A stretch of 32,000 nucleotides of DNA from Microcystis aeruginosa NIES-2549 (lineage in GTDB: Bacteria; Cyanobacteriota; Cyanobacteriia; Cyanobacteriales; Microcystaceae): assembly GCF_000981785.2 (NCBI RefSeq), contig NZ_CP011304.1, forward strand, positions 2,640,001-2,672,000. Reading direction: 5' to 3'. Within the stretch, counting starts at the first letter, position 1; every line of letters begins with the position of its first letter. Below, in pieces: positions 1-32,000 of the stretch. Both the position numbers and the translations under genes were made by a program. A model generated the notes under the pieces. That model was not told the DNA's origin. It made no database searches and saw only the letters and a list, made by a program, of their open reading frames with translations.

Positions 1-265
1 TTCAAGTTCCTTAACTAAAAGTAGGCGAGATTTTACAAGAGATTGCGAGAATGGGATGTAATGCTTGAGACTGAGTTAGGGTGAAGAGTAGGAAAGAATA
101 CACCTGTAGCACTGGGCAAAATTATGGCAAGACAGGCCTTTCACTTCTAAATACGTCCTGAGAGTAATTTTCAGTGCTATGACAGTATATTTCCCAAGGG
201 CGATCGAGTGTAAATATCGTCCAATCGCCACAACTAATCACTAAATCATTGTTGGGGGTATCTGT

Positions 266-2299
266 ATGAATCAAAGTATCGGAGCAAACACCCGTAATGT
301 GGCCCTTGTCGGCCCCTACTCCAGTGGAAAAACCTCCTTACTGGAAAGTTTACTTTTCGTCACAGGAGCCATCACCAGAAAAGGCAAAATCAGCGATCGC
401 AACACCGTTGGTGATAGTTCCACACAAGCACGGGATCGACAGATGAGTGTAGAAGTTTCCGTTGCCCATAGTCAATACCAAAACCTAAATTTTACCTTTC
501 TCGATTGCCCCGGTTCGATCGAATTTGCCAGTGAAACCTATAATGCCCTCGTCGGGGCTGGTGCTGCTATTATCGTTTGTGAACCGGTGGTTGATCGAGT
601 TCTCACCCTGGCTCCCTTGCTAAAATTCCTCGATGATTGGGAAATTCCGCATCTAATCTTCATCAACAAGATGGATCGCTGTAATAGTCACTTTAACGAA
701 GTCCTACAAGCTCTCAAATCCGTTTCTAGTCGTCCCCTCGTTCCCCAACAATATCCTATCCGTCAGAACAGCGAAACTATCGGATTCATCGATTTAATCA
801 ACGAACAGGCTTATCATTACCATCCTAACAGTCCCGCCGATCCCGTACCTTTACCCGACCACCTCAAGGAAGAAGAACAGATCGCTCGACAAGAAATGCT
901 AGAAACGATTGCCGAATTTGACGATCATCTTTTAGAAGAACTCCTCGAAGATATTAACCCCTCCCGGGAAGAAATTCTCCAAGACTTAAAACAAGAACTG
1001 GGAGCCGATCAGATAGTACCCGTGTTCTTCGGTATGGCGGAACGGGACTATGGTGTGCGTCATCTCCTCACCGCTTTAGTGGAAGAAGCACCGGCCCCGA
1101 CAATTACCGCCAATCGTCGCGGTCTCGATCCGGGTGCGGACGGGGACGCAGTGGTACAAATCCTCAAAACCTATTTTACTCCCCAGGGCGGTCGCCTCTC
1201 CCTAGGGCGAATCTGGCAGGGAACCCTTAGCGATGGCATGGCCTTAAACGGTGTGCGGATTGGTGGTATCTATCGTCTCATGGGACAACAACAACAACCC
1301 CTACAGCAGGCCCAAGCGGGGGAAATTGTCGCTCTCGGTCGTTTGGAGGGAATCGCCACCGGAGACGTGGTGAGCAGCGGCAGTCAAAAACCCGACCTTC
1401 CCAAAGGATTACAGCTTAAACCCGTCTTTGCTCTCGCTATTGCCGCCGTCAATCGCAAGGATGAAGTTAAATTAAGTTCAGCTTTGACAAAACTGATCGA
1501 AGAAGATCCCTCCCTCTACTGGGAACAACACGGCGACACTAAAGAAGTGATTCTCTGGGGACAGGGAGAAATTCATCTACAAGTGGCCCTCGATCGCCTA
1601 GCACGCAAGTATAATCTACCGATGACCACCCATTTACCCCAAGTCCCCTACAAGGAAACGATCAAGGCCAGCACCAAATCCCACGGACGTTATAAACACC
1701 AAACCGGCGGCCACGGTGCTTTTGGCGATGTGTATCTCGATATTAAACCCCTGGCCCGGGGGGAAGGTTTCCACTTCCATGAAAGCATTGTCGGTGGTGT
1801 CGTCCCCAAACAGTATATCCCCGGGGTGGAAACGGGAGTGCGGGAATATCTCGGTCATGGTCCTTTGGGTTTTCCCGTGGTGGATATTGATGTTACTCTC
1901 ACCGATGGTTCCTATCACAGTGTCGATAGTTCCGAACAAGCTTTTAAACAAGCGGCCCGTCTAGCGATGACGGAGGGACTGCCTAAATGTCATCCGGTCT
2001 TATTAGAACCCATTCTATCGGTGACGGTTCTCGCTCCCTCAGAATACACCGCCAAGGTTTTACAGTTAATCAGTGGTAAACGCGGTCAAATTCAGGGTTT
2101 TGAAGCTTCTGAGGAGTGGAAAGGTTGGGATCAGATAACAACCTATCTCCCCCAAGCGGAAATGCACGATTTTATCGTTGAATTGCGTTCTTTGACTATG
2201 GGTGTCGGTTTCTTCCAGTGGGATGAGGATCACCTGCAAGAAGTGCCGGATAAACTGCGTGATGCGGTTTTAGCTATGCAGGGTAATGGTAACAAGTAA
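266..2299 (+). CDS. Elongation factor G-like translational GTPase (EF-G paralog)
   Basis: 677 aa. GTPase motifs are G1 GPYSSGKTS, G3 DCPG and G4 NKMD. The length and C-terminal domain IV/V-like region (HSVDSSEQAFKQAA...) are typical of the EF-G family. Confidence 0.85.
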   Translation: MNQSIGANTRNVALVGPYSSGKTSLLESLLFVTGAITRKGKISDRNTVGDSSTQARDRQMSVEVSVAHSQYQNLNFTFLDCPGSIEFASETYNALVGAGAAIIVCEPVVDRVLTLAPLLKFLDDWEIPHLIFINKMDRCNSHFNEVLQALKSVSSRPLVPQQYPIRQNSETIGFIDLINEQAYHYHPNSPADPVPLPDHLKEEEQIARQEMLETIAEFDDHLLEELLEDINPSREEILQDLKQELGADQIVPVFFGMAERDYGVRHLLTALVEEAPAPTITANRRGLDPGADGDAVVQILKTYFTPQGGRLSLGRIWQGTLSDGMALNGVRIGGIYRLMGQQQQPLQQAQAGEIVALGRLEGIATGDVVSSGSQKPDLPKGLQLKPVFALAIAAVNRKDEVKLSSALTKLIEEDPSLYWEQHGDTKEVILWGQGEIHLQVALDRLARKYNLPMTTHLPQVPYKETIKASTKSHGRYKHQTGGHGAFGDVYLDIKPLARGEGFHFHESIVGGVVPKQYIPGVETGVREYLGHGPLGFPVVDIDVTLTDGSYHSVDSSEQAFKQAARLAMTEGLPKCHPVLLEPILSVTVLAPSEYTAKVLQLISGKRGQIQGFEASEEWKGWDQITTYLPQAEMHDFIVELRSLTMGVGFFQWDEDHLQEVPDKLRDAVLAMQGNGNK

Positions 2300-2339
2300 A
2301 GTCTTCTTGGCTGTCACTAAAGTAGAGCGATAAATTACC

Positions 2340-2378
2340 GAGAGATGGGCTTTTATTGGCTCATCTCTCCCTTTTCTG
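2340..2378 (+). terminator. Candidate rho-independent terminator after the EF-G-like gene
   Basis: Inverted repeat gagagatg (2340-2347) / catctctc (2362-2369), followed by ccttttc. The T-run is weak. Confidence 0.35.
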
Positions 2379-2461
2379 GCAAAAAATGACAGAAGGGTTC
2401 GATAAAATTAGCCTAGTGCTATACTGCCCCAAATTAGTCTCGGAATTCTCAACTTAACGCC

Positions 2462-3688
2462 ATGAATTTATCTAACCTGATCTTAGTCGCCCTCGGTGCG
2501 GGAATTGTTTTCGGTGCGCTGCTTAATGGTTTTTTTCCTGCCCTAATCCTACCTTTAGATGACTATATTCTCGCGCCGGTGGGACAGGTTTTTCTGCGCT
2601 TAATTCAATTTGTGGTGGTTCCGATCGTTTTTTCTTCTCTTATTTTAGGATTAACCCGGGTACAGAATGCGGCGCGGATCGGTAGATATTTACTCAGATT
2701 GATGACTGGCTATCTGCTAACCAGTACACTTGCTCTGTTAATCGGCATGGCCACGGCGTTGTTATTAAAACCGGGGATAGGTTTAGAGGGATTTGCCACT
2801 AATGCCGCCATGACCACCAATACACCAGTATCCTTGAGAGATTGGCTGATTAGCTTAATCCCGGTTAATCCCCTAGAAGCTCTTACCGGGGGCAATCTTT
2901 TACAGGTAATCGTGACGGGAGTTTTATTTAGTATCGGCATCGGACTGGCCAAAGAGGGGGCAAAACCTTTTATTCTCTTGATAGACAGTCTTTATCTAAT
3001 CAGCGAGAGAATCCTATCGGTGATTCTTTATCTAGCACCTGTGGGGGTATTTGCCCTGATTGCTTCGGTTATCGCCACCCAGGGATTAGAATTAGTGGCG
3101 AGACTTTTTTTCTATGTTTTTGGTCTGTTTTTGGCCAGCGCCTTGATGATTGGGGTGTATGTTTTGCTCCTTTTTGCCCTCAAAGGAGAACCTCGACGCT
3201 TTTTTAGCTCTTTATCGGAATCTTTATCCTTAGCTTTCGGTACTGCTAGTTCTAACGCCGCTTTACCCGTGGTTTTGCGGGAAATTCAAGAATACGGTTT
3301 ACCCGAAGATATCGCCAGTTTCGCTATTCCCTTGGGAACGGTACTAAAACGCGATGGTTCGGCAATTTTACAGGGATTTAATGCTCTTTTTATCGCTCAG
3401 GTTTACGGAGTTCCTTTAAGTCCCTCTTTGTTATTAGCGATCGCATTGAGTGGTTTATTGGTTTCTTTTAGTACCCCGGGGGTCCCCGGCAGCGCATTAA
3501 TTACCATGACTACCGTATTATCGGCAGCGGGTTTACCCTTAGAGGGAGTAGCTTTAGTCGCGGGGGTCGATCGCTTGACCGATGGCTTTAAAACCGTGTT
3601 AAATGTGATCGGTAATACAGTTAATGCCATCCTGCTCAATTACTGGGAATTAGGAGAAAAGGAAAAATCCCTAGAATCAAAAAACTAG
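2462..3688 (+). CDS. Dicarboxylate/amino acid:cation symporter (DAACS / GltP family)
   Basis: 408 aa and polytopic. It has GTASSNAALP and an RDGSA motif at the position of the family NMDGT box, plus a Gly/Pro-rich re-entrant loop FSTPGVPGSAL. Confidence 0.85.
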   Translation: MNLSNLILVALGAGIVFGALLNGFFPALILPLDDYILAPVGQVFLRLIQFVVVPIVFSSLILGLTRVQNAARIGRYLLRLMTGYLLTSTLALLIGMATALLLKPGIGLEGFATNAAMTTNTPVSLRDWLISLIPVNPLEALTGGNLLQVIVTGVLFSIGIGLAKEGAKPFILLIDSLYLISERILSVILYLAPVGVFALIASVIATQGLELVARLFFYVFGLFLASALMIGVYVLLLFALKGEPRRFFSSLSESLSLAFGTASSNAALPVVLREIQEYGLPEDIASFAIPLGTVLKRDGSAILQGFNALFIAQVYGVPLSPSLLLAIALSGLLVSFSTPGVPGSALITMTTVLSAAGLPLEGVALVAGVDRLTDGFKTVLNVIGNTVNAILLNYWELGEKEKSLESKN

Positions 3689-3804
3689 CCTCACTAGACT
3701 GCGGCAGGACCCTAGTAGAAGTTAGACAAGGGGCAAAGTTTAATAGGGAATAACTGAATAGGCTGCCAGCTTGTTAGAGTATTGAGAGTAATTTTGAGCG
3801 AGCG

Positions 3805-5181
3805 ATGATACTACAGCCTTTCCTTTCTTCCGCTTGGAGTTTTAATCTTCCCCTGTTAGCCTCGGCAGCTACAGCCGAAACTGCCGATAGTGCCTTAGTT
3901 TTAGCCTGCGTGCTGCTGAGTTTGACCGTTATTTATTTCGCCTGTAAACTGGGGGGGGAAATATGCGTCCGATTCAACTTGCCTCCCGTGTTAGGAGAAT
4001 TAGTCGGTGGCGTGATTATCGGGGTTTCTGCCCTAAAATTACTGGTTTTTCCAGAAGGGGGAGCGGGATTCGAGGATTCTCTGCTAATTCACTTCCTAGA
4101 ATCCACTTCCCCCCTCACCCCGGAGCAATCTCCCGCCGTTTTTAGTGCTGCCAGTGAGGTGATTTCCGTCCTCTCGGAATTGGGGGTAATTATCCTGCTG
4201 TTCGAGATCGGTTTAGAATCAGACTTACAGGAATTAATTCGCGTCGGTCCACAGGCAGCTGCTGTCGCAGTGGTGGGGGTTGCGGTTCCCTTTTTGGTGG
4301 GTACTTTGGGTTTAATCTATATTTTCCATCTGGCCACCATTGCCGCTATTTTTGCCGGGGCAGCTTTAACCGCTACCAGTATCGGCATTACCGCCAAGGT
4401 TTTAGCAGAAATAGGGAAGTTATCGGCGAAAGAAGGTCAAATTATCATCGGGGCAGCGGTTCTCGATGATATTCTCGGTATTATCGTTCTCGCTGTCGTT
4501 GCTTCTTTGGTGAAGACCGGAGAAGTGCAAATTAGCAAAGTAATTTATCTAGTTATTAGTTCTAGTGCTTTTGTGATCGGGGCGATCCTGATCGGTCGTT
4601 TTTTAAGCCCCTTTTATGTTCAATTAGTTAATAGCATGAAAACTAGGGGACAATTGATCTTAGTTTCCCTGATTTTCGCCTTTATTCTTGCTTATATTGC
4701 CCAAGTTATCCAATTAGAAGCGATTCTCGGTTCCTTTGCTGCGGGCCTGGTCCTGGCGGAAACGGAAAAGCGCTCGGAATTGGCAGAACAAGTGTTCCCG
4801 ATCGCCGATTTATTTGTACCGATATTTTTCGTCTGTGTGGGGGCAAAAACCGATTTAAGTGTGCTTAATCCCGCTATTCCTACCAATCGAGAAGGATTAG
4901 TCTTAGCGGCTTTCTTAATTGTCGTCGCTATTTTGGGTAAAGTGGTAACGGGGTTAGCCGTTTTCAGCAAGGAAAAACTCAATCGCTTGGCGATCGGAGT
5001 TGGCATGATTCCCCGGGGTGAAGTGGGTTTAGTCTTTGCCGGAGTCGGGGCCGCTAGTGGTGCTTTATCCCCCGCTACCGATGCGGCCGTTATTATGATG
5101 GTGATCTTGACTACCTTTATCGCTCCGCCCCTGTTAAGGTTAGTATTTAAAGAACCCACCACCAGTCCTCAAGAAACATAG
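3805..5181 (+). CDS. Cation:proton antiporter (Na+/H+ exchanger family, CPA2/Kef-type membrane domain)
   Basis: 458 aa with about 12 hydrophobic segments. LLFEIGLESD resembles the KefB/C LLF.IGLE.D motif. Confidence 0.8.
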   Translation: MILQPFLSSAWSFNLPLLASAATAETADSALVLACVLLSLTVIYFACKLGGEICVRFNLPPVLGELVGGVIIGVSALKLLVFPEGGAGFEDSLLIHFLESTSPLTPEQSPAVFSAASEVISVLSELGVIILLFEIGLESDLQELIRVGPQAAAVAVVGVAVPFLVGTLGLIYIFHLATIAAIFAGAALTATSIGITAKVLAEIGKLSAKEGQIIIGAAVLDDILGIIVLAVVASLVKTGEVQISKVIYLVISSSAFVIGAILIGRFLSPFYVQLVNSMKTRGQLILVSLIFAFILAYIAQVIQLEAILGSFAAGLVLAETEKRSELAEQVFPIADLFVPIFFVCVGAKTDLSVLNPAIPTNREGLVLAAFLIVVAILGKVVTGLAVFSKEKLNRLAIGVGMIPRGEVGLVFAGVGAASGALSPATDAAVIMMVILTTFIAPPLLRLVFKEPTTSPQET

Positions 5182-5327
5182 CAGACCATGCCAACGTCCC
5201 ATAAGCTTGTTTTTATTGATAGTCATTCTCAGAGCATTAACGGAGCTATGGATGGCCAAAAATCGACAAAATAGTCCATTTTTACCGAAAAAAGGTAATT
5301 GATAACTGAGCAACGGGAGCATCGATC

Positions 5328-7225
5328 GTGAGATTTCATTGGTTATTCCTAAGCGCATTAACTTGGTTGCTGGTGGCGGCCCCTGCTTGGGCGGGCAAGC
5401 TCGTCTTTTGGCGATTCGACACCAATGAGAATCGTCTGGTGTTCACCACCGACAATCGAGTGCAACCGCGAGCGCAAATGATCACTAACCCCACCAGGAT
5501 CGTGATCGATCTGCCCGGGATCAAGTTAGGGCAACCCAATATTAACCGGCCCATTGGCAATATCGTCAGAAGTGTCCGTATTGGTCAATTTGATGCGGAA
5601 ACTACCCGTTTAGTGATTGAATTAGCCCCCGGCTACACCTTTGATCCTCAACAGGTAAAAATTCGCGGAATTTCGCCCACCCAATGGACAGTGGAACTGC
5701 CAGATCCCCAACCGATTAGGGAGGAAACGCAACCACCCGTCACCCCTGACCCCACACCTACCCCCGATCGCGGTTCCACCCGTCCCACTCCCCCACCTCC
5801 AGTTAGCCAGACGGACAACAACGATGATTTTCAGGTCACTCGCAATGGTCTTTTTGTCCGTTTAGAGCAAAATGGTGATGATCGATCGATCCGCAGTCAA
5901 CGCAGCCGCGACGGCAAAAAAATCGAATTTGAATTACCTGGGGCCACTTTACCCGGTAGTCTCACCGGTCAAACTATCCCTGTCAATCGCTATGGGGTCG
6001 GTGATATTCAATTCAGTCAGACTGCCAATCAACGGGCCAAGATTTCCCTAAGCGTTAATAAAGATAGCCCCGATTGGCAAGCTCTCTATAGTCGTTTTGG
6101 TGGCTTGGTTTTACTGCCTAGGGGTGGTCTGAGTTCCGTGGATAATATCTCCTCACCTCCCCCGACTCAGGCCACTAATCCCACTCCCCGTCCCAATAAT
6201 CCCCCCGCGAAAACTGCCAATAATCCCCCTTCTAGCAGTCGTTTGGCCACGATCTCCTCGATCGATCTGGCAGGTAATAACGATCGCCTCTTAATTCGCG
6301 CGGATTTACCCCTAAAAGCTAACGGCATTGTTAACCGGGATGGTGTCTATGAACTACGCATCGAAAATGCTAAGTTAGCCGACTCTTTTCGCGGTCCGCG
6401 CTTCGGTCGCAATAGTCCCATCTATCAATTGCGGGTACGTCAGGAAAGTGTCAATAAGGTGCTGATTTTGGTACAGACGGCCGCGGGTTTTCAACTGGGA
6501 CAATTAACTCAAACGGGCAATCAAACCCTAGCCCTAGAATTGCTGTCCTCCCGCAATTCTAGCCCCGTTTCTCAGGTTCCTGACTCCACCACTATACCTG
6601 TCCCTTTACCCCCAGATACGGGGCAATTTAACCCACCTCCGCGCCCCTCTGACCCCACTCCTAATCCCCCCGACAACGCAATAGCCGCTTTCTGGTGGTG
6701 ATCGATCCGGGCCACGGTGGTAAGGATCCGGGGGCGATCGGAATTGGTGGCCTTCAGGAAAAAAACGTAATTCTGCCCATTTCCCTAGAAGTTACCCGCA
6801 TCCTGCAACAACAGGGCATCGATGTGCGTCTAACTAGGGATAGCGATTTTTTTGTCACCCTGCAAGGGCGCACGGATCTGGCTAACCGGATCGATGCCGA
6901 TCTATTTGTCAGTATCCACGCTAACTCTATGGGGAAAGCACGACCGGATGTCAATGGCCTAGAGGTGTATTACTTCGGCGATCGCCGTTTATCGGATACC
7001 ATCCATCGCAATATTGTCCGCAGTGTCGATATGCGCGATCGGGGGGTGCGTCGGGCCCGTTTCTATGTGCTGAGAACCTCGAAAATGCCCTCTACCCTCG
7101 TGGAAGTGGGTTTCGTTACTGGCGCTGAGGATGCTGCTAAATTAGCCAATGCCAACTTTCAACGACAAATGGCGGCGGCGATCGCTGGGGGGATTATTGA
7201 ATATATTCAACGAAATCTCCGTTAA
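5328..7225 (+). pseudogene. amiC: AmiC-like N-acetylmuramoyl-L-alanine amidase (signal peptide, AMIN domains, Pro-rich linkers, Amidase_3), split into two frames
   Basis: ORF 5328-6701 has a signal peptide, AMIN-like blocks (TRIVIDLPG, RLVIEL) and P/T-rich linkers. ORF 6695-7225 is the catalytic domain (VVIDPGHGGKDPGA, SIHAN). The catalytic frame is open back to 6665, and the two frames overlap around a C6 run at 6666-6671. Confidence 0.75.
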
Positions 7226-7322
7226 TGATTAAATGATTGGAGCATTAGTTTACCAATCAAAAAATCCGTGTTTTAATATCATCAAATAAAGCTACTTTAG
7301 ATCAGCGTTTTCCTCGATATCT

Positions 7323-8135
7323 ATGAGAGAATCACAACTTAGTCCGATTGGTGTGTTTGATAGTGGTGTGGGTGGACTGACCGTTTTAAGGGAGTTGTAT
7401 CGACAACTGCCCCAAGAATCAATTCTCTATTTCGCTGATACCGCTAGACTTCCTTACGGAACCCGTTCTAAAGGGGAAATTATCGAATTTGTCCGGGAAA
7501 TTCTCACTTGGATGGGCGAGCGCCGGGTGAAAATGGTGATTATGGCCTGTAATACCAGTTCCGCCTTGGCTTTAGAAGAAGTACGGGCCGAATTTAAAGA
7601 TTTACCGATTTTGGGGGTAATTTTGCCCGGGGCAAAAACTGCCGTTAAACAAGGAAAGCGCATTGGTGTGATTTCTACCCCGGCTACGGCTAAAAGTAAT
7701 GCCTATAAACAGGCGATTCAAGAAATCGATCCTACTGCCCAAGTTTGGCAAATTCCCTGTCCTGAATTTGTACCTTTGATCGAGGCTAACCGCATTTTTG
7801 ACCCCTACACCACGCAAGTGGCTAGGGAATATCTTCAGCCTTTACTGGCAGAAAATATTGATACTCTGGTCTATGGTTGTACCCATTATCGCCATCTTTC
7901 CCCGGTTTTACGTCGTCTTTTACCTAGTTCCGTGCGCTTGGTAGATCCCGCCGCTGCCGTTGTGCGAGCGGCGGAAAAAGAGCTAGAATTATTAGGTATA
8001 AAAAATCCCGAAACACCCCTACCTACTAACTTCGCAGTTAGCGGTGATCCTAACACTTTTGCCCGTTTATCTCGTCAATGGCTCGGTTTTTCTCCTACGG
8101 TAGAAAAGGTTTATTTACCCGTCCCTGTTTTATAA
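7323..8135 (+). CDS. murI: Glutamate racemase
   Basis: 270 aa with GVFDSGVGGLTV, ACNTSS and GCTHY motifs, including both catalytic Cys contexts. Confidence 0.92.
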   Translation: MRESQLSPIGVFDSGVGGLTVLRELYRQLPQESILYFADTARLPYGTRSKGEIIEFVREILTWMGERRVKMVIMACNTSSALALEEVRAEFKDLPILGVILPGAKTAVKQGKRIGVISTPATAKSNAYKQAIQEIDPTAQVWQIPCPEFVPLIEANRIFDPYTTQVAREYLQPLLAENIDTLVYGCTHYRHLSPVLRRLLPSSVRLVDPAAAVVRAAEKELELLGIKNPETPLPTNFAVSGDPNTFARLSRQWLGFSPTVEKVYLPVPVL

Positions 8136-8244
8136 CCGTTAGCCTTTTTCAGTGAGCAGTAATCAGTTAGAAAAGGCAGAAGGCAAAAGGCAAAAGGAAA
8201 CCAGATCCTTGCCCCCATCTCCTGACGACCGACTCCTATCTCCC

Positions 8245-8280
8245 CACTGATAACTGATCACTGATAACTGATCACTGATT
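8245..8280. repeat. Tandem repeat, 14-bp unit cactgataactgat x2.5 (STRR-like)
   Basis: Direct reading gives units at 8245-8258 and 8259-8272, with a partial unit at 8273-8280. Confidence 0.9.
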
Positions 8281-8842
8281 AGGAGTTGATTTTAGCTTTT
8301 TTGCGATCGATAGTAAGAGGTAGATCACCAGTAGATACACCATTGGTAACACTAAGGTCATGGTAGGCATTGTTTGATTAGGGAGGAGAGAAGATAGTTA
8401 AAATTAGGTAGGCTTAATCTTGCCCCATTGATCATTGAATGACTAGCGACGAGAAAACCGGCCAAATCTGCAAACAGATCGAGCTTATCCGTCAGTCACT
8501 CTGCCAAGGGACTAGGATCGAGTTGGACAGGTAATCGTCTTCAACTCCATTCTTCGCACCAGAAACCGACGAGAAAAAATTCCTCATCTTAACAATTTCT
8601 AGGTGAGAACTGGGGGTTAATTTCTTGCAACTGCCACTATTAACTTAACATAAGTTGTCAAGGACTGGGAAAAAAATTTTTTAATATCATTTTTCAAAAG
8701 TAATGGCAGAGATGGTTAATTTCCCTCACCCCCAACCCTTCTCCCCTTCTGGGAGAGGGGAGTAAAATACCTGCCAGGAATCAAGAAAAATGATATAAGA
8801 AACCCCACAAAAAGTAATGAGAGGAGGGGAATAGCGAGTGCC

Positions 8843-8936
8843 GATTCAGACGGATTTAGGTGTTGGGTGTTGGGTTTCCCTTTCCCCTAGAATTGAGAGG
8901 TTTTCTTGAACATATTTATTCGCTCAAACCAACCTA
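8843..8936. repeat. Cassette-boundary element, copy A (lacks the left arm)
   Basis: gattcagacggatttaggtgttgggtgttgggttt...gaattgagaggttttcttgaacatatttattcgctcaaaccaaccta aligns with copies B-F. It lies 22 nt beyond the stop of the PIN gene. Confidence 0.85.
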
Positions 8937-8958
8937 CGGACTACGGACTAATGATTAA

Positions 8959-9401
8959 CTAGAAATTTGGGAAAAGATTAATAAAGGGTTTTTTATTTTT
9001 CCAGCGATAGGTATTAAAATCTCGATTATCAATTGATAAGATACGTCCATTTCCTAACTCTTCTGCTAAGATAACTAGAGAGGCATCGGCTAAGTCCATT
9101 GGCAGACTTTGATATTGTTTCATAAGGTCTTGAATTCTTTCTAGATGAGTATTTTCAAGGTGGAATAATAGAAATTTTTGGGGATGTCTCTCAAATACGT
9201 TCATTAATTTTATTTGTTTTTCAACTCCTGTATAGAGATTGGAGAACGTTGTAAAAGAAGATGACAACTTTCTGTTAAAACACACCAAGTTGTAATTAGT
9301 GGTTGAGAAGAATACTGTGCTAAGGTTTGCTGTGCTATTAGATGATATTGATCTTTATTGTTAAATAAAGCCACCCAGAACCCGGTATCAACGATGATCA
9401 T
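8959..9401 (-). pseudogene. vapC: PIN-domain (VapC-type) toxin, interrupted by a frameshift
   Basis: ORF 9401->9210 gives the PIN N-terminus (MIIVDTGFWVA...LITTWCVLTES). ORF 9288->8959 in another frame gives the PIN C-terminus (PMDLADASLVILAEELG...ILSIDNRDF). The frames overlap at 9210-9288. Confidence 0.7.
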
Positions 9402-9660
9402 ATTTAGCTTTTAATCCTTCTTTGAGAACAGATTTATAATTAGTAGAAAGGTCGGATTCTGCACTAATACAACCGATTAATCCAGATTCTTTTAAAATGT
9501 CTAGGGTACTTTGAGCTTCAGGGTTTATTTTTGCTGCAATCTCTGGATTTTTTGCCAAGGAATAGCGTTTTTTTAATAACTCAATAAAATCAATCAGTAA
9601 GTTTTGTACTTCTTCAGGTAATTGGTTAATATCTTCTTGAATTTGTTCTAAGTTAATCAT
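9388..9660 (-). CDS. Putative antitoxin of the PIN toxin
   Basis: 90 aa. It overlaps the PIN start by 14 nt. The N-terminus (LPEEVQNLLIDFIELLKKRY) resembles small antitoxins found with PIN toxins. Confidence 0.5.
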   Translation of the reverse strand: MINLEQIQEDINQLPEEVQNLLIDFIELLKKRYSLAKNPEIAAKINPEAQSTLDILKESGLIGCISAESDLSTNYKSVLKEGLKAKYDHR

Positions 9661-9754
9661 TAATTTTCCTCCGTTAAGATTTTTAAATGGGCTGCTAATT
9701 TTTAAGCCACATAACGAATAATTTTGACTTCTGCTCCTTTATTAACAGGAATAG

Positions 9755-9890
9755 AATTATCGTCGGTTGGGTTGAACCAAGGAAACCCAACAAAAAGATT
9801 CAGACTGATTTAGGTGTTGGGTGTTGGGTTTCGCTTTTCCTGAGAATTGAGAGGTTTTCCTTAACATATTTATTCGCTCAACCCAACCTA
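9755..9890. repeat. Cassette-boundary element, copy B (complete)
   Basis: Outer inverted repeat ggttgggttga (9765-9775) / tcaacccaacc (9878-9888). Inner inverted repeat gaaacccaac / gttgggtttc. It lies 4 nt beyond the stop of ORF 9895-10206. Confidence 0.9.
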
Positions 9891-9894
9891 GTAA

Positions 9895-10206
9895 CTACGG
9901 GCGCTCACTACTTAATTTAATCACTTGTTGCTCAGAAAATTTAAGGGTAAGTTCCCATTCTCCCCCTAATTCCCTCATCATACGGGTTAAATTTTCTAGG
10001 GTAAGATGTTGTTTTAAATCATCCGATTTTGCTGAGAAACAGGGCTGTTCACTTTCGCTTTCCGTGATTTCTTCTGAAGCAAGTCCTAGGCGTTGAAGAA
10101 GTTCATCAATGATTTGCATTTCTTGTAAAAGCTCTTGGGTTTTAGCTTCAATTTTTGCCCTTCTTTCAGAGGGCAGTTTATCCATTTCTTCATCAAAGGT
10201 AATCAT
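9895..10206 (-). CDS. Hypothetical small acidic protein, probable antitoxin of the truncated toxin upstream
   Basis: 103 aa. Its ATG overlaps (ATGA) the stop of the toxin remnant at 10203-10313. I recognised no clear family motif. Confidence 0.4.
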   Translation of the reverse strand: MITFDEEMDKLPSERRAKIEAKTQELLQEMQIIDELLQRLGLASEEITESESEQPCFSAKSDDLKQHLTLENLTRMMRELGGEWELTLKFSEQQVIKLSSERP

Positions 10207-10313
10207 AGATTTTGCTCCGTTAAGGTTTTTAAATAGGCTTCAAATCTTTTTTCAGCGATGGGAATGTTTTTTTCATACCATCTTTTATCGCCAGTTTTAT
10301 TTCCTCCTACTAG
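10203..10313 (-). pseudogene. C-terminal remnant (36 codons) of a RelE/ParE-superfamily-like toxin
   Basis: My own translation of the - strand is LVGGNKTGDKRWYEKNIPIAEKRFEAYLKTLTEQNL*. This resembles the C-terminal end of RelE-fold addiction-module toxins. The frame is closed by TAG exactly where repeat copy C begins. Confidence 0.4.
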
Positions 10314-10318
10314 CTAAA

Positions 10319-10518
10319 GTCGATTGGGTTGAGGCACGAAACCCAACAATACACCCAAGTAAACTACTGTAGGTTGGGTTGAGGCACGAAACCCAACAAT
10401 ACACCCAAGTAAACCCAACAAAAAGATTCAGACGGATTTAGGTGTTGGGTGTTGGGTTTCGCTTTTCCTGAGAATTGAGAGGTTTTCTTTAACATATTTA
10501 TTCGCTCAACCCAACCTA
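10319..10518. repeat. Cassette-boundary element, copy C (left arm tandemly duplicated)
   Basis: The 50-bp module ttgggttgaggcacgaaacccaacaatacacccaagtaaac occurs twice (about 10322-10364 and 10372-10414), followed by the common core. It lies 6 nt beyond the stop of the 1016-aa gene. Confidence 0.9.
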
Positions 10519-10524
10519 CGAAAC

Positions 10525-13500
10525 TTATCCCCCTAATTGTTGTAAAAGTTGCATCACCTTTTCATAAGCAGCCATATTATTCTGTTGGCGGAATAATATA
10601 GCTGCTTGTTGTAGATCAATTTTTGCTTTTTCGGGTTGTCCTAATATGGCATATAAACCACCACGACCTAAGTAAGCCTTAGCATCATTAGGATTAATTT
10701 CAATAGCTTTGTTGTAGTCAGAGAGGGCTAATTCGTATTTTTTTTGCTCAAAGTAAAGAACCCCCCGATTGACGTAAGCCTCAGCATAATTAGGATTAAT
10801 TTCAATAGCTTTGTTCCAGTCAGCTAAAGCTAAATCGTATTTTTCTTGGAGACGGTAAAGAACCCCCCGATTGTAGTAAGTCCCAGCAAGATTACGATTA
10901 ATTTCAATAGCTTTGCTGTAGTCAGAGAGGGCTAAATCGTATTTTTCTTGGAGACGGTAAAGAACCCCCCGATTGACGTAAGCCTCAGCTAAATTAGGAT
11001 TAATGTCAATAGCTTTGCTGTAGTCAGAGAGGGCTAAATCGTATTTCTGCAAGTCTTTGTAAAGAAGCCCCCGATTGTTGTAAGCCTCAGCATAATTAGG
11101 ATTAAGTTCAATGGCTTTGTTGATGTCAGAGAGGGCTAATTCGTATTTCTGCAAGTCATAGTAAATATTCCCCCGATTGTAGTAAGCCTCAGCATAATTA
11201 GGATTAATGTCAATGGCTTTGTTGATGTCAGAGAGGGCTAATTCGTATTTCTGCTGGTTATAGTAAACACCCCCCCGATTGTAGTAAAGTATAGCAAAAT
11301 TAGGATTAATTTCAATGGCTTTGTCGTAGTCAGCTAAAGCTAAATCGTATTTCTGCAAGTCATAGTAAAGATTCCCACGATTGTTATAAGCATTAGCATG
11401 ATTAGGATTAAGTTTAATAGCTTTGTTGTAGTCATCTAATGCTAATTCGTATTTTTGTTGGCGACGGTAAAGAATCCCTCGATTGACATACCAAGCAGCA
11501 CGGGGAGCGAGATCAATTGCCTGAGTAATCGCCGCTAATCCCTCATCATAGCGTTTTAATTCACTTAATACTGCCCATTTCTCATTATAGTAATTGGGGT
11601 TATTGGGAACCAGAGAAATCGCCTGATTAATCACCGTTAATGCTTGCTCATAATTTTCTCTGGCTTCTCTTTCTGTACCTGCAATTTTTGAGAAGTCACC
11701 TAAAAAGCGATAAACTACACTTTGCCGTTGTAAAATACTACTGTGAAACTTCTTTAAATTTTCCCGTTTAGGTAAGGTATTAATCGCTTGTTGCAAAGCT
11801 TCTATAGCTGGTTGATGTTCGCGTAATTCAAATAACGCTAATCCCTTACCATACCAGGCTAAATAGACATTATCGGGGTCATTTTGCTTAATCGCTTCAT
11901 CAAAGGCTTTAATTGCTTCCTGATCCCTTGCTAACCGCCATAATTGTCCCCCCCTTTGTATCCAAATATCCGCCTTCGCATTGGTATTAGGGACAATAAC
12001 ACCAGTAATCGCTTGAATAATTTCTTGTTGTTGTTGCGGACTAACTTGGGGTTGAGCAGTGGTTAATAATTGCGGTTTTACCTTCAATCTTTCTTGCAAT
12101 CCGATAAAAGTGCTAATAGGAATCCCTAAACTATACCCTAACTGAATTTCCGTTACCCCTGCTCCTTCTGAACGTCCATGAATCCCTATTACTCTCCCCT
12201 GAGAGTCTAAGACTGCACCGCCACTCATGCCCCCAAATGTGATGCTGGTATAAACTAATTCATAGCCCCCGGTTAAAGAAGCAACACTTTGTAATGTTCC
12301 ACTTTGTTGCGTGCTTAAGTCACTTTGGCGGGTTAGTAGTAATCCCAGTTCTTTATCGAGAATTATACCGCCACTAAACAACCATTTCGAGGGATTGTCG
12401 CCAATTTTGGGGAAGCCTGCCGCAAAAACAAAATCACTGGTATTTGGGTTATAATTCGCTATTTCCGCAACGGGATAATTGTCCTGGCTTTCAAACTGAA
12501 AAACTGCTAAATCTACCCCTTTCTGCCGGATGATGGTGCTTTTCTCGATGTTTCGAGTTTTGCCGTCGCTGGTGACGACGGTGTAGGTGAAATTGAGACA
12601 AGGTTTACTTGCAGCATCTTGACTTTTTTTCTTCTCACATAATACATGGTCTGCGGTTAAAACCGTGTAAATATTGCCTTTTTTAGCGATAATTACGCCA
12701 CTTCCATTGGCTGTACTGCTACTATCAATCCGCACGGTGAAACCCTTGGCTTTTGTTTCTAATTCGGCGATATAGTCAGTAGGGGCGGTGGTTTCTATAT
12801 CGGGGTTCACCTGCGGTAGGGGCAGGTTATAGGCGCTGAGGATTTCGGGCCGGATGTAGGTTAATAGGGTATGAAGGGAAATGCCCCAGTTAACCGCTCT
12901 CATCTGTTGGATTTCTGCGTCTGTGGGTTTCGTACCGTCTTCGTAGATGTAGTTAGAGAGAATCGGATGGGCCGATCGCCCGTTAATGCCGATTAACTCC
13001 CCATCGACAAAAATGCCGCCGCCACTCATTCCCTGCACGATATCGCCACTATAACCGACGCTGTAGCCTTCCCGGAGGGGTCGATCGCTCACCTGTTCGA
13101 GGGTTCCCTTTGTCGTCCGATACTGTCCCGTTTCGGCAACATATCCCGCGGCCACCACTTCTAAACCGATCCTGTCTTGATTGGGGGTAAACTCCGCGAT
13201 GGTGGCGATCGGATAATCCCGGGTATCGCTAAACTCCACGAGGGCCAGATCCTTATCTTCCAAAAGGGAATTCGGCGCGATCGAGGCTGTGCGGGTTTGG
13301 CCGTCGTGGGTTTGGATCTGTAGGGTGGTCGCGCCGCGGGTAACGTGAGCGTTGGTCAAAACGAGGTATATACTGCCTTTTTTCCCGATAATGATTCCCG
13401 ATCCCCGATTTATCTCGCTAGTAATCTTAACAGTGACTTGACGGATCGATCGCTCGATCTGCGCGTTTGGGCTGTCTTCCGCCACGATCGCCGGAGCAGA

Positions 13501-13575
13501 GAAAGGGGATAGCGCTTTAACTGGTACGACGGGCAGAAGTAGGAGGCTTAGGAGTAGGGGAAAGGGTTTCAACAT
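10525..13575 (-). CDS. Secreted twin trypsin-like (S1) serine protease fused to a long TPR array
   Basis: 1016 aa with a signal peptide. Domain 1 triad contexts are LTNAHV, DLALVEF and GMSGGGIF. Domain 2 contexts are LTADHV, DLAVFQF and GGMSGGAV. At least 12 34-aa TPRs follow (YNNRG.LY...KY.LAL.DY.KAIE.NPN). It is a paralog of 19957-23136. Confidence 0.85.
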   Translation of the reverse strand: MLKPFPLLLSLLLLPVVPVKALSPFSAPAIVAEDSPNAQIERSIRQVTVKITSEINRGSGIIIGKKGSIYLVLTNAHVTRGATTLQIQTHDGQTRTASIAPNSLLEDKDLALVEFSDTRDYPIATIAEFTPNQDRIGLEVVAAGYVAETGQYRTTKGTLEQVSDRPLREGYSVGYSGDIVQGMSGGGIFVDGELIGINGRSAHPILSNYIYEDGTKPTDAEIQQMRAVNWGISLHTLLTYIRPEILSAYNLPLPQVNPDIETTAPTDYIAELETKAKGFTVRIDSSSTANGSGVIIAKKGNIYTVLTADHVLCEKKKSQDAASKPCLNFTYTVVTSDGKTRNIEKSTIIRQKGVDLAVFQFESQDNYPVAEIANYNPNTSDFVFAAGFPKIGDNPSKWLFSGGIILDKELGLLLTRQSDLSTQQSGTLQSVASLTGGYELVYTSITFGGMSGGAVLDSQGRVIGIHGRSEGAGVTEIQLGYSLGIPISTFIGLQERLKVKPQLLTTAQPQVSPQQQQEIIQAITGVIVPNTNAKADIWIQRGGQLWRLARDQEAIKAFDEAIKQNDPDNVYLAWYGKGLALFELREHQPAIEALQQAINTLPKRENLKKFHSSILQRQSVVYRFLGDFSKIAGTEREARENYEQALTVINQAISLVPNNPNYYNEKWAVLSELKRYDEGLAAITQAIDLAPRAAWYVNRGILYRRQQKYELALDDYNKAIKLNPNHANAYNNRGNLYYDLQKYDLALADYDKAIEINPNFAILYYNRGGVYYNQQKYELALSDINKAIDINPNYAEAYYNRGNIYYDLQKYELALSDINKAIELNPNYAEAYNNRGLLYKDLQKYDLALSDYSKAIDINPNLAEAYVNRGVLYRLQEKYDLALSDYSKAIEINRNLAGTYYNRGVLYRLQEKYDLALADWNKAIEINPNYAEAYVNRGVLYFEQKKYELALSDYNKAIEINPNDAKAYLGRGGLYAILGQPEKAKIDLQQAAILFRQQNNMAAYEKVMQLLQQLGG

Positions 13576-13614
13576 GGTTATTATGGGGAAATTCGGGGTA
13601 AAACAGCGAAAATT

Positions 13615-14223
13615 CTAGCGGGTGGGAACGCAATTATTTTGCGGGCCAGCAGATCTCGTACCACAGGGTGCGTCGCGATCGGCGAGTGGTGCTTTGGCGA
13701 AAAACTCCGTCATCGAGATATAGGTTTTATCTCCGGAATTCTGGAGGAGCATATCCGAGCTTTTCCCCTCTAGGATGTCCATGAGTTGTTGCAAGACTAA
13801 ATCTGGATTGTCGTGGGGTTTAAGGGTAAAAAGTTGGCTATTACCATCGCAGGGATCGCCGGATCGTGAAACGCTGCAGATGATCGGGTATCCCTTCGCC
13901 CGGCCGGTGGTGAGATAGTTAAAACGCCCTTGATTATAGGCTTCCTGGAATTTTTTCGTGACTTCCTCGCAACGAACCGGGGAACGTTTGGAGAAATATT
14001 CCGATTTCCAGCCGATAATCCGCACATTGCCGCTCCTTTGGGGAATCCAAGCCAGGGTAGCGGGGATTTTTCCTCCCGATGCGCGATCGAACACCTCTTT
14101 ACAGAAGAAGGTGACGCCATTCGGGGTGGTCGATTGGCTGAAACCGGGGGCGATACCACCGAGGAGGACAGTGGCGAGGAGGCCGACGCAAGCGAGACGG
14201 TGGGAAATATATCTAGAGTTCAT
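13615..14223 (-). CDS. COP23-domain (circadian oscillating protein 23-like) secreted protein
   Basis: 202 aa with a signal peptide. The FFC...PATLAW...IIGWKSEYF...RCEEV..KFQ...LTTG...GYPIIC...C...QLFTLKP pattern matches my memory of the cyanobacteria-specific COP23 family. Confidence 0.65.
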   Translation of the reverse strand: MNSRYISHRLACVGLLATVLLGGIAPGFSQSTTPNGVTFFCKEVFDRASGGKIPATLAWIPQRSGNVRIIGWKSEYFSKRSPVRCEEVTKKFQEAYNQGRFNYLTTGRAKGYPIICSVSRSGDPCDGNSQLFTLKPHDNPDLVLQQLMDILEGKSSDMLLQNSGDKTYISMTEFFAKAPLADRDAPCGTRSAGPQNNCVPTR

Positions 14224-14282
14224 AGGGATAGTTCCTCAGAAAATAGGGATTAGAATCGTGATTAGGGTCAAAATGGGATTAT

Positions 14283-15383
14283 TTAAGGGTTAGCGGCGGC
14301 GTTGAGGGTGTAGCGACCCGATTCACCCCCTTCGCGAGAGGTAGCCACTAGGATATAAACTCCATCGGCAGGTAATTCGGTTACAAGTCGAGCGTTAAAA
14401 TCCCCGGGGGCGCGATCGACGCGCTGGTTACTACGGGCGACCTGTGGGTATTTTGTCCCCTCGGAAGATTGGAAAACGCGATAGAGGACAAGATAGGGAG
14501 CGATCTCGTTGCTGTTCATATCCAGAACGATTTTCTGTCCGGCACGACCCTCGAACCCGTAATATTGTTGGTTTTGGTCTTTGGTCAAGTTGCCTTGAAC
14601 GGTCTGACCGTTAAGAGGGAGGGCGAGTAACTGTACCTGATCGTCCTGTCCTAATGTTGAGACGGTGGAGACATCACCTGTTTTAACTGCGGTGAGGAAA
14701 GCTTGCAGGCGATCGAGGGAAACGGCGAAATTAATGCCGCTCTGGGTAAGGCCGATCGGGTTTCCCGCACCGTCGTAAACGTAACTCCCGATATCGCCTG
14801 CGACGTTAACCCCCACCACTTCCCCCCGTGAATTCAAAAGCGGCCCGCCGGAATTGCCTTTGTTGATATTAGCGTTGTGTTGCACAATGCCTTTTTCGGG
14901 GTCGAGACGGCTGATAATGCCCTGGGTGAGGGTGTTTTGATAGTCCTCGTTTAAGGGTGTGCCGATGACGAAAACGCTTTCGCCGACTTTGGCGGAGTTC
15001 GCACGGGCCAGGGGAAGATAGGGCAGGTTTTGGCGGTTATAAATCCGCAGGACGGCTAAATCCACGCCATTTTTAGCGAAGCCGATCACGTCTGCCGAGG
15101 CCTGCTGTCCGTTGGAAAATTTCACCGTCACCACCCGCGGTCCGTCCGCAACAACGTGGGCGTTGGTAATGATGATACCGTCGGGACTGACGAGAAAGCC
15201 GCTACCGTGGCCGCTGCCATTTTTGACGGTGACGACGGCGGGGCTGGCTTTCTGATAGACTCTAGAAGCGGTCTGCTCCTGCGCGAGGATGGGTGGAACG
15301 TTTTCCATCAGGAAGTTTCCCGGTTGAACGAGTAGGCCAGTGGTGGCCAGTAGCACCGATAGGGTGAAAGTAATTGGTTTCAT
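14283..15383 (-). CDS. Secreted trypsin-like/HtrA-like S1 serine protease with a C-terminal PPC-like beta domain
   Basis: 366 aa with a signal peptide. Triad contexts are ITNAHVV, DLAVLRI and GNSGGPLL. The C-terminal roughly 110 aa (YYGFEGRAGQKIVLDM...GVYILVATS...GRYTL) resembles a pre-peptidase C-terminal domain. No PDZ domain is evident. Confidence 0.8.
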   Translation of the reverse strand: MKPITFTLSVLLATTGLLVQPGNFLMENVPPILAQEQTASRVYQKASPAVVTVKNGSGHGSGFLVSPDGIIITNAHVVADGPRVVTVKFSNGQQASADVIGFAKNGVDLAVLRIYNRQNLPYLPLARANSAKVGESVFVIGTPLNEDYQNTLTQGIISRLDPEKGIVQHNANINKGNSGGPLLNSRGEVVGVNVAGDIGSYVYDGAGNPIGLTQSGINFAVSLDRLQAFLTAVKTGDVSTVSTLGQDDQVQLLALPLNGQTVQGNLTKDQNQQYYGFEGRAGQKIVLDMNSNEIAPYLVLYRVFQSSEGTKYPQVARSNQRVDRAPGDFNARLVTELPADGVYILVATSREGGESGRYTLNAAANP

Positions 15384-15526
15384 CGGGTTGGCTCCTCTTT
15401 AGTCGAGGGATACTTGCAAGGATGTTATCGTTGGTTTTTTCCCAATTATGCGATTAAGTTTTAAGTCTTCAGATTGCTTTTTTCACAAAAGTTTAGAGGG
15501 GGAGAGCGATCGCTCTCCCTTGCAAC

Positions 15527-16021
15527 TTACGCACCTATCTGCCGTAGTGCTTCTATGGCGCTGTTGTACATTTCTGGGTTTCCCTGCTGGCGAAATAATT
15601 CGGCGGCCGTTGTTAGATCGGCGATCGCATTTTGTCTCTGGTTAAATGCGAGATGGACGTATCCGCGGAAATGGTAAGCGTAGGCAGCGCGGGGGTTTAG
15701 TCGGATCGCGGTGTTCAGGTCTTGAAACGCCGGCCGCCATTGTTCACGAATCGTGTAAATCATGCCCCGACCGAGGTAAGCTTCGGTATAGTCCGGATCG
15801 AGTTCGATCGCTCTGTTGAATTGAGCGAGGGCGAGATCATATTTTTCCTGTTGGATGTAGTTAATTCCCCGGTTAAAGTGGGCGATCGCTTTTTTGTAGT
15901 TCGCTTGAGTGATCAGGGTTTCGACTGGTTGTCGGCTTTCTAGGGCCATAACGGGGCGAACAGTGGCGAGGGTGGAGAGGCCGAGCAGGCTGACGGTGGT
16001 GAGAAGGGCAAAGGATTTCAT
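15527..16021 (-). CDS. Small secreted TPR protein
   Basis: 164 aa with a signal peptide and 3-4 TPRs (YDLALAQFNRAIELDPDY...). Its C-terminal tail AAELFRQQGNPEMYNSAIEALRQIGA is shared with the large TPR proteins. Confidence 0.8.
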   Translation of the reverse strand: MKSFALLTTVSLLGLSTLATVRPVMALESRQPVETLITQANYKKAIAHFNRGINYIQQEKYDLALAQFNRAIELDPDYTEAYLGRGMIYTIREQWRPAFQDLNTAIRLNPRAAYAYHFRGYVHLAFNQRQNAIADLTTAAELFRQQGNPEMYNSAIEALRQIGA

Positions 16022-16199
16022 GGGTAGTGCCTCGGTGAGGGTGATTTGAACTTCTACCTAATTCATCGGTTGTTTTTTTGGGAATATGCAGAATAGGGCA
16101 ATCAATTTTTTTTCCTTTCGGGTACAAAAGGAAAAAGCGCGGCAATCGGCATCGCTTTGTTATCATTTAGTGAAAAATACTTGTTTTTTTTGATGCAAT

Positions 16200-16757
16200 A
16201 TGGTAAGCAAATCCCCGACGATTACTGATGCGGAATTAATTCGCCTCAGTTGTCAGAACCCGGAATTAGGCTTTGAACGCAATGCAGATGGAACGTTAGT
16301 CACTATGCCCCCGATCGGAAGTATTTCAGCGAATCGAGAACTGAAAGCCGGCGCTCGCCTGCTCTACTGGGTCGAACAGAACGGGTTAGGAGAGGTATTT
16401 AGTTCTAGCGGCGGTTTTAAACTGGCCAATAGCGCGGTACGCTCTCCCGATGTGGCTTTCGTGGCGAGAGAACGTTTACCGTCCGGTTGGCAGGAAAGGG
16501 AGGATGAATTTCTCGATCTCGCGCCGGATTTCGTGATCGAGATCCGTTCTAAAACCGATAGTTTATCCAAGTTAAAGCGGAAAATGGAGGAGTATCGGGA
16601 GAACGGGGTGAAGTTAGGATGGTTGATTGATCGCCACAATAAACAGGCTTTCGTCTACCGTCAGGACGGGACGATTACCTGTTATCCCGAGAACGCGATT
16701 TTAAGCGGGGAAGATGTGGTTCCGGGGTTCACCCTAGCGCTAGAAATCTTGCTGTAA
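16200..16757 (+). CDS. Uma2-family (DUF820) PD-(D/E)xK putative endonuclease
   Basis: 185 aa. The pattern PDVAF...DLAPDFVIEIRS...K...Y...GVKLGWLID is typical of Uma2 proteins, which are abundant in cyanobacteria. Confidence 0.8.
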   Translation: MVSKSPTITDAELIRLSCQNPELGFERNADGTLVTMPPIGSISANRELKAGARLLYWVEQNGLGEVFSSSGGFKLANSAVRSPDVAFVARERLPSGWQEREDEFLDLAPDFVIEIRSKTDSLSKLKRKMEEYRENGVKLGWLIDRHNKQAFVYRQDGTITCYPENAILSGEDVVPGFTLALEILL

Positions 16758-16802
16758 GATCGATCGCTTTTTTCGGGGTGAGATTCAAAATCGATCGAGT
16801 AT

Positions 16803-16935
16803 CTAGACCGCGCCTAATTGCCGTAGGAATTGCAGGGCTTTTTCGCGTGCTGGCGCGTTCCCTTGCTGGCGGAACAGTTCGGCGGCTTGTCGGAAATCCT
16901 CGATCGCTTTTTCCTTGTCTAGCCGATAGACGTAA
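16803..16935 (-). pseudogene. Orphan 3' fragment of a TPR gene (last roughly 43 codons)
   Basis: YVYRLDKEKAIEDFRQAAELFRQQGNAPAREKALQFLRQLGAV* is homologous to the C-terminal tails at 15527, 10525 and 19957. Everything upstream is replaced by repeat copy D. The 62- and 88-aa track ORFs here read through repeat DNA. Confidence 0.65.
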
Positions 16936-16937
16936 GG

Positions 16938-17066
16938 AACCCCAACAATAGACCCAAGGAAACCCAACAAAAAGGAAACCCAACAATACACCCAAGGAAA
17001 CCCAACAAAAAGATTCAGACGGATTTAGATTTTGGGTGTTGGGTTTCGCTCCGATGACCCAACCTA
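16938..17066. repeat. Cassette-boundary element, copy D (multiplied left-arm modules, internal deletion of the core)
   Basis: Several (g)gaaacccaacaa modules are followed by agattcagacggatttagattttgggtgttgggtttcgct, which joins directly to gacccaaccta. The roughly 55-bp cctgagaattgagagg...tattcgc block is missing. Confidence 0.8.
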
Positions 17067-17212
17067 GGAAAGGATGCGATCGCTTTTCGTTCTCTAAAAC
17101 AGTGATCGCACCAAGATGACAAGCACTGTAGCATAACCCACCGAATATTATAAAATTGATGGTGCGTTACATTTCATGCTTGGCGAAATCCGGCAAAATA
17201 AGCTTTAACCTC

Positions 17213-17449
17213 ATGCCAGAAATTTTCAGACTGGAAGGCTATGTTTTCTTTTTCTATGCCAATGAAGGCAATGAACCCATGCACGTTCACGTTCGACGGG
17301 GCGGCGGATATGCTAAATTTTGGCTAGAGCCGCTAGAATTGGATTATGCTAAAGGTCTAAAAACCAAAGAAATTGTTCGGGCTGAAGTTATCATTACAGA
17401 AAATATAGAAATAATACGGAGGAAATGGCACGATGTATTTGGTACATGA
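17213..17449 (+). CDS. DUF4160-family small protein
   Basis: MPEIFRLEGYVFFFYANEGNEPMHVHV... is the characteristic DUF4160 N-terminus. I prefer the ATG at 17213 over the track start at 17156. It overlaps the next ORF by 17 nt. Confidence 0.7.
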   Translation: MPEIFRLEGYVFFFYANEGNEPMHVHVRRGGGYAKFWLEPLELDYAKGLKTKEIVRAEVIITENIEIIRRKWHDVFGT

Positions 17450-17681
17450 AAGCATAGTAAAAGCTCAAAAAGTTTGGGTTGAAGATAAATGGATTTGTAT
17501 TCGTTTAGAAGACGATAGAGAAATTCGTTTTCCTGCTTATAAAAATAAACGCTTATCAAAAGCAACCTTTGAACAATTAGCAGAGGTTGAGTTAATTTGT
17601 GATGGCACGGGATTACATTGGGAAACCTTAGATGAGGATTTGTCCATCATTGGCATTTTAGAAGGAAGATTGGGTGCTTAA
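17433..17681 (+). CDS. DUF2442-family small protein (partner of DUF4160)
   Basis: 82 aa. The ...V....L.IRLEDDREIRFP......L..AT..QL..VELI.DGTGLHWE.LDEDLS pattern is typical of DUF2442, and the pairing with DUF4160 is typical. Confidence 0.7.
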   Translation: MYLVHESIVKAQKVWVEDKWICIRLEDDREIRFPAYKNKRLSKATFEQLAEVELICDGTGLHWETLDEDLSIIGILEGRLGA

Positions 17682-17717
17682 ATGTTAAATGCTTAAAAAA
17701 AATCGGCTCTACCGAAC

Positions 17718-17867
17718 CTAGTAATCATAGCAATTATCGTCGATTGGGTTGACCCAAGGAAACCCAAAAAAAAGATTCAGACAGATTTAGGTGTTGGGTG
17801 TTGGGTTGCGCTTTTCCTGAGAATTGAGAGGTTTTCTTTAACATATTTATTCGCTCAACCCAACCTA
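17718..17867. repeat. Cassette-boundary element, copy E (complete, extended left flank)
   Basis: It shares tagtaatcatagcaattatcgtcgattgggttgaccc...caacccaaccta with copy F. The hepT stop codon (cta at 17865-17867) is the last 3 nt of the element. Confidence 0.9.
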
Positions 17868-18203
17868 AGAAACTGATTCTAGATATCTTAAAATCTGTTC
17901 TTTCAAATCATCCAAATAATTTTCTACCACCTCCCAAACTGTATTAAGGTCAATTCCCCCTAAATAATCATGTACTAAAATATTCCTAAAACCAGAAATA
18001 TTACGCCAGTCAACATCGGGAATATTGACCTTTAATTCCTCCGAAAGCCGTTGAGTTGATTCTGCCAAAGTTTGTAAGCGTCTAATGATAGCATCGCTGA
18101 TCATTGAATTAGCAAAAAACTCCTGTTTTCCTCCTTGGGAATAGTCCTTAATTTTATCAATACAGTCTAAAATGTATTCAAGATAAACTTGATCTTCATT
18201 CAT
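17865..18203 (-). CDS. hepT: HepT-like (DUF86) RNase toxin
   Basis: 112 aa with the R(x4)HxY motif in FRNILVHDY. There is an ATGA start/stop overlap with mntA. Confidence 0.85.
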   Translation of the reverse strand: MNEDQVYLEYILDCIDKIKDYSQGGKQEFFANSMISDAIIRRLQTLAESTQRLSEELKVNIPDVDWRNISGFRNILVHDYLGGIDLNTVWEVVENYLDDLKEQILRYLESVS

Positions 18204-18493
18204 AACTTAATTGCCTCCTTTAAGATTCGCTGTTTAATTAGATGATGAAGGCTTTTTTCAGTTACTACATCCACTTTACACCCTAAGAGAGCCTCTAAAT
18301 CAACTAATAATCCACCTGGAAACCAAGGGGACGTTTTAGCTAAATCATAATCAATTAAAAAATCAATATCACTATTTTCGGTTTCCTCACCTCTAGCAAC
18401 GGAACCAAATACACGCACATTAAAAGCACCATGTTTGGTGGCAATTTTTAGGATATCCTCTCGTTTGTCTTGTATGAGTTGTTTTAAGGTCAT
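18200..18493 (-). CDS. mntA: MntA-type nucleotidyltransferase antitoxin
   Basis: VRVFGSVARGEETENSDIDFLIDY is the minimal nucleotidyltransferase GS...DxD motif. I prefer the start MTLKQL at 18493 over the track start at 18529. Confidence 0.85.
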   Translation of the reverse strand: MTLKQLIQDKREDILKIATKHGAFNVRVFGSVARGEETENSDIDFLIDYDLAKTSPWFPGGLLVDLEALLGCKVDVVTEKSLHHLIKQRILKEAIKL

Positions 18494-18579
18494 AAAATAA
18501 CATCCCTCCCGAAGGTTTTTAATGAACAATTAACAGACTAGACTAGAAAAAACTAAATACTGATAACTCACCCCCCCAC

Positions 18580-18722
18580 TTATTGCCCTAATTTGCGTAA
18601 AAGTTGCATCACCTTTTCATAAGTTGCCATATTATTCTGCTGGTAGAATATTATAGCTGCTTGTTCTAGGTCAATTTTTGCTTTTTCGGTTTGTTTTAAT
18701 TTGGCATATAAAAGACCACGAC
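18580..18722 (-). pseudogene. Orphan 3' fragment of a twin-trypsin-TPR gene (last roughly 47 codons)
   Basis: GLLYAKLKQTEKAKIDLEQAAIIFYQQNNMATYEKVMQLLRKLGQ*. By eye, the DNA is roughly 90% identical to 19957-20097. The 99-aa track ORF is a chimera that reads on into a hicB fragment and a MITE. Confidence 0.75.
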
Positions 18723-18751
18723 TACTGACCTTATGAACGATGGCTAAATAA

Positions 18752-18884
18752 GGGACTTGCGTGCGAATAATATCCCAATTGATCGGAGGGCGCAAGCTTT
18801 GCGCCCCTACAGTAACCGATTTTGTCCACAATGTAGGGGCGAACTGCGTTCGCCCAAAAGGTACATTATCAAAGCGCAAGTCCC
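18752..18884. mobile_element. 133-bp MITE with 10-bp terminal inverted repeats and a TAA target duplication
   Basis: TIR gggacttgcg (18752-18761) and its reverse complement cgcaagtccc (18875-18884). It is flanked by taa (18749-18751) and taa (18885-18887). Internal GC hairpins are gggcgcaagctttgcgccc and ggggcgaactgcgttcgccc. Confidence 0.75.
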
Positions 18885-18907
18885 TAAGTAATCATTGATT
18901 TCTCATT

Positions 18908-19252
18908 TCAGGTTCGCATTAGATTATATTCTTCGCGGATTGATGAAGTTAGAGATTCCACTAAGATTAATTTTTCCTCAATTGACAGGTTTTTTCCTTG
19001 TTTAATTAATGTTTGTAAAGTCATTTTTTTTAAATCAAATTCCGGCACAAGTAGAGCCAATTCTTGTGTTTGTTGATTTTGTAAGTCAGTAATTAATTCT
19101 TGTAAAAATAGAGAATCATTACTTAAGTCCGAAATTTCATCTTCATAGTTTTCGAGAGCTTCTATTTGTTGAATACGGTCACTATAATTTTTGAGAAGGG
19201 ATTCGAGAGCTTCGATAATAAATTGGATGTCTTTAAATGATAGAGTTTTCAT
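18908..19252 (-). CDS. Hypothetical acidic helical protein, C-terminus resembling 'putative addiction module component' antitoxins
   Basis: 114 aa. The C-terminal LSIEEKLILVESLTSSI resembles the L..eeR..L...L..SL motif of Unstab_antitox-type antitoxins. No toxin partner is present. Confidence 0.4.
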   Translation of the reverse strand: MKTLSFKDIQFIIEALESLLKNYSDRIQQIEALENYEDEISDLSNDSLFLQELITDLQNQQTQELALLVPEFDLKKMTLQTLIKQGKNLSIEEKLILVESLTSSIREEYNLMRT

Positions 19253-19282
19253 AGTTTACCTCAACTTACTTTTTTAAATCCT

Positions 19283-19432
19283 ATAGTAATCATAGCAATT
19301 ATCGTCGATTGGGTTGACCCAAGTAAACCCAAAAAAAAGATTCAGACGGATTTAGATTTTGGGTGTTGGGTTTCGCTTTTCCTGAGAATTGAGAGGTTTT
19401 CTTTAACATATTTATTCGCTCAAACCAAGCTA
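19283..19432. repeat. Cassette-boundary element, copy F (complete, right terminus degenerate)
   Basis: It aligns with copy E over its whole length and lies 10 nt beyond the hicB stop. Confidence 0.9.
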
Positions 19433-19442
19433 GGGACTGCAC

Positions 19443-19739
19443 CTAGTTTTTTACACACAATTCCTGATGGTTTAAAATAGCTTCTGATACCTCAATGAGC
19501 AGAAAAGCGATCGCATCTTGATGATCCGCGTCGGTTAAAATGGTTTCGAGGGTGCTAGGGGTGGGAATTTCGTCCCCATCTGCCAACATGAAGGAAATAT
19601 GACCTTTTAAGGCTTCAGTTGCCATTTTTTTCGCTTCTTCGATGGTTTCTCCTGCACTAATACAACCCGGAAAGTCATAAAATTGTACCCCATAATCACT
19701 ATGGTTATCTTTATGAACGGTGGCTAAATAAGTAATCAT
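19443..19739 (-). CDS. hicB: HicB-family antitoxin
   Basis: 98 aa. MITYLATVHKD...YGVQFYDFPGCISAGETIEEAKKMATEAL is the HicB N-terminal fold signature. It follows hicA by 11 nt. Confidence 0.85.
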   Translation of the reverse strand: MITYLATVHKDNHSDYGVQFYDFPGCISAGETIEEAKKMATEALKGHISFMLADGDEIPTPSTLETILTDADHQDAIAFLLIEVSEAILNHQELCVKN

Positions 19740-19750
19740 TTATTTCTCCT

Positions 19751-19939
19751 TTATCGTAATTTAATACCAGCTTGTTTTTCGATACTGATTAGGGTTTTAA
19801 GGGGAATATCCTTTTTAGGGTGAGGAACAGTCACTTTCCCTTTTTTATGGGGATGTTTAAAATGATGATGACTTCCTGTTGTACCTACTTGATACCATCC
19901 CTCATCCTTCGGTTTTTTGATAATTTCTCGACTTTCCAT
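19751..19939 (-). CDS. hicA: HicA-family mRNA interferase toxin
   Basis: 62 aa. GWYQVGTTGSHHHFKHPHKKGKVTVPHPKKDIPLKTL matches the HicA core, including the catalytic His context. Confidence 0.85.
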   Translation of the reverse strand: MESREIIKKPKDEGWYQVGTTGSHHHFKHPHKKGKVTVPHPKKDIPLKTLISIEKQAGIKLR

Positions 19940-19956
19940 AATTGATGATTTCTATT

Positions 19957-22900
19957 TCACCCCCCTAATTGTTGTAAAAGTTGCATCACCTTTTCATAAG
20001 TTGCCATATTCTCCTGTTGGCGGAATAATATAGCTGCTTGTTGTAGATCAATTTTTGCTTTTTCGGTTTGTTTTAATTCGGCATATAAAAGACCACGATT
20101 GCCGTAAGCCTCAGCATGATTAGGATTAATGTCAATAGCATTGGTGTAGTCAGCTAAAGCTAATTCATATTTCTGCTGGTTATGGTAAAGAACCCCCCGA
20201 TTGTAGTAAGCATCAGCATCATTAGGATTAATGTCAATAGCTTTGTTGAAGTCAGCTAAAGCTAATTCGTATTTTTGTTGGCGACGGTAAAGAAGTCCCC
20301 GATTGTAGTAAGCATTAGCATAATTAGGATTAAGTTCAATAGCTTTGGTGTAGTCAGCTAAAGCTAAATCGTATTTCTGCTGGTTATGGTAAAGAAGCCC
20401 CCGATTGTAGTAAGCATTAGCCAAATTAGGATTAATTTTAATAGCTTTGTTCCAGTCAGCTAAAGCTAAATCGTATTTTTCTTGGAGACGGTAAAGATTC
20501 CCCCGATTGTTGTAAGCCAGAGCAAAATTAGGATTAATTTCAATAGCTTTGTTGATGTCAGAGAGGGCTAAATCGTATTTCTGCTGGTTATGGTAAAGAC
20601 CCCCCCGATTGTTGTAAGCCAGAGCAAAATTAGGATTAATTTCAATAGCTTTGTTGATGTCAGAGAGGGCTAAATCGTATTTCTGCTGGTTATGGTAAAG
20701 ACCCCCCCGATTGTTGTAAGCATCAGCATCATTAGGATTAATTCTAATAGCTTGGTTGTAGTCAGCTAAAGCTAATTCGTATTTCTGCAAGTTATAGTAA
20801 AGAAGCCCCCGATTGTTGTAAGCCAAAGCAAAATTAGGATTAATGTCAATAGCTTTGCTGTAGTCAGAGAGGGCTAATTCGTATTTCTGCAAGTTATAGT
20901 AAAGAAGCCCCCGATTGTTGTAAGCCAAAGCAAAATTAGGATTAATGTCAATAGCTTTGTTGAAGTCAGCTAAAGCTAATTCGTATTTTTGTTGGTTATA
21001 GTAAAGATTCCCCCGATTGTAATACCAAACAGCACGGGGAGCGAGATAAATTGCCTGAGTAATCGCCGCTAATCCCTCATCATACCATTTTAATTGACTT
21101 AATACTACATATTTCTCGTTATAGTGATTGGGGTTATTGGGAACCAGAGAAATCGCCTGATTAATCACCGTTAATGCTTGCTCATAATTTTCTCTGGCTT
21201 CTCTTTCTGTACCGGCAATTTTTGAGAAGTCACCTAAATAGCGATAAACAACACTTTGCTTTTGTAAAATACTACTGTGAAACTTCTTTAAATCTTCCCC
21301 TTTAGGTAAGGTATTAATCGCTTGTTGCAAAGCTTCTATAGTTGTTTGATATTTACCTAACTCACCTAACGCTAATCCCTTCCCATACCAAGCTAAATAG
21401 ACATTCTTGGGGTCATTTTGCTTAATCGCTTCATCAAAGGCTTTAATTGCTTCCTCATACCTTTCTAACCGCCATAATTGTCCCCCCCTTTCTATCCAAA
21501 TATCCGCCTTCGCATTGGTATTAGGAACAATAACACCAGTAATCGCTTGAATAATTTCTTGTTTTTGTTGCGGACTAACTTGGGGTTGAGCAGTGGTTAA
21601 TAATTGCGGTTTTACCTTCAATCTTTCTTGCAATCCGATAAAAGTGCTAATGGGAATCCCTAAACTAAACCCTAACTGAATTTTCCCTACCCCTGCTGTT
21701 TCCGAACTTCCATGAATCCCTATTACTCTCCCCTGAGAGTCTAAGACTGCACCGCCACTCATGCCCCCAAATGTGATGCTGGTATAAACTAATTCATAGC
21801 CTCCGGTTAAAGAAGCAACACTTTGTAATGTTCCACTTTGTTGAGTGCTTAAAGGACTTTGGCGGGTTAGTAGTAATCCCGTTTCTTTCTCGATAATTCT
21901 ACCGCCACTAAACAACCATTTCGAGGGATTTTGTCCAATTTTAGGGAAGCCTGCCGCAAAAACAAAATCACCGGTATTTGGGTTATAATTCGCTATTTCC
22001 GCAACGGGATAATTGTCCAGGCTTTCAAACTGAAAAACTGCTAAATCTACCCCTTCCTGCCGGATGATGGTGCTTTTCTCGATGTTTCGAGTTTTGCCGT
22101 CGCTGGTGACGACGGTGTAGGTGTAATCAGCACATCTGGTGGTGCCTTTGATTTTTTCGCAGAAGACATGGTCTGCGGTTAAAACCGTGTAAATATTCCC
22201 TTCTTTAGCGATAATTACGCCACTTCCATTGGCAATTACGCCACTTCCATTGGCTTTACTGCTACTATCAATCCGGACGGTGAAACCCTTGGCTTTTGTT
22301 TCTAATTCGGCGATATAGTCAGTAGGGGCGGTGGTTTCTATATCGGGGTTCACCGGCGGTAGGGGTAGGTTATAGGCGCTGAGGATTTCCGGACGGATGT
22401 AGGTTAATAGGGTATTGATGGAAATGCCCCAGTTAACCGCTCTCATCTGTTGGATTTCTGCGTCTGTGGGTTTTGTGCCGTCCTCGTAGATGTAGTTAGA
22501 GAGAATCGGATAGGCCGATCGCCCGTTAATACCGATTAAATCCCGCTCGACAAAAATGCCGCCGCCACTCATTCCCTGCACGATATCGCCACTATAACCG
22601 ACGCTGTAGCCATCCCGGAGGGGTCGATCGCTCACCTGTTCGAGGGTTCCCTTTGTCGTCCGATACTGTCCCGTTTCGGCAACATATCCCGCGGCCACCA
22701 CTTCTAAACCGATCCTGTCTTGATTGATGGTAAACTCCGCGATGGTGGCGATCGGATAATCCCTGGTATCGCTAAACTCCAGCAGAGCGAGATCTTGATT
22801 CTCCGATAGGGAATTGGGGACAATGCGGGCTGCACGGCTGTGGCCGTCGTAAGTTTGTACCTGTAGGGTTTTCGTGTTGCGGGTAACGTGGGCGTTGGTT

Positions 22901-23136
22901 AGGATAAGGTAATTATCGCCTTTTTTAGCGATAATCGTCCCCGATCCCCGATTTGTCTCGCTAGTAATCCGAACGGTGACTCGTTGTAGGAATTGCTCCT
23001 CGGTAAGCTCCCGATCGCCCTGTGCCGTCAGAATGGGATGATTAGAAATATTTCCGGCAGCCGGGGTGACAAGGGTTAACCCGGGTTGAGGCAGTAGGGA
23101 GAAAAGAAGGATGAGGGCGATCGAAGGTTTGATCAT
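19957..23136 (-). CDS. Secreted twin trypsin-like (S1) serine protease fused to a long TPR array (paralog of 10525-13575)
   Basis: 1059 aa with the same two catalytic-triad contexts as the paralog and about 14 TPRs. By eye, the DNA in the protease region is nearly identical to the paralog. Confidence 0.85.
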   Translation of the reverse strand: MIKPSIALILLFSLLPQPGLTLVTPAAGNISNHPILTAQGDRELTEEQFLQRVTVRITSETNRGSGTIIAKKGDNYLILTNAHVTRNTKTLQVQTYDGHSRAARIVPNSLSENQDLALLEFSDTRDYPIATIAEFTINQDRIGLEVVAAGYVAETGQYRTTKGTLEQVSDRPLRDGYSVGYSGDIVQGMSGGGIFVERDLIGINGRSAYPILSNYIYEDGTKPTDAEIQQMRAVNWGISINTLLTYIRPEILSAYNLPLPPVNPDIETTAPTDYIAELETKAKGFTVRIDSSSKANGSGVIANGSGVIIAKEGNIYTVLTADHVFCEKIKGTTRCADYTYTVVTSDGKTRNIEKSTIIRQEGVDLAVFQFESLDNYPVAEIANYNPNTGDFVFAAGFPKIGQNPSKWLFSGGRIIEKETGLLLTRQSPLSTQQSGTLQSVASLTGGYELVYTSITFGGMSGGAVLDSQGRVIGIHGSSETAGVGKIQLGFSLGIPISTFIGLQERLKVKPQLLTTAQPQVSPQQKQEIIQAITGVIVPNTNAKADIWIERGGQLWRLERYEEAIKAFDEAIKQNDPKNVYLAWYGKGLALGELGKYQTTIEALQQAINTLPKGEDLKKFHSSILQKQSVVYRYLGDFSKIAGTEREARENYEQALTVINQAISLVPNNPNHYNEKYVVLSQLKWYDEGLAAITQAIYLAPRAVWYYNRGNLYYNQQKYELALADFNKAIDINPNFALAYNNRGLLYYNLQKYELALSDYSKAIDINPNFALAYNNRGLLYYNLQKYELALADYNQAIRINPNDADAYNNRGGLYHNQQKYDLALSDINKAIEINPNFALAYNNRGGLYHNQQKYDLALSDINKAIEINPNFALAYNNRGNLYRLQEKYDLALADWNKAIKINPNLANAYYNRGLLYHNQQKYDLALADYTKAIELNPNYANAYYNRGLLYRRQQKYELALADFNKAIDINPNDADAYYNRGVLYHNQQKYELALADYTNAIDINPNHAEAYGNRGLLYAELKQTEKAKIDLQQAAILFRQQENMATYEKVMQLLQQLGG

Positions 23137-23149
23137 TGTTGTTACCTAG

Positions 23150-23367
23150 AGTTTGCTGAATAAATGTGAAATGTAGGCAAGGTAAGAGTTTTGTCGTTTT
23201 TCTCGTGAAACAGGTGCAAGATTTTGAGAGAATCGTGCCTCAAAACCTTGCGTCTTCATCAGCCCGGATCCTGTAGGGGCGAAGCATTCGGGCAATAACC
23301 TATCGGTGAAACCGGAGATTTTCTATCCGAATGCTTCGCCCGTACTTTTTCAGCAAGCCTTACCTTG
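23150..23367. mobile_element. Roughly 218-bp MITE (family with agggtttgctgaa-type termini) carrying an internal GC hairpin
   Basis: Termini are agtttgctgaataaa (23150-) and ctttttcagcaagcc (-23359), plus gcaaggtaag/cttaccttgc. An internal perfect hairpin is ggggcgaagcattcgg (23276-23291) / ccgaatgcttcgccc (23327-23341). It fills the gap between the CHAT-CHASE2 stop and the protease-TPR start. Confidence 0.6.
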
Positions 23368-25830
23368 CTATTTTAAGTAGTAAGAACGAAGAAAAAAGAA
23401 GATACCGGAGGTGGTGAGAAGTGCGATCGCTGGGGGAATAATCGGAACCCAGAGACCGAAATAACTAAAGAGAAGCCAACCGATACCAGTAAGGGAAATC
23501 ACAGCGATCGCCACTGTCAAAAGTACCGTTTTTACCCGAAGAAAACGCCACGTTAATAATCCCCCCACCAGGGACCAACCCAACACCCAGAAAGCCTCCT
23601 GTAGGGGATTCCAGAAAGCGATCGAGGTACGTTTTCCTTCCATTGTATCGAGAATTTGACTGACTGCGTGCGCGTGCAAATAAACCCCCGGAATTGCTTC
23701 CGATGGGTTGCGACTAAAGGGGGTTAAAAAATCATCAATCCCGGGTTCTGTTACTCCAATCAGGACAATTTTTTCCCGGACTGATTCGGAATTAAAACCC
23801 GGATCTAAAACCTGTCGGAGAGATTTTTTCGGGGCAATTTTTATGATTGCATCGCTGCCATTATCGGCGATTCGACGGTAAGCGAGCATAACTTGACGGC
23901 CGGATCGGGTATCGGATTGACTGGTTCTATAGGGGCCGCGGTTGGATTGTAGCCAGTCACCGAGATGAGTATCCCCGATATTAATTTCTAGAATTCCCCG
24001 CTCCAGTTTATTGCAGTCAAAATCTTGATTCTGGGATTCTAGATATCGTTTGGCAATTAGGAGACTAAAACTAGGAGCATAATCTTTAAAATTACAGGAC
24101 ATTGAGTCAACTGTGGCCAAAGAATCCGGGGGAAGACAGGGAGAGGTGCGATCGAGTTTTGCCTGATATAAAAAACGACGAATTCGGGGAACTCCGGCAA
24201 TGGTTTCGTCTGGGACTATGTTACTAAAACCACTCTGATTTTTTGGCAGTTCCGGGGGTGGGGGAAATCCGTCCGGTTGCGGGTAATTATTAAACTTACA
24301 AATCGAGATAAAATTAGGAGTATTTTGTAATTGTTTGGCTAGGGGTGGATAATCTTGACTGGCAGCGATGGGACGGAGGATATCTAAGGCGATAATTTGC
24401 GGTTCGTAGGGCAGTAATTTATTTAAAAGCTGCGATAATGCTTCTCCTGCGAGGGAACGTTTTTGATCGCTTCCGGGTATTGTTGGTCTTTTCATACCCA
24501 TGCGATCTTGATATTCCCAATCTTGGCGATCGATGGTAATAATTAATAATCTGTCATCGGGTTTATCTTTGGGTTTTAGTTGCATCAGGCGATCATAAAT
24601 ATTTAATTCTAAGGGTTCTAAAATTCCTGTTTCTCTTATTGCCAAGACTGTCATCGTTACGGCTAAACCTAAACCGAAAGTTAGAGCAAATCTTCGCCAA
24701 TTTTGTTGTTTTTGAGGGGAGTTACTGAAACTATGCCAAGTGGGGGGTTCTTCGGTGGGATTGGGGCAAACTACGGGCAGCCAACTGGCACAGGGATAGT
24801 CTTTTTCCCAATCATCGTGGAGATTTTTTTGGGCTTCATGTACGGCGCTATAGAGAGATTTATTATTGGTAAAAGCGGTTAAAAAGTATTGCAGAAATTT
24901 GGGAGAAACAGGATCGGGTAATTTCTCGCGCATAAAGATTAGATGGGGTAATGCCATCCCTTTTTCCCGTGATAGTTGTTGTGCCAAACCGATACCATCA
25001 CAGGAGTTAAATATCGCTAACTTTAACCCGTTTTTAGTGGCTTCTCCCAGGGAAAAGCTAAAATCAGCTATCTTTAATTTATGAGTTTCTGTTAGTTGAA
25101 TTTCGCAATTTTGACCATCTTCTGTACTGGCACTATGACCGCTAAAAAAGAGAATATTCCAAGTTTCTTGACGCAATAACTGATTTAATTTTTGCGGGTG
25201 AGGGGCTTTTTCCCAGATAATTTCTGCTCCTGCTTTTCCCGCAATATCGTCTAAAGTTTTGCGATCTTCTTCGAGAAATCTTAAGTCGGTGGCATAGCCT
25301 AAAATGGCTAAAATCCGAATTTTTTCATGATTTCTTAATTGTCTGGTTAAGGTATCGTATTCTGAGACAATAATGGCTATATCTGCGCCAGTATTTTGGA
25401 GGATTTCCCATTTTTCCCAGGGGAATCTTTGCAGCCAAATATTATCGGTTTGTAACCAGATACGAAAGTTATTGCCAGAGCGCAGAATTGCGGTTTTGAT
25501 CGGTTCAAATTCTGGGCTATTATTCAACCATCTGTTTAAGTTATCCTCAAATAATTCGGCTTTTTCTTGGCAGTTTTTAAAGACTAAACTCTGCTGAGAA
25601 CTATTGGTAATTTGTTGGGGATTGCTATCTTTTAAGACTTTAAAAAATCCCTCTAGTTCACTATAGTGACGTTGCCATTGACGGTAAAGAGTTAATAACT
25701 CTAAATTAGCTGGTAGCCTTGCTTTGATCACAGTTTGGGGACGAGAATTAAGATCGGGACGAATTTCTAATTTTACTTTAAATCCCCGATCAAATGTGCC
25801 ATCTAGTTCGAGAGTTAGGAGTTTAATCAT
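23368..25830 (-). CDS. Membrane protein: N-terminal CHAT (caspase-like, clan CD) protease domain + TM + periplasmic CHASE2 sensor domain + 3 C-terminal TMs
   Basis: 820 aa. The CHAT dyad contexts are NILFFSGHSAS (His) and LAIFNSCDGIG (Cys). The TM is FALTFGLGLAVTMTVLAI. The CHASE2 N-terminal signature is LELNIYDRLMQLKP...RLLIITIDRQD...QIIALDILRP. Three C-terminal hydrophobic helices follow. Confidence 0.8.
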   Translation of the reverse strand: MIKLLTLELDGTFDRGFKVKLEIRPDLNSRPQTVIKARLPANLELLTLYRQWQRHYSELEGFFKVLKDSNPQQITNSSQQSLVFKNCQEKAELFEDNLNRWLNNSPEFEPIKTAILRSGNNFRIWLQTDNIWLQRFPWEKWEILQNTGADIAIIVSEYDTLTRQLRNHEKIRILAILGYATDLRFLEEDRKTLDDIAGKAGAEIIWEKAPHPQKLNQLLRQETWNILFFSGHSASTEDGQNCEIQLTETHKLKIADFSFSLGEATKNGLKLAIFNSCDGIGLAQQLSREKGMALPHLIFMREKLPDPVSPKFLQYFLTAFTNNKSLYSAVHEAQKNLHDDWEKDYPCASWLPVVCPNPTEEPPTWHSFSNSPQKQQNWRRFALTFGLGLAVTMTVLAIRETGILEPLELNIYDRLMQLKPKDKPDDRLLIITIDRQDWEYQDRMGMKRPTIPGSDQKRSLAGEALSQLLNKLLPYEPQIIALDILRPIAASQDYPPLAKQLQNTPNFISICKFNNYPQPDGFPPPPELPKNQSGFSNIVPDETIAGVPRIRRFLYQAKLDRTSPCLPPDSLATVDSMSCNFKDYAPSFSLLIAKRYLESQNQDFDCNKLERGILEINIGDTHLGDWLQSNRGPYRTSQSDTRSGRQVMLAYRRIADNGSDAIIKIAPKKSLRQVLDPGFNSESVREKIVLIGVTEPGIDDFLTPFSRNPSEAIPGVYLHAHAVSQILDTMEGKRTSIAFWNPLQEAFWVLGWSLVGGLLTWRFLRVKTVLLTVAIAVISLTGIGWLLFSYFGLWVPIIPPAIALLTTSGIFFFLRSYYLK

Positions 25831-25845
25831 TAAGTTTTTCCTCGC

Positions 25846-26973
25846 TTATACTTGTAAATATTCGGTTACTCTTGCCGATTCTAAAGCCACTTCAATAAAG
25901 AATTTATCCCCCAATTCAGCATCAAATCGATAACGAATAAATTCATCGTTATCTGTGGCAATTACTTCTCGAAAAACCTGACCAGTTTCGGTGAGAATAG
26001 TTAATTTTAAATGGGGGGGTAAAGTGCTTGTTTCTCCCGTGGGGTAAACAGTCGCTTGCAGGCTAAATATTTCTTCAATTTTAGCGATAGTAATCATCAA
26101 AGCGAGGGGATTTCCCAGTAATTCTACTCCTAAATCTTTGATGCGTTTAATTTCTGTATTTTTGAATGCTGGAACCAGTGACAGTGAGCTAAAATTGAGG
26201 ATACTTTGCCAATCAATGGGGAAATTATCAGTAAACCAATTGGTTAACTTGACGGGGGATTTTTGCCGACGGGTAATTAAAATTTTTCTCCAGTTACTAT
26301 TGACGATTACTGCTGCCCATTCCTGAAAAGTAACGGCTTTTCTGGGAAAGATTAACTGAGGATTAGCTAAGATGTCTAGTAAGGTTGTCAATCTATCTAA
26401 AGATAGTTTTTCCTCCATCTTTTCCCGTTCAATCTTAACTGGTTGCAATTGATACTCTCCCCATAAATCCAAAGAATCTGATCCTGATTGCAGTTGATTT
26501 CTCGGTAGAGAGTAGTTAAGATTACGCTTAATATATTGTCCTTTTTCCTTAATATCTTTATGGGTAGTACAACCCCAAATTCTCAGATGACTTTCGGCAG
26601 TGTTTACCTGTACAGCTAGATAATAATCACCAATTAATTGAGGAATATCTACCCATTCTTGAGGAATTTCGATCGCTTCTAGATCCAGAGTTTCGCTGGC
26701 AATAAATATTACTGACTTTTCGCCTAATTTAACGGTAAAACCATTAACTCCTAGTTGCCAGAAATCCTCTTGATTTTCTACTAAGCTAACCCCAGGCATC
26801 CCTGACTGTAGATAGTTAAAAATAACTTGTTGACAGAGATAATTAATATAAAATCTCTGACGAATACTGGCATCAGTAAAACTGGCACTTTTTGCCCAAC
26901 TTATCTCTTGAATATCTGCGGGTATTTCTAGCCAAATGCTATCAGGAGTTAGTTCTAACCAATCATTAACCAT
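25846..26973 (-). CDS. DUF1822-like protein (cyanobacterial family of unknown function)
   Basis: About 375 aa from ATG 26973, which has an AGGAGG 7 nt upstream and lies 2 nt after the preceding stop. The N-terminal block SWAKSASFTDASIRQRFYINYLCQQVIFNYLQ resembles the DUF1822 signature as I remember it. The track start at 27024 overlaps the upstream gene. Confidence 0.6.
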   Translation of the reverse strand: MVNDWLELTPDSIWLEIPADIQEISWAKSASFTDASIRQRFYINYLCQQVIFNYLQSGMPGVSLVENQEDFWQLGVNGFTVKLGEKSVIFIASETLDLEAIEIPQEWVDIPQLIGDYYLAVQVNTAESHLRIWGCTTHKDIKEKGQYIKRNLNYSLPRNQLQSGSDSLDLWGEYQLQPVKIEREKMEEKLSLDRLTTLLDILANPQLIFPRKAVTFQEWAAVIVNSNWRKILITRRQKSPVKLTNWFTDNFPIDWQSILNFSSLSLVPAFKNTEIKRIKDLGVELLGNPLALMITIAKIEEIFSLQATVYPTGETSTLPPHLKLTILTETGQVFREVIATDNDEFIRYRFDAELGDKFFIEVALESARVTEYLQV

Positions 26974-26975
26974 AA

Positions 26976-28223
26976 TTAATCCTCCTGAGTTGTTGCGCTG
27001 GTTTGATAGTAGTATGTTAGCCATGGTTCTATTGCCTTACTAATAACTTCTCTATCGTGAGACTGGAAAGAAATATGCAGGTTTTCGCTGGCCCAGGGTA
27101 AAAACTTTTTAGCGAGGTGACGATAAACTTTATCCAGTTCCCTAGAAACCTGATATTGTTTGATAACTACCGTGGTAATTTCTGTAATCTTAGCGGCAAT
27201 TGCCACTTGTCCCAACCCTGAACCATAAGTCATCTCTAGAATTAACTGAATTTGCGGATGCAGTTTTGCCTGTTGCGGCTGCTGACAAATCTGTTGAATT
27301 TCTGCGCGTAACCAAGCTAGAATTTTTTGGTGGTTTTGTTGCGACTCGCGAAAATTTTCCGCCGCTTCTAATTGCTGCCAAGGGTTATTATGGAGAGTAT
27401 CTTCGATCATTTCCTCCCTCGTGCTACTTTCCTCACCCCCTAAAGGTTGCTGTAGAGAAATTGTTTTTCCTTGGGGAAATAAATAATCAGAAATAGCTTG
27501 TCCCGCATCCTTTAACCATCGGGTAATTGTCGCAGAATTGATTTTGATGGTAGAGTGGCTATCCGAGTTATAAGCAGCGGCGATTTTTTGCCAGATTTCT
27601 GGACTAGGTTCCTGAATTTTACCATCGGTTTTGATTTTTGCCTGGGCATAAATTTCTTTATAGTAATCCCAAGCTAAAAGGTAATTTTCGAGAGTTTCCC
27701 CCACTAATCCCCTCGCCCGGAGAGCTTGGCTGAGACGCGCTCCGGTAGAATTAAGTAGTAGGCTCCAAGTATTATGGCCGAATGCTTGACTAATCTGGCG
27801 GATGCGATCGATTAAGCGATATTTAATCCTCTGATTGGCAAAATTATCGAAGCGAGTGGAGAATAAAGGCTTAAAGTCAGCTAAGATAGCCTCAAAACCA
27901 AGAATTCCTTCGTTAAAGTAGTCTTCGATCTGATAATCTAGTTTAGCTTGATATTTTTGATAGATTTCGGCAGCAGCCCAGTAGCAAGGTTCCTGCAAAT
28001 AAGCGTATAAATGCCCACGAAAAAGATGATTTTGGGAACCGGGATTCTGATACTGTTGCTGAAAGAATAGGGACCAATACTCCTCGGACTCGACATTAGG
28101 ATCGATTGGGCCATAGCTTTCCATGTTACGACGCAAACGCCGATCACAATTCCATTGTGTCCTATTTTGCTGCAAAACTAAAAAGCAACAAAACTTCTCC
28201 AGCAAAGTCTCTCGTTTTTTCAT
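26976..28223 (-). CDS. Divergent sigma-70-family-like protein
   Basis: 415 aa. The region-2-like segment is DYFNEGILGFEAILADFKP...FDNFANQRIKYRLIDRIRQ. The region-4-like HTH is LILEMTYGSGLGQVAIAAKITEITTVVIKQYQVSRELDKVYRHLAKKF. It has a long N-terminal extension and a central insert. Confidence 0.6.
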   Translation of the reverse strand: MKKRETLLEKFCCFLVLQQNRTQWNCDRRLRRNMESYGPIDPNVESEEYWSLFFQQQYQNPGSQNHLFRGHLYAYLQEPCYWAAAEIYQKYQAKLDYQIEDYFNEGILGFEAILADFKPLFSTRFDNFANQRIKYRLIDRIRQISQAFGHNTWSLLLNSTGARLSQALRARGLVGETLENYLLAWDYYKEIYAQAKIKTDGKIQEPSPEIWQKIAAAYNSDSHSTIKINSATITRWLKDAGQAISDYLFPQGKTISLQQPLGGEESSTREEMIEDTLHNNPWQQLEAAENFRESQQNHQKILAWLRAEIQQICQQPQQAKLHPQIQLILEMTYGSGLGQVAIAAKITEITTVVIKQYQVSRELDKVYRHLAKKFLPWASENLHISFQSHDREVISKAIEPWLTYYYQTSATTQED

Positions 28224-28732
28224 CTAGCTACTCCCCGTGGAGGTCAACTAAACTCTCTATCGTTCCACTTCGAGATTTTATGCAGTATTATAGCAGTTAT
28301 CTTAATGGTGAGGTACAAAGTTTTCGTTTTAGAGAGTCGGTTGTCGGTCGTCAACAGCAAATTAGATTATACTTGATCTTGATAAGAAAGGCTGTAATAT
28401 TTATCTATTAATTGTCCTTCTACAGCCAATTGAGTCAAGTAGAAAAAGAGGAATGGAAAAAGGTTAGTCATGGAAATGCCGATTTAGTGGGGGAAATTTG
28501 GCACGATTTTATAGAACCATACCAAGTAAGGAAGAACCCTATCCCTACTCTCAAAATTATCCTTTGATGGAATATCCAGAGGAGTTTTTATGTTTAGAAA
28601 AGAAGTAATCTGATTTAATCAATTATCTATTAGCGTTAATTCTGCTGTGTTTAACAGAATTATTTATGATAATTTTTCCTTAATTACTCAATTAGGAAAC
28701 TGGGTATAGCAGCATCTATTAACTGCATTTGG

Positions 28733-28803
28733 TCGGCACTTTTGAGGAAAAAAAAGCCTAAAAACCTTGTTGGATAAGGTTTTTAGATTTTATTCAGCAA
28801 ACC
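28733..28803. repeat. Partial inverted copy of the agggtttgctgaa-type MITE end
   Basis: ggtcggcacttttgagg...ctaaaaaccttgttggataaggtttttagattttattcagcaaaccct is the reverse complement of 30242-30318, with a few differences. Confidence 0.7.
28748..28786 (-). terminator. Candidate rho-independent terminator of the M48 peptidase gene (lies within the MITE fragment)
   Basis: On the - strand, the stem ctaaaaacctt / aaggtttttag has a 7-nt loop and is followed by a T8 run (A8 at 28748-28755 on the + strand). Confidence 0.5.
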
Positions 28804-29580
28804 CTAGTTATTAATCGAATTAAGCTGTTTTTGCAGTGCCACAATGCGATCGCTTGTAGCTGGATGGGTGCTGAGAATTGTCGGGGTAGAACCCCCCTGT
28901 TGTGCTAATTTTCGCATAAAGGAGATCATCGCCGTGGGTTCATAACCAGCCCTGGCCAAATTTTTTAAACCCAGTCGGTCCGCTTCTAATTCATCCTTGC
29001 GACTGTTTGGTAAACTGTAGGCGAGATTGACTGCCAATTGTACCCAAGTTTTTGTCTCTAGTCCCGCCGCACTGAGAAGTCCTTGGGCGAGGGCAGTATT
29101 GCGTAATTGGGTGATAGAATGACGACCGACGATATGGCCGATTTCATGGGCAATCACGCTGGCTAATTCTGCCTCATTATCAGCACTTTTAATCAATCCC
29201 GTGTGTAAATAGACAAATCCGCCCATAGTGGCGAAGGCGTTAATGCTATTGTCGCGCACCACTTGAAAAGTGTAGGGAAGGTCAGGGCGATCGCTAGTTG
29301 CGGCTAATCGCTGCCCGATTTCGTGGACATATTGGTTAATTCTGGCATCTTTGGACAGTTTCACCTTACCTGATTCTAATAAACCTTGATTAATCTGCCT
29401 ACCGATGGCGACTTCCTGCTGAGGAGAAATAGTGGAGAGTTGAATAACTTGCACACCCCGAAAAAGTAAATCCATCCACGAGAGCGCGAAACTGGTTTGG
29501 GGATTGATAATCCCGATATTCAGGCTCAGCAGCAGAGAAATTATTGTTAATAACCAAAAACGGTAGAAAATAGGGCGCAT
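28804..29580 (-). CDS. M48-family zinc metalloprotease
   Basis: 258 aa with an N-terminal TM or signal segment, HEIGH in IAHEIGHIVGRH, and a downstream E..AD motif (ELEADRLG). Confidence 0.85.
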   Translation of the reverse strand: MRPIFYRFWLLTIISLLLSLNIGIINPQTSFALSWMDLLFRGVQVIQLSTISPQQEVAIGRQINQGLLESGKVKLSKDARINQYVHEIGQRLAATSDRPDLPYTFQVVRDNSINAFATMGGFVYLHTGLIKSADNEAELASVIAHEIGHIVGRHSITQLRNTALAQGLLSAAGLETKTWVQLAVNLAYSLPNSRKDELEADRLGLKNLARAGYEPTAMISFMRKLAQQGGSTPTILSTHPATSDRIVALQKQLNSINN

Positions 29581-29643
29581 AGACGATTCGATCCCATAAA
29601 AACCTCATTCTCATTCTAGACAATGCCTATTACCCTTTGTCTG

Positions 29644-29928
29644 TTACTGTCCCCGATTGGTTTGATAGACGTAAAAGTTAAATAAATCGAATAAACTGCC
29701 AACAAAAGCAAAAGTAACAGCGATGGTTAACATTCCTTGTAGGGGATAACCGCCACCGAAAATAGTTAAAAATTGCAGGATTTGGCTAAAACCCGCCTGA
29801 CAAACCCAAGTAAAGCCGGGGACGTGACTGGTGGCCAATAAAGCAGTTAAAATAGAACCCACCAAGAGGACGGGGGCAACAAAACTTAATAGGGTGGAAA
29901 ATAGCAGAGAACGGAGCAAAGTAAGCAT
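29644..29928 (-). CDS. Small hydrophobic membrane protein (about 3 TM), function unknown
   Basis: 94 aa, with hydrophobic segments throughout and no recognisable motif. Confidence 0.5.
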   Translation of the reverse strand: MLTLLRSLLFSTLLSFVAPVLLVGSILTALLATSHVPGFTWVCQAGFSQILQFLTIFGGGYPLQGMLTIAVTFAFVGSLFDLFNFYVYQTNRGQ

Positions 29929-30240
29929 GGGTGCTGATCTCCAGAGAATTGGGGGGCGATCGAACGGGAATAAGAATTTATACTCGCTCCCCTATAGAAT
30001 ATACGTTCATCTCGGCCAAGGGCGGTTTTTTAAAAAATCTTAAAATATCATTAAGATTCTTGGTTAAGGAAAATATGGCACAGGAAGTCCCCACAGGAGC
30101 GCGCACCGGTGGGGATGCGCCGACCGCCTTCGGTCGGCACGAGGAATAAGCGGTTGAGAGTTTTTTGAATTATCAAGATATGTAACTTAAGTGCGTCTAA
30201 GCTGATAACGTTGATCATTAAGTGGGTGGGTGAAATTAAA

Positions 30241-30444
30241 TAGGGTTTGCTGAATAAATCTAAAAACCTTGTTGGGTAAGACTTTTAGACTTTTTTGACC
30301 TCAAAAAGTGCCGACCATTGGAGTGATTGGGGGGAAAATTCCTGGACTTTTTCCCTAAAAATTAGGTCATTGACCCCCTCAAAATCGGTAAAACCCCACA
30401 CCCCACACCCTGCCCCCACCGAAAAACTTTTTCAGCAGACCCTA
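30241..30444. mobile_element. Roughly 200-bp MITE (agggtttgctgaa termini)
   Basis: agggtttgctgaa (30242-30254) pairs with ttcagcagaccct (30431-30443), a 13-bp inverted repeat with 1 mismatch. It has the same terminal family as 23150-23367 and 28733-28803. Confidence 0.65.
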
Positions 30445-30625
30445 CTTATATAGGAGCGATCAATCTTTGTGTCCTTTGTGCCTTTGTGGTTTGTTCCACT
30501 CGGTCTCGCGTAGCGAGCGCGTTGCGACCGCCAGCAGGACTGTATCTTAGAATACATTTTACCCACCAAACCTAAGAGAGCCGTTATGAGGAGAGGCACT
30601 CATGCAAGAGGCAAAAGCTTCAGAA

Positions 30626-30660
30626 ACTGATTACTGATTACTGATTACTGATAACTGAAA
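30626..30660. repeat. Heptamer tandem repeat actgatt x3, then actgata and actgaaa (STRR-like)
   Basis: Direct reading. It lies immediately 3' of pilQ. Confidence 0.9.
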
Positions 30661-30667
30661 AAGCTGA

Positions 30668-32000
30668 TTACTGTCGCGGTTGTACGGGGAAACCTTGACG
30701 CTGAAGCATTTCCGCCGCATCTTGGCCCGGTTGATAGTTGATACCGAGGGTAGAGGTGGCCGTATCTTCCATGATTTTGGGAGTGAGGAGAATAATCACC
30801 TCACTGCGACTATTCTGATTGGTACGACTGCGGAATAAAGCCCCTAAAATGGGAATATCGCCTAAAATAGGCACTTTTGTCTCAGAACTTTGTTGTTTTT
30901 CTTGGATAATCCCAGAAAGAATTAAACTCTGTCCATCCCGGAGACGAATTAAACCAGAAGTTAATTCCCGACGAATCAGAGGGGTAAGGGTGTTGACCGT
31001 GAGACCACCGCTATTAAATTGAATCGGAGACCCCGGAGAGGCGATGGTAGGGCTAACCGACAGGGAAATAAAACCGTTATCATCCACCTGATCGACGTTT
31101 ACCGCTAAAGTTAATCCAGCCTCGGCCAGTACAGGGACGGTGGTACGTTCGCCACTGAGAGGATCTACACTTGTCTCGACACTTTCTAGCACTTTCTCGG
31201 TGAGCTTAACGGTGGCCTGTTGACCTTCCTGCACCACCAGGGAGGGATCGGTAAGAATCTTGGCATTTCCTGTCTGAATTGACGCTTGCAGGGTCATCAG
31301 GAATCTTTGGGGATATTGGAAGAGGTCGGGTAGCGTAAAATCCCCTCCATCCGCGTCTGTTGCACCGGGTTGAAAGGGGTTATTAAATGTTCCAAAATTA
31401 GGACGGGCATAGGGAACAACCAGCCCAGTATTTCGATCTGTGACTCTTCCCTGAGTTATATTACTAAAAGGAGCATCCTGAACATCAAAAAAAGGTTCTA
31501 GGGCGGGTGTTCCCTCCCCAGAGAAAACATTATTTAAAGGAACTATCGGCTGTGCAAAAGCCCCCGGTTTGGATGCAGTTGAGCTACTAGGTGGGTTCAT
31601 ATTCCCAAAGTTCACCACTGCCGCCCCGTTATCTTGAACGAAGAAACCATCGTTAAAACCGAAGGAAAAACTACTGTTAAAACGGTCTGTATTGAGCAGG
31701 TTGACATCGATAACTTTGACGTTAACCACCACCTGACGGCGACGAGCATCCAGTTGGGTTAATAAAGAGGTGGCGATCTGGACTTGCCGCGCTTCGCCGA
31801 TTAAATTGATAGAATTAAGGCGATCATCGGCGGCAATTCTTAAACCAGTTAAAAGTAGGGCAGCCCTTGAGCCTTCTGTTTTTTGGGGTTCCAGTGCCTC
31901 TAGGGTGGCGGGAACATCCCGGCGGCCGATGACTCGTCCGGTGAGGGGATCGACGATATCCTCGGTTTTCGAGACTAAACGCTGGTATTCTGCCCCTTGG
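30668..32000 (-). CDS. pilQ: Type IV pilus secretin PilQ, C-terminal part (5' end lies beyond the window)
   Basis: It has the secretin C-domain motif VPILGDIPILGALFR. My translation shows the frame stays open upstream of the track start at 31732 (...TSLLTQLDARRRQ-VVVNVKVIDV), so the gene continues upstream of 31732, presumably to the window edge. Confidence 0.85.
   Translation of the reverse strand, partial: QGAEYQRLVSKTEDIVDPLTGRVIGRRDVPATLEALEPQKTEGSRAALLLTGLRIAADDRLNSINLIGEARQVQIATSLLTQLDARRRQVVVNVKVIDVNLLNTDRFNSSFSFGFNDGFFVQDNGAAVVNFGNMNPPSSSTASKPGAFAQPIVPLNNVFSGEGTPALEPFFDVQDAPFSNITQGRVTDRNTGLVVPYARPNFGTFNNPFQPGATDADGGDFTLPDLFQYPQRFLMTLQASIQTGNAKILTDPSLVVQEGQQATVKLTEKVLESVETSVDPLSGERTTVPVLAEAGLTLAVNVDQVDDNGFISLSVSPTIASPGSPIQFNSGGLTVNTLTPLIRRELTSGLIRLRDGQSLILSGIIQEKQQSSETKVPILGDIPILGALFRSRTNQNSRSEVIILLTPKIMEDTATSTLGINYQPGQDAAEMLQRQGFPVQPRQ

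Follow-up and report, generated by a model that had tools for sequence, protein, structure and literature searches.

The 32,000-nucleotide stretch of Microcystis aeruginosa DNA analysed here (the window) carries six copies of a nested-palindromic element of ~150 nt, all in a single shared orientation. Judged by their sequence, the elements are GTAG-tagged REP doublets, that is, REPIN-like inverted pairs. We consider it very probable that they are GTAG-REP/REPIN-type repeats of a RAYT (REP-associated tyrosine transposase) system, that the window repeats belong to the REP population of a Microcystis 'REPtron', whose repeats are served by the RAYT, and that recombination between repeats shuffles the modules between them. 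The repeats are a tidy but ordinary case of a type of bacterial repeat already known.

Repeat copies and neighbouring genes in the window

A preliminary description of this DNA had reported six co-oriented copies, and our analysis confirms both their positions and their common orientation, on the - strand. The exception is copy A, a degenerate REP doublet 3' of vapC with a mutated stem (GGTTGGTTTGA): it had been taken to begin at 8843 and is actually an untruncated, full-length copy (8788..8936) with a 29-nt insertion in its spacer. Copy B (9755..9893) is an intact doublet, reading CTAG-GTTGGGTTGAGCG, a 40-nt loop and GCGAAACCCAAC, then the spacer and GTTGGGTTTCCTTGGTTCAACCCAACCGAC. Copy C (10319..10521), 3' of TPR1, is an intact doublet with a GTAG tag, and its distal short REP (GTAG/GTCG-(G/A)TTGGGTTGAGGCACGAAACCCAAC) is tandemly duplicated as a 50-nt unit. 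Copy D (16938..17069) consists of a short-loop REP (TAG-GTTGGGTCATCGGAGCGAAACCCAAC) and a half-REP array, copy E (17718..17870) lies 3' of hepT, and copy F (19283..19435), 3' of hicB, has mutated stems (CTTGGTTTGA; TTTTGGGTTTA). Half of the copies, namely A, D and F, are decaying. The stem sequence GTTGGGTT is found at 20 places in the window, where 1.3 would be expected, a count reached in 0 of 100 shuffles, and 18 of these occurrences fall within the six copies.

Five copies begin 0-22 nt past a - strand stop codon, as had been noticed before. Measured from the stop codon to the terminal TA(G) of the element, the distance is 22 nt for vapC and copy A, 4 nt for orf103 and copy B, 6 nt for TPR1 and copy C, and 10 nt for hicB and copy F. 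It is 0 nt for hepT and copy E, where the stop codon is the element's own TAG, again as first described. A terminator-like hairpin with a T-run (17703-17718) is found just past copy E.

Toxin-antitoxin modules lie between the copies. By Pfam matches, the vapBC module (8959..9660, -) contains a vapB-like DUF2281 gene (9388-9660) and, with a weak match, a PIN-domain vapC that is split by a frameshift (9210-9401 and 8959-9288); vapC is unbroken, at 147 aa, in the loci L004, L022 and L025. The segment 9895..10318 (-) holds orf103, which has no Pfam match and is presumed to be an antitoxin, and a 3' remnant (112 bp) of a Gp49/DUF891 toxin gene. It is followed by the Pfam-assigned trypsin-TPR protein 1 (TPR1; 1016 aa, 10525..13575, -). 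The Gp49 toxin is whole (118 aa) in L021, L022 and L023, where it starts 11 nt past the TPR1 stop and the element is absent, whereas in the window only its last ~112 bp remain, at copy C. The copy C boundary coincides with a toxin truncation point, as had been proposed, and the corresponding proposal for copy D also holds: this copy adjoins a C-terminal TPR gene fragment (16803..16937, -).

Further along, a DUF4160/DUF2442 gene pair (17156..17681, +) lies on the strand opposite to the remaining modules. The mntA (nucleotidyltransferase)-hepT toxin-antitoxin pair (17865..18529, -; Pfam) is followed by a second copy of the final ~145 bp of a trypsin-TPR gene, fused to a 10-codon 5' remnant of hicB (18580..18740, -). 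Then come orf114 (18908..19252, -), which has no family assignment and accompanies the mntA-hepT module in other strains, the hicA-hicB toxin-antitoxin pair (19443..19939, -; Pfam), and trypsin-TPR protein 2 (1059 aa, 19957..23136, -), a paralogue of TPR1. The match of ATGATTAC to the starts of orf103 and hicB, pointed out earlier, is genuine but extends over just 9-10 nt, and its upstream context differs; it may be a relic or due to chance.

Structure of the element

On the gene (-) strand, the element reads NTAG-GTTGGGTT, a loop, AACCCAAC, a spacer, and the same hairpin inverted. It starts with a tag of the form (G)TAG-(A/T)GTYYC-NTAG; four of the window's six copies have CTAG or TTAG in place of GTAG. 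The first hairpin (REP1) has an 8-bp stem, GTTGGGTT/AACCCAAC; it includes tandem G.A mismatches and is capped by an expanded loop of 40 nt. A 31-nt spacer separates it from the inverted second hairpin, which terminates in CTAC or CGAC. Single-stranded DNA folding gave z-scores of -4.0 and -4.7 for the intact copies B and C, and of +0.3, -1.3 and -0.2 for the decayed hairpins of A, D and F. The elements matched no Rfam family.

A RAYT gene is linked to the repeats

At the orthologous island of other Microcystis strains, we found a gene for a 180-aa REP-associated tyrosine transposase. It scores 208.5 bits against the NCBIfam equivalog NF047646 'REP-associated tyrosine transposase' (cut-off, 80 bits), matches Pfam Y1_Tnp, and aligns with E. 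coli TnpA-REP (PDB 4ER8) over residues 2-167 with an E-value of 8.9e-42. The region of the HUH histidines (LPDHLHCIW) and the segment DYIHYNPVKH are closely conserved between the two proteins. In L005, L011, L015 and L016, the gene is preceded by GTAG-GTTGG(G)TTGAGGAACGAAACCCAAC...GTTGGGTTTTCCTTTGGTCAATCTAACCGAC and followed by a D-type REP and then one to three tandem 150-nt elements. Further RAYT loci are L037 and L051, and damaged RAYT genes are present in L010, L067 and L069.

The window contains no RAYT gene. Copy D equals the REP directly past the RAYT stop in L005, L011, L015 and L016, including the common AGCGATCGCATCnTTTCC leader. This match marks copy D as the 3'-flank relic of a RAYT cassette that the window strain has lost. 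RAYT orthologues with 68-71% identity occur in Gloeothece PCC 7424, Nostoc and Crocosphaera, and their flanks carry the same GTAG-GTTGGGTT...AACCCAAC hairpin. The flank in Gloeothece PCC 7424 contains four tandem, co-oriented doublets of ~180 bp, and the REP in the Nostoc flank is identical to that of Microcystis.

Distribution and strain variation

Across 74 loci we counted 159 core copies, and in 37 of the 38 multi-copy loci all copies are arranged on a single strand. At no fewer than 10 different 3' ends of co-directional genes, the stop codon, mostly TAG, lies 0-25 nt before the hairpin; elsewhere a tandem copy stands behind another element, and gene-free tandem arrays of 5-7 copies occur. 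The earlier argument that the elements are not randomly inserted MITEs is borne out by this binding to gene 3' ends and shared orientation. In each representative Microcystis genome, one complete genome included, the 34-nt core is matched exactly just 1-3 times, in contrast to the REPINs of Pseudomonas or E. coli, which are dispersed in their hundreds.

The island is flanked by a common set of genes (Uma2, TPR164, trypsin366, COP23, trypsin-TPR and murI) in L005, L008, L011, L012, L017, L018 and L020-L023. Between these flanks, the order and content of the toxin-antitoxin modules vary by strain with junctions inside elements; strain-dependent cassettes that break within the element had been predicted, and they were seen. 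Hybrid copies are mosaics of parental copies with differing switch points, and a single fixed crossover site was not seen among the recombinant copies, which fits homologous recombination between repeats rather than site-specific cassette exchange. We found no empty-site/filled-site pair for a simple insertion; the sole empty site (TPR1-Gp49) differs from its filled counterpart by a 245-bp replacement. Against the REP/RAYT explanation stand this lack of a clean insertion, the low copy number, the tags other than GTAG and the absence of a RAYT from the window.

Proposed mechanism

By analogy with E. coli TnpA-REP and IS200/IS605, the RAYT would bind the folded single-stranded hairpin together with its 5' GTAG, and would cleave and rejoin single-stranded DNA. 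The tag places a TAG on the top strand of the element, so that copies surviving under selection would be those that sit just past, or supply, the TAG stop of a co-directional gene. If so, a single mechanism accounts for the fixed orientation as well as the fixed position. The copies, which lie upstream of terminators, are probably transcribed as 3'-UTR hairpins. The co-oriented ~150-bp repeats and the duplicated TPR 3' ends probably act as portable homology, and homologous recombination and gene conversion between them would delete, duplicate and reshuffle the intervening toxin-antitoxin modules.

Alternative explanations

The preliminary description had likened the array to an integron. A classical integron-like array, with the elements as attC sites and IntI encoded elsewhere, has in its favour their placement at module 3' ends, with the modules co-oriented and variable in content between strains, but we give this reading next to no credence. 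It is already contradicted. Neither the window nor the set of called genes of L017-L025 includes a tyrosine recombinase of the Phage_integrase type; what is physically linked to the repeats is a Y1 HUH transposase; and the inner repeat folds into a 10-bp stem with a 31-nt unpaired loop, devoid of L boxes or extrahelical bases. ACCCAAC and GTTGGGT do fit RYYYAAC and GTTRRRY formally, as had been stated, but they are the 8-bp REP stem. The same hairpin beside RAYT genes in three other genera, the gene-free arrays and the unfixed crossovers also disagree with an integron. On the other hand, the suggestion of IS200/IS605-type single-stranded hairpins was essentially right, the linked enzyme being of the RAYT clade. 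An ordinary MITE, whose outer 11-bp inverted repeat (GGTTGGGTTGA / TCAACCCAACC) would be the TIR of a DDE transposase and whose location would be incidental, is scarcely more credible, even in a MITE-rich genus (PMC2779907, PMC11448079). No consistent target-site duplications flank the copies, and matching repeats stand beside RAYT rather than a DDE transposase; these two observations contradict it. All four half-sites repeat a single hairpin motif that carries a 5' tag, and neither the orientation nor the closeness to stop codons is anywhere near random.

Two further readings accept the RAYT or add to it. Modules between two co-oriented GTAG-REPs might be excised by the RAYT as single-stranded circles and re-inserted at other GTAG-REPs, which would make an integron-like platform run by an HUH enzyme in place of a tyrosine recombinase. 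The truncated Gp49, orf103 and flanking elements follow TPR1 in the window, L020, L024, L025 and L070 and follow hepT in L011; vapBC with its upstream element lies at an unrelated locus in L004; and in L011 the RAYT and a hicBA-like neighbour lie, cassette-like, between two direct D-type REPs. The gene-proximal element end is always precise, and TnpA-REP performs strand transfer in vitro (PMC3479197). We nevertheless think such cassettes unlikely: the distal junctions differ in position, hybrid elements are parental mosaics, junctions are also marked by duplicated TPR 3' ends, the 74 loci hold a small repertoire of four or five TA pairs, and the same layout occurs in many strains with no intact RAYT, including the window strain. 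As for RNA, the elements as 3'-UTR hairpins could protect upstream mRNA from 3' exonucleases or, if <~15 nt from the stop, lower expression of the last gene, a role that we hold possible but doubtful. Copies lie between a stop codon and a terminator-like site, the hairpin starts 0-10 nt past the stop in four of five cases, and REPs are reported to be transcribed and mRNA-stabilising (PMC3479197; PMC3733652); broken stems in half of the window copies, the missing Rfam match and the gene-free arrays speak against it. Such an RNA function is compatible with, and additional to, the REP/RAYT explanation.

Comparison with known systems

The closest relatives are cyanobacterial GTAG REPtrons. According to the survey by Di Nocera et al. 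(2013; PMC3733652), GTAG REPs are located 3' of ORFs and frequently contribute the TAG stop through their termini; they occur as dimers and arrays and stand beside RAYT genes as REPtrons; the GTAG-12, -15 and -16 families occur in Anabaena, Nostoc and Cyanothece and peak in PCC 7424. The Microcystis elements share with these the 5' (G)TAG tag, the short hairpin with a large loop, the inverted dimers and arrays, the location downstream of ORFs, the TAG used as stop and the RAYT flanks, and the RAYT-adjacent REPs of PCC 7424 and Nostoc have the same stem as the window elements. Microcystis lies outside the genomes surveyed in PMC3733652; its doublet differs by the 40-nt loop expansion in one REP, and its repeats are low-copy, concentrated in one hypervariable island and interleaved with TA modules.

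In the E. coli REP/BIME system with TnpA-REP (Messing et al., 2012; PMC3479197), a homologous enzyme (E 9e-42) is encoded between its REPs, and the RAYT is likewise gone from many strains. The mismatched-stem hairpin with a 5' GTAG is also alike, and there GTAG is essential to binding and cleavage by TnpA-REP (PMC3479197). The hairpin sequence is different, a handful of copies here compare with hundreds of dispersed ones there, and the activity of the cyanobacterial RAYT is predicted from homology. In Pseudomonas (Bertels and Rainey, 2011; Bertels et al., 2017, PMC5581495), the unit of replication is similarly a pair of inverted REPs and their spacer, no more than one RAYT copy is present and repeats decay where it is missing. 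Compared with those REPINs, the window doublet is asymmetric, with one long-loop and one short REP, and the elements form arrays instead of being dispersed, in far fewer copies. One RAYT group is reported to be common in Cyanobacteria and to have few flanking 16-mers (PMC5581495).

Integron attC arrays, including the TA-cassette-rich Vibrio VCR arrays, resemble the island in having folded hairpins that terminate co-oriented modules on the 3' side, with TA modules common between the sites and module content variable between strains; here, in contrast, IntI is absent, the stem is not of the extended, bulged attC type, the junctions are unfixed and the enzyme is an HUH transposase. The MaOC1 locus of M. 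aeruginosa PCC 7806 (PMC7935541), where the repeat sequence is another one (GGGCGAAGCATTCGGA) and a transposase link was not proposed, has a similar arrangement: a protease gene is followed by a TA module (ParE/ParD) within ~150-bp direct repeats that hold inverted repeats.

REP doublets of the window and their anatomy

The six repeats on the minus strand of the window very probably belong to a REP/REPIN-type repeat family of Microcystis, whose REP-associated tyrosine transposase (RAYT) is retained in sister strains and has been lost from the strain of the window. The copies lie where the preliminary description had placed them and share one orientation: A at 8788–8936, B at 9755–9893, C at 10319–10521, D at 16938–17069, E at 17718–17870 and F at 19283–19435. 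The start of copy A is corrected here, as it proves to be a degenerate full-length copy with a 29-nt insertion. The 8-mer GTTGGGTT is found 20 times in the 32-kb window against 1.3 expected, and 18 of these occurrences fall within the six copies.

Alignment of 18 copies revealed the anatomy of the element and its inverted two-REP layout. On the gene (minus) strand, each full copy is composed of a tag, (G)TAG-(A/T)GTYYC-NTAG, a hairpin, GTTGGGTTGAGCG[40-nt loop]GCGAAACCCAAC, a 31-nt spacer, ACCCAACACCTAAATCCGTCTGAATCTTTTT, and an inverted hairpin, GTTGGGTTTCCTTGGGTCAACCCAAT-CGAC. The REP stem comprises 8 bp, GTTGGGTT/AACCCAAC, with G.A mismatches. The TAG at the foot of the hairpin is invariant. 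With the base before it, the tag is GTAG in copies A and C as well as in those flanking RAYT genes, whereas the other four copies of the window (B, D, E and F) have CTAG or TTAG; 8–9 nt upstream there is a second (G)TAG. The short form of the hairpin, GTAG-GTTGGGTTGAGGCACGAAACCCAAC, occurs as a tandem duplicate within copy C.

The outer and inner inverted repeats distinguished in the preliminary description are thus the four arms of one hairpin that is present twice, in inverted orientation, and the strand can therefore fold either in a nested manner (copies B and C) or as two adjacent hairpins (copy E). As single strands, copies B and C fold with z-scores of -4.0 and -4.7, respectively. In copies A, D and F the stems are mutated, and the fold is no better than that of shuffled sequence. 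The architecture of the element is that of a GTAG-tagged REP doublet, or REPIN.

Gene identification agrees with what had been guessed for the neighboring genes. The window carries a split PIN/vapC gene with a DUF2281 partner, a 103-aa ORF (orf103) preceded by the 3' remnant of a Gp49/DUF891 toxin gene, two paralogous trypsin-TPR genes (TPR1 and TPR2), mntA-hepT, hicA-hicB and, on the opposite strand, a DUF4160/DUF2442 pair. The distance from the stop codon to the terminal TA(G) of the element, likewise in line with the preliminary description, is 22 nt for vapC, 4 nt for orf103, 6 nt for TPR1, 0 nt for hepT and 10 nt for hicB. The window is 99.5% identical to the complete Microcystis chromosome CP012375.1, and its HIP1 sites mark it as cyanobacterial.

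At vapC (8959–9401), two overlapping ORFs are found here and in the related locus L020, and an intact gene of 147 aa in L004, L022 and L025; the split gene is a frameshift pseudogene of the toxin. The 3' site of vapC in L004 (4880–5200) holds a different GTAG-tagged tandem repeat (GTAGGGTGCGTTAGGCGGC...GCCGTAACGCACC) at the place of copy A, and both start after a common TAGTCCGTAG. The distal tail of copies E and F, GATAATTGCTATGATTACTA (17718–17740 and 19283–19305), had been linked to the starts of orf103 and hicB. It does have ATGATTAC(T) in common with both starts, but the bases upstream differ; the tail is perhaps left over from recombination, or the resemblance may be due to chance. In another locus, L065, an element is placed directly after codon 10 of hicB.

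A RAYT in sister strains and its loss

Within the orthologous island of L011 and L005, we found a 180-aa ORF that scores 208.5 bits against the NCBIfam equivalog NF047646 'REP-associated tyrosine transposase' (cut-off 80) and 24 bits against the IS200 model (cut-off 55). Comparison with the structure of E. coli TnpA-REP (4ER8) gave an E-value of 8.9e-42, the region of the HUH histidines and the stretch DYIHYNPVKH being closely conserved. Among the Y1 HUH enzymes, the linked transposase falls within the RAYT clade. Two further loci, L037 and L051, contain a RAYT as well.

In the four loci whose RAYT flanks were read (L005, L011, L015 and L016), a compact GTAG-REP doublet lies upstream of the gene. 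On its 3' side stands a short-loop REP that corresponds to copy D of the window, including the common leader AGCGATCGCATCnTTTCC, followed by one to three tandem co-oriented elements of 150 nt. The window itself contains no RAYT; copy D is therefore a relic of a RAYT 3' flank. Among loci with the island flank on the side of the Uma2 gene, intact RAYT genes are in the minority (L005, L011 and L051). L067 has a broken gene, and in L069 a 58-aa fragment of it is left. In L010, which comes from the complete M. ichthyoblabe genome, a MITE of ~130 bp with terminal repeats GGCTCTTC interrupts the gene at 4065–4195; an ISL3-type MITE (PMC11448079) has these terminal repeats too. A strain without RAYT thus still keeps decaying copies of the repeat.

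The features tested for REP–RAYT membership were found, with one exception. The element forms a single-stranded hairpin, carries GTAG at its 5' side, consists of an inverted REP pair, is extragenic and downstream of ORFs, and flanks a gene of the RAYT clade in the sister strains, though not in the window. The exception is a high copy number dispersed over the chromosome, as exact matches to the core number one to three per representative genome and six in the window, a count that covers the 34-nt core and leaves isolated short REPs outside. By analogy, the Microcystis RAYT is predicted to bind and cleave the REP as single-stranded DNA.

Distribution and conservation

When representative genomes were scanned with the 34-nt core, the only contigs to match were those of Microcystis, several of them being the orthologous island in other strains. 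Two matching contigs, L006 and L008, are deposited in MAGs of 'Flavobacterium sp.' and 'Rhizobium sp.'; they are 96–97% identical to the Microcystis island and therefore mis-binned. No match was obtained in the plasmid and phage collections, and so there is no sign of carriage by a plasmid or phage. Searching the literature for the exact motifs gave only unrelated primer matches.

The enzyme is distributed more widely. Homologues of RAYT that are exactly 180 aa long, with 65–75% identity, are found across cyanobacteria, and many are named REP-associated tyrosine transposase by NCBI. We examined the flanks of three homologues. In Gloeothece/Cyanothece PCC 7424 (L014, 1200–1990), four tandem co-oriented doublets of ~180 bp, reading GTAGGTTGGGTTAAGCGACAGCGCAACCCAAC ... 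GTTGGGTTTCGTTCC..GGGCCCAACCTAC, lie between thrS and RAYT, immediately upstream of the latter. The REP flanking a Nostoc RAYT, GTAGGTTGGGTTGAGGAACGAAACCCAAC, is identical to that of Microcystis, and the same stem is present in the flank of the Crocosphaera gene. The REP/RAYT family is old and conserved, hairpin and enzyme having been kept almost unchanged from Nostoc to Microcystis.

Di Nocera et al. (PMC3733652) describe GTAG REP families, some with large loops, in Anabaena, Nostoc and Cyanothece, with a peak in PCC 7424. According to these authors, such REPs occur as dimers and in arrays, are situated for the most part downstream of ORFs, frequently supply the TAG with which the flanking ORF ends, and flank RAYT genes as 'REPtrons'. 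Their paper does not mention Microcystis; the Microcystis element is like these families in description and may belong to one of those that they number. RAYT contigs in metagenomes are ~1 kb long; a repeat family that breaks Microcystis assemblies now has a name and a partner enzyme.

Orientation and position relative to stop codons

With the metagenome scan added, we collected 159 core copies from 74 loci. All copies lie on one strand in 37 of the 38 multi-copy loci, a count that overstates independence because the loci are partly orthologous. Collapsed by upstream flank, the copies follow at least 10 distinct co-directional genes, with the stop codon, TAG in most, 0–25 nt before the hairpin. 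These genes are orf103, two hepT alleles, hicB, vapC, several different TPR genes and RAYT itself. In all other contexts, a copy stands in tandem behind a preceding element.

Enzymes of the IS200/IS605 type act on one DNA strand. Because of this, and because the REP tag has its TAG on that strand, the harmless copies would be those that coincide with a co-directional stop codon or closely follow it, and this could account for orientation as well as position. Copy E is bracketed by the stop codon of hepT and a terminator-like hairpin, and the copies are thus probably transcribed as 3'-UTR hairpins. A promoter scan found 19 candidates against a shuffled expectation of 19.0, hence no excess that would bear on outward promoters. 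According to the genome paper of NIES-843 (PMC2779907), Microcystis has no GC skew pattern.

Alternative identities of the element

Of the two readings in the preliminary description, an integron-like array of attC sites fails on both the recombinase and the structure of the site. No IntI tyrosine recombinase occurs in any ORF of the window or among the called genes of L017–L025. ACCCAAC ... GTTGGGT does fit the attC core RYYYAAC ... GTTRRRY, but the fit is formal only, as these are arms of the REP stem. The inner repeat has a 10-bp stem and a 31-nt unpaired loop, without L''/L' boxes or extrahelical bases, and does not form the extended imperfect palindrome of an attC site. The second reading, an IS200/IS605-type single-stranded hairpin element, holds: the linked enzyme is a Y1 HUH RAYT, and by analogy the element would work in this way. 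No new class of system is opened by the finding.

Other identities are set aside on similar grounds. Inverted repeats, as in a MITE derived from a DDE transposase, are present, but no consistent target-site duplication is found beside the copies. Against an IS200/IS605 PATE or a TnpB omega-RNA end speak the lack of an Rfam match, the score of the linked enzyme as RAYT and the absence of tnpB from the loci. Rfam at the gathering threshold gave 0 matches over the whole window; a permissive search of copies B and C returned only a chance-level DABA-DC-AT (16 bits against a gathering score of 56; best E-value 0.46), and a tRNA scan found none. The 187-nt ISL3-type MITE of Microcystis (PMC11448079), with GGCTCTTCG terminal repeats and 8-bp duplications, is a different element, and the border repeats of MaOC1 (PMC7935541) differ in sequence. 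One of MaeMITEa-h of NIES-843, given without sequences in the text of PMC2779907, may be identical to the element.

Reshuffling of toxin-antitoxin modules between strains

Strain-to-strain variation with breakpoints in the element, a check proposed in the preliminary description, was observed. The modules hicAB, orf114-mntA-hepT (orf114 being a small ORF), Gp49-orf103, DUF4160/2442, vapBC and RAYT occur in varying order and subset, and the toxin-antitoxin island that the repeat family marks is hypervariable. In the window, the truncated-Gp49/orf103 module comes after TPR1, but in L011 it comes after hepT. In L055, the orf114-mntA-hepT block is missing and one element replaces the stretch from F to E, and in L023 and L003 one element links hepT directly to the murI flank. 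Gene-free tandem arrays of five to seven copies, with spacings of 157 and 170 nt in alternation, lie downstream of a trypsin-TPR gene in L044 (4929–6004) and L049 (52–739).

Hybrid elements are mosaics of parental copies with varying switch points, and the distal junctions fall at several different nucleotides. Duplicated TPR gene ends of 142–145 bp also occur at junctions; the last ~145 bp of a trypsin-TPR gene is present three times in the window (10523–10667, 18578–18722 and 19955–20099). With these duplicates, the island holds a second kind of substrate for recombination. A gene-end copy of 142 bp is found in other strains between an element and hicA. A clean pair of empty and filled sites was sought, and only replacements and repeat-to-repeat deletions were found; in the one empty site, TPR1 is followed by 11 nt and then an intact Gp49, and what distinguishes the filled site from it is a replacement rather than a simple insertion. 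With four or five toxin-antitoxin pairs, the repertoire of modules is small. The mosaics, varied junctions, TPR-end duplicates, replacement and small repertoire make homologous recombination a likelier process behind the reshuffling than site-specific exchange.

It is conceivable, though improbable, that RAYT and GTAG-REP doublets constitute an integron-like platform, in which the HUH transposase would excise and re-insert REP-bounded toxin-antitoxin modules as single-stranded cassettes. This would give RAYT systems a part in gene shuffling in addition to the copying of their own repeats; the mosaic junctions disfavor such movement. Under homologous recombination, the substrate that reshuffles these modules among bloom-forming strains would be the REP repeats, not an integrase.

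Other small repeats in the island

At 18741–18880 of the window lies a small MITE, with GGGACTTGCGC / GCGCAAGTCCC as its terminal repeats and a duplication of TTA. It is inserted in a 10-codon 5' remnant of hicB that is itself joined to the 3' fragment of a TPR gene. Within the MITE are two GTAG-GGGCG... hairpins, which belong to another REP-like family. Two further repeats are unrelated to the six-copy element: a small repeat at 30444–30585, which recurs in L003, L017 and L069, and a hairpin pair, AAAAACCTTGTTGG(A/G)TAAG(G/A), at 28751–28794 and 30253–30296.

Follow-up and report, generated by a model that had tools for sequence, protein, structure and literature searches.

An EACC2-caspase, DUF1822 and sigma factor locus in Microcystis aeruginosa as a candidate protease-based signaling system

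Genes and domains of the locus

We analyzed a 32,000-nt stretch of the Microcystis aeruginosa NIES-2549 genome (the window, from whose first nucleotide all positions are counted). Three tightly packed minus-strand ORFs encode a sigma factor, a DUF1822 protein and a receptor that joins a CHAT protease domain to a CHASE2 sensor (Table 1). The preliminary description of this DNA took the three genes to be very likely cotranscribed, citing their narrow spacing and a strong AGGAGG before the second. Gaps of 2 nt (sigma/DUF1822) and 15 nt (DUF1822/receptor) are read directly in the sequence, and the AGGAGG is present 8 nt upstream of the DUF1822 start. A terminator-like hairpin is the upstream limit of the transcription unit. 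The locus is collinear among Microcystis species, and all three genes are under purifying selection, with dN/dS of 0.2-0.3 (~0.30 for gene 1 between Microcystis genomes).

Table 1 Features of the locus and of the second exported-protease cluster.
Feature	Position	Strand	Evidence or remark
Gene 1, divergent sigma-70-family factor, 415 aa	26976..28223	-	Profiles, AF2 fold, family alignment
Gene 2, cytoplasmic DUF1822 protein, 375 aa from MVNDWL	25846..26973	-	Pfam E 2.5e-61
Gene 3, receptor, 820 aa	23368..25830	-	Pfam CHAT and CHASE2, topology
Gene 3 aa 1-105, conserved N-terminal domain EACC2	25516..25830	-	Homologue coverage; architecture in PMC8195603
Gene 3 aa 109-367, CHAT (caspase-like)	24730..25506	-	Pfam E 1.3e-10
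Gene 3 His232 codon	25135-25137	-	Catalytic, FFSGHS
Gene 3 Cys277 codon	25000-25002	-	Catalytic, FNSCDG
Gene 3 aa 380-820, TM1, periplasmic CHASE2, three C-terminal TM helices, stop codon	23368..24693	-	
Gene 4, exported twin-trypsin and TPR protein, 1059 aa	19957..23136	-	
MITE-like insertion between genes 3 and 4	23150..23367	.	
TPR164, small TPR protein, 164 aa	15527..16021	-	First gene of second exported-protease cluster
trypsin366, exported trypsin-like protease, 366 aa	14283..15383	-	
COP23-family exported protein, 202 aa	13615..14223	-	
Second twin-trypsin and TPR paralogue, 1016 aa	10525..13575	-	
Promoter-like motif GCATAAAATCTCGAAGTGGAACGATA	28258..28283	-	Strict match; ends 35 nt upstream of sigma ATG
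Motif GCATAATTGGGAAAAAACCAACGATA	15426..15451	-	Strict match; 43 nt upstream of trypsin366 ATG
Motif GCATAT...CGATA	27053..27078	-	One mismatch; within gene 1 3' end, 80 nt upstream of DUF1822 start
Motif GCATAT-N15-CGATG	16064..16089	-	Two mismatches; 42 nt upstream of TPR164 gene; weak alone
Bidirectional terminator-like hairpin	28757..28787	.	After M48 peptidase gene

Gene 1 encodes a sigma-70-family factor with a sigma2-sigma3-sigma4 layout, an assignment that is solid at the family level. An N-terminal extension of ~60 aa is followed by sigma2 (~65-147), a sigma3-like segment (~152-248), a disordered linker (251-284) and sigma4 (~285-381). The sigma-like segments had been proposed from this one sequence, for which support is weak (TIGR02937, 42.3 bits against a cutoff of 42.9; Pfam Sigma70_r2, 13.8 bits). 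A profile of the 29-member family matches SigF, FliA, RpoS, WhiG and SigA in the PDB (best E 6.8e-12), 25 of the 29 members match Sigma70_r4, and the top 50 PDB folds for the AF2 model (pLDDT 81.8) are sigma factors only. In the window protein the sigma4 helix-turn-helix contains an insertion and is not recognized by the Pfam models, which we count against the pathway proposed below. The extension of the long sigma family is conserved (FSTF...RF..W..D.RL.RSM), is predicted to form a beta-hairpin and has no counterpart in ordinary sigma factors.

The DUF1822 assignment of gene 2 is borne out by its Pfam score. In its AF2 model (pLDDT 85.1, pTM 0.74) a helical linker (192-248) joins an alpha/beta N-domain (13-160) to a C-terminal beta-sandwich (274-374), and no TM helix is predicted. 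Kaur et al. (PMC8195603) label DUF1822 a TPR protein; the gene 2 model does not bear this label out, being alpha/beta plus beta-sandwich and containing no TPR. Fold and sequence searches of the PDB returned no significant match, and no similarity to known anti-sigma factors, Csx30 or Csx31 was detectable, which again counts against the pathway below.

In the receptor, profile searches recover both domains named in the preliminary description, CHAT and CHASE2 (the latter at E 1.3e-47, aa 392-758), and the His and Cys contexts described there as intact do lie at catalytic positions. By profile-profile alignment (E 7.9e-5), H232 falls on the ATHG His and C277 on the LSAC Cys of canonical CHAT domains; among 27 homologues, H232 is nearly invariant (≥90%) and C277 invariant. 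The predicted topology is likewise as described: the N-terminus is inside, TM1 spans aa 380-399, CHASE2 is periplasmic, and three hydrophobic helices fall within aa 744-815. The region ahead of CHAT is the domain that Kaur et al. named EACC2. Among homologues the EACC2 and CHAT module is constant and the C-termini vary (CHASE2, TPR, nSTAND, GTPase, cyclase, LysM); EACC2 is the constant partner of the CHAT domain. The output domain stands N-terminal to the CHASE2 sensor, a geometry that counts against the pathway below.

Downstream, gene 4 proved to be the exported twin-trypsin-TPR gene of the preliminary description: its product begins with a signal-peptide-like segment and contains TPRs and two Trypsin_2 domains whose H/D/S motifs are intact, and HicA and HicB follow the gene. 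Genes 3 and 4 are 231 nt apart in the window, compared with 13 nt in M. wesenbergii (L003), which lacks the insertion, and 15 nt in Pannus (L088). The intervening DNA, read earlier as a MITE, has terminal inverted repeats (23153-23186 and 23346-23368) and an internal 19-nt palindrome, and at least 120 metagenome contigs contain its palindromic core. By these comparisons, gene 4 was ancestrally the fourth gene of the operon. Of the second cluster, trypsin366 has a signal-peptide-like N-terminus and the motifs TNAHV, DLAV and GNSGG.

Genes 1 and 2 and the CHAT-encoding half of gene 3 had also been described as relatively AT-rich and poor in CGATCG. This is numerically true: GC is 0.42 in the sigma gene, 0.37 in the DUF1822 gene and 0.39 in the CHAT-encoding half, where CGATCG occurs 0-0.9 times per kb, against GC 0.44 and 3.7 per kb in the CHASE2-encoding half and 0.48 and 3.1 per kb in the trypsin half. 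It is not peculiar to the locus, as both TPR-encoding halves and positions 8136-10524 have equally low values. Because composition shifts inside individual genes and the TPR-encoding halves are AT-rich as well, we rejected AT-richness as evidence of foreign origin.

Synteny and a promoter-like motif across cyanobacteria

At least 597 relatives were found in species-representative cyanobacterial genomes, and the triad is syntenic in other genomes. In ~70 of the best 80 loci a DUF1822 gene lies ≤2.5 kb upstream (on the same strand in 68 of those), adjoining the CHAT gene regardless of its C-terminal domain; a sigma-like gene is directly adjacent to DUF1822 in 36 of the 80. Long sigma factors (~400 aa) are always paired with the window-type DUF1822 subfamily and short ECF-like ones (~212 aa) with the other, and CHAT module scores are uniform across both subtypes. 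The sigma-DUF1822 pair stays together even where it runs divergently from the CHAT gene (L008, L063), and in L083 it sits beside a canonical TPR-CHAT gene. Many Nostocales loci have DUF1822-CHAT without an adjacent sigma gene, and the sigma factor is therefore not obligatory in cis.

Among exported partners, DUF928 is present in 45 of 59 CHASE2 loci. Within the Microcystis-like subclade, four of five further relatives (35-68% identity) show synteny of the triad with genes for exported trypsin-TPR, trypsin and COP23 proteins. One or more of these genes adjoin the triad in L082, L086, L087 and L088, and all six gene families of the subclade loci are orthologous to window genes. Orthologues of gene 4 (39-62% identity) adjoin the triad in all four, those of trypsin366 (50-55%) do so in L082 and L086, and in L082, L086 and L087 a COP23 orthologue (52-57%) immediately precedes the sigma gene. 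The suggested linkage to trypsin-TPR and COP23 genes is supported by this conserved synteny and also by a common promoter-like motif.

The motif is bipartite, GCATAA-N14-16-CGAYW. It precedes sigma, trypsin, COP23 and trypsin-TPR genes by 31-60 nt, and in Nostocales it also occurs ahead of DUF1822 genes. The window contains two strict matches against 0.11 expected. The copy ahead of the sigma gene is conserved in L002 and L003, and in L085 and L088 the motif stands 36-39 nt upstream of sigma. The six subclade loci together hold 10 matches against 0.7 ± 0.8 expected, eight of them with the start codon of a sigma, trypsin, COP23 or trypsin-TPR gene 31-60 nt downstream, and each of the six has the motif ahead of the sigma gene or operon; the pattern was first spotted by eye in loci that also supply part of these statistics, and the COP23b site in L086 was not among the sites used to derive it. 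The other loci (1.39 Mb) contain 18 strict matches, eight of them linked to the system and the rest at about chance level. With up to one mismatch, the motif occurs ~33 nt upstream of 25 of 79 DUF1822 genes against ~1 expected, counts that are not independent because related genomes supply many of the Nostocales sites. Spacer sequences diverge, and the two half-sites are kept. The Nostoc long-sigma loci have no motif upstream of sigma. The one-mismatch copy near the end of gene 1 is conserved in L002 and L003, with a motif at the equivalent position in Nostocales loci, and is a possible internal promoter. HicAB and the other toxin-antitoxin genes, once suggested as regulon members, have no motif in front and no synteny in other loci, and give no indication of belonging to the regulon.

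A candidate pathway and its alternatives

The locus is a member of the cyanobacterial EACC2-caspase/DUF1822/sigma systems. For its function, the interpretation we favor, with about as much belief as doubt, is protease-based transmembrane signaling that ends in transcription, in which CHAT cleaves a sigma-holding partner and thereby turns on an autoregulated regulon. The receptor is predicted to lie in the inner membrane with CHASE2 in the periplasm and EACC2 and CHAT in the cytoplasm. The protease would be activated by an extracytoplasmic cue, which the exported trypsin-TPR, trypsin and COP23 proteins encoded alongside may produce or modulate. CHAT would then cleave cytoplasmic DUF1822, which would hold the cotranslated sigma factor inactive as Csx30 does RpoE; we propose this step because of the gene linkage and the covariation of sigma type with DUF1822 subfamily. 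The freed sigma factor would direct RNA polymerase to GCATAA-N15/16-CGATA promoters, whose sequence and positions are observed and whose recognition by this sigma factor is presumed. In the window the regulon would comprise the system's own operon (sigma, DUF1822, receptor and, before the MITE insertion, trypsin-TPR) and the trypsin366-COP23-trypsin-TPR cluster. If so, the system would control a positive-feedback regulon of exported proteases.

Kaur et al. (PMC8195603) frame the wider EACC2 family as counter-invader conflict systems, and the locus might accordingly act in the manner of abortive infection: the sensor would detect attack, the caspase-like domain would process itself and, by analogy with EACC1, release the N-terminal EACC2 domain as effector, and sigma-DUF1822 would only add a transcriptional arm. 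The variable C-terminal sensors include STAND NTPases and GTPases, typical of immune systems (PMC8195603), some genomes have several paralogues per locus (L040, L043, L046, L064, L066), EACC1 is cut by its caspase-like partner and forms pores (PMC12642450), and the window locus adjoins a toxin-antitoxin islet. Yet we consider this reading unlikely. The CHASE2 version is chromosomal and stable in synteny, with DUF928 or trypsin/COP23 as exported partners, and the low dN/dS and collinearity noted above also speak against it. PADLOC models match none of the three triad proteins, no toxin-like effector domain is present, and EACC2 is fused to the protease rather than being a separate small protein, with no shown relation to EACC1.

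Two further alternatives concern the relay itself. CHAT might trim the ~60-aa extension of the sigma factor, as in pro-sigmaE and pro-sigmaK of Bacillus, with DUF1822 serving as adaptor or scaffold to deliver sigma to the receptor. The conserved extension of the long family, with its predicted hairpin, and the linkage of DUF1822 to both the CHAT and the sigma gene fit such trimming, but the short ECF-like sigma factors, the commoner subtype, have the same DUF1822-CHAT partners and no extension, and in the experimentally solved analogue RpoE resists cleavage and Csx30 is the substrate; we find this distinctly improbable. It is also quite unlikely that the genes are co-regulated neighbors without a proteolytic relay, CHAT-CHASE2 acting on other cytoplasmic targets or as a silent scaffold, sigma-DUF1822 being an independent partner-switching pair, and another sigma factor reading the motif. 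In favor of this, DUF1822-CHAT-CHASE2-DUF928 is kept in many Nostocales loci that have no sigma gene beside it, sigma-DUF1822 pairs occur without an EACC2-CHAT gene (L083, L084), and the helix-turn-helix of the window sigma factor is atypical. Against this stand the strict conservation of the catalytic His and Cys, the adjacency of DUF1822 to CHAT genes with any C-terminal domain, and the motif ahead of the sigma gene or operon throughout the subclade.

Comparison with known systems

In regulated anti-sigma proteolysis, as in the E. coli DegS/RseP-RseA-sigmaE pathway and the CRISPR-linked CalpL-CalpT-CalpS system, an extracytoplasmic or second-messenger signal releases a sigma factor through the cutting of a sigma-binding protein; the sigma gene is autoregulated, and exported serine proteases take part in the sigmaE pathway. 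The window differs in that its protease, fused to the receptor, is a cysteine protease of caspase fold in the cytoplasm, and its presumed anti-sigma factor, DUF1822, is soluble, without a TM helix and of a fold without PDB match. CalpT is mentioned in PMC12642450, which describes EACC1-caspase defense modules. These resemble the window in combining a constant small component with a caspase-like protease fused to varied sensors and in gating output by proteolysis, but EACC1 is a separate small protein turned pore-forming toxin, whereas EACC2 is fused to the protease and shows no sign of a toxin.

In the type III-E CRISPR Craspase (Cas7-11, Csx29, Csx30 and RpoE; PMC9825189, PMC9729208), a TPR-CHAT protease, Csx29, is inactive until its sensor fires, as proposed here for the receptor. 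Csx29 cleaves Csx30, which binds the co-encoded sigma factor RpoE (PMC9825189), and cleavage couples sensing to transcription, much as in our model. The sensor is an RNA-guided Cas7-11 complex in Craspase and a periplasmic CHASE2 domain fused to the protease in the window, which lacks a CRISPR context.

A caspase-homologue receptor with CHASE2 and 1+3 TM helices was already noted in 2010-2012. In Trichodesmium erythraeum IMS101, a metacaspase-CHASE2 membrane protein (Jiang et al. 2010, PMC2853523; Asplund-Samuelsson et al. 2012, PMC3501461) has, like gene 3, an N-terminal caspase homologue, then one TM helix, CHASE2 outside the cell and three more TM helices, and was read as a receptor with cytoplasmic protease output. 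The protein was described singly, via Peptidase_C14, and the passages devoted to it do not discuss partner genes (sigma, DUF1822) or a regulon.

The closest precedent is the computational survey of Kaur, Iyer, Burroughs and Aravind (eLife 2021, PMC8195603). It places proteins with EACC2, a caspase domain and a variable C-terminus, CHASE2 with TM helices being named explicitly, beside DUF1822/TRADD-N proteins and ECF-type sigma factors, lists HTH-DUF1822 fusions in its source data, and proposes that a stimulus activates the peptidase and thereby sigma-driven transcription. Constant N-terminal alpha+beta domain, protease, variable C-terminus and neighbors are all those of the window; the triad, and essentially the same model, is thus not new as a concept. 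The survey treats the system in a few sentences and describes DUF1822 as TPR (or TRADD-N plus TPRs), unlike our model; its sigma factors are of ECF type, whereas that of the window is a ~400-aa sigma2-3-4 protein; and its text and source data on the system do not include the links to exported trypsin-TPR, trypsin, COP23 or DUF928 genes or the motif. What we add is the subclade synteny with exported trypsin-TPR, trypsin and COP23 genes, the bipartite promoter-like motif, the sigma2-3-4 layout and a non-TPR model of DUF1822.

Domain identities of the operon proteins

The minus-strand genes for the sigma factor (gene 1), the DUF1822 protein (gene 2), and the CHAT-CHASE2 receptor (gene 3) are separated by gaps of 2 and 15 nt, as the preliminary description had read directly from the sequence. 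The closest relatives of the 820-aa gene 3 protein are those of Microcystis aeruginosa NIES-4325 and Microcystis wesenbergii (97-98% identity). Among the Microcystis genomes compared, dN/dS was 0.20-0.31 for each of genes 1-3, and the 96%-identity cluster of the sigma gene alone contained 1419 sequences. Consensus promoters and terminators were as frequent in the window as in shuffled sequence, the sole convincing element being the hairpin after the M48 peptidase gene. The AT-rich, CGATCG-poor stretches noted earlier are real; they recur in the TPR halves of both trypsin-TPR genes, and the composition switches in the middle of gene 3. Composition therefore tracks domain type and marks no island, and we rejected a foreign origin because GC and CGATCG density shift within genes. 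Elsewhere in the window, overlapping AMIN-domain and Amidase_3 ORFs (5328-7225) resemble the two parts of one AmiC-type cell-wall amidase gene interrupted by a frameshift, which may be genuine or may be a sequencing error.

Features of the operon and its surroundings, in minus-strand order (window positions)
Feature	Position	Strand	Remarks
M48 peptidase gene	28804-29580	-	first in order, ahead of gene 1
Strong bidirectional hairpin	28757-28787		after M48 gene
Strict motif	28258-28283	-	35 nt upstream of sigma ATG
Gene 1, sigma	26976-28223	-
One-mismatch motif	27053-27078	-	within gene 1, 80 nt ahead of gene 2; other Microcystis genomes conserve it
Gene 2, DUF1822	25846-26973	-	AGGAGG ahead of the start (MVNDWL)
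Gene 3, CHAT-CHASE2	23368-25830	-
Insertion	23150-23367		~218 nt; gap from gene 3 to gene 4, 231 nt
Gene 4, exported twin-trypsin-TPR	19957-23136	-	1059 aa; followed by HicA, HicB
Toxin-antitoxin islet	16200-19939		HicA/HicB, MNT/HepT, DUF4160/DUF2442, Uma2
Two-mismatch motif	16064-16089	-	42 nt upstream of TPR164
TPR164	15527-16021	-
Strict motif	15426-15451	-	43 nt upstream of trypsin366 ATG
Trypsin366	14283-15383	-
COP23 gene	13615-14223	-
Second twin-trypsin-TPR gene	10525-13575
Amidase_3 ORF	6695-7225	+	176 aa; 7-nt overlap with AMIN ORF, different frame
AMIN-domain ORF	5328-6701	+	457 aa

Pfam placed a CHAT domain at residues 109-367 of the receptor (E 1.3e-10) and CHASE2 at residues 392-758 (E 1.3e-47), in agreement with the original assignments. 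Among its homologs, C277 (FNSCDG) is invariant and H232 (FFSGHS) nearly so (at least 90%). An hhalign comparison based on a single sequence matched canonical CHAT too weakly (E 0.069), with the Cys out of place; profile-profile alignment (E 7.9e-5) matched both residues to the canonical CHAT His and Cys, so the proposed dyad occupies the catalytic positions. A profile of the N-terminal EACC2+CHAT module retrieved no PDB sequence. Hydropathy predicts one TM helix before CHASE2 (residues 380-399) and three after it (residues 744-815). This order of TM helix, periplasmic domain, and three TM helices is that of CHASE2 receptors, whereas their cytoplasmic output domain follows the last TM helix. 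The gene 3 protein ends 5 residues past that helix; its only output domain is therefore the predicted N-terminal cytoplasmic protease.

The first 368 residues of gene 3 have 171 homologs that span the whole module at 31-62% identity, and in these conservation extends across the entire N-terminal domain of ~105 aa, with G16, L39, W101, and L102 invariant. The C-termini vary, including CHASE2, TPR, nSTAND, GTPase, cyclase, LysM, FGE-sulfatase, and CVNH domains (PF20703, PF01926, PF00211, PF01476, PF03781, and PF08881 among the Pfam ids). The Fischerella CHASE2 protein is 38% identical to residues 1-368, and the source data of Kaur et al. (2021; PMC8195603) label the corresponding protein EACC2+CASPASE+CHASE2+TM+TM, in a row where it follows TRADD-N+TPRs and precedes TM+beta_rich+TPRs. 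Through this label, the domain directly before the caspase-like domain of gene 3 can be assigned indirectly as EACC2, a constant N-terminal alpha+beta domain named by these authors.

The gene 1 protein by itself was a borderline match to TIGR02937 (42.3 bits against a cutoff of 42.9) and fell under the Pfam and NCBIfam cutoffs. A family profile built from 29 full-length, ~400-aa homologs matched PDB sigma factors (SigF, FliA, RpoS, WhiG, and SigA; best E 6.8e-12) at profile positions 77-147 (sigma2), 224-307 (sigma3), and 286-366 (sigma4); the sigma-like assignment was thus upheld, though the single sequence is borderline. Sigma70_r4 was matched by 25 of the 29 members, and at the family level both region 2 and region 4, with its helix-turn-helix, are present. 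The AF2 model of gene 1 (pLDDT 81.8, residues 251-284 disordered) returned only sigma factors among its top 50 Foldseek folds, over ~360 aligned columns. These family profile, Sigma70_r4, and fold matches therefore indicate that gene 1 encodes a predicted sigma2-sigma3-sigma4 protein, which also carries a conserved ~60-aa N-terminal extension. A minimal ECF (group 4) sigma factor of ~170-250 aa without sigma3 was ruled out by the length of 415 aa and the folded helical region between sigma2 and sigma4; this region aligns to region 3 of RpoS and SigA, and the best PDB relatives are SigF, FliA, and RpoS. Hydropathy indicated no TM segments in the gene 1 and gene 2 proteins.

Gene 2 matched Pfam DUF1822 at E 2.5e-61, as first proposed. 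Its AF2 model (pLDDT 85.1, pTM 0.74) begins with an alpha/beta domain, continues through a helical linker, and ends in a beta-sandwich; only this C-terminal part resembles other folds, namely Ig-like, MG, and CARDB domains. Comparison with the PDB by fold and by sequence gave no significant whole-protein match, and on these grounds we dismissed the descriptions "TPR protein" and "known anti-sigma fold" for gene 2. Kaur et al. call DUF1822 a TPR protein, and in their source-data tables (PMC8195603) many "DUF1822 family proteins" appear as (HTH/EAD4+)TRADD-N+TPRs, immediately upstream of EACC2+CASPASE+X, whereas the gene 2 model contains no TPR-like repeats. The TRADD-N domain was taken as a two-layer, RRM-like alpha+beta sandwich whose beta2-beta3 turn bears a "uS" motif. 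TRADD (1F3V) was absent from the top PDB fold matches of the gene 2 model and from the sequence matches, and no tiny-residue and Ser pair was clearly conserved among the invariant gene 2 columns.

Conservation of the triad and its exported neighbors

A scan of species-representative genomes recovered at least 597 relatives, and the best 80 loci were searched with HMMs built in this analysis. All 80 are cyanobacterial except a few MAGs labeled just "uncultured bacterium." Among these best 80 loci, ~70 have a DUF1822 gene no more than 2.5 kb upstream of CHAT (same strand in 68), 59 belong to the CHASE2 type, and 36 have a sigma-like gene directly adjoining DUF1822. The loci fall into two subtypes. 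Subtype A, that of the window, combines the long (~400 aa) sigma factor with a DUF1822 subfamily that scores E 1e-115 to 1e-142 against the DUF1822 profile built here; subtype B combines a short (~212 aa), weakly ECF-like sigma factor, matching SigK/SigE only at E ~0.04, with a shorter DUF1822 subfamily. Within these best 80 loci the type of sigma factor and the DUF1822 subfamily co-vary in every case, and the CHAT module scores alike in both subtypes. The long and short sigma families share weak local sigma2 similarity alone (E 0.031); we rejected a single family with an insert and treat them as distinct sigma lineages. The sigma-DUF1822 pair is kept intact where it is divergent from the CHAT gene (L008 and L063) and beside a canonical TPR-CHAT gene (L083). 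This co-variation and intact pairing argue that sigma and DUF1822 probably form a physical pair, with DUF1822 as the likely link to the protease. The dyad, the variable C-termini including CHASE2 with TM helices, and the DUF1822 and sigma neighbors identify the window locus as a member of the EACC2-caspase systems (Kaur et al. 2021).

Several loci show further associations. Calothrix sp. 336/3 (L084, 8001-15341) has the sigma-DUF1822 pair followed by a Tn7-like TnsA/B-TniB-TniQ element at the expected CHAT position. Sigma-DUF1822 or DUF1822-CHAT-CHASE2 units often stand beside a canonical TPR-CHAT gene of 900-1000 aa, as in Gloeocapsa sp. PCC 7428 (L083, 8001-14280), where genes with TPS (two-partner secretion) domains are also neighbors, and in L028 (5446-8466). 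The wider system may thus include another CHAT protease. In Oscillatoria princeps (L067, 9941-12460), downstream of a DUF1822 gene, EACC2-CHAT is fused to a trypsin-like C-terminal domain and lacks CHASE2, a second, independent link of the module to S1 proteases.

A secreted DUF928 gene lies downstream of 45 of the 59 CHASE2-type genes among the best 80 loci, Microcystis being an exception. Five relatives from the window-type, Microcystis-like subclade (hereafter, the subclade) were retrieved by exact protein look-up, and four carry exported serine-protease genes beside the triad, in line with the suggested linkage to S1-TPR and COP23 genes. The order is trypsin-TPR, trypsin, COP23, sigma, DUF1822, CHAT-CHASE2 in L082 and L086; twin-trypsin-TPR, COP23, sigma, DUF1822, CHAT-CHASE2 in L087; and sigma, DUF1822, CHAT-CHASE2, trypsin-TPR, with a 15-nt gap, in Pannus brasiliensis (L088). 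L085 carries just the triad. Each of the six gene families has its ortholog in the window, with identities of 50-68% (CHAT-CHASE2), 37-47% (DUF1822), 35-40% (sigma), 39-62% (trypsin-TPR), 50-55% (trypsin), and 52-57% (COP23). The window holds the same set rearranged, with gene 4 after the receptor gene and a second cluster, TPR164-trypsin366-COP23-trypsin-TPR (10525-16021), beyond the toxin-antitoxin islet. The exported partners are predicted from signal-peptide-like N-termini and have intact catalytic motifs. This conserved link of the triad to exported proteases and COP23 is new here.

The protease halves of the two twin-trypsin-TPR paralogs contain long runs of identical peptide sequence and have a GC content of 0.48 and ~3-4 CGATCG per kb, against 0.38 and no CGATCG in the TPR halves; gene conversion or modular assembly is possible. 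Uma2 genes, present in the islet, also adjoin trypsin-TPR genes in L082 and L086. The toxin-antitoxin genes, earlier thought a possible part of the regulon, are not syntenic in other loci and lack the promoter-like motif, and we excluded them for these reasons.

In M. wesenbergii 13 nt separate the receptor stop codon from the ATG of the trypsin-TPR gene; the window has an insertion of ~218 nt here, with terminal and internal inverted repeats and a palindromic core found in at least 120 metagenome contigs. The element had been called a MITE, and its absence from M. wesenbergii, its repeats, and its recurrence support that name. In this lineage the ancestral arrangement is an operon of four genes. 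The junction is a hot spot for small palindromic elements: NIES-4325 (L002, ~12450-12520) has a different short palindromic insertion, which alters the extreme 3' end of the receptor gene, and M. wesenbergii (L003) has neither.

A promoter-like motif upstream of the operon and its partners

Inspection of upstream regions suggested the pattern GCATAA-N14-16-CGA(C/T)(A/T), which is therefore post hoc. The window contains exactly 2 strict matches against 0.11 expected, both on the minus strand. Six subclade loci (112.5 kb), themselves partly the source of the pattern, contain 10 matches against 0.7 +/- 0.8 in dinucleotide shuffles (maximum 3 in 200). Eight of the 10 are followed, 31-60 nt downstream, by the start codon of a sigma, trypsin, COP23, or trypsin-TPR gene, and one is a COP23 paralog site that had not been seen when the pattern was derived. 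In L082, L086, and L087 the sigma gene has no motif of its own and begins 73-91 nt after COP23, so that sigma lies downstream of a motif in all six subclade loci.

As a test set we used 1.39 Mb of other loci, outside the derivation of the pattern; these gave 18 strict matches against ~8.7 expected, 8 of them system-linked and the rest at chance level. With at most one mismatch, the motif stands ~33 nt before the ORF in 25 of 79 DUF1822 genes against ~1 expected, many of the Nostoc sites being phylogenetically related. These genes are mostly in Nostocales loci in which DUF1822 comes first, and their half-sites are kept while the spacers differ. The GCATAA/CGATA motif is a candidate private promoter of the system, and the sharing of such a motif is a new observation.

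Upstream of sigma in the Nostoc long-sigma loci the motif is absent, and a related half-site pair with 9-nt spacing is found instead: ~130 nt upstream of the long sigma gene, L045, L054, and L063 share the blocks CTGCATATCACTCT(C/T)TACGA(T/C)G and TTTATGCAC, which hold the same half-sites merely 9 nt apart. Three loci of Coleofasciculaceae and Waterburya (L014, L016, and L033; ~9895-9924) carry the one-mismatch form GCATAAG.TA.AGATGA.TGGAGATA between DUF1822 and the CHAT gene, not upstream of DUF1822. A recurrent antisense one-mismatch match within the CHAT gene was discarded as conserved YRQWQ coding sequence.

A possible signaling relay and its known relatives

The operon observation of the preliminary description was confirmed. 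Its interpretation, that an extracytoplasmic cue leads through the protease to altered transcription, is reasonable and largely anticipated in print; the proteolytic step remains one that we infer. In the mechanism proposed here, a periplasmic cue would act on CHASE2 and the CHAT protease would become activated; DUF1822, as a Csx30-like or anti-sigma-like holder of sigma, would be cleaved, and the freed sigma factor would transcribe from the motif, which would place its own operon under positive feedback and induce the exported protease and COP23 genes.

The locus might instead be a conflict or abortive-infection system in which EACC2, by analogy with EACC1, would be a released effector; PADLOC 2.0 defence models matched none of genes 1-3, and the trypsin domains gave generic matches only. 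Another rival is pro-sigma processing, with the sigma factor itself as the protein processed. The genes might also be merely co-regulated, with no relay. To our knowledge, DUF1822, DUF928, COP23, and CHASE2 are widespread cyanobacterial families of no known function or ligand, and we know of no CHAT protease outside CRISPR type III-E with a defined substrate.

The relay from cue to sigma factor, if real, would show the way in which bacteria couple a caspase-fold protease both to a surface receptor and to transcription, and several domains of unknown function would gain one at once. The locus is tractable, combining a single operon with one predicted promoter motif and a small exported-protease regulon, likewise predicted, in the bloom-forming genus Microcystis; the conserved exported-gene neighbors and the candidate private promoter make the system directly testable. 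A far-reaching reading, which we consider rather unlikely, is a third general route of bacterial transmembrane signaling beside two-component systems and intramembrane anti-sigma proteolysis. Here a CHASE2-CHAT receptor-protease would respond to an extracytoplasmic cue by cutting a soluble TRADD-N-like adaptor/anti-sigma, DUF1822; a dedicated sigma factor would then act on the private promoter GCATAA-N15/16-CGATA and drive an envelope regulon of exported serine proteases and COP23 (DUF928 in other lineages). It would be a bacterial counterpart of receptor-adaptor-caspase signaling, serving physiology or colony-level behavior, not suicide.

The triad and the signaling idea were largely anticipated computationally. 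Kaur et al. (2021; PMC8195603) describe EACC2-caspase proteins with a highly variable C-terminus, CHASE2 among the examples, and genes adjoining those for DUF1822 or TRADD-N proteins and for an ECF-type sigma factor or HTH, and propose that a stimulus activates the peptidase and leads to sigma-dependent transcription. Earlier surveys (PMC2853523, PMC3501461) include a Trichodesmium protein with an N-terminal metacaspase, CHASE2, and 1+3 TM helices. Searches combining CHASE2, "CHAT domain," and cyanobacteria returned no literature, and no experiment on the triad was found in the accessible literature on DUF1822, DUF928, and CHASE2 with the CHAT domain. The nearest tested analog of the proposed relay is Craspase, in which the CHAT protease Csx29 cuts Csx30, a binding partner of the sigma factor RpoE (Kd ~0.2 uM), and leaves RpoE itself uncut (PMC9825189).
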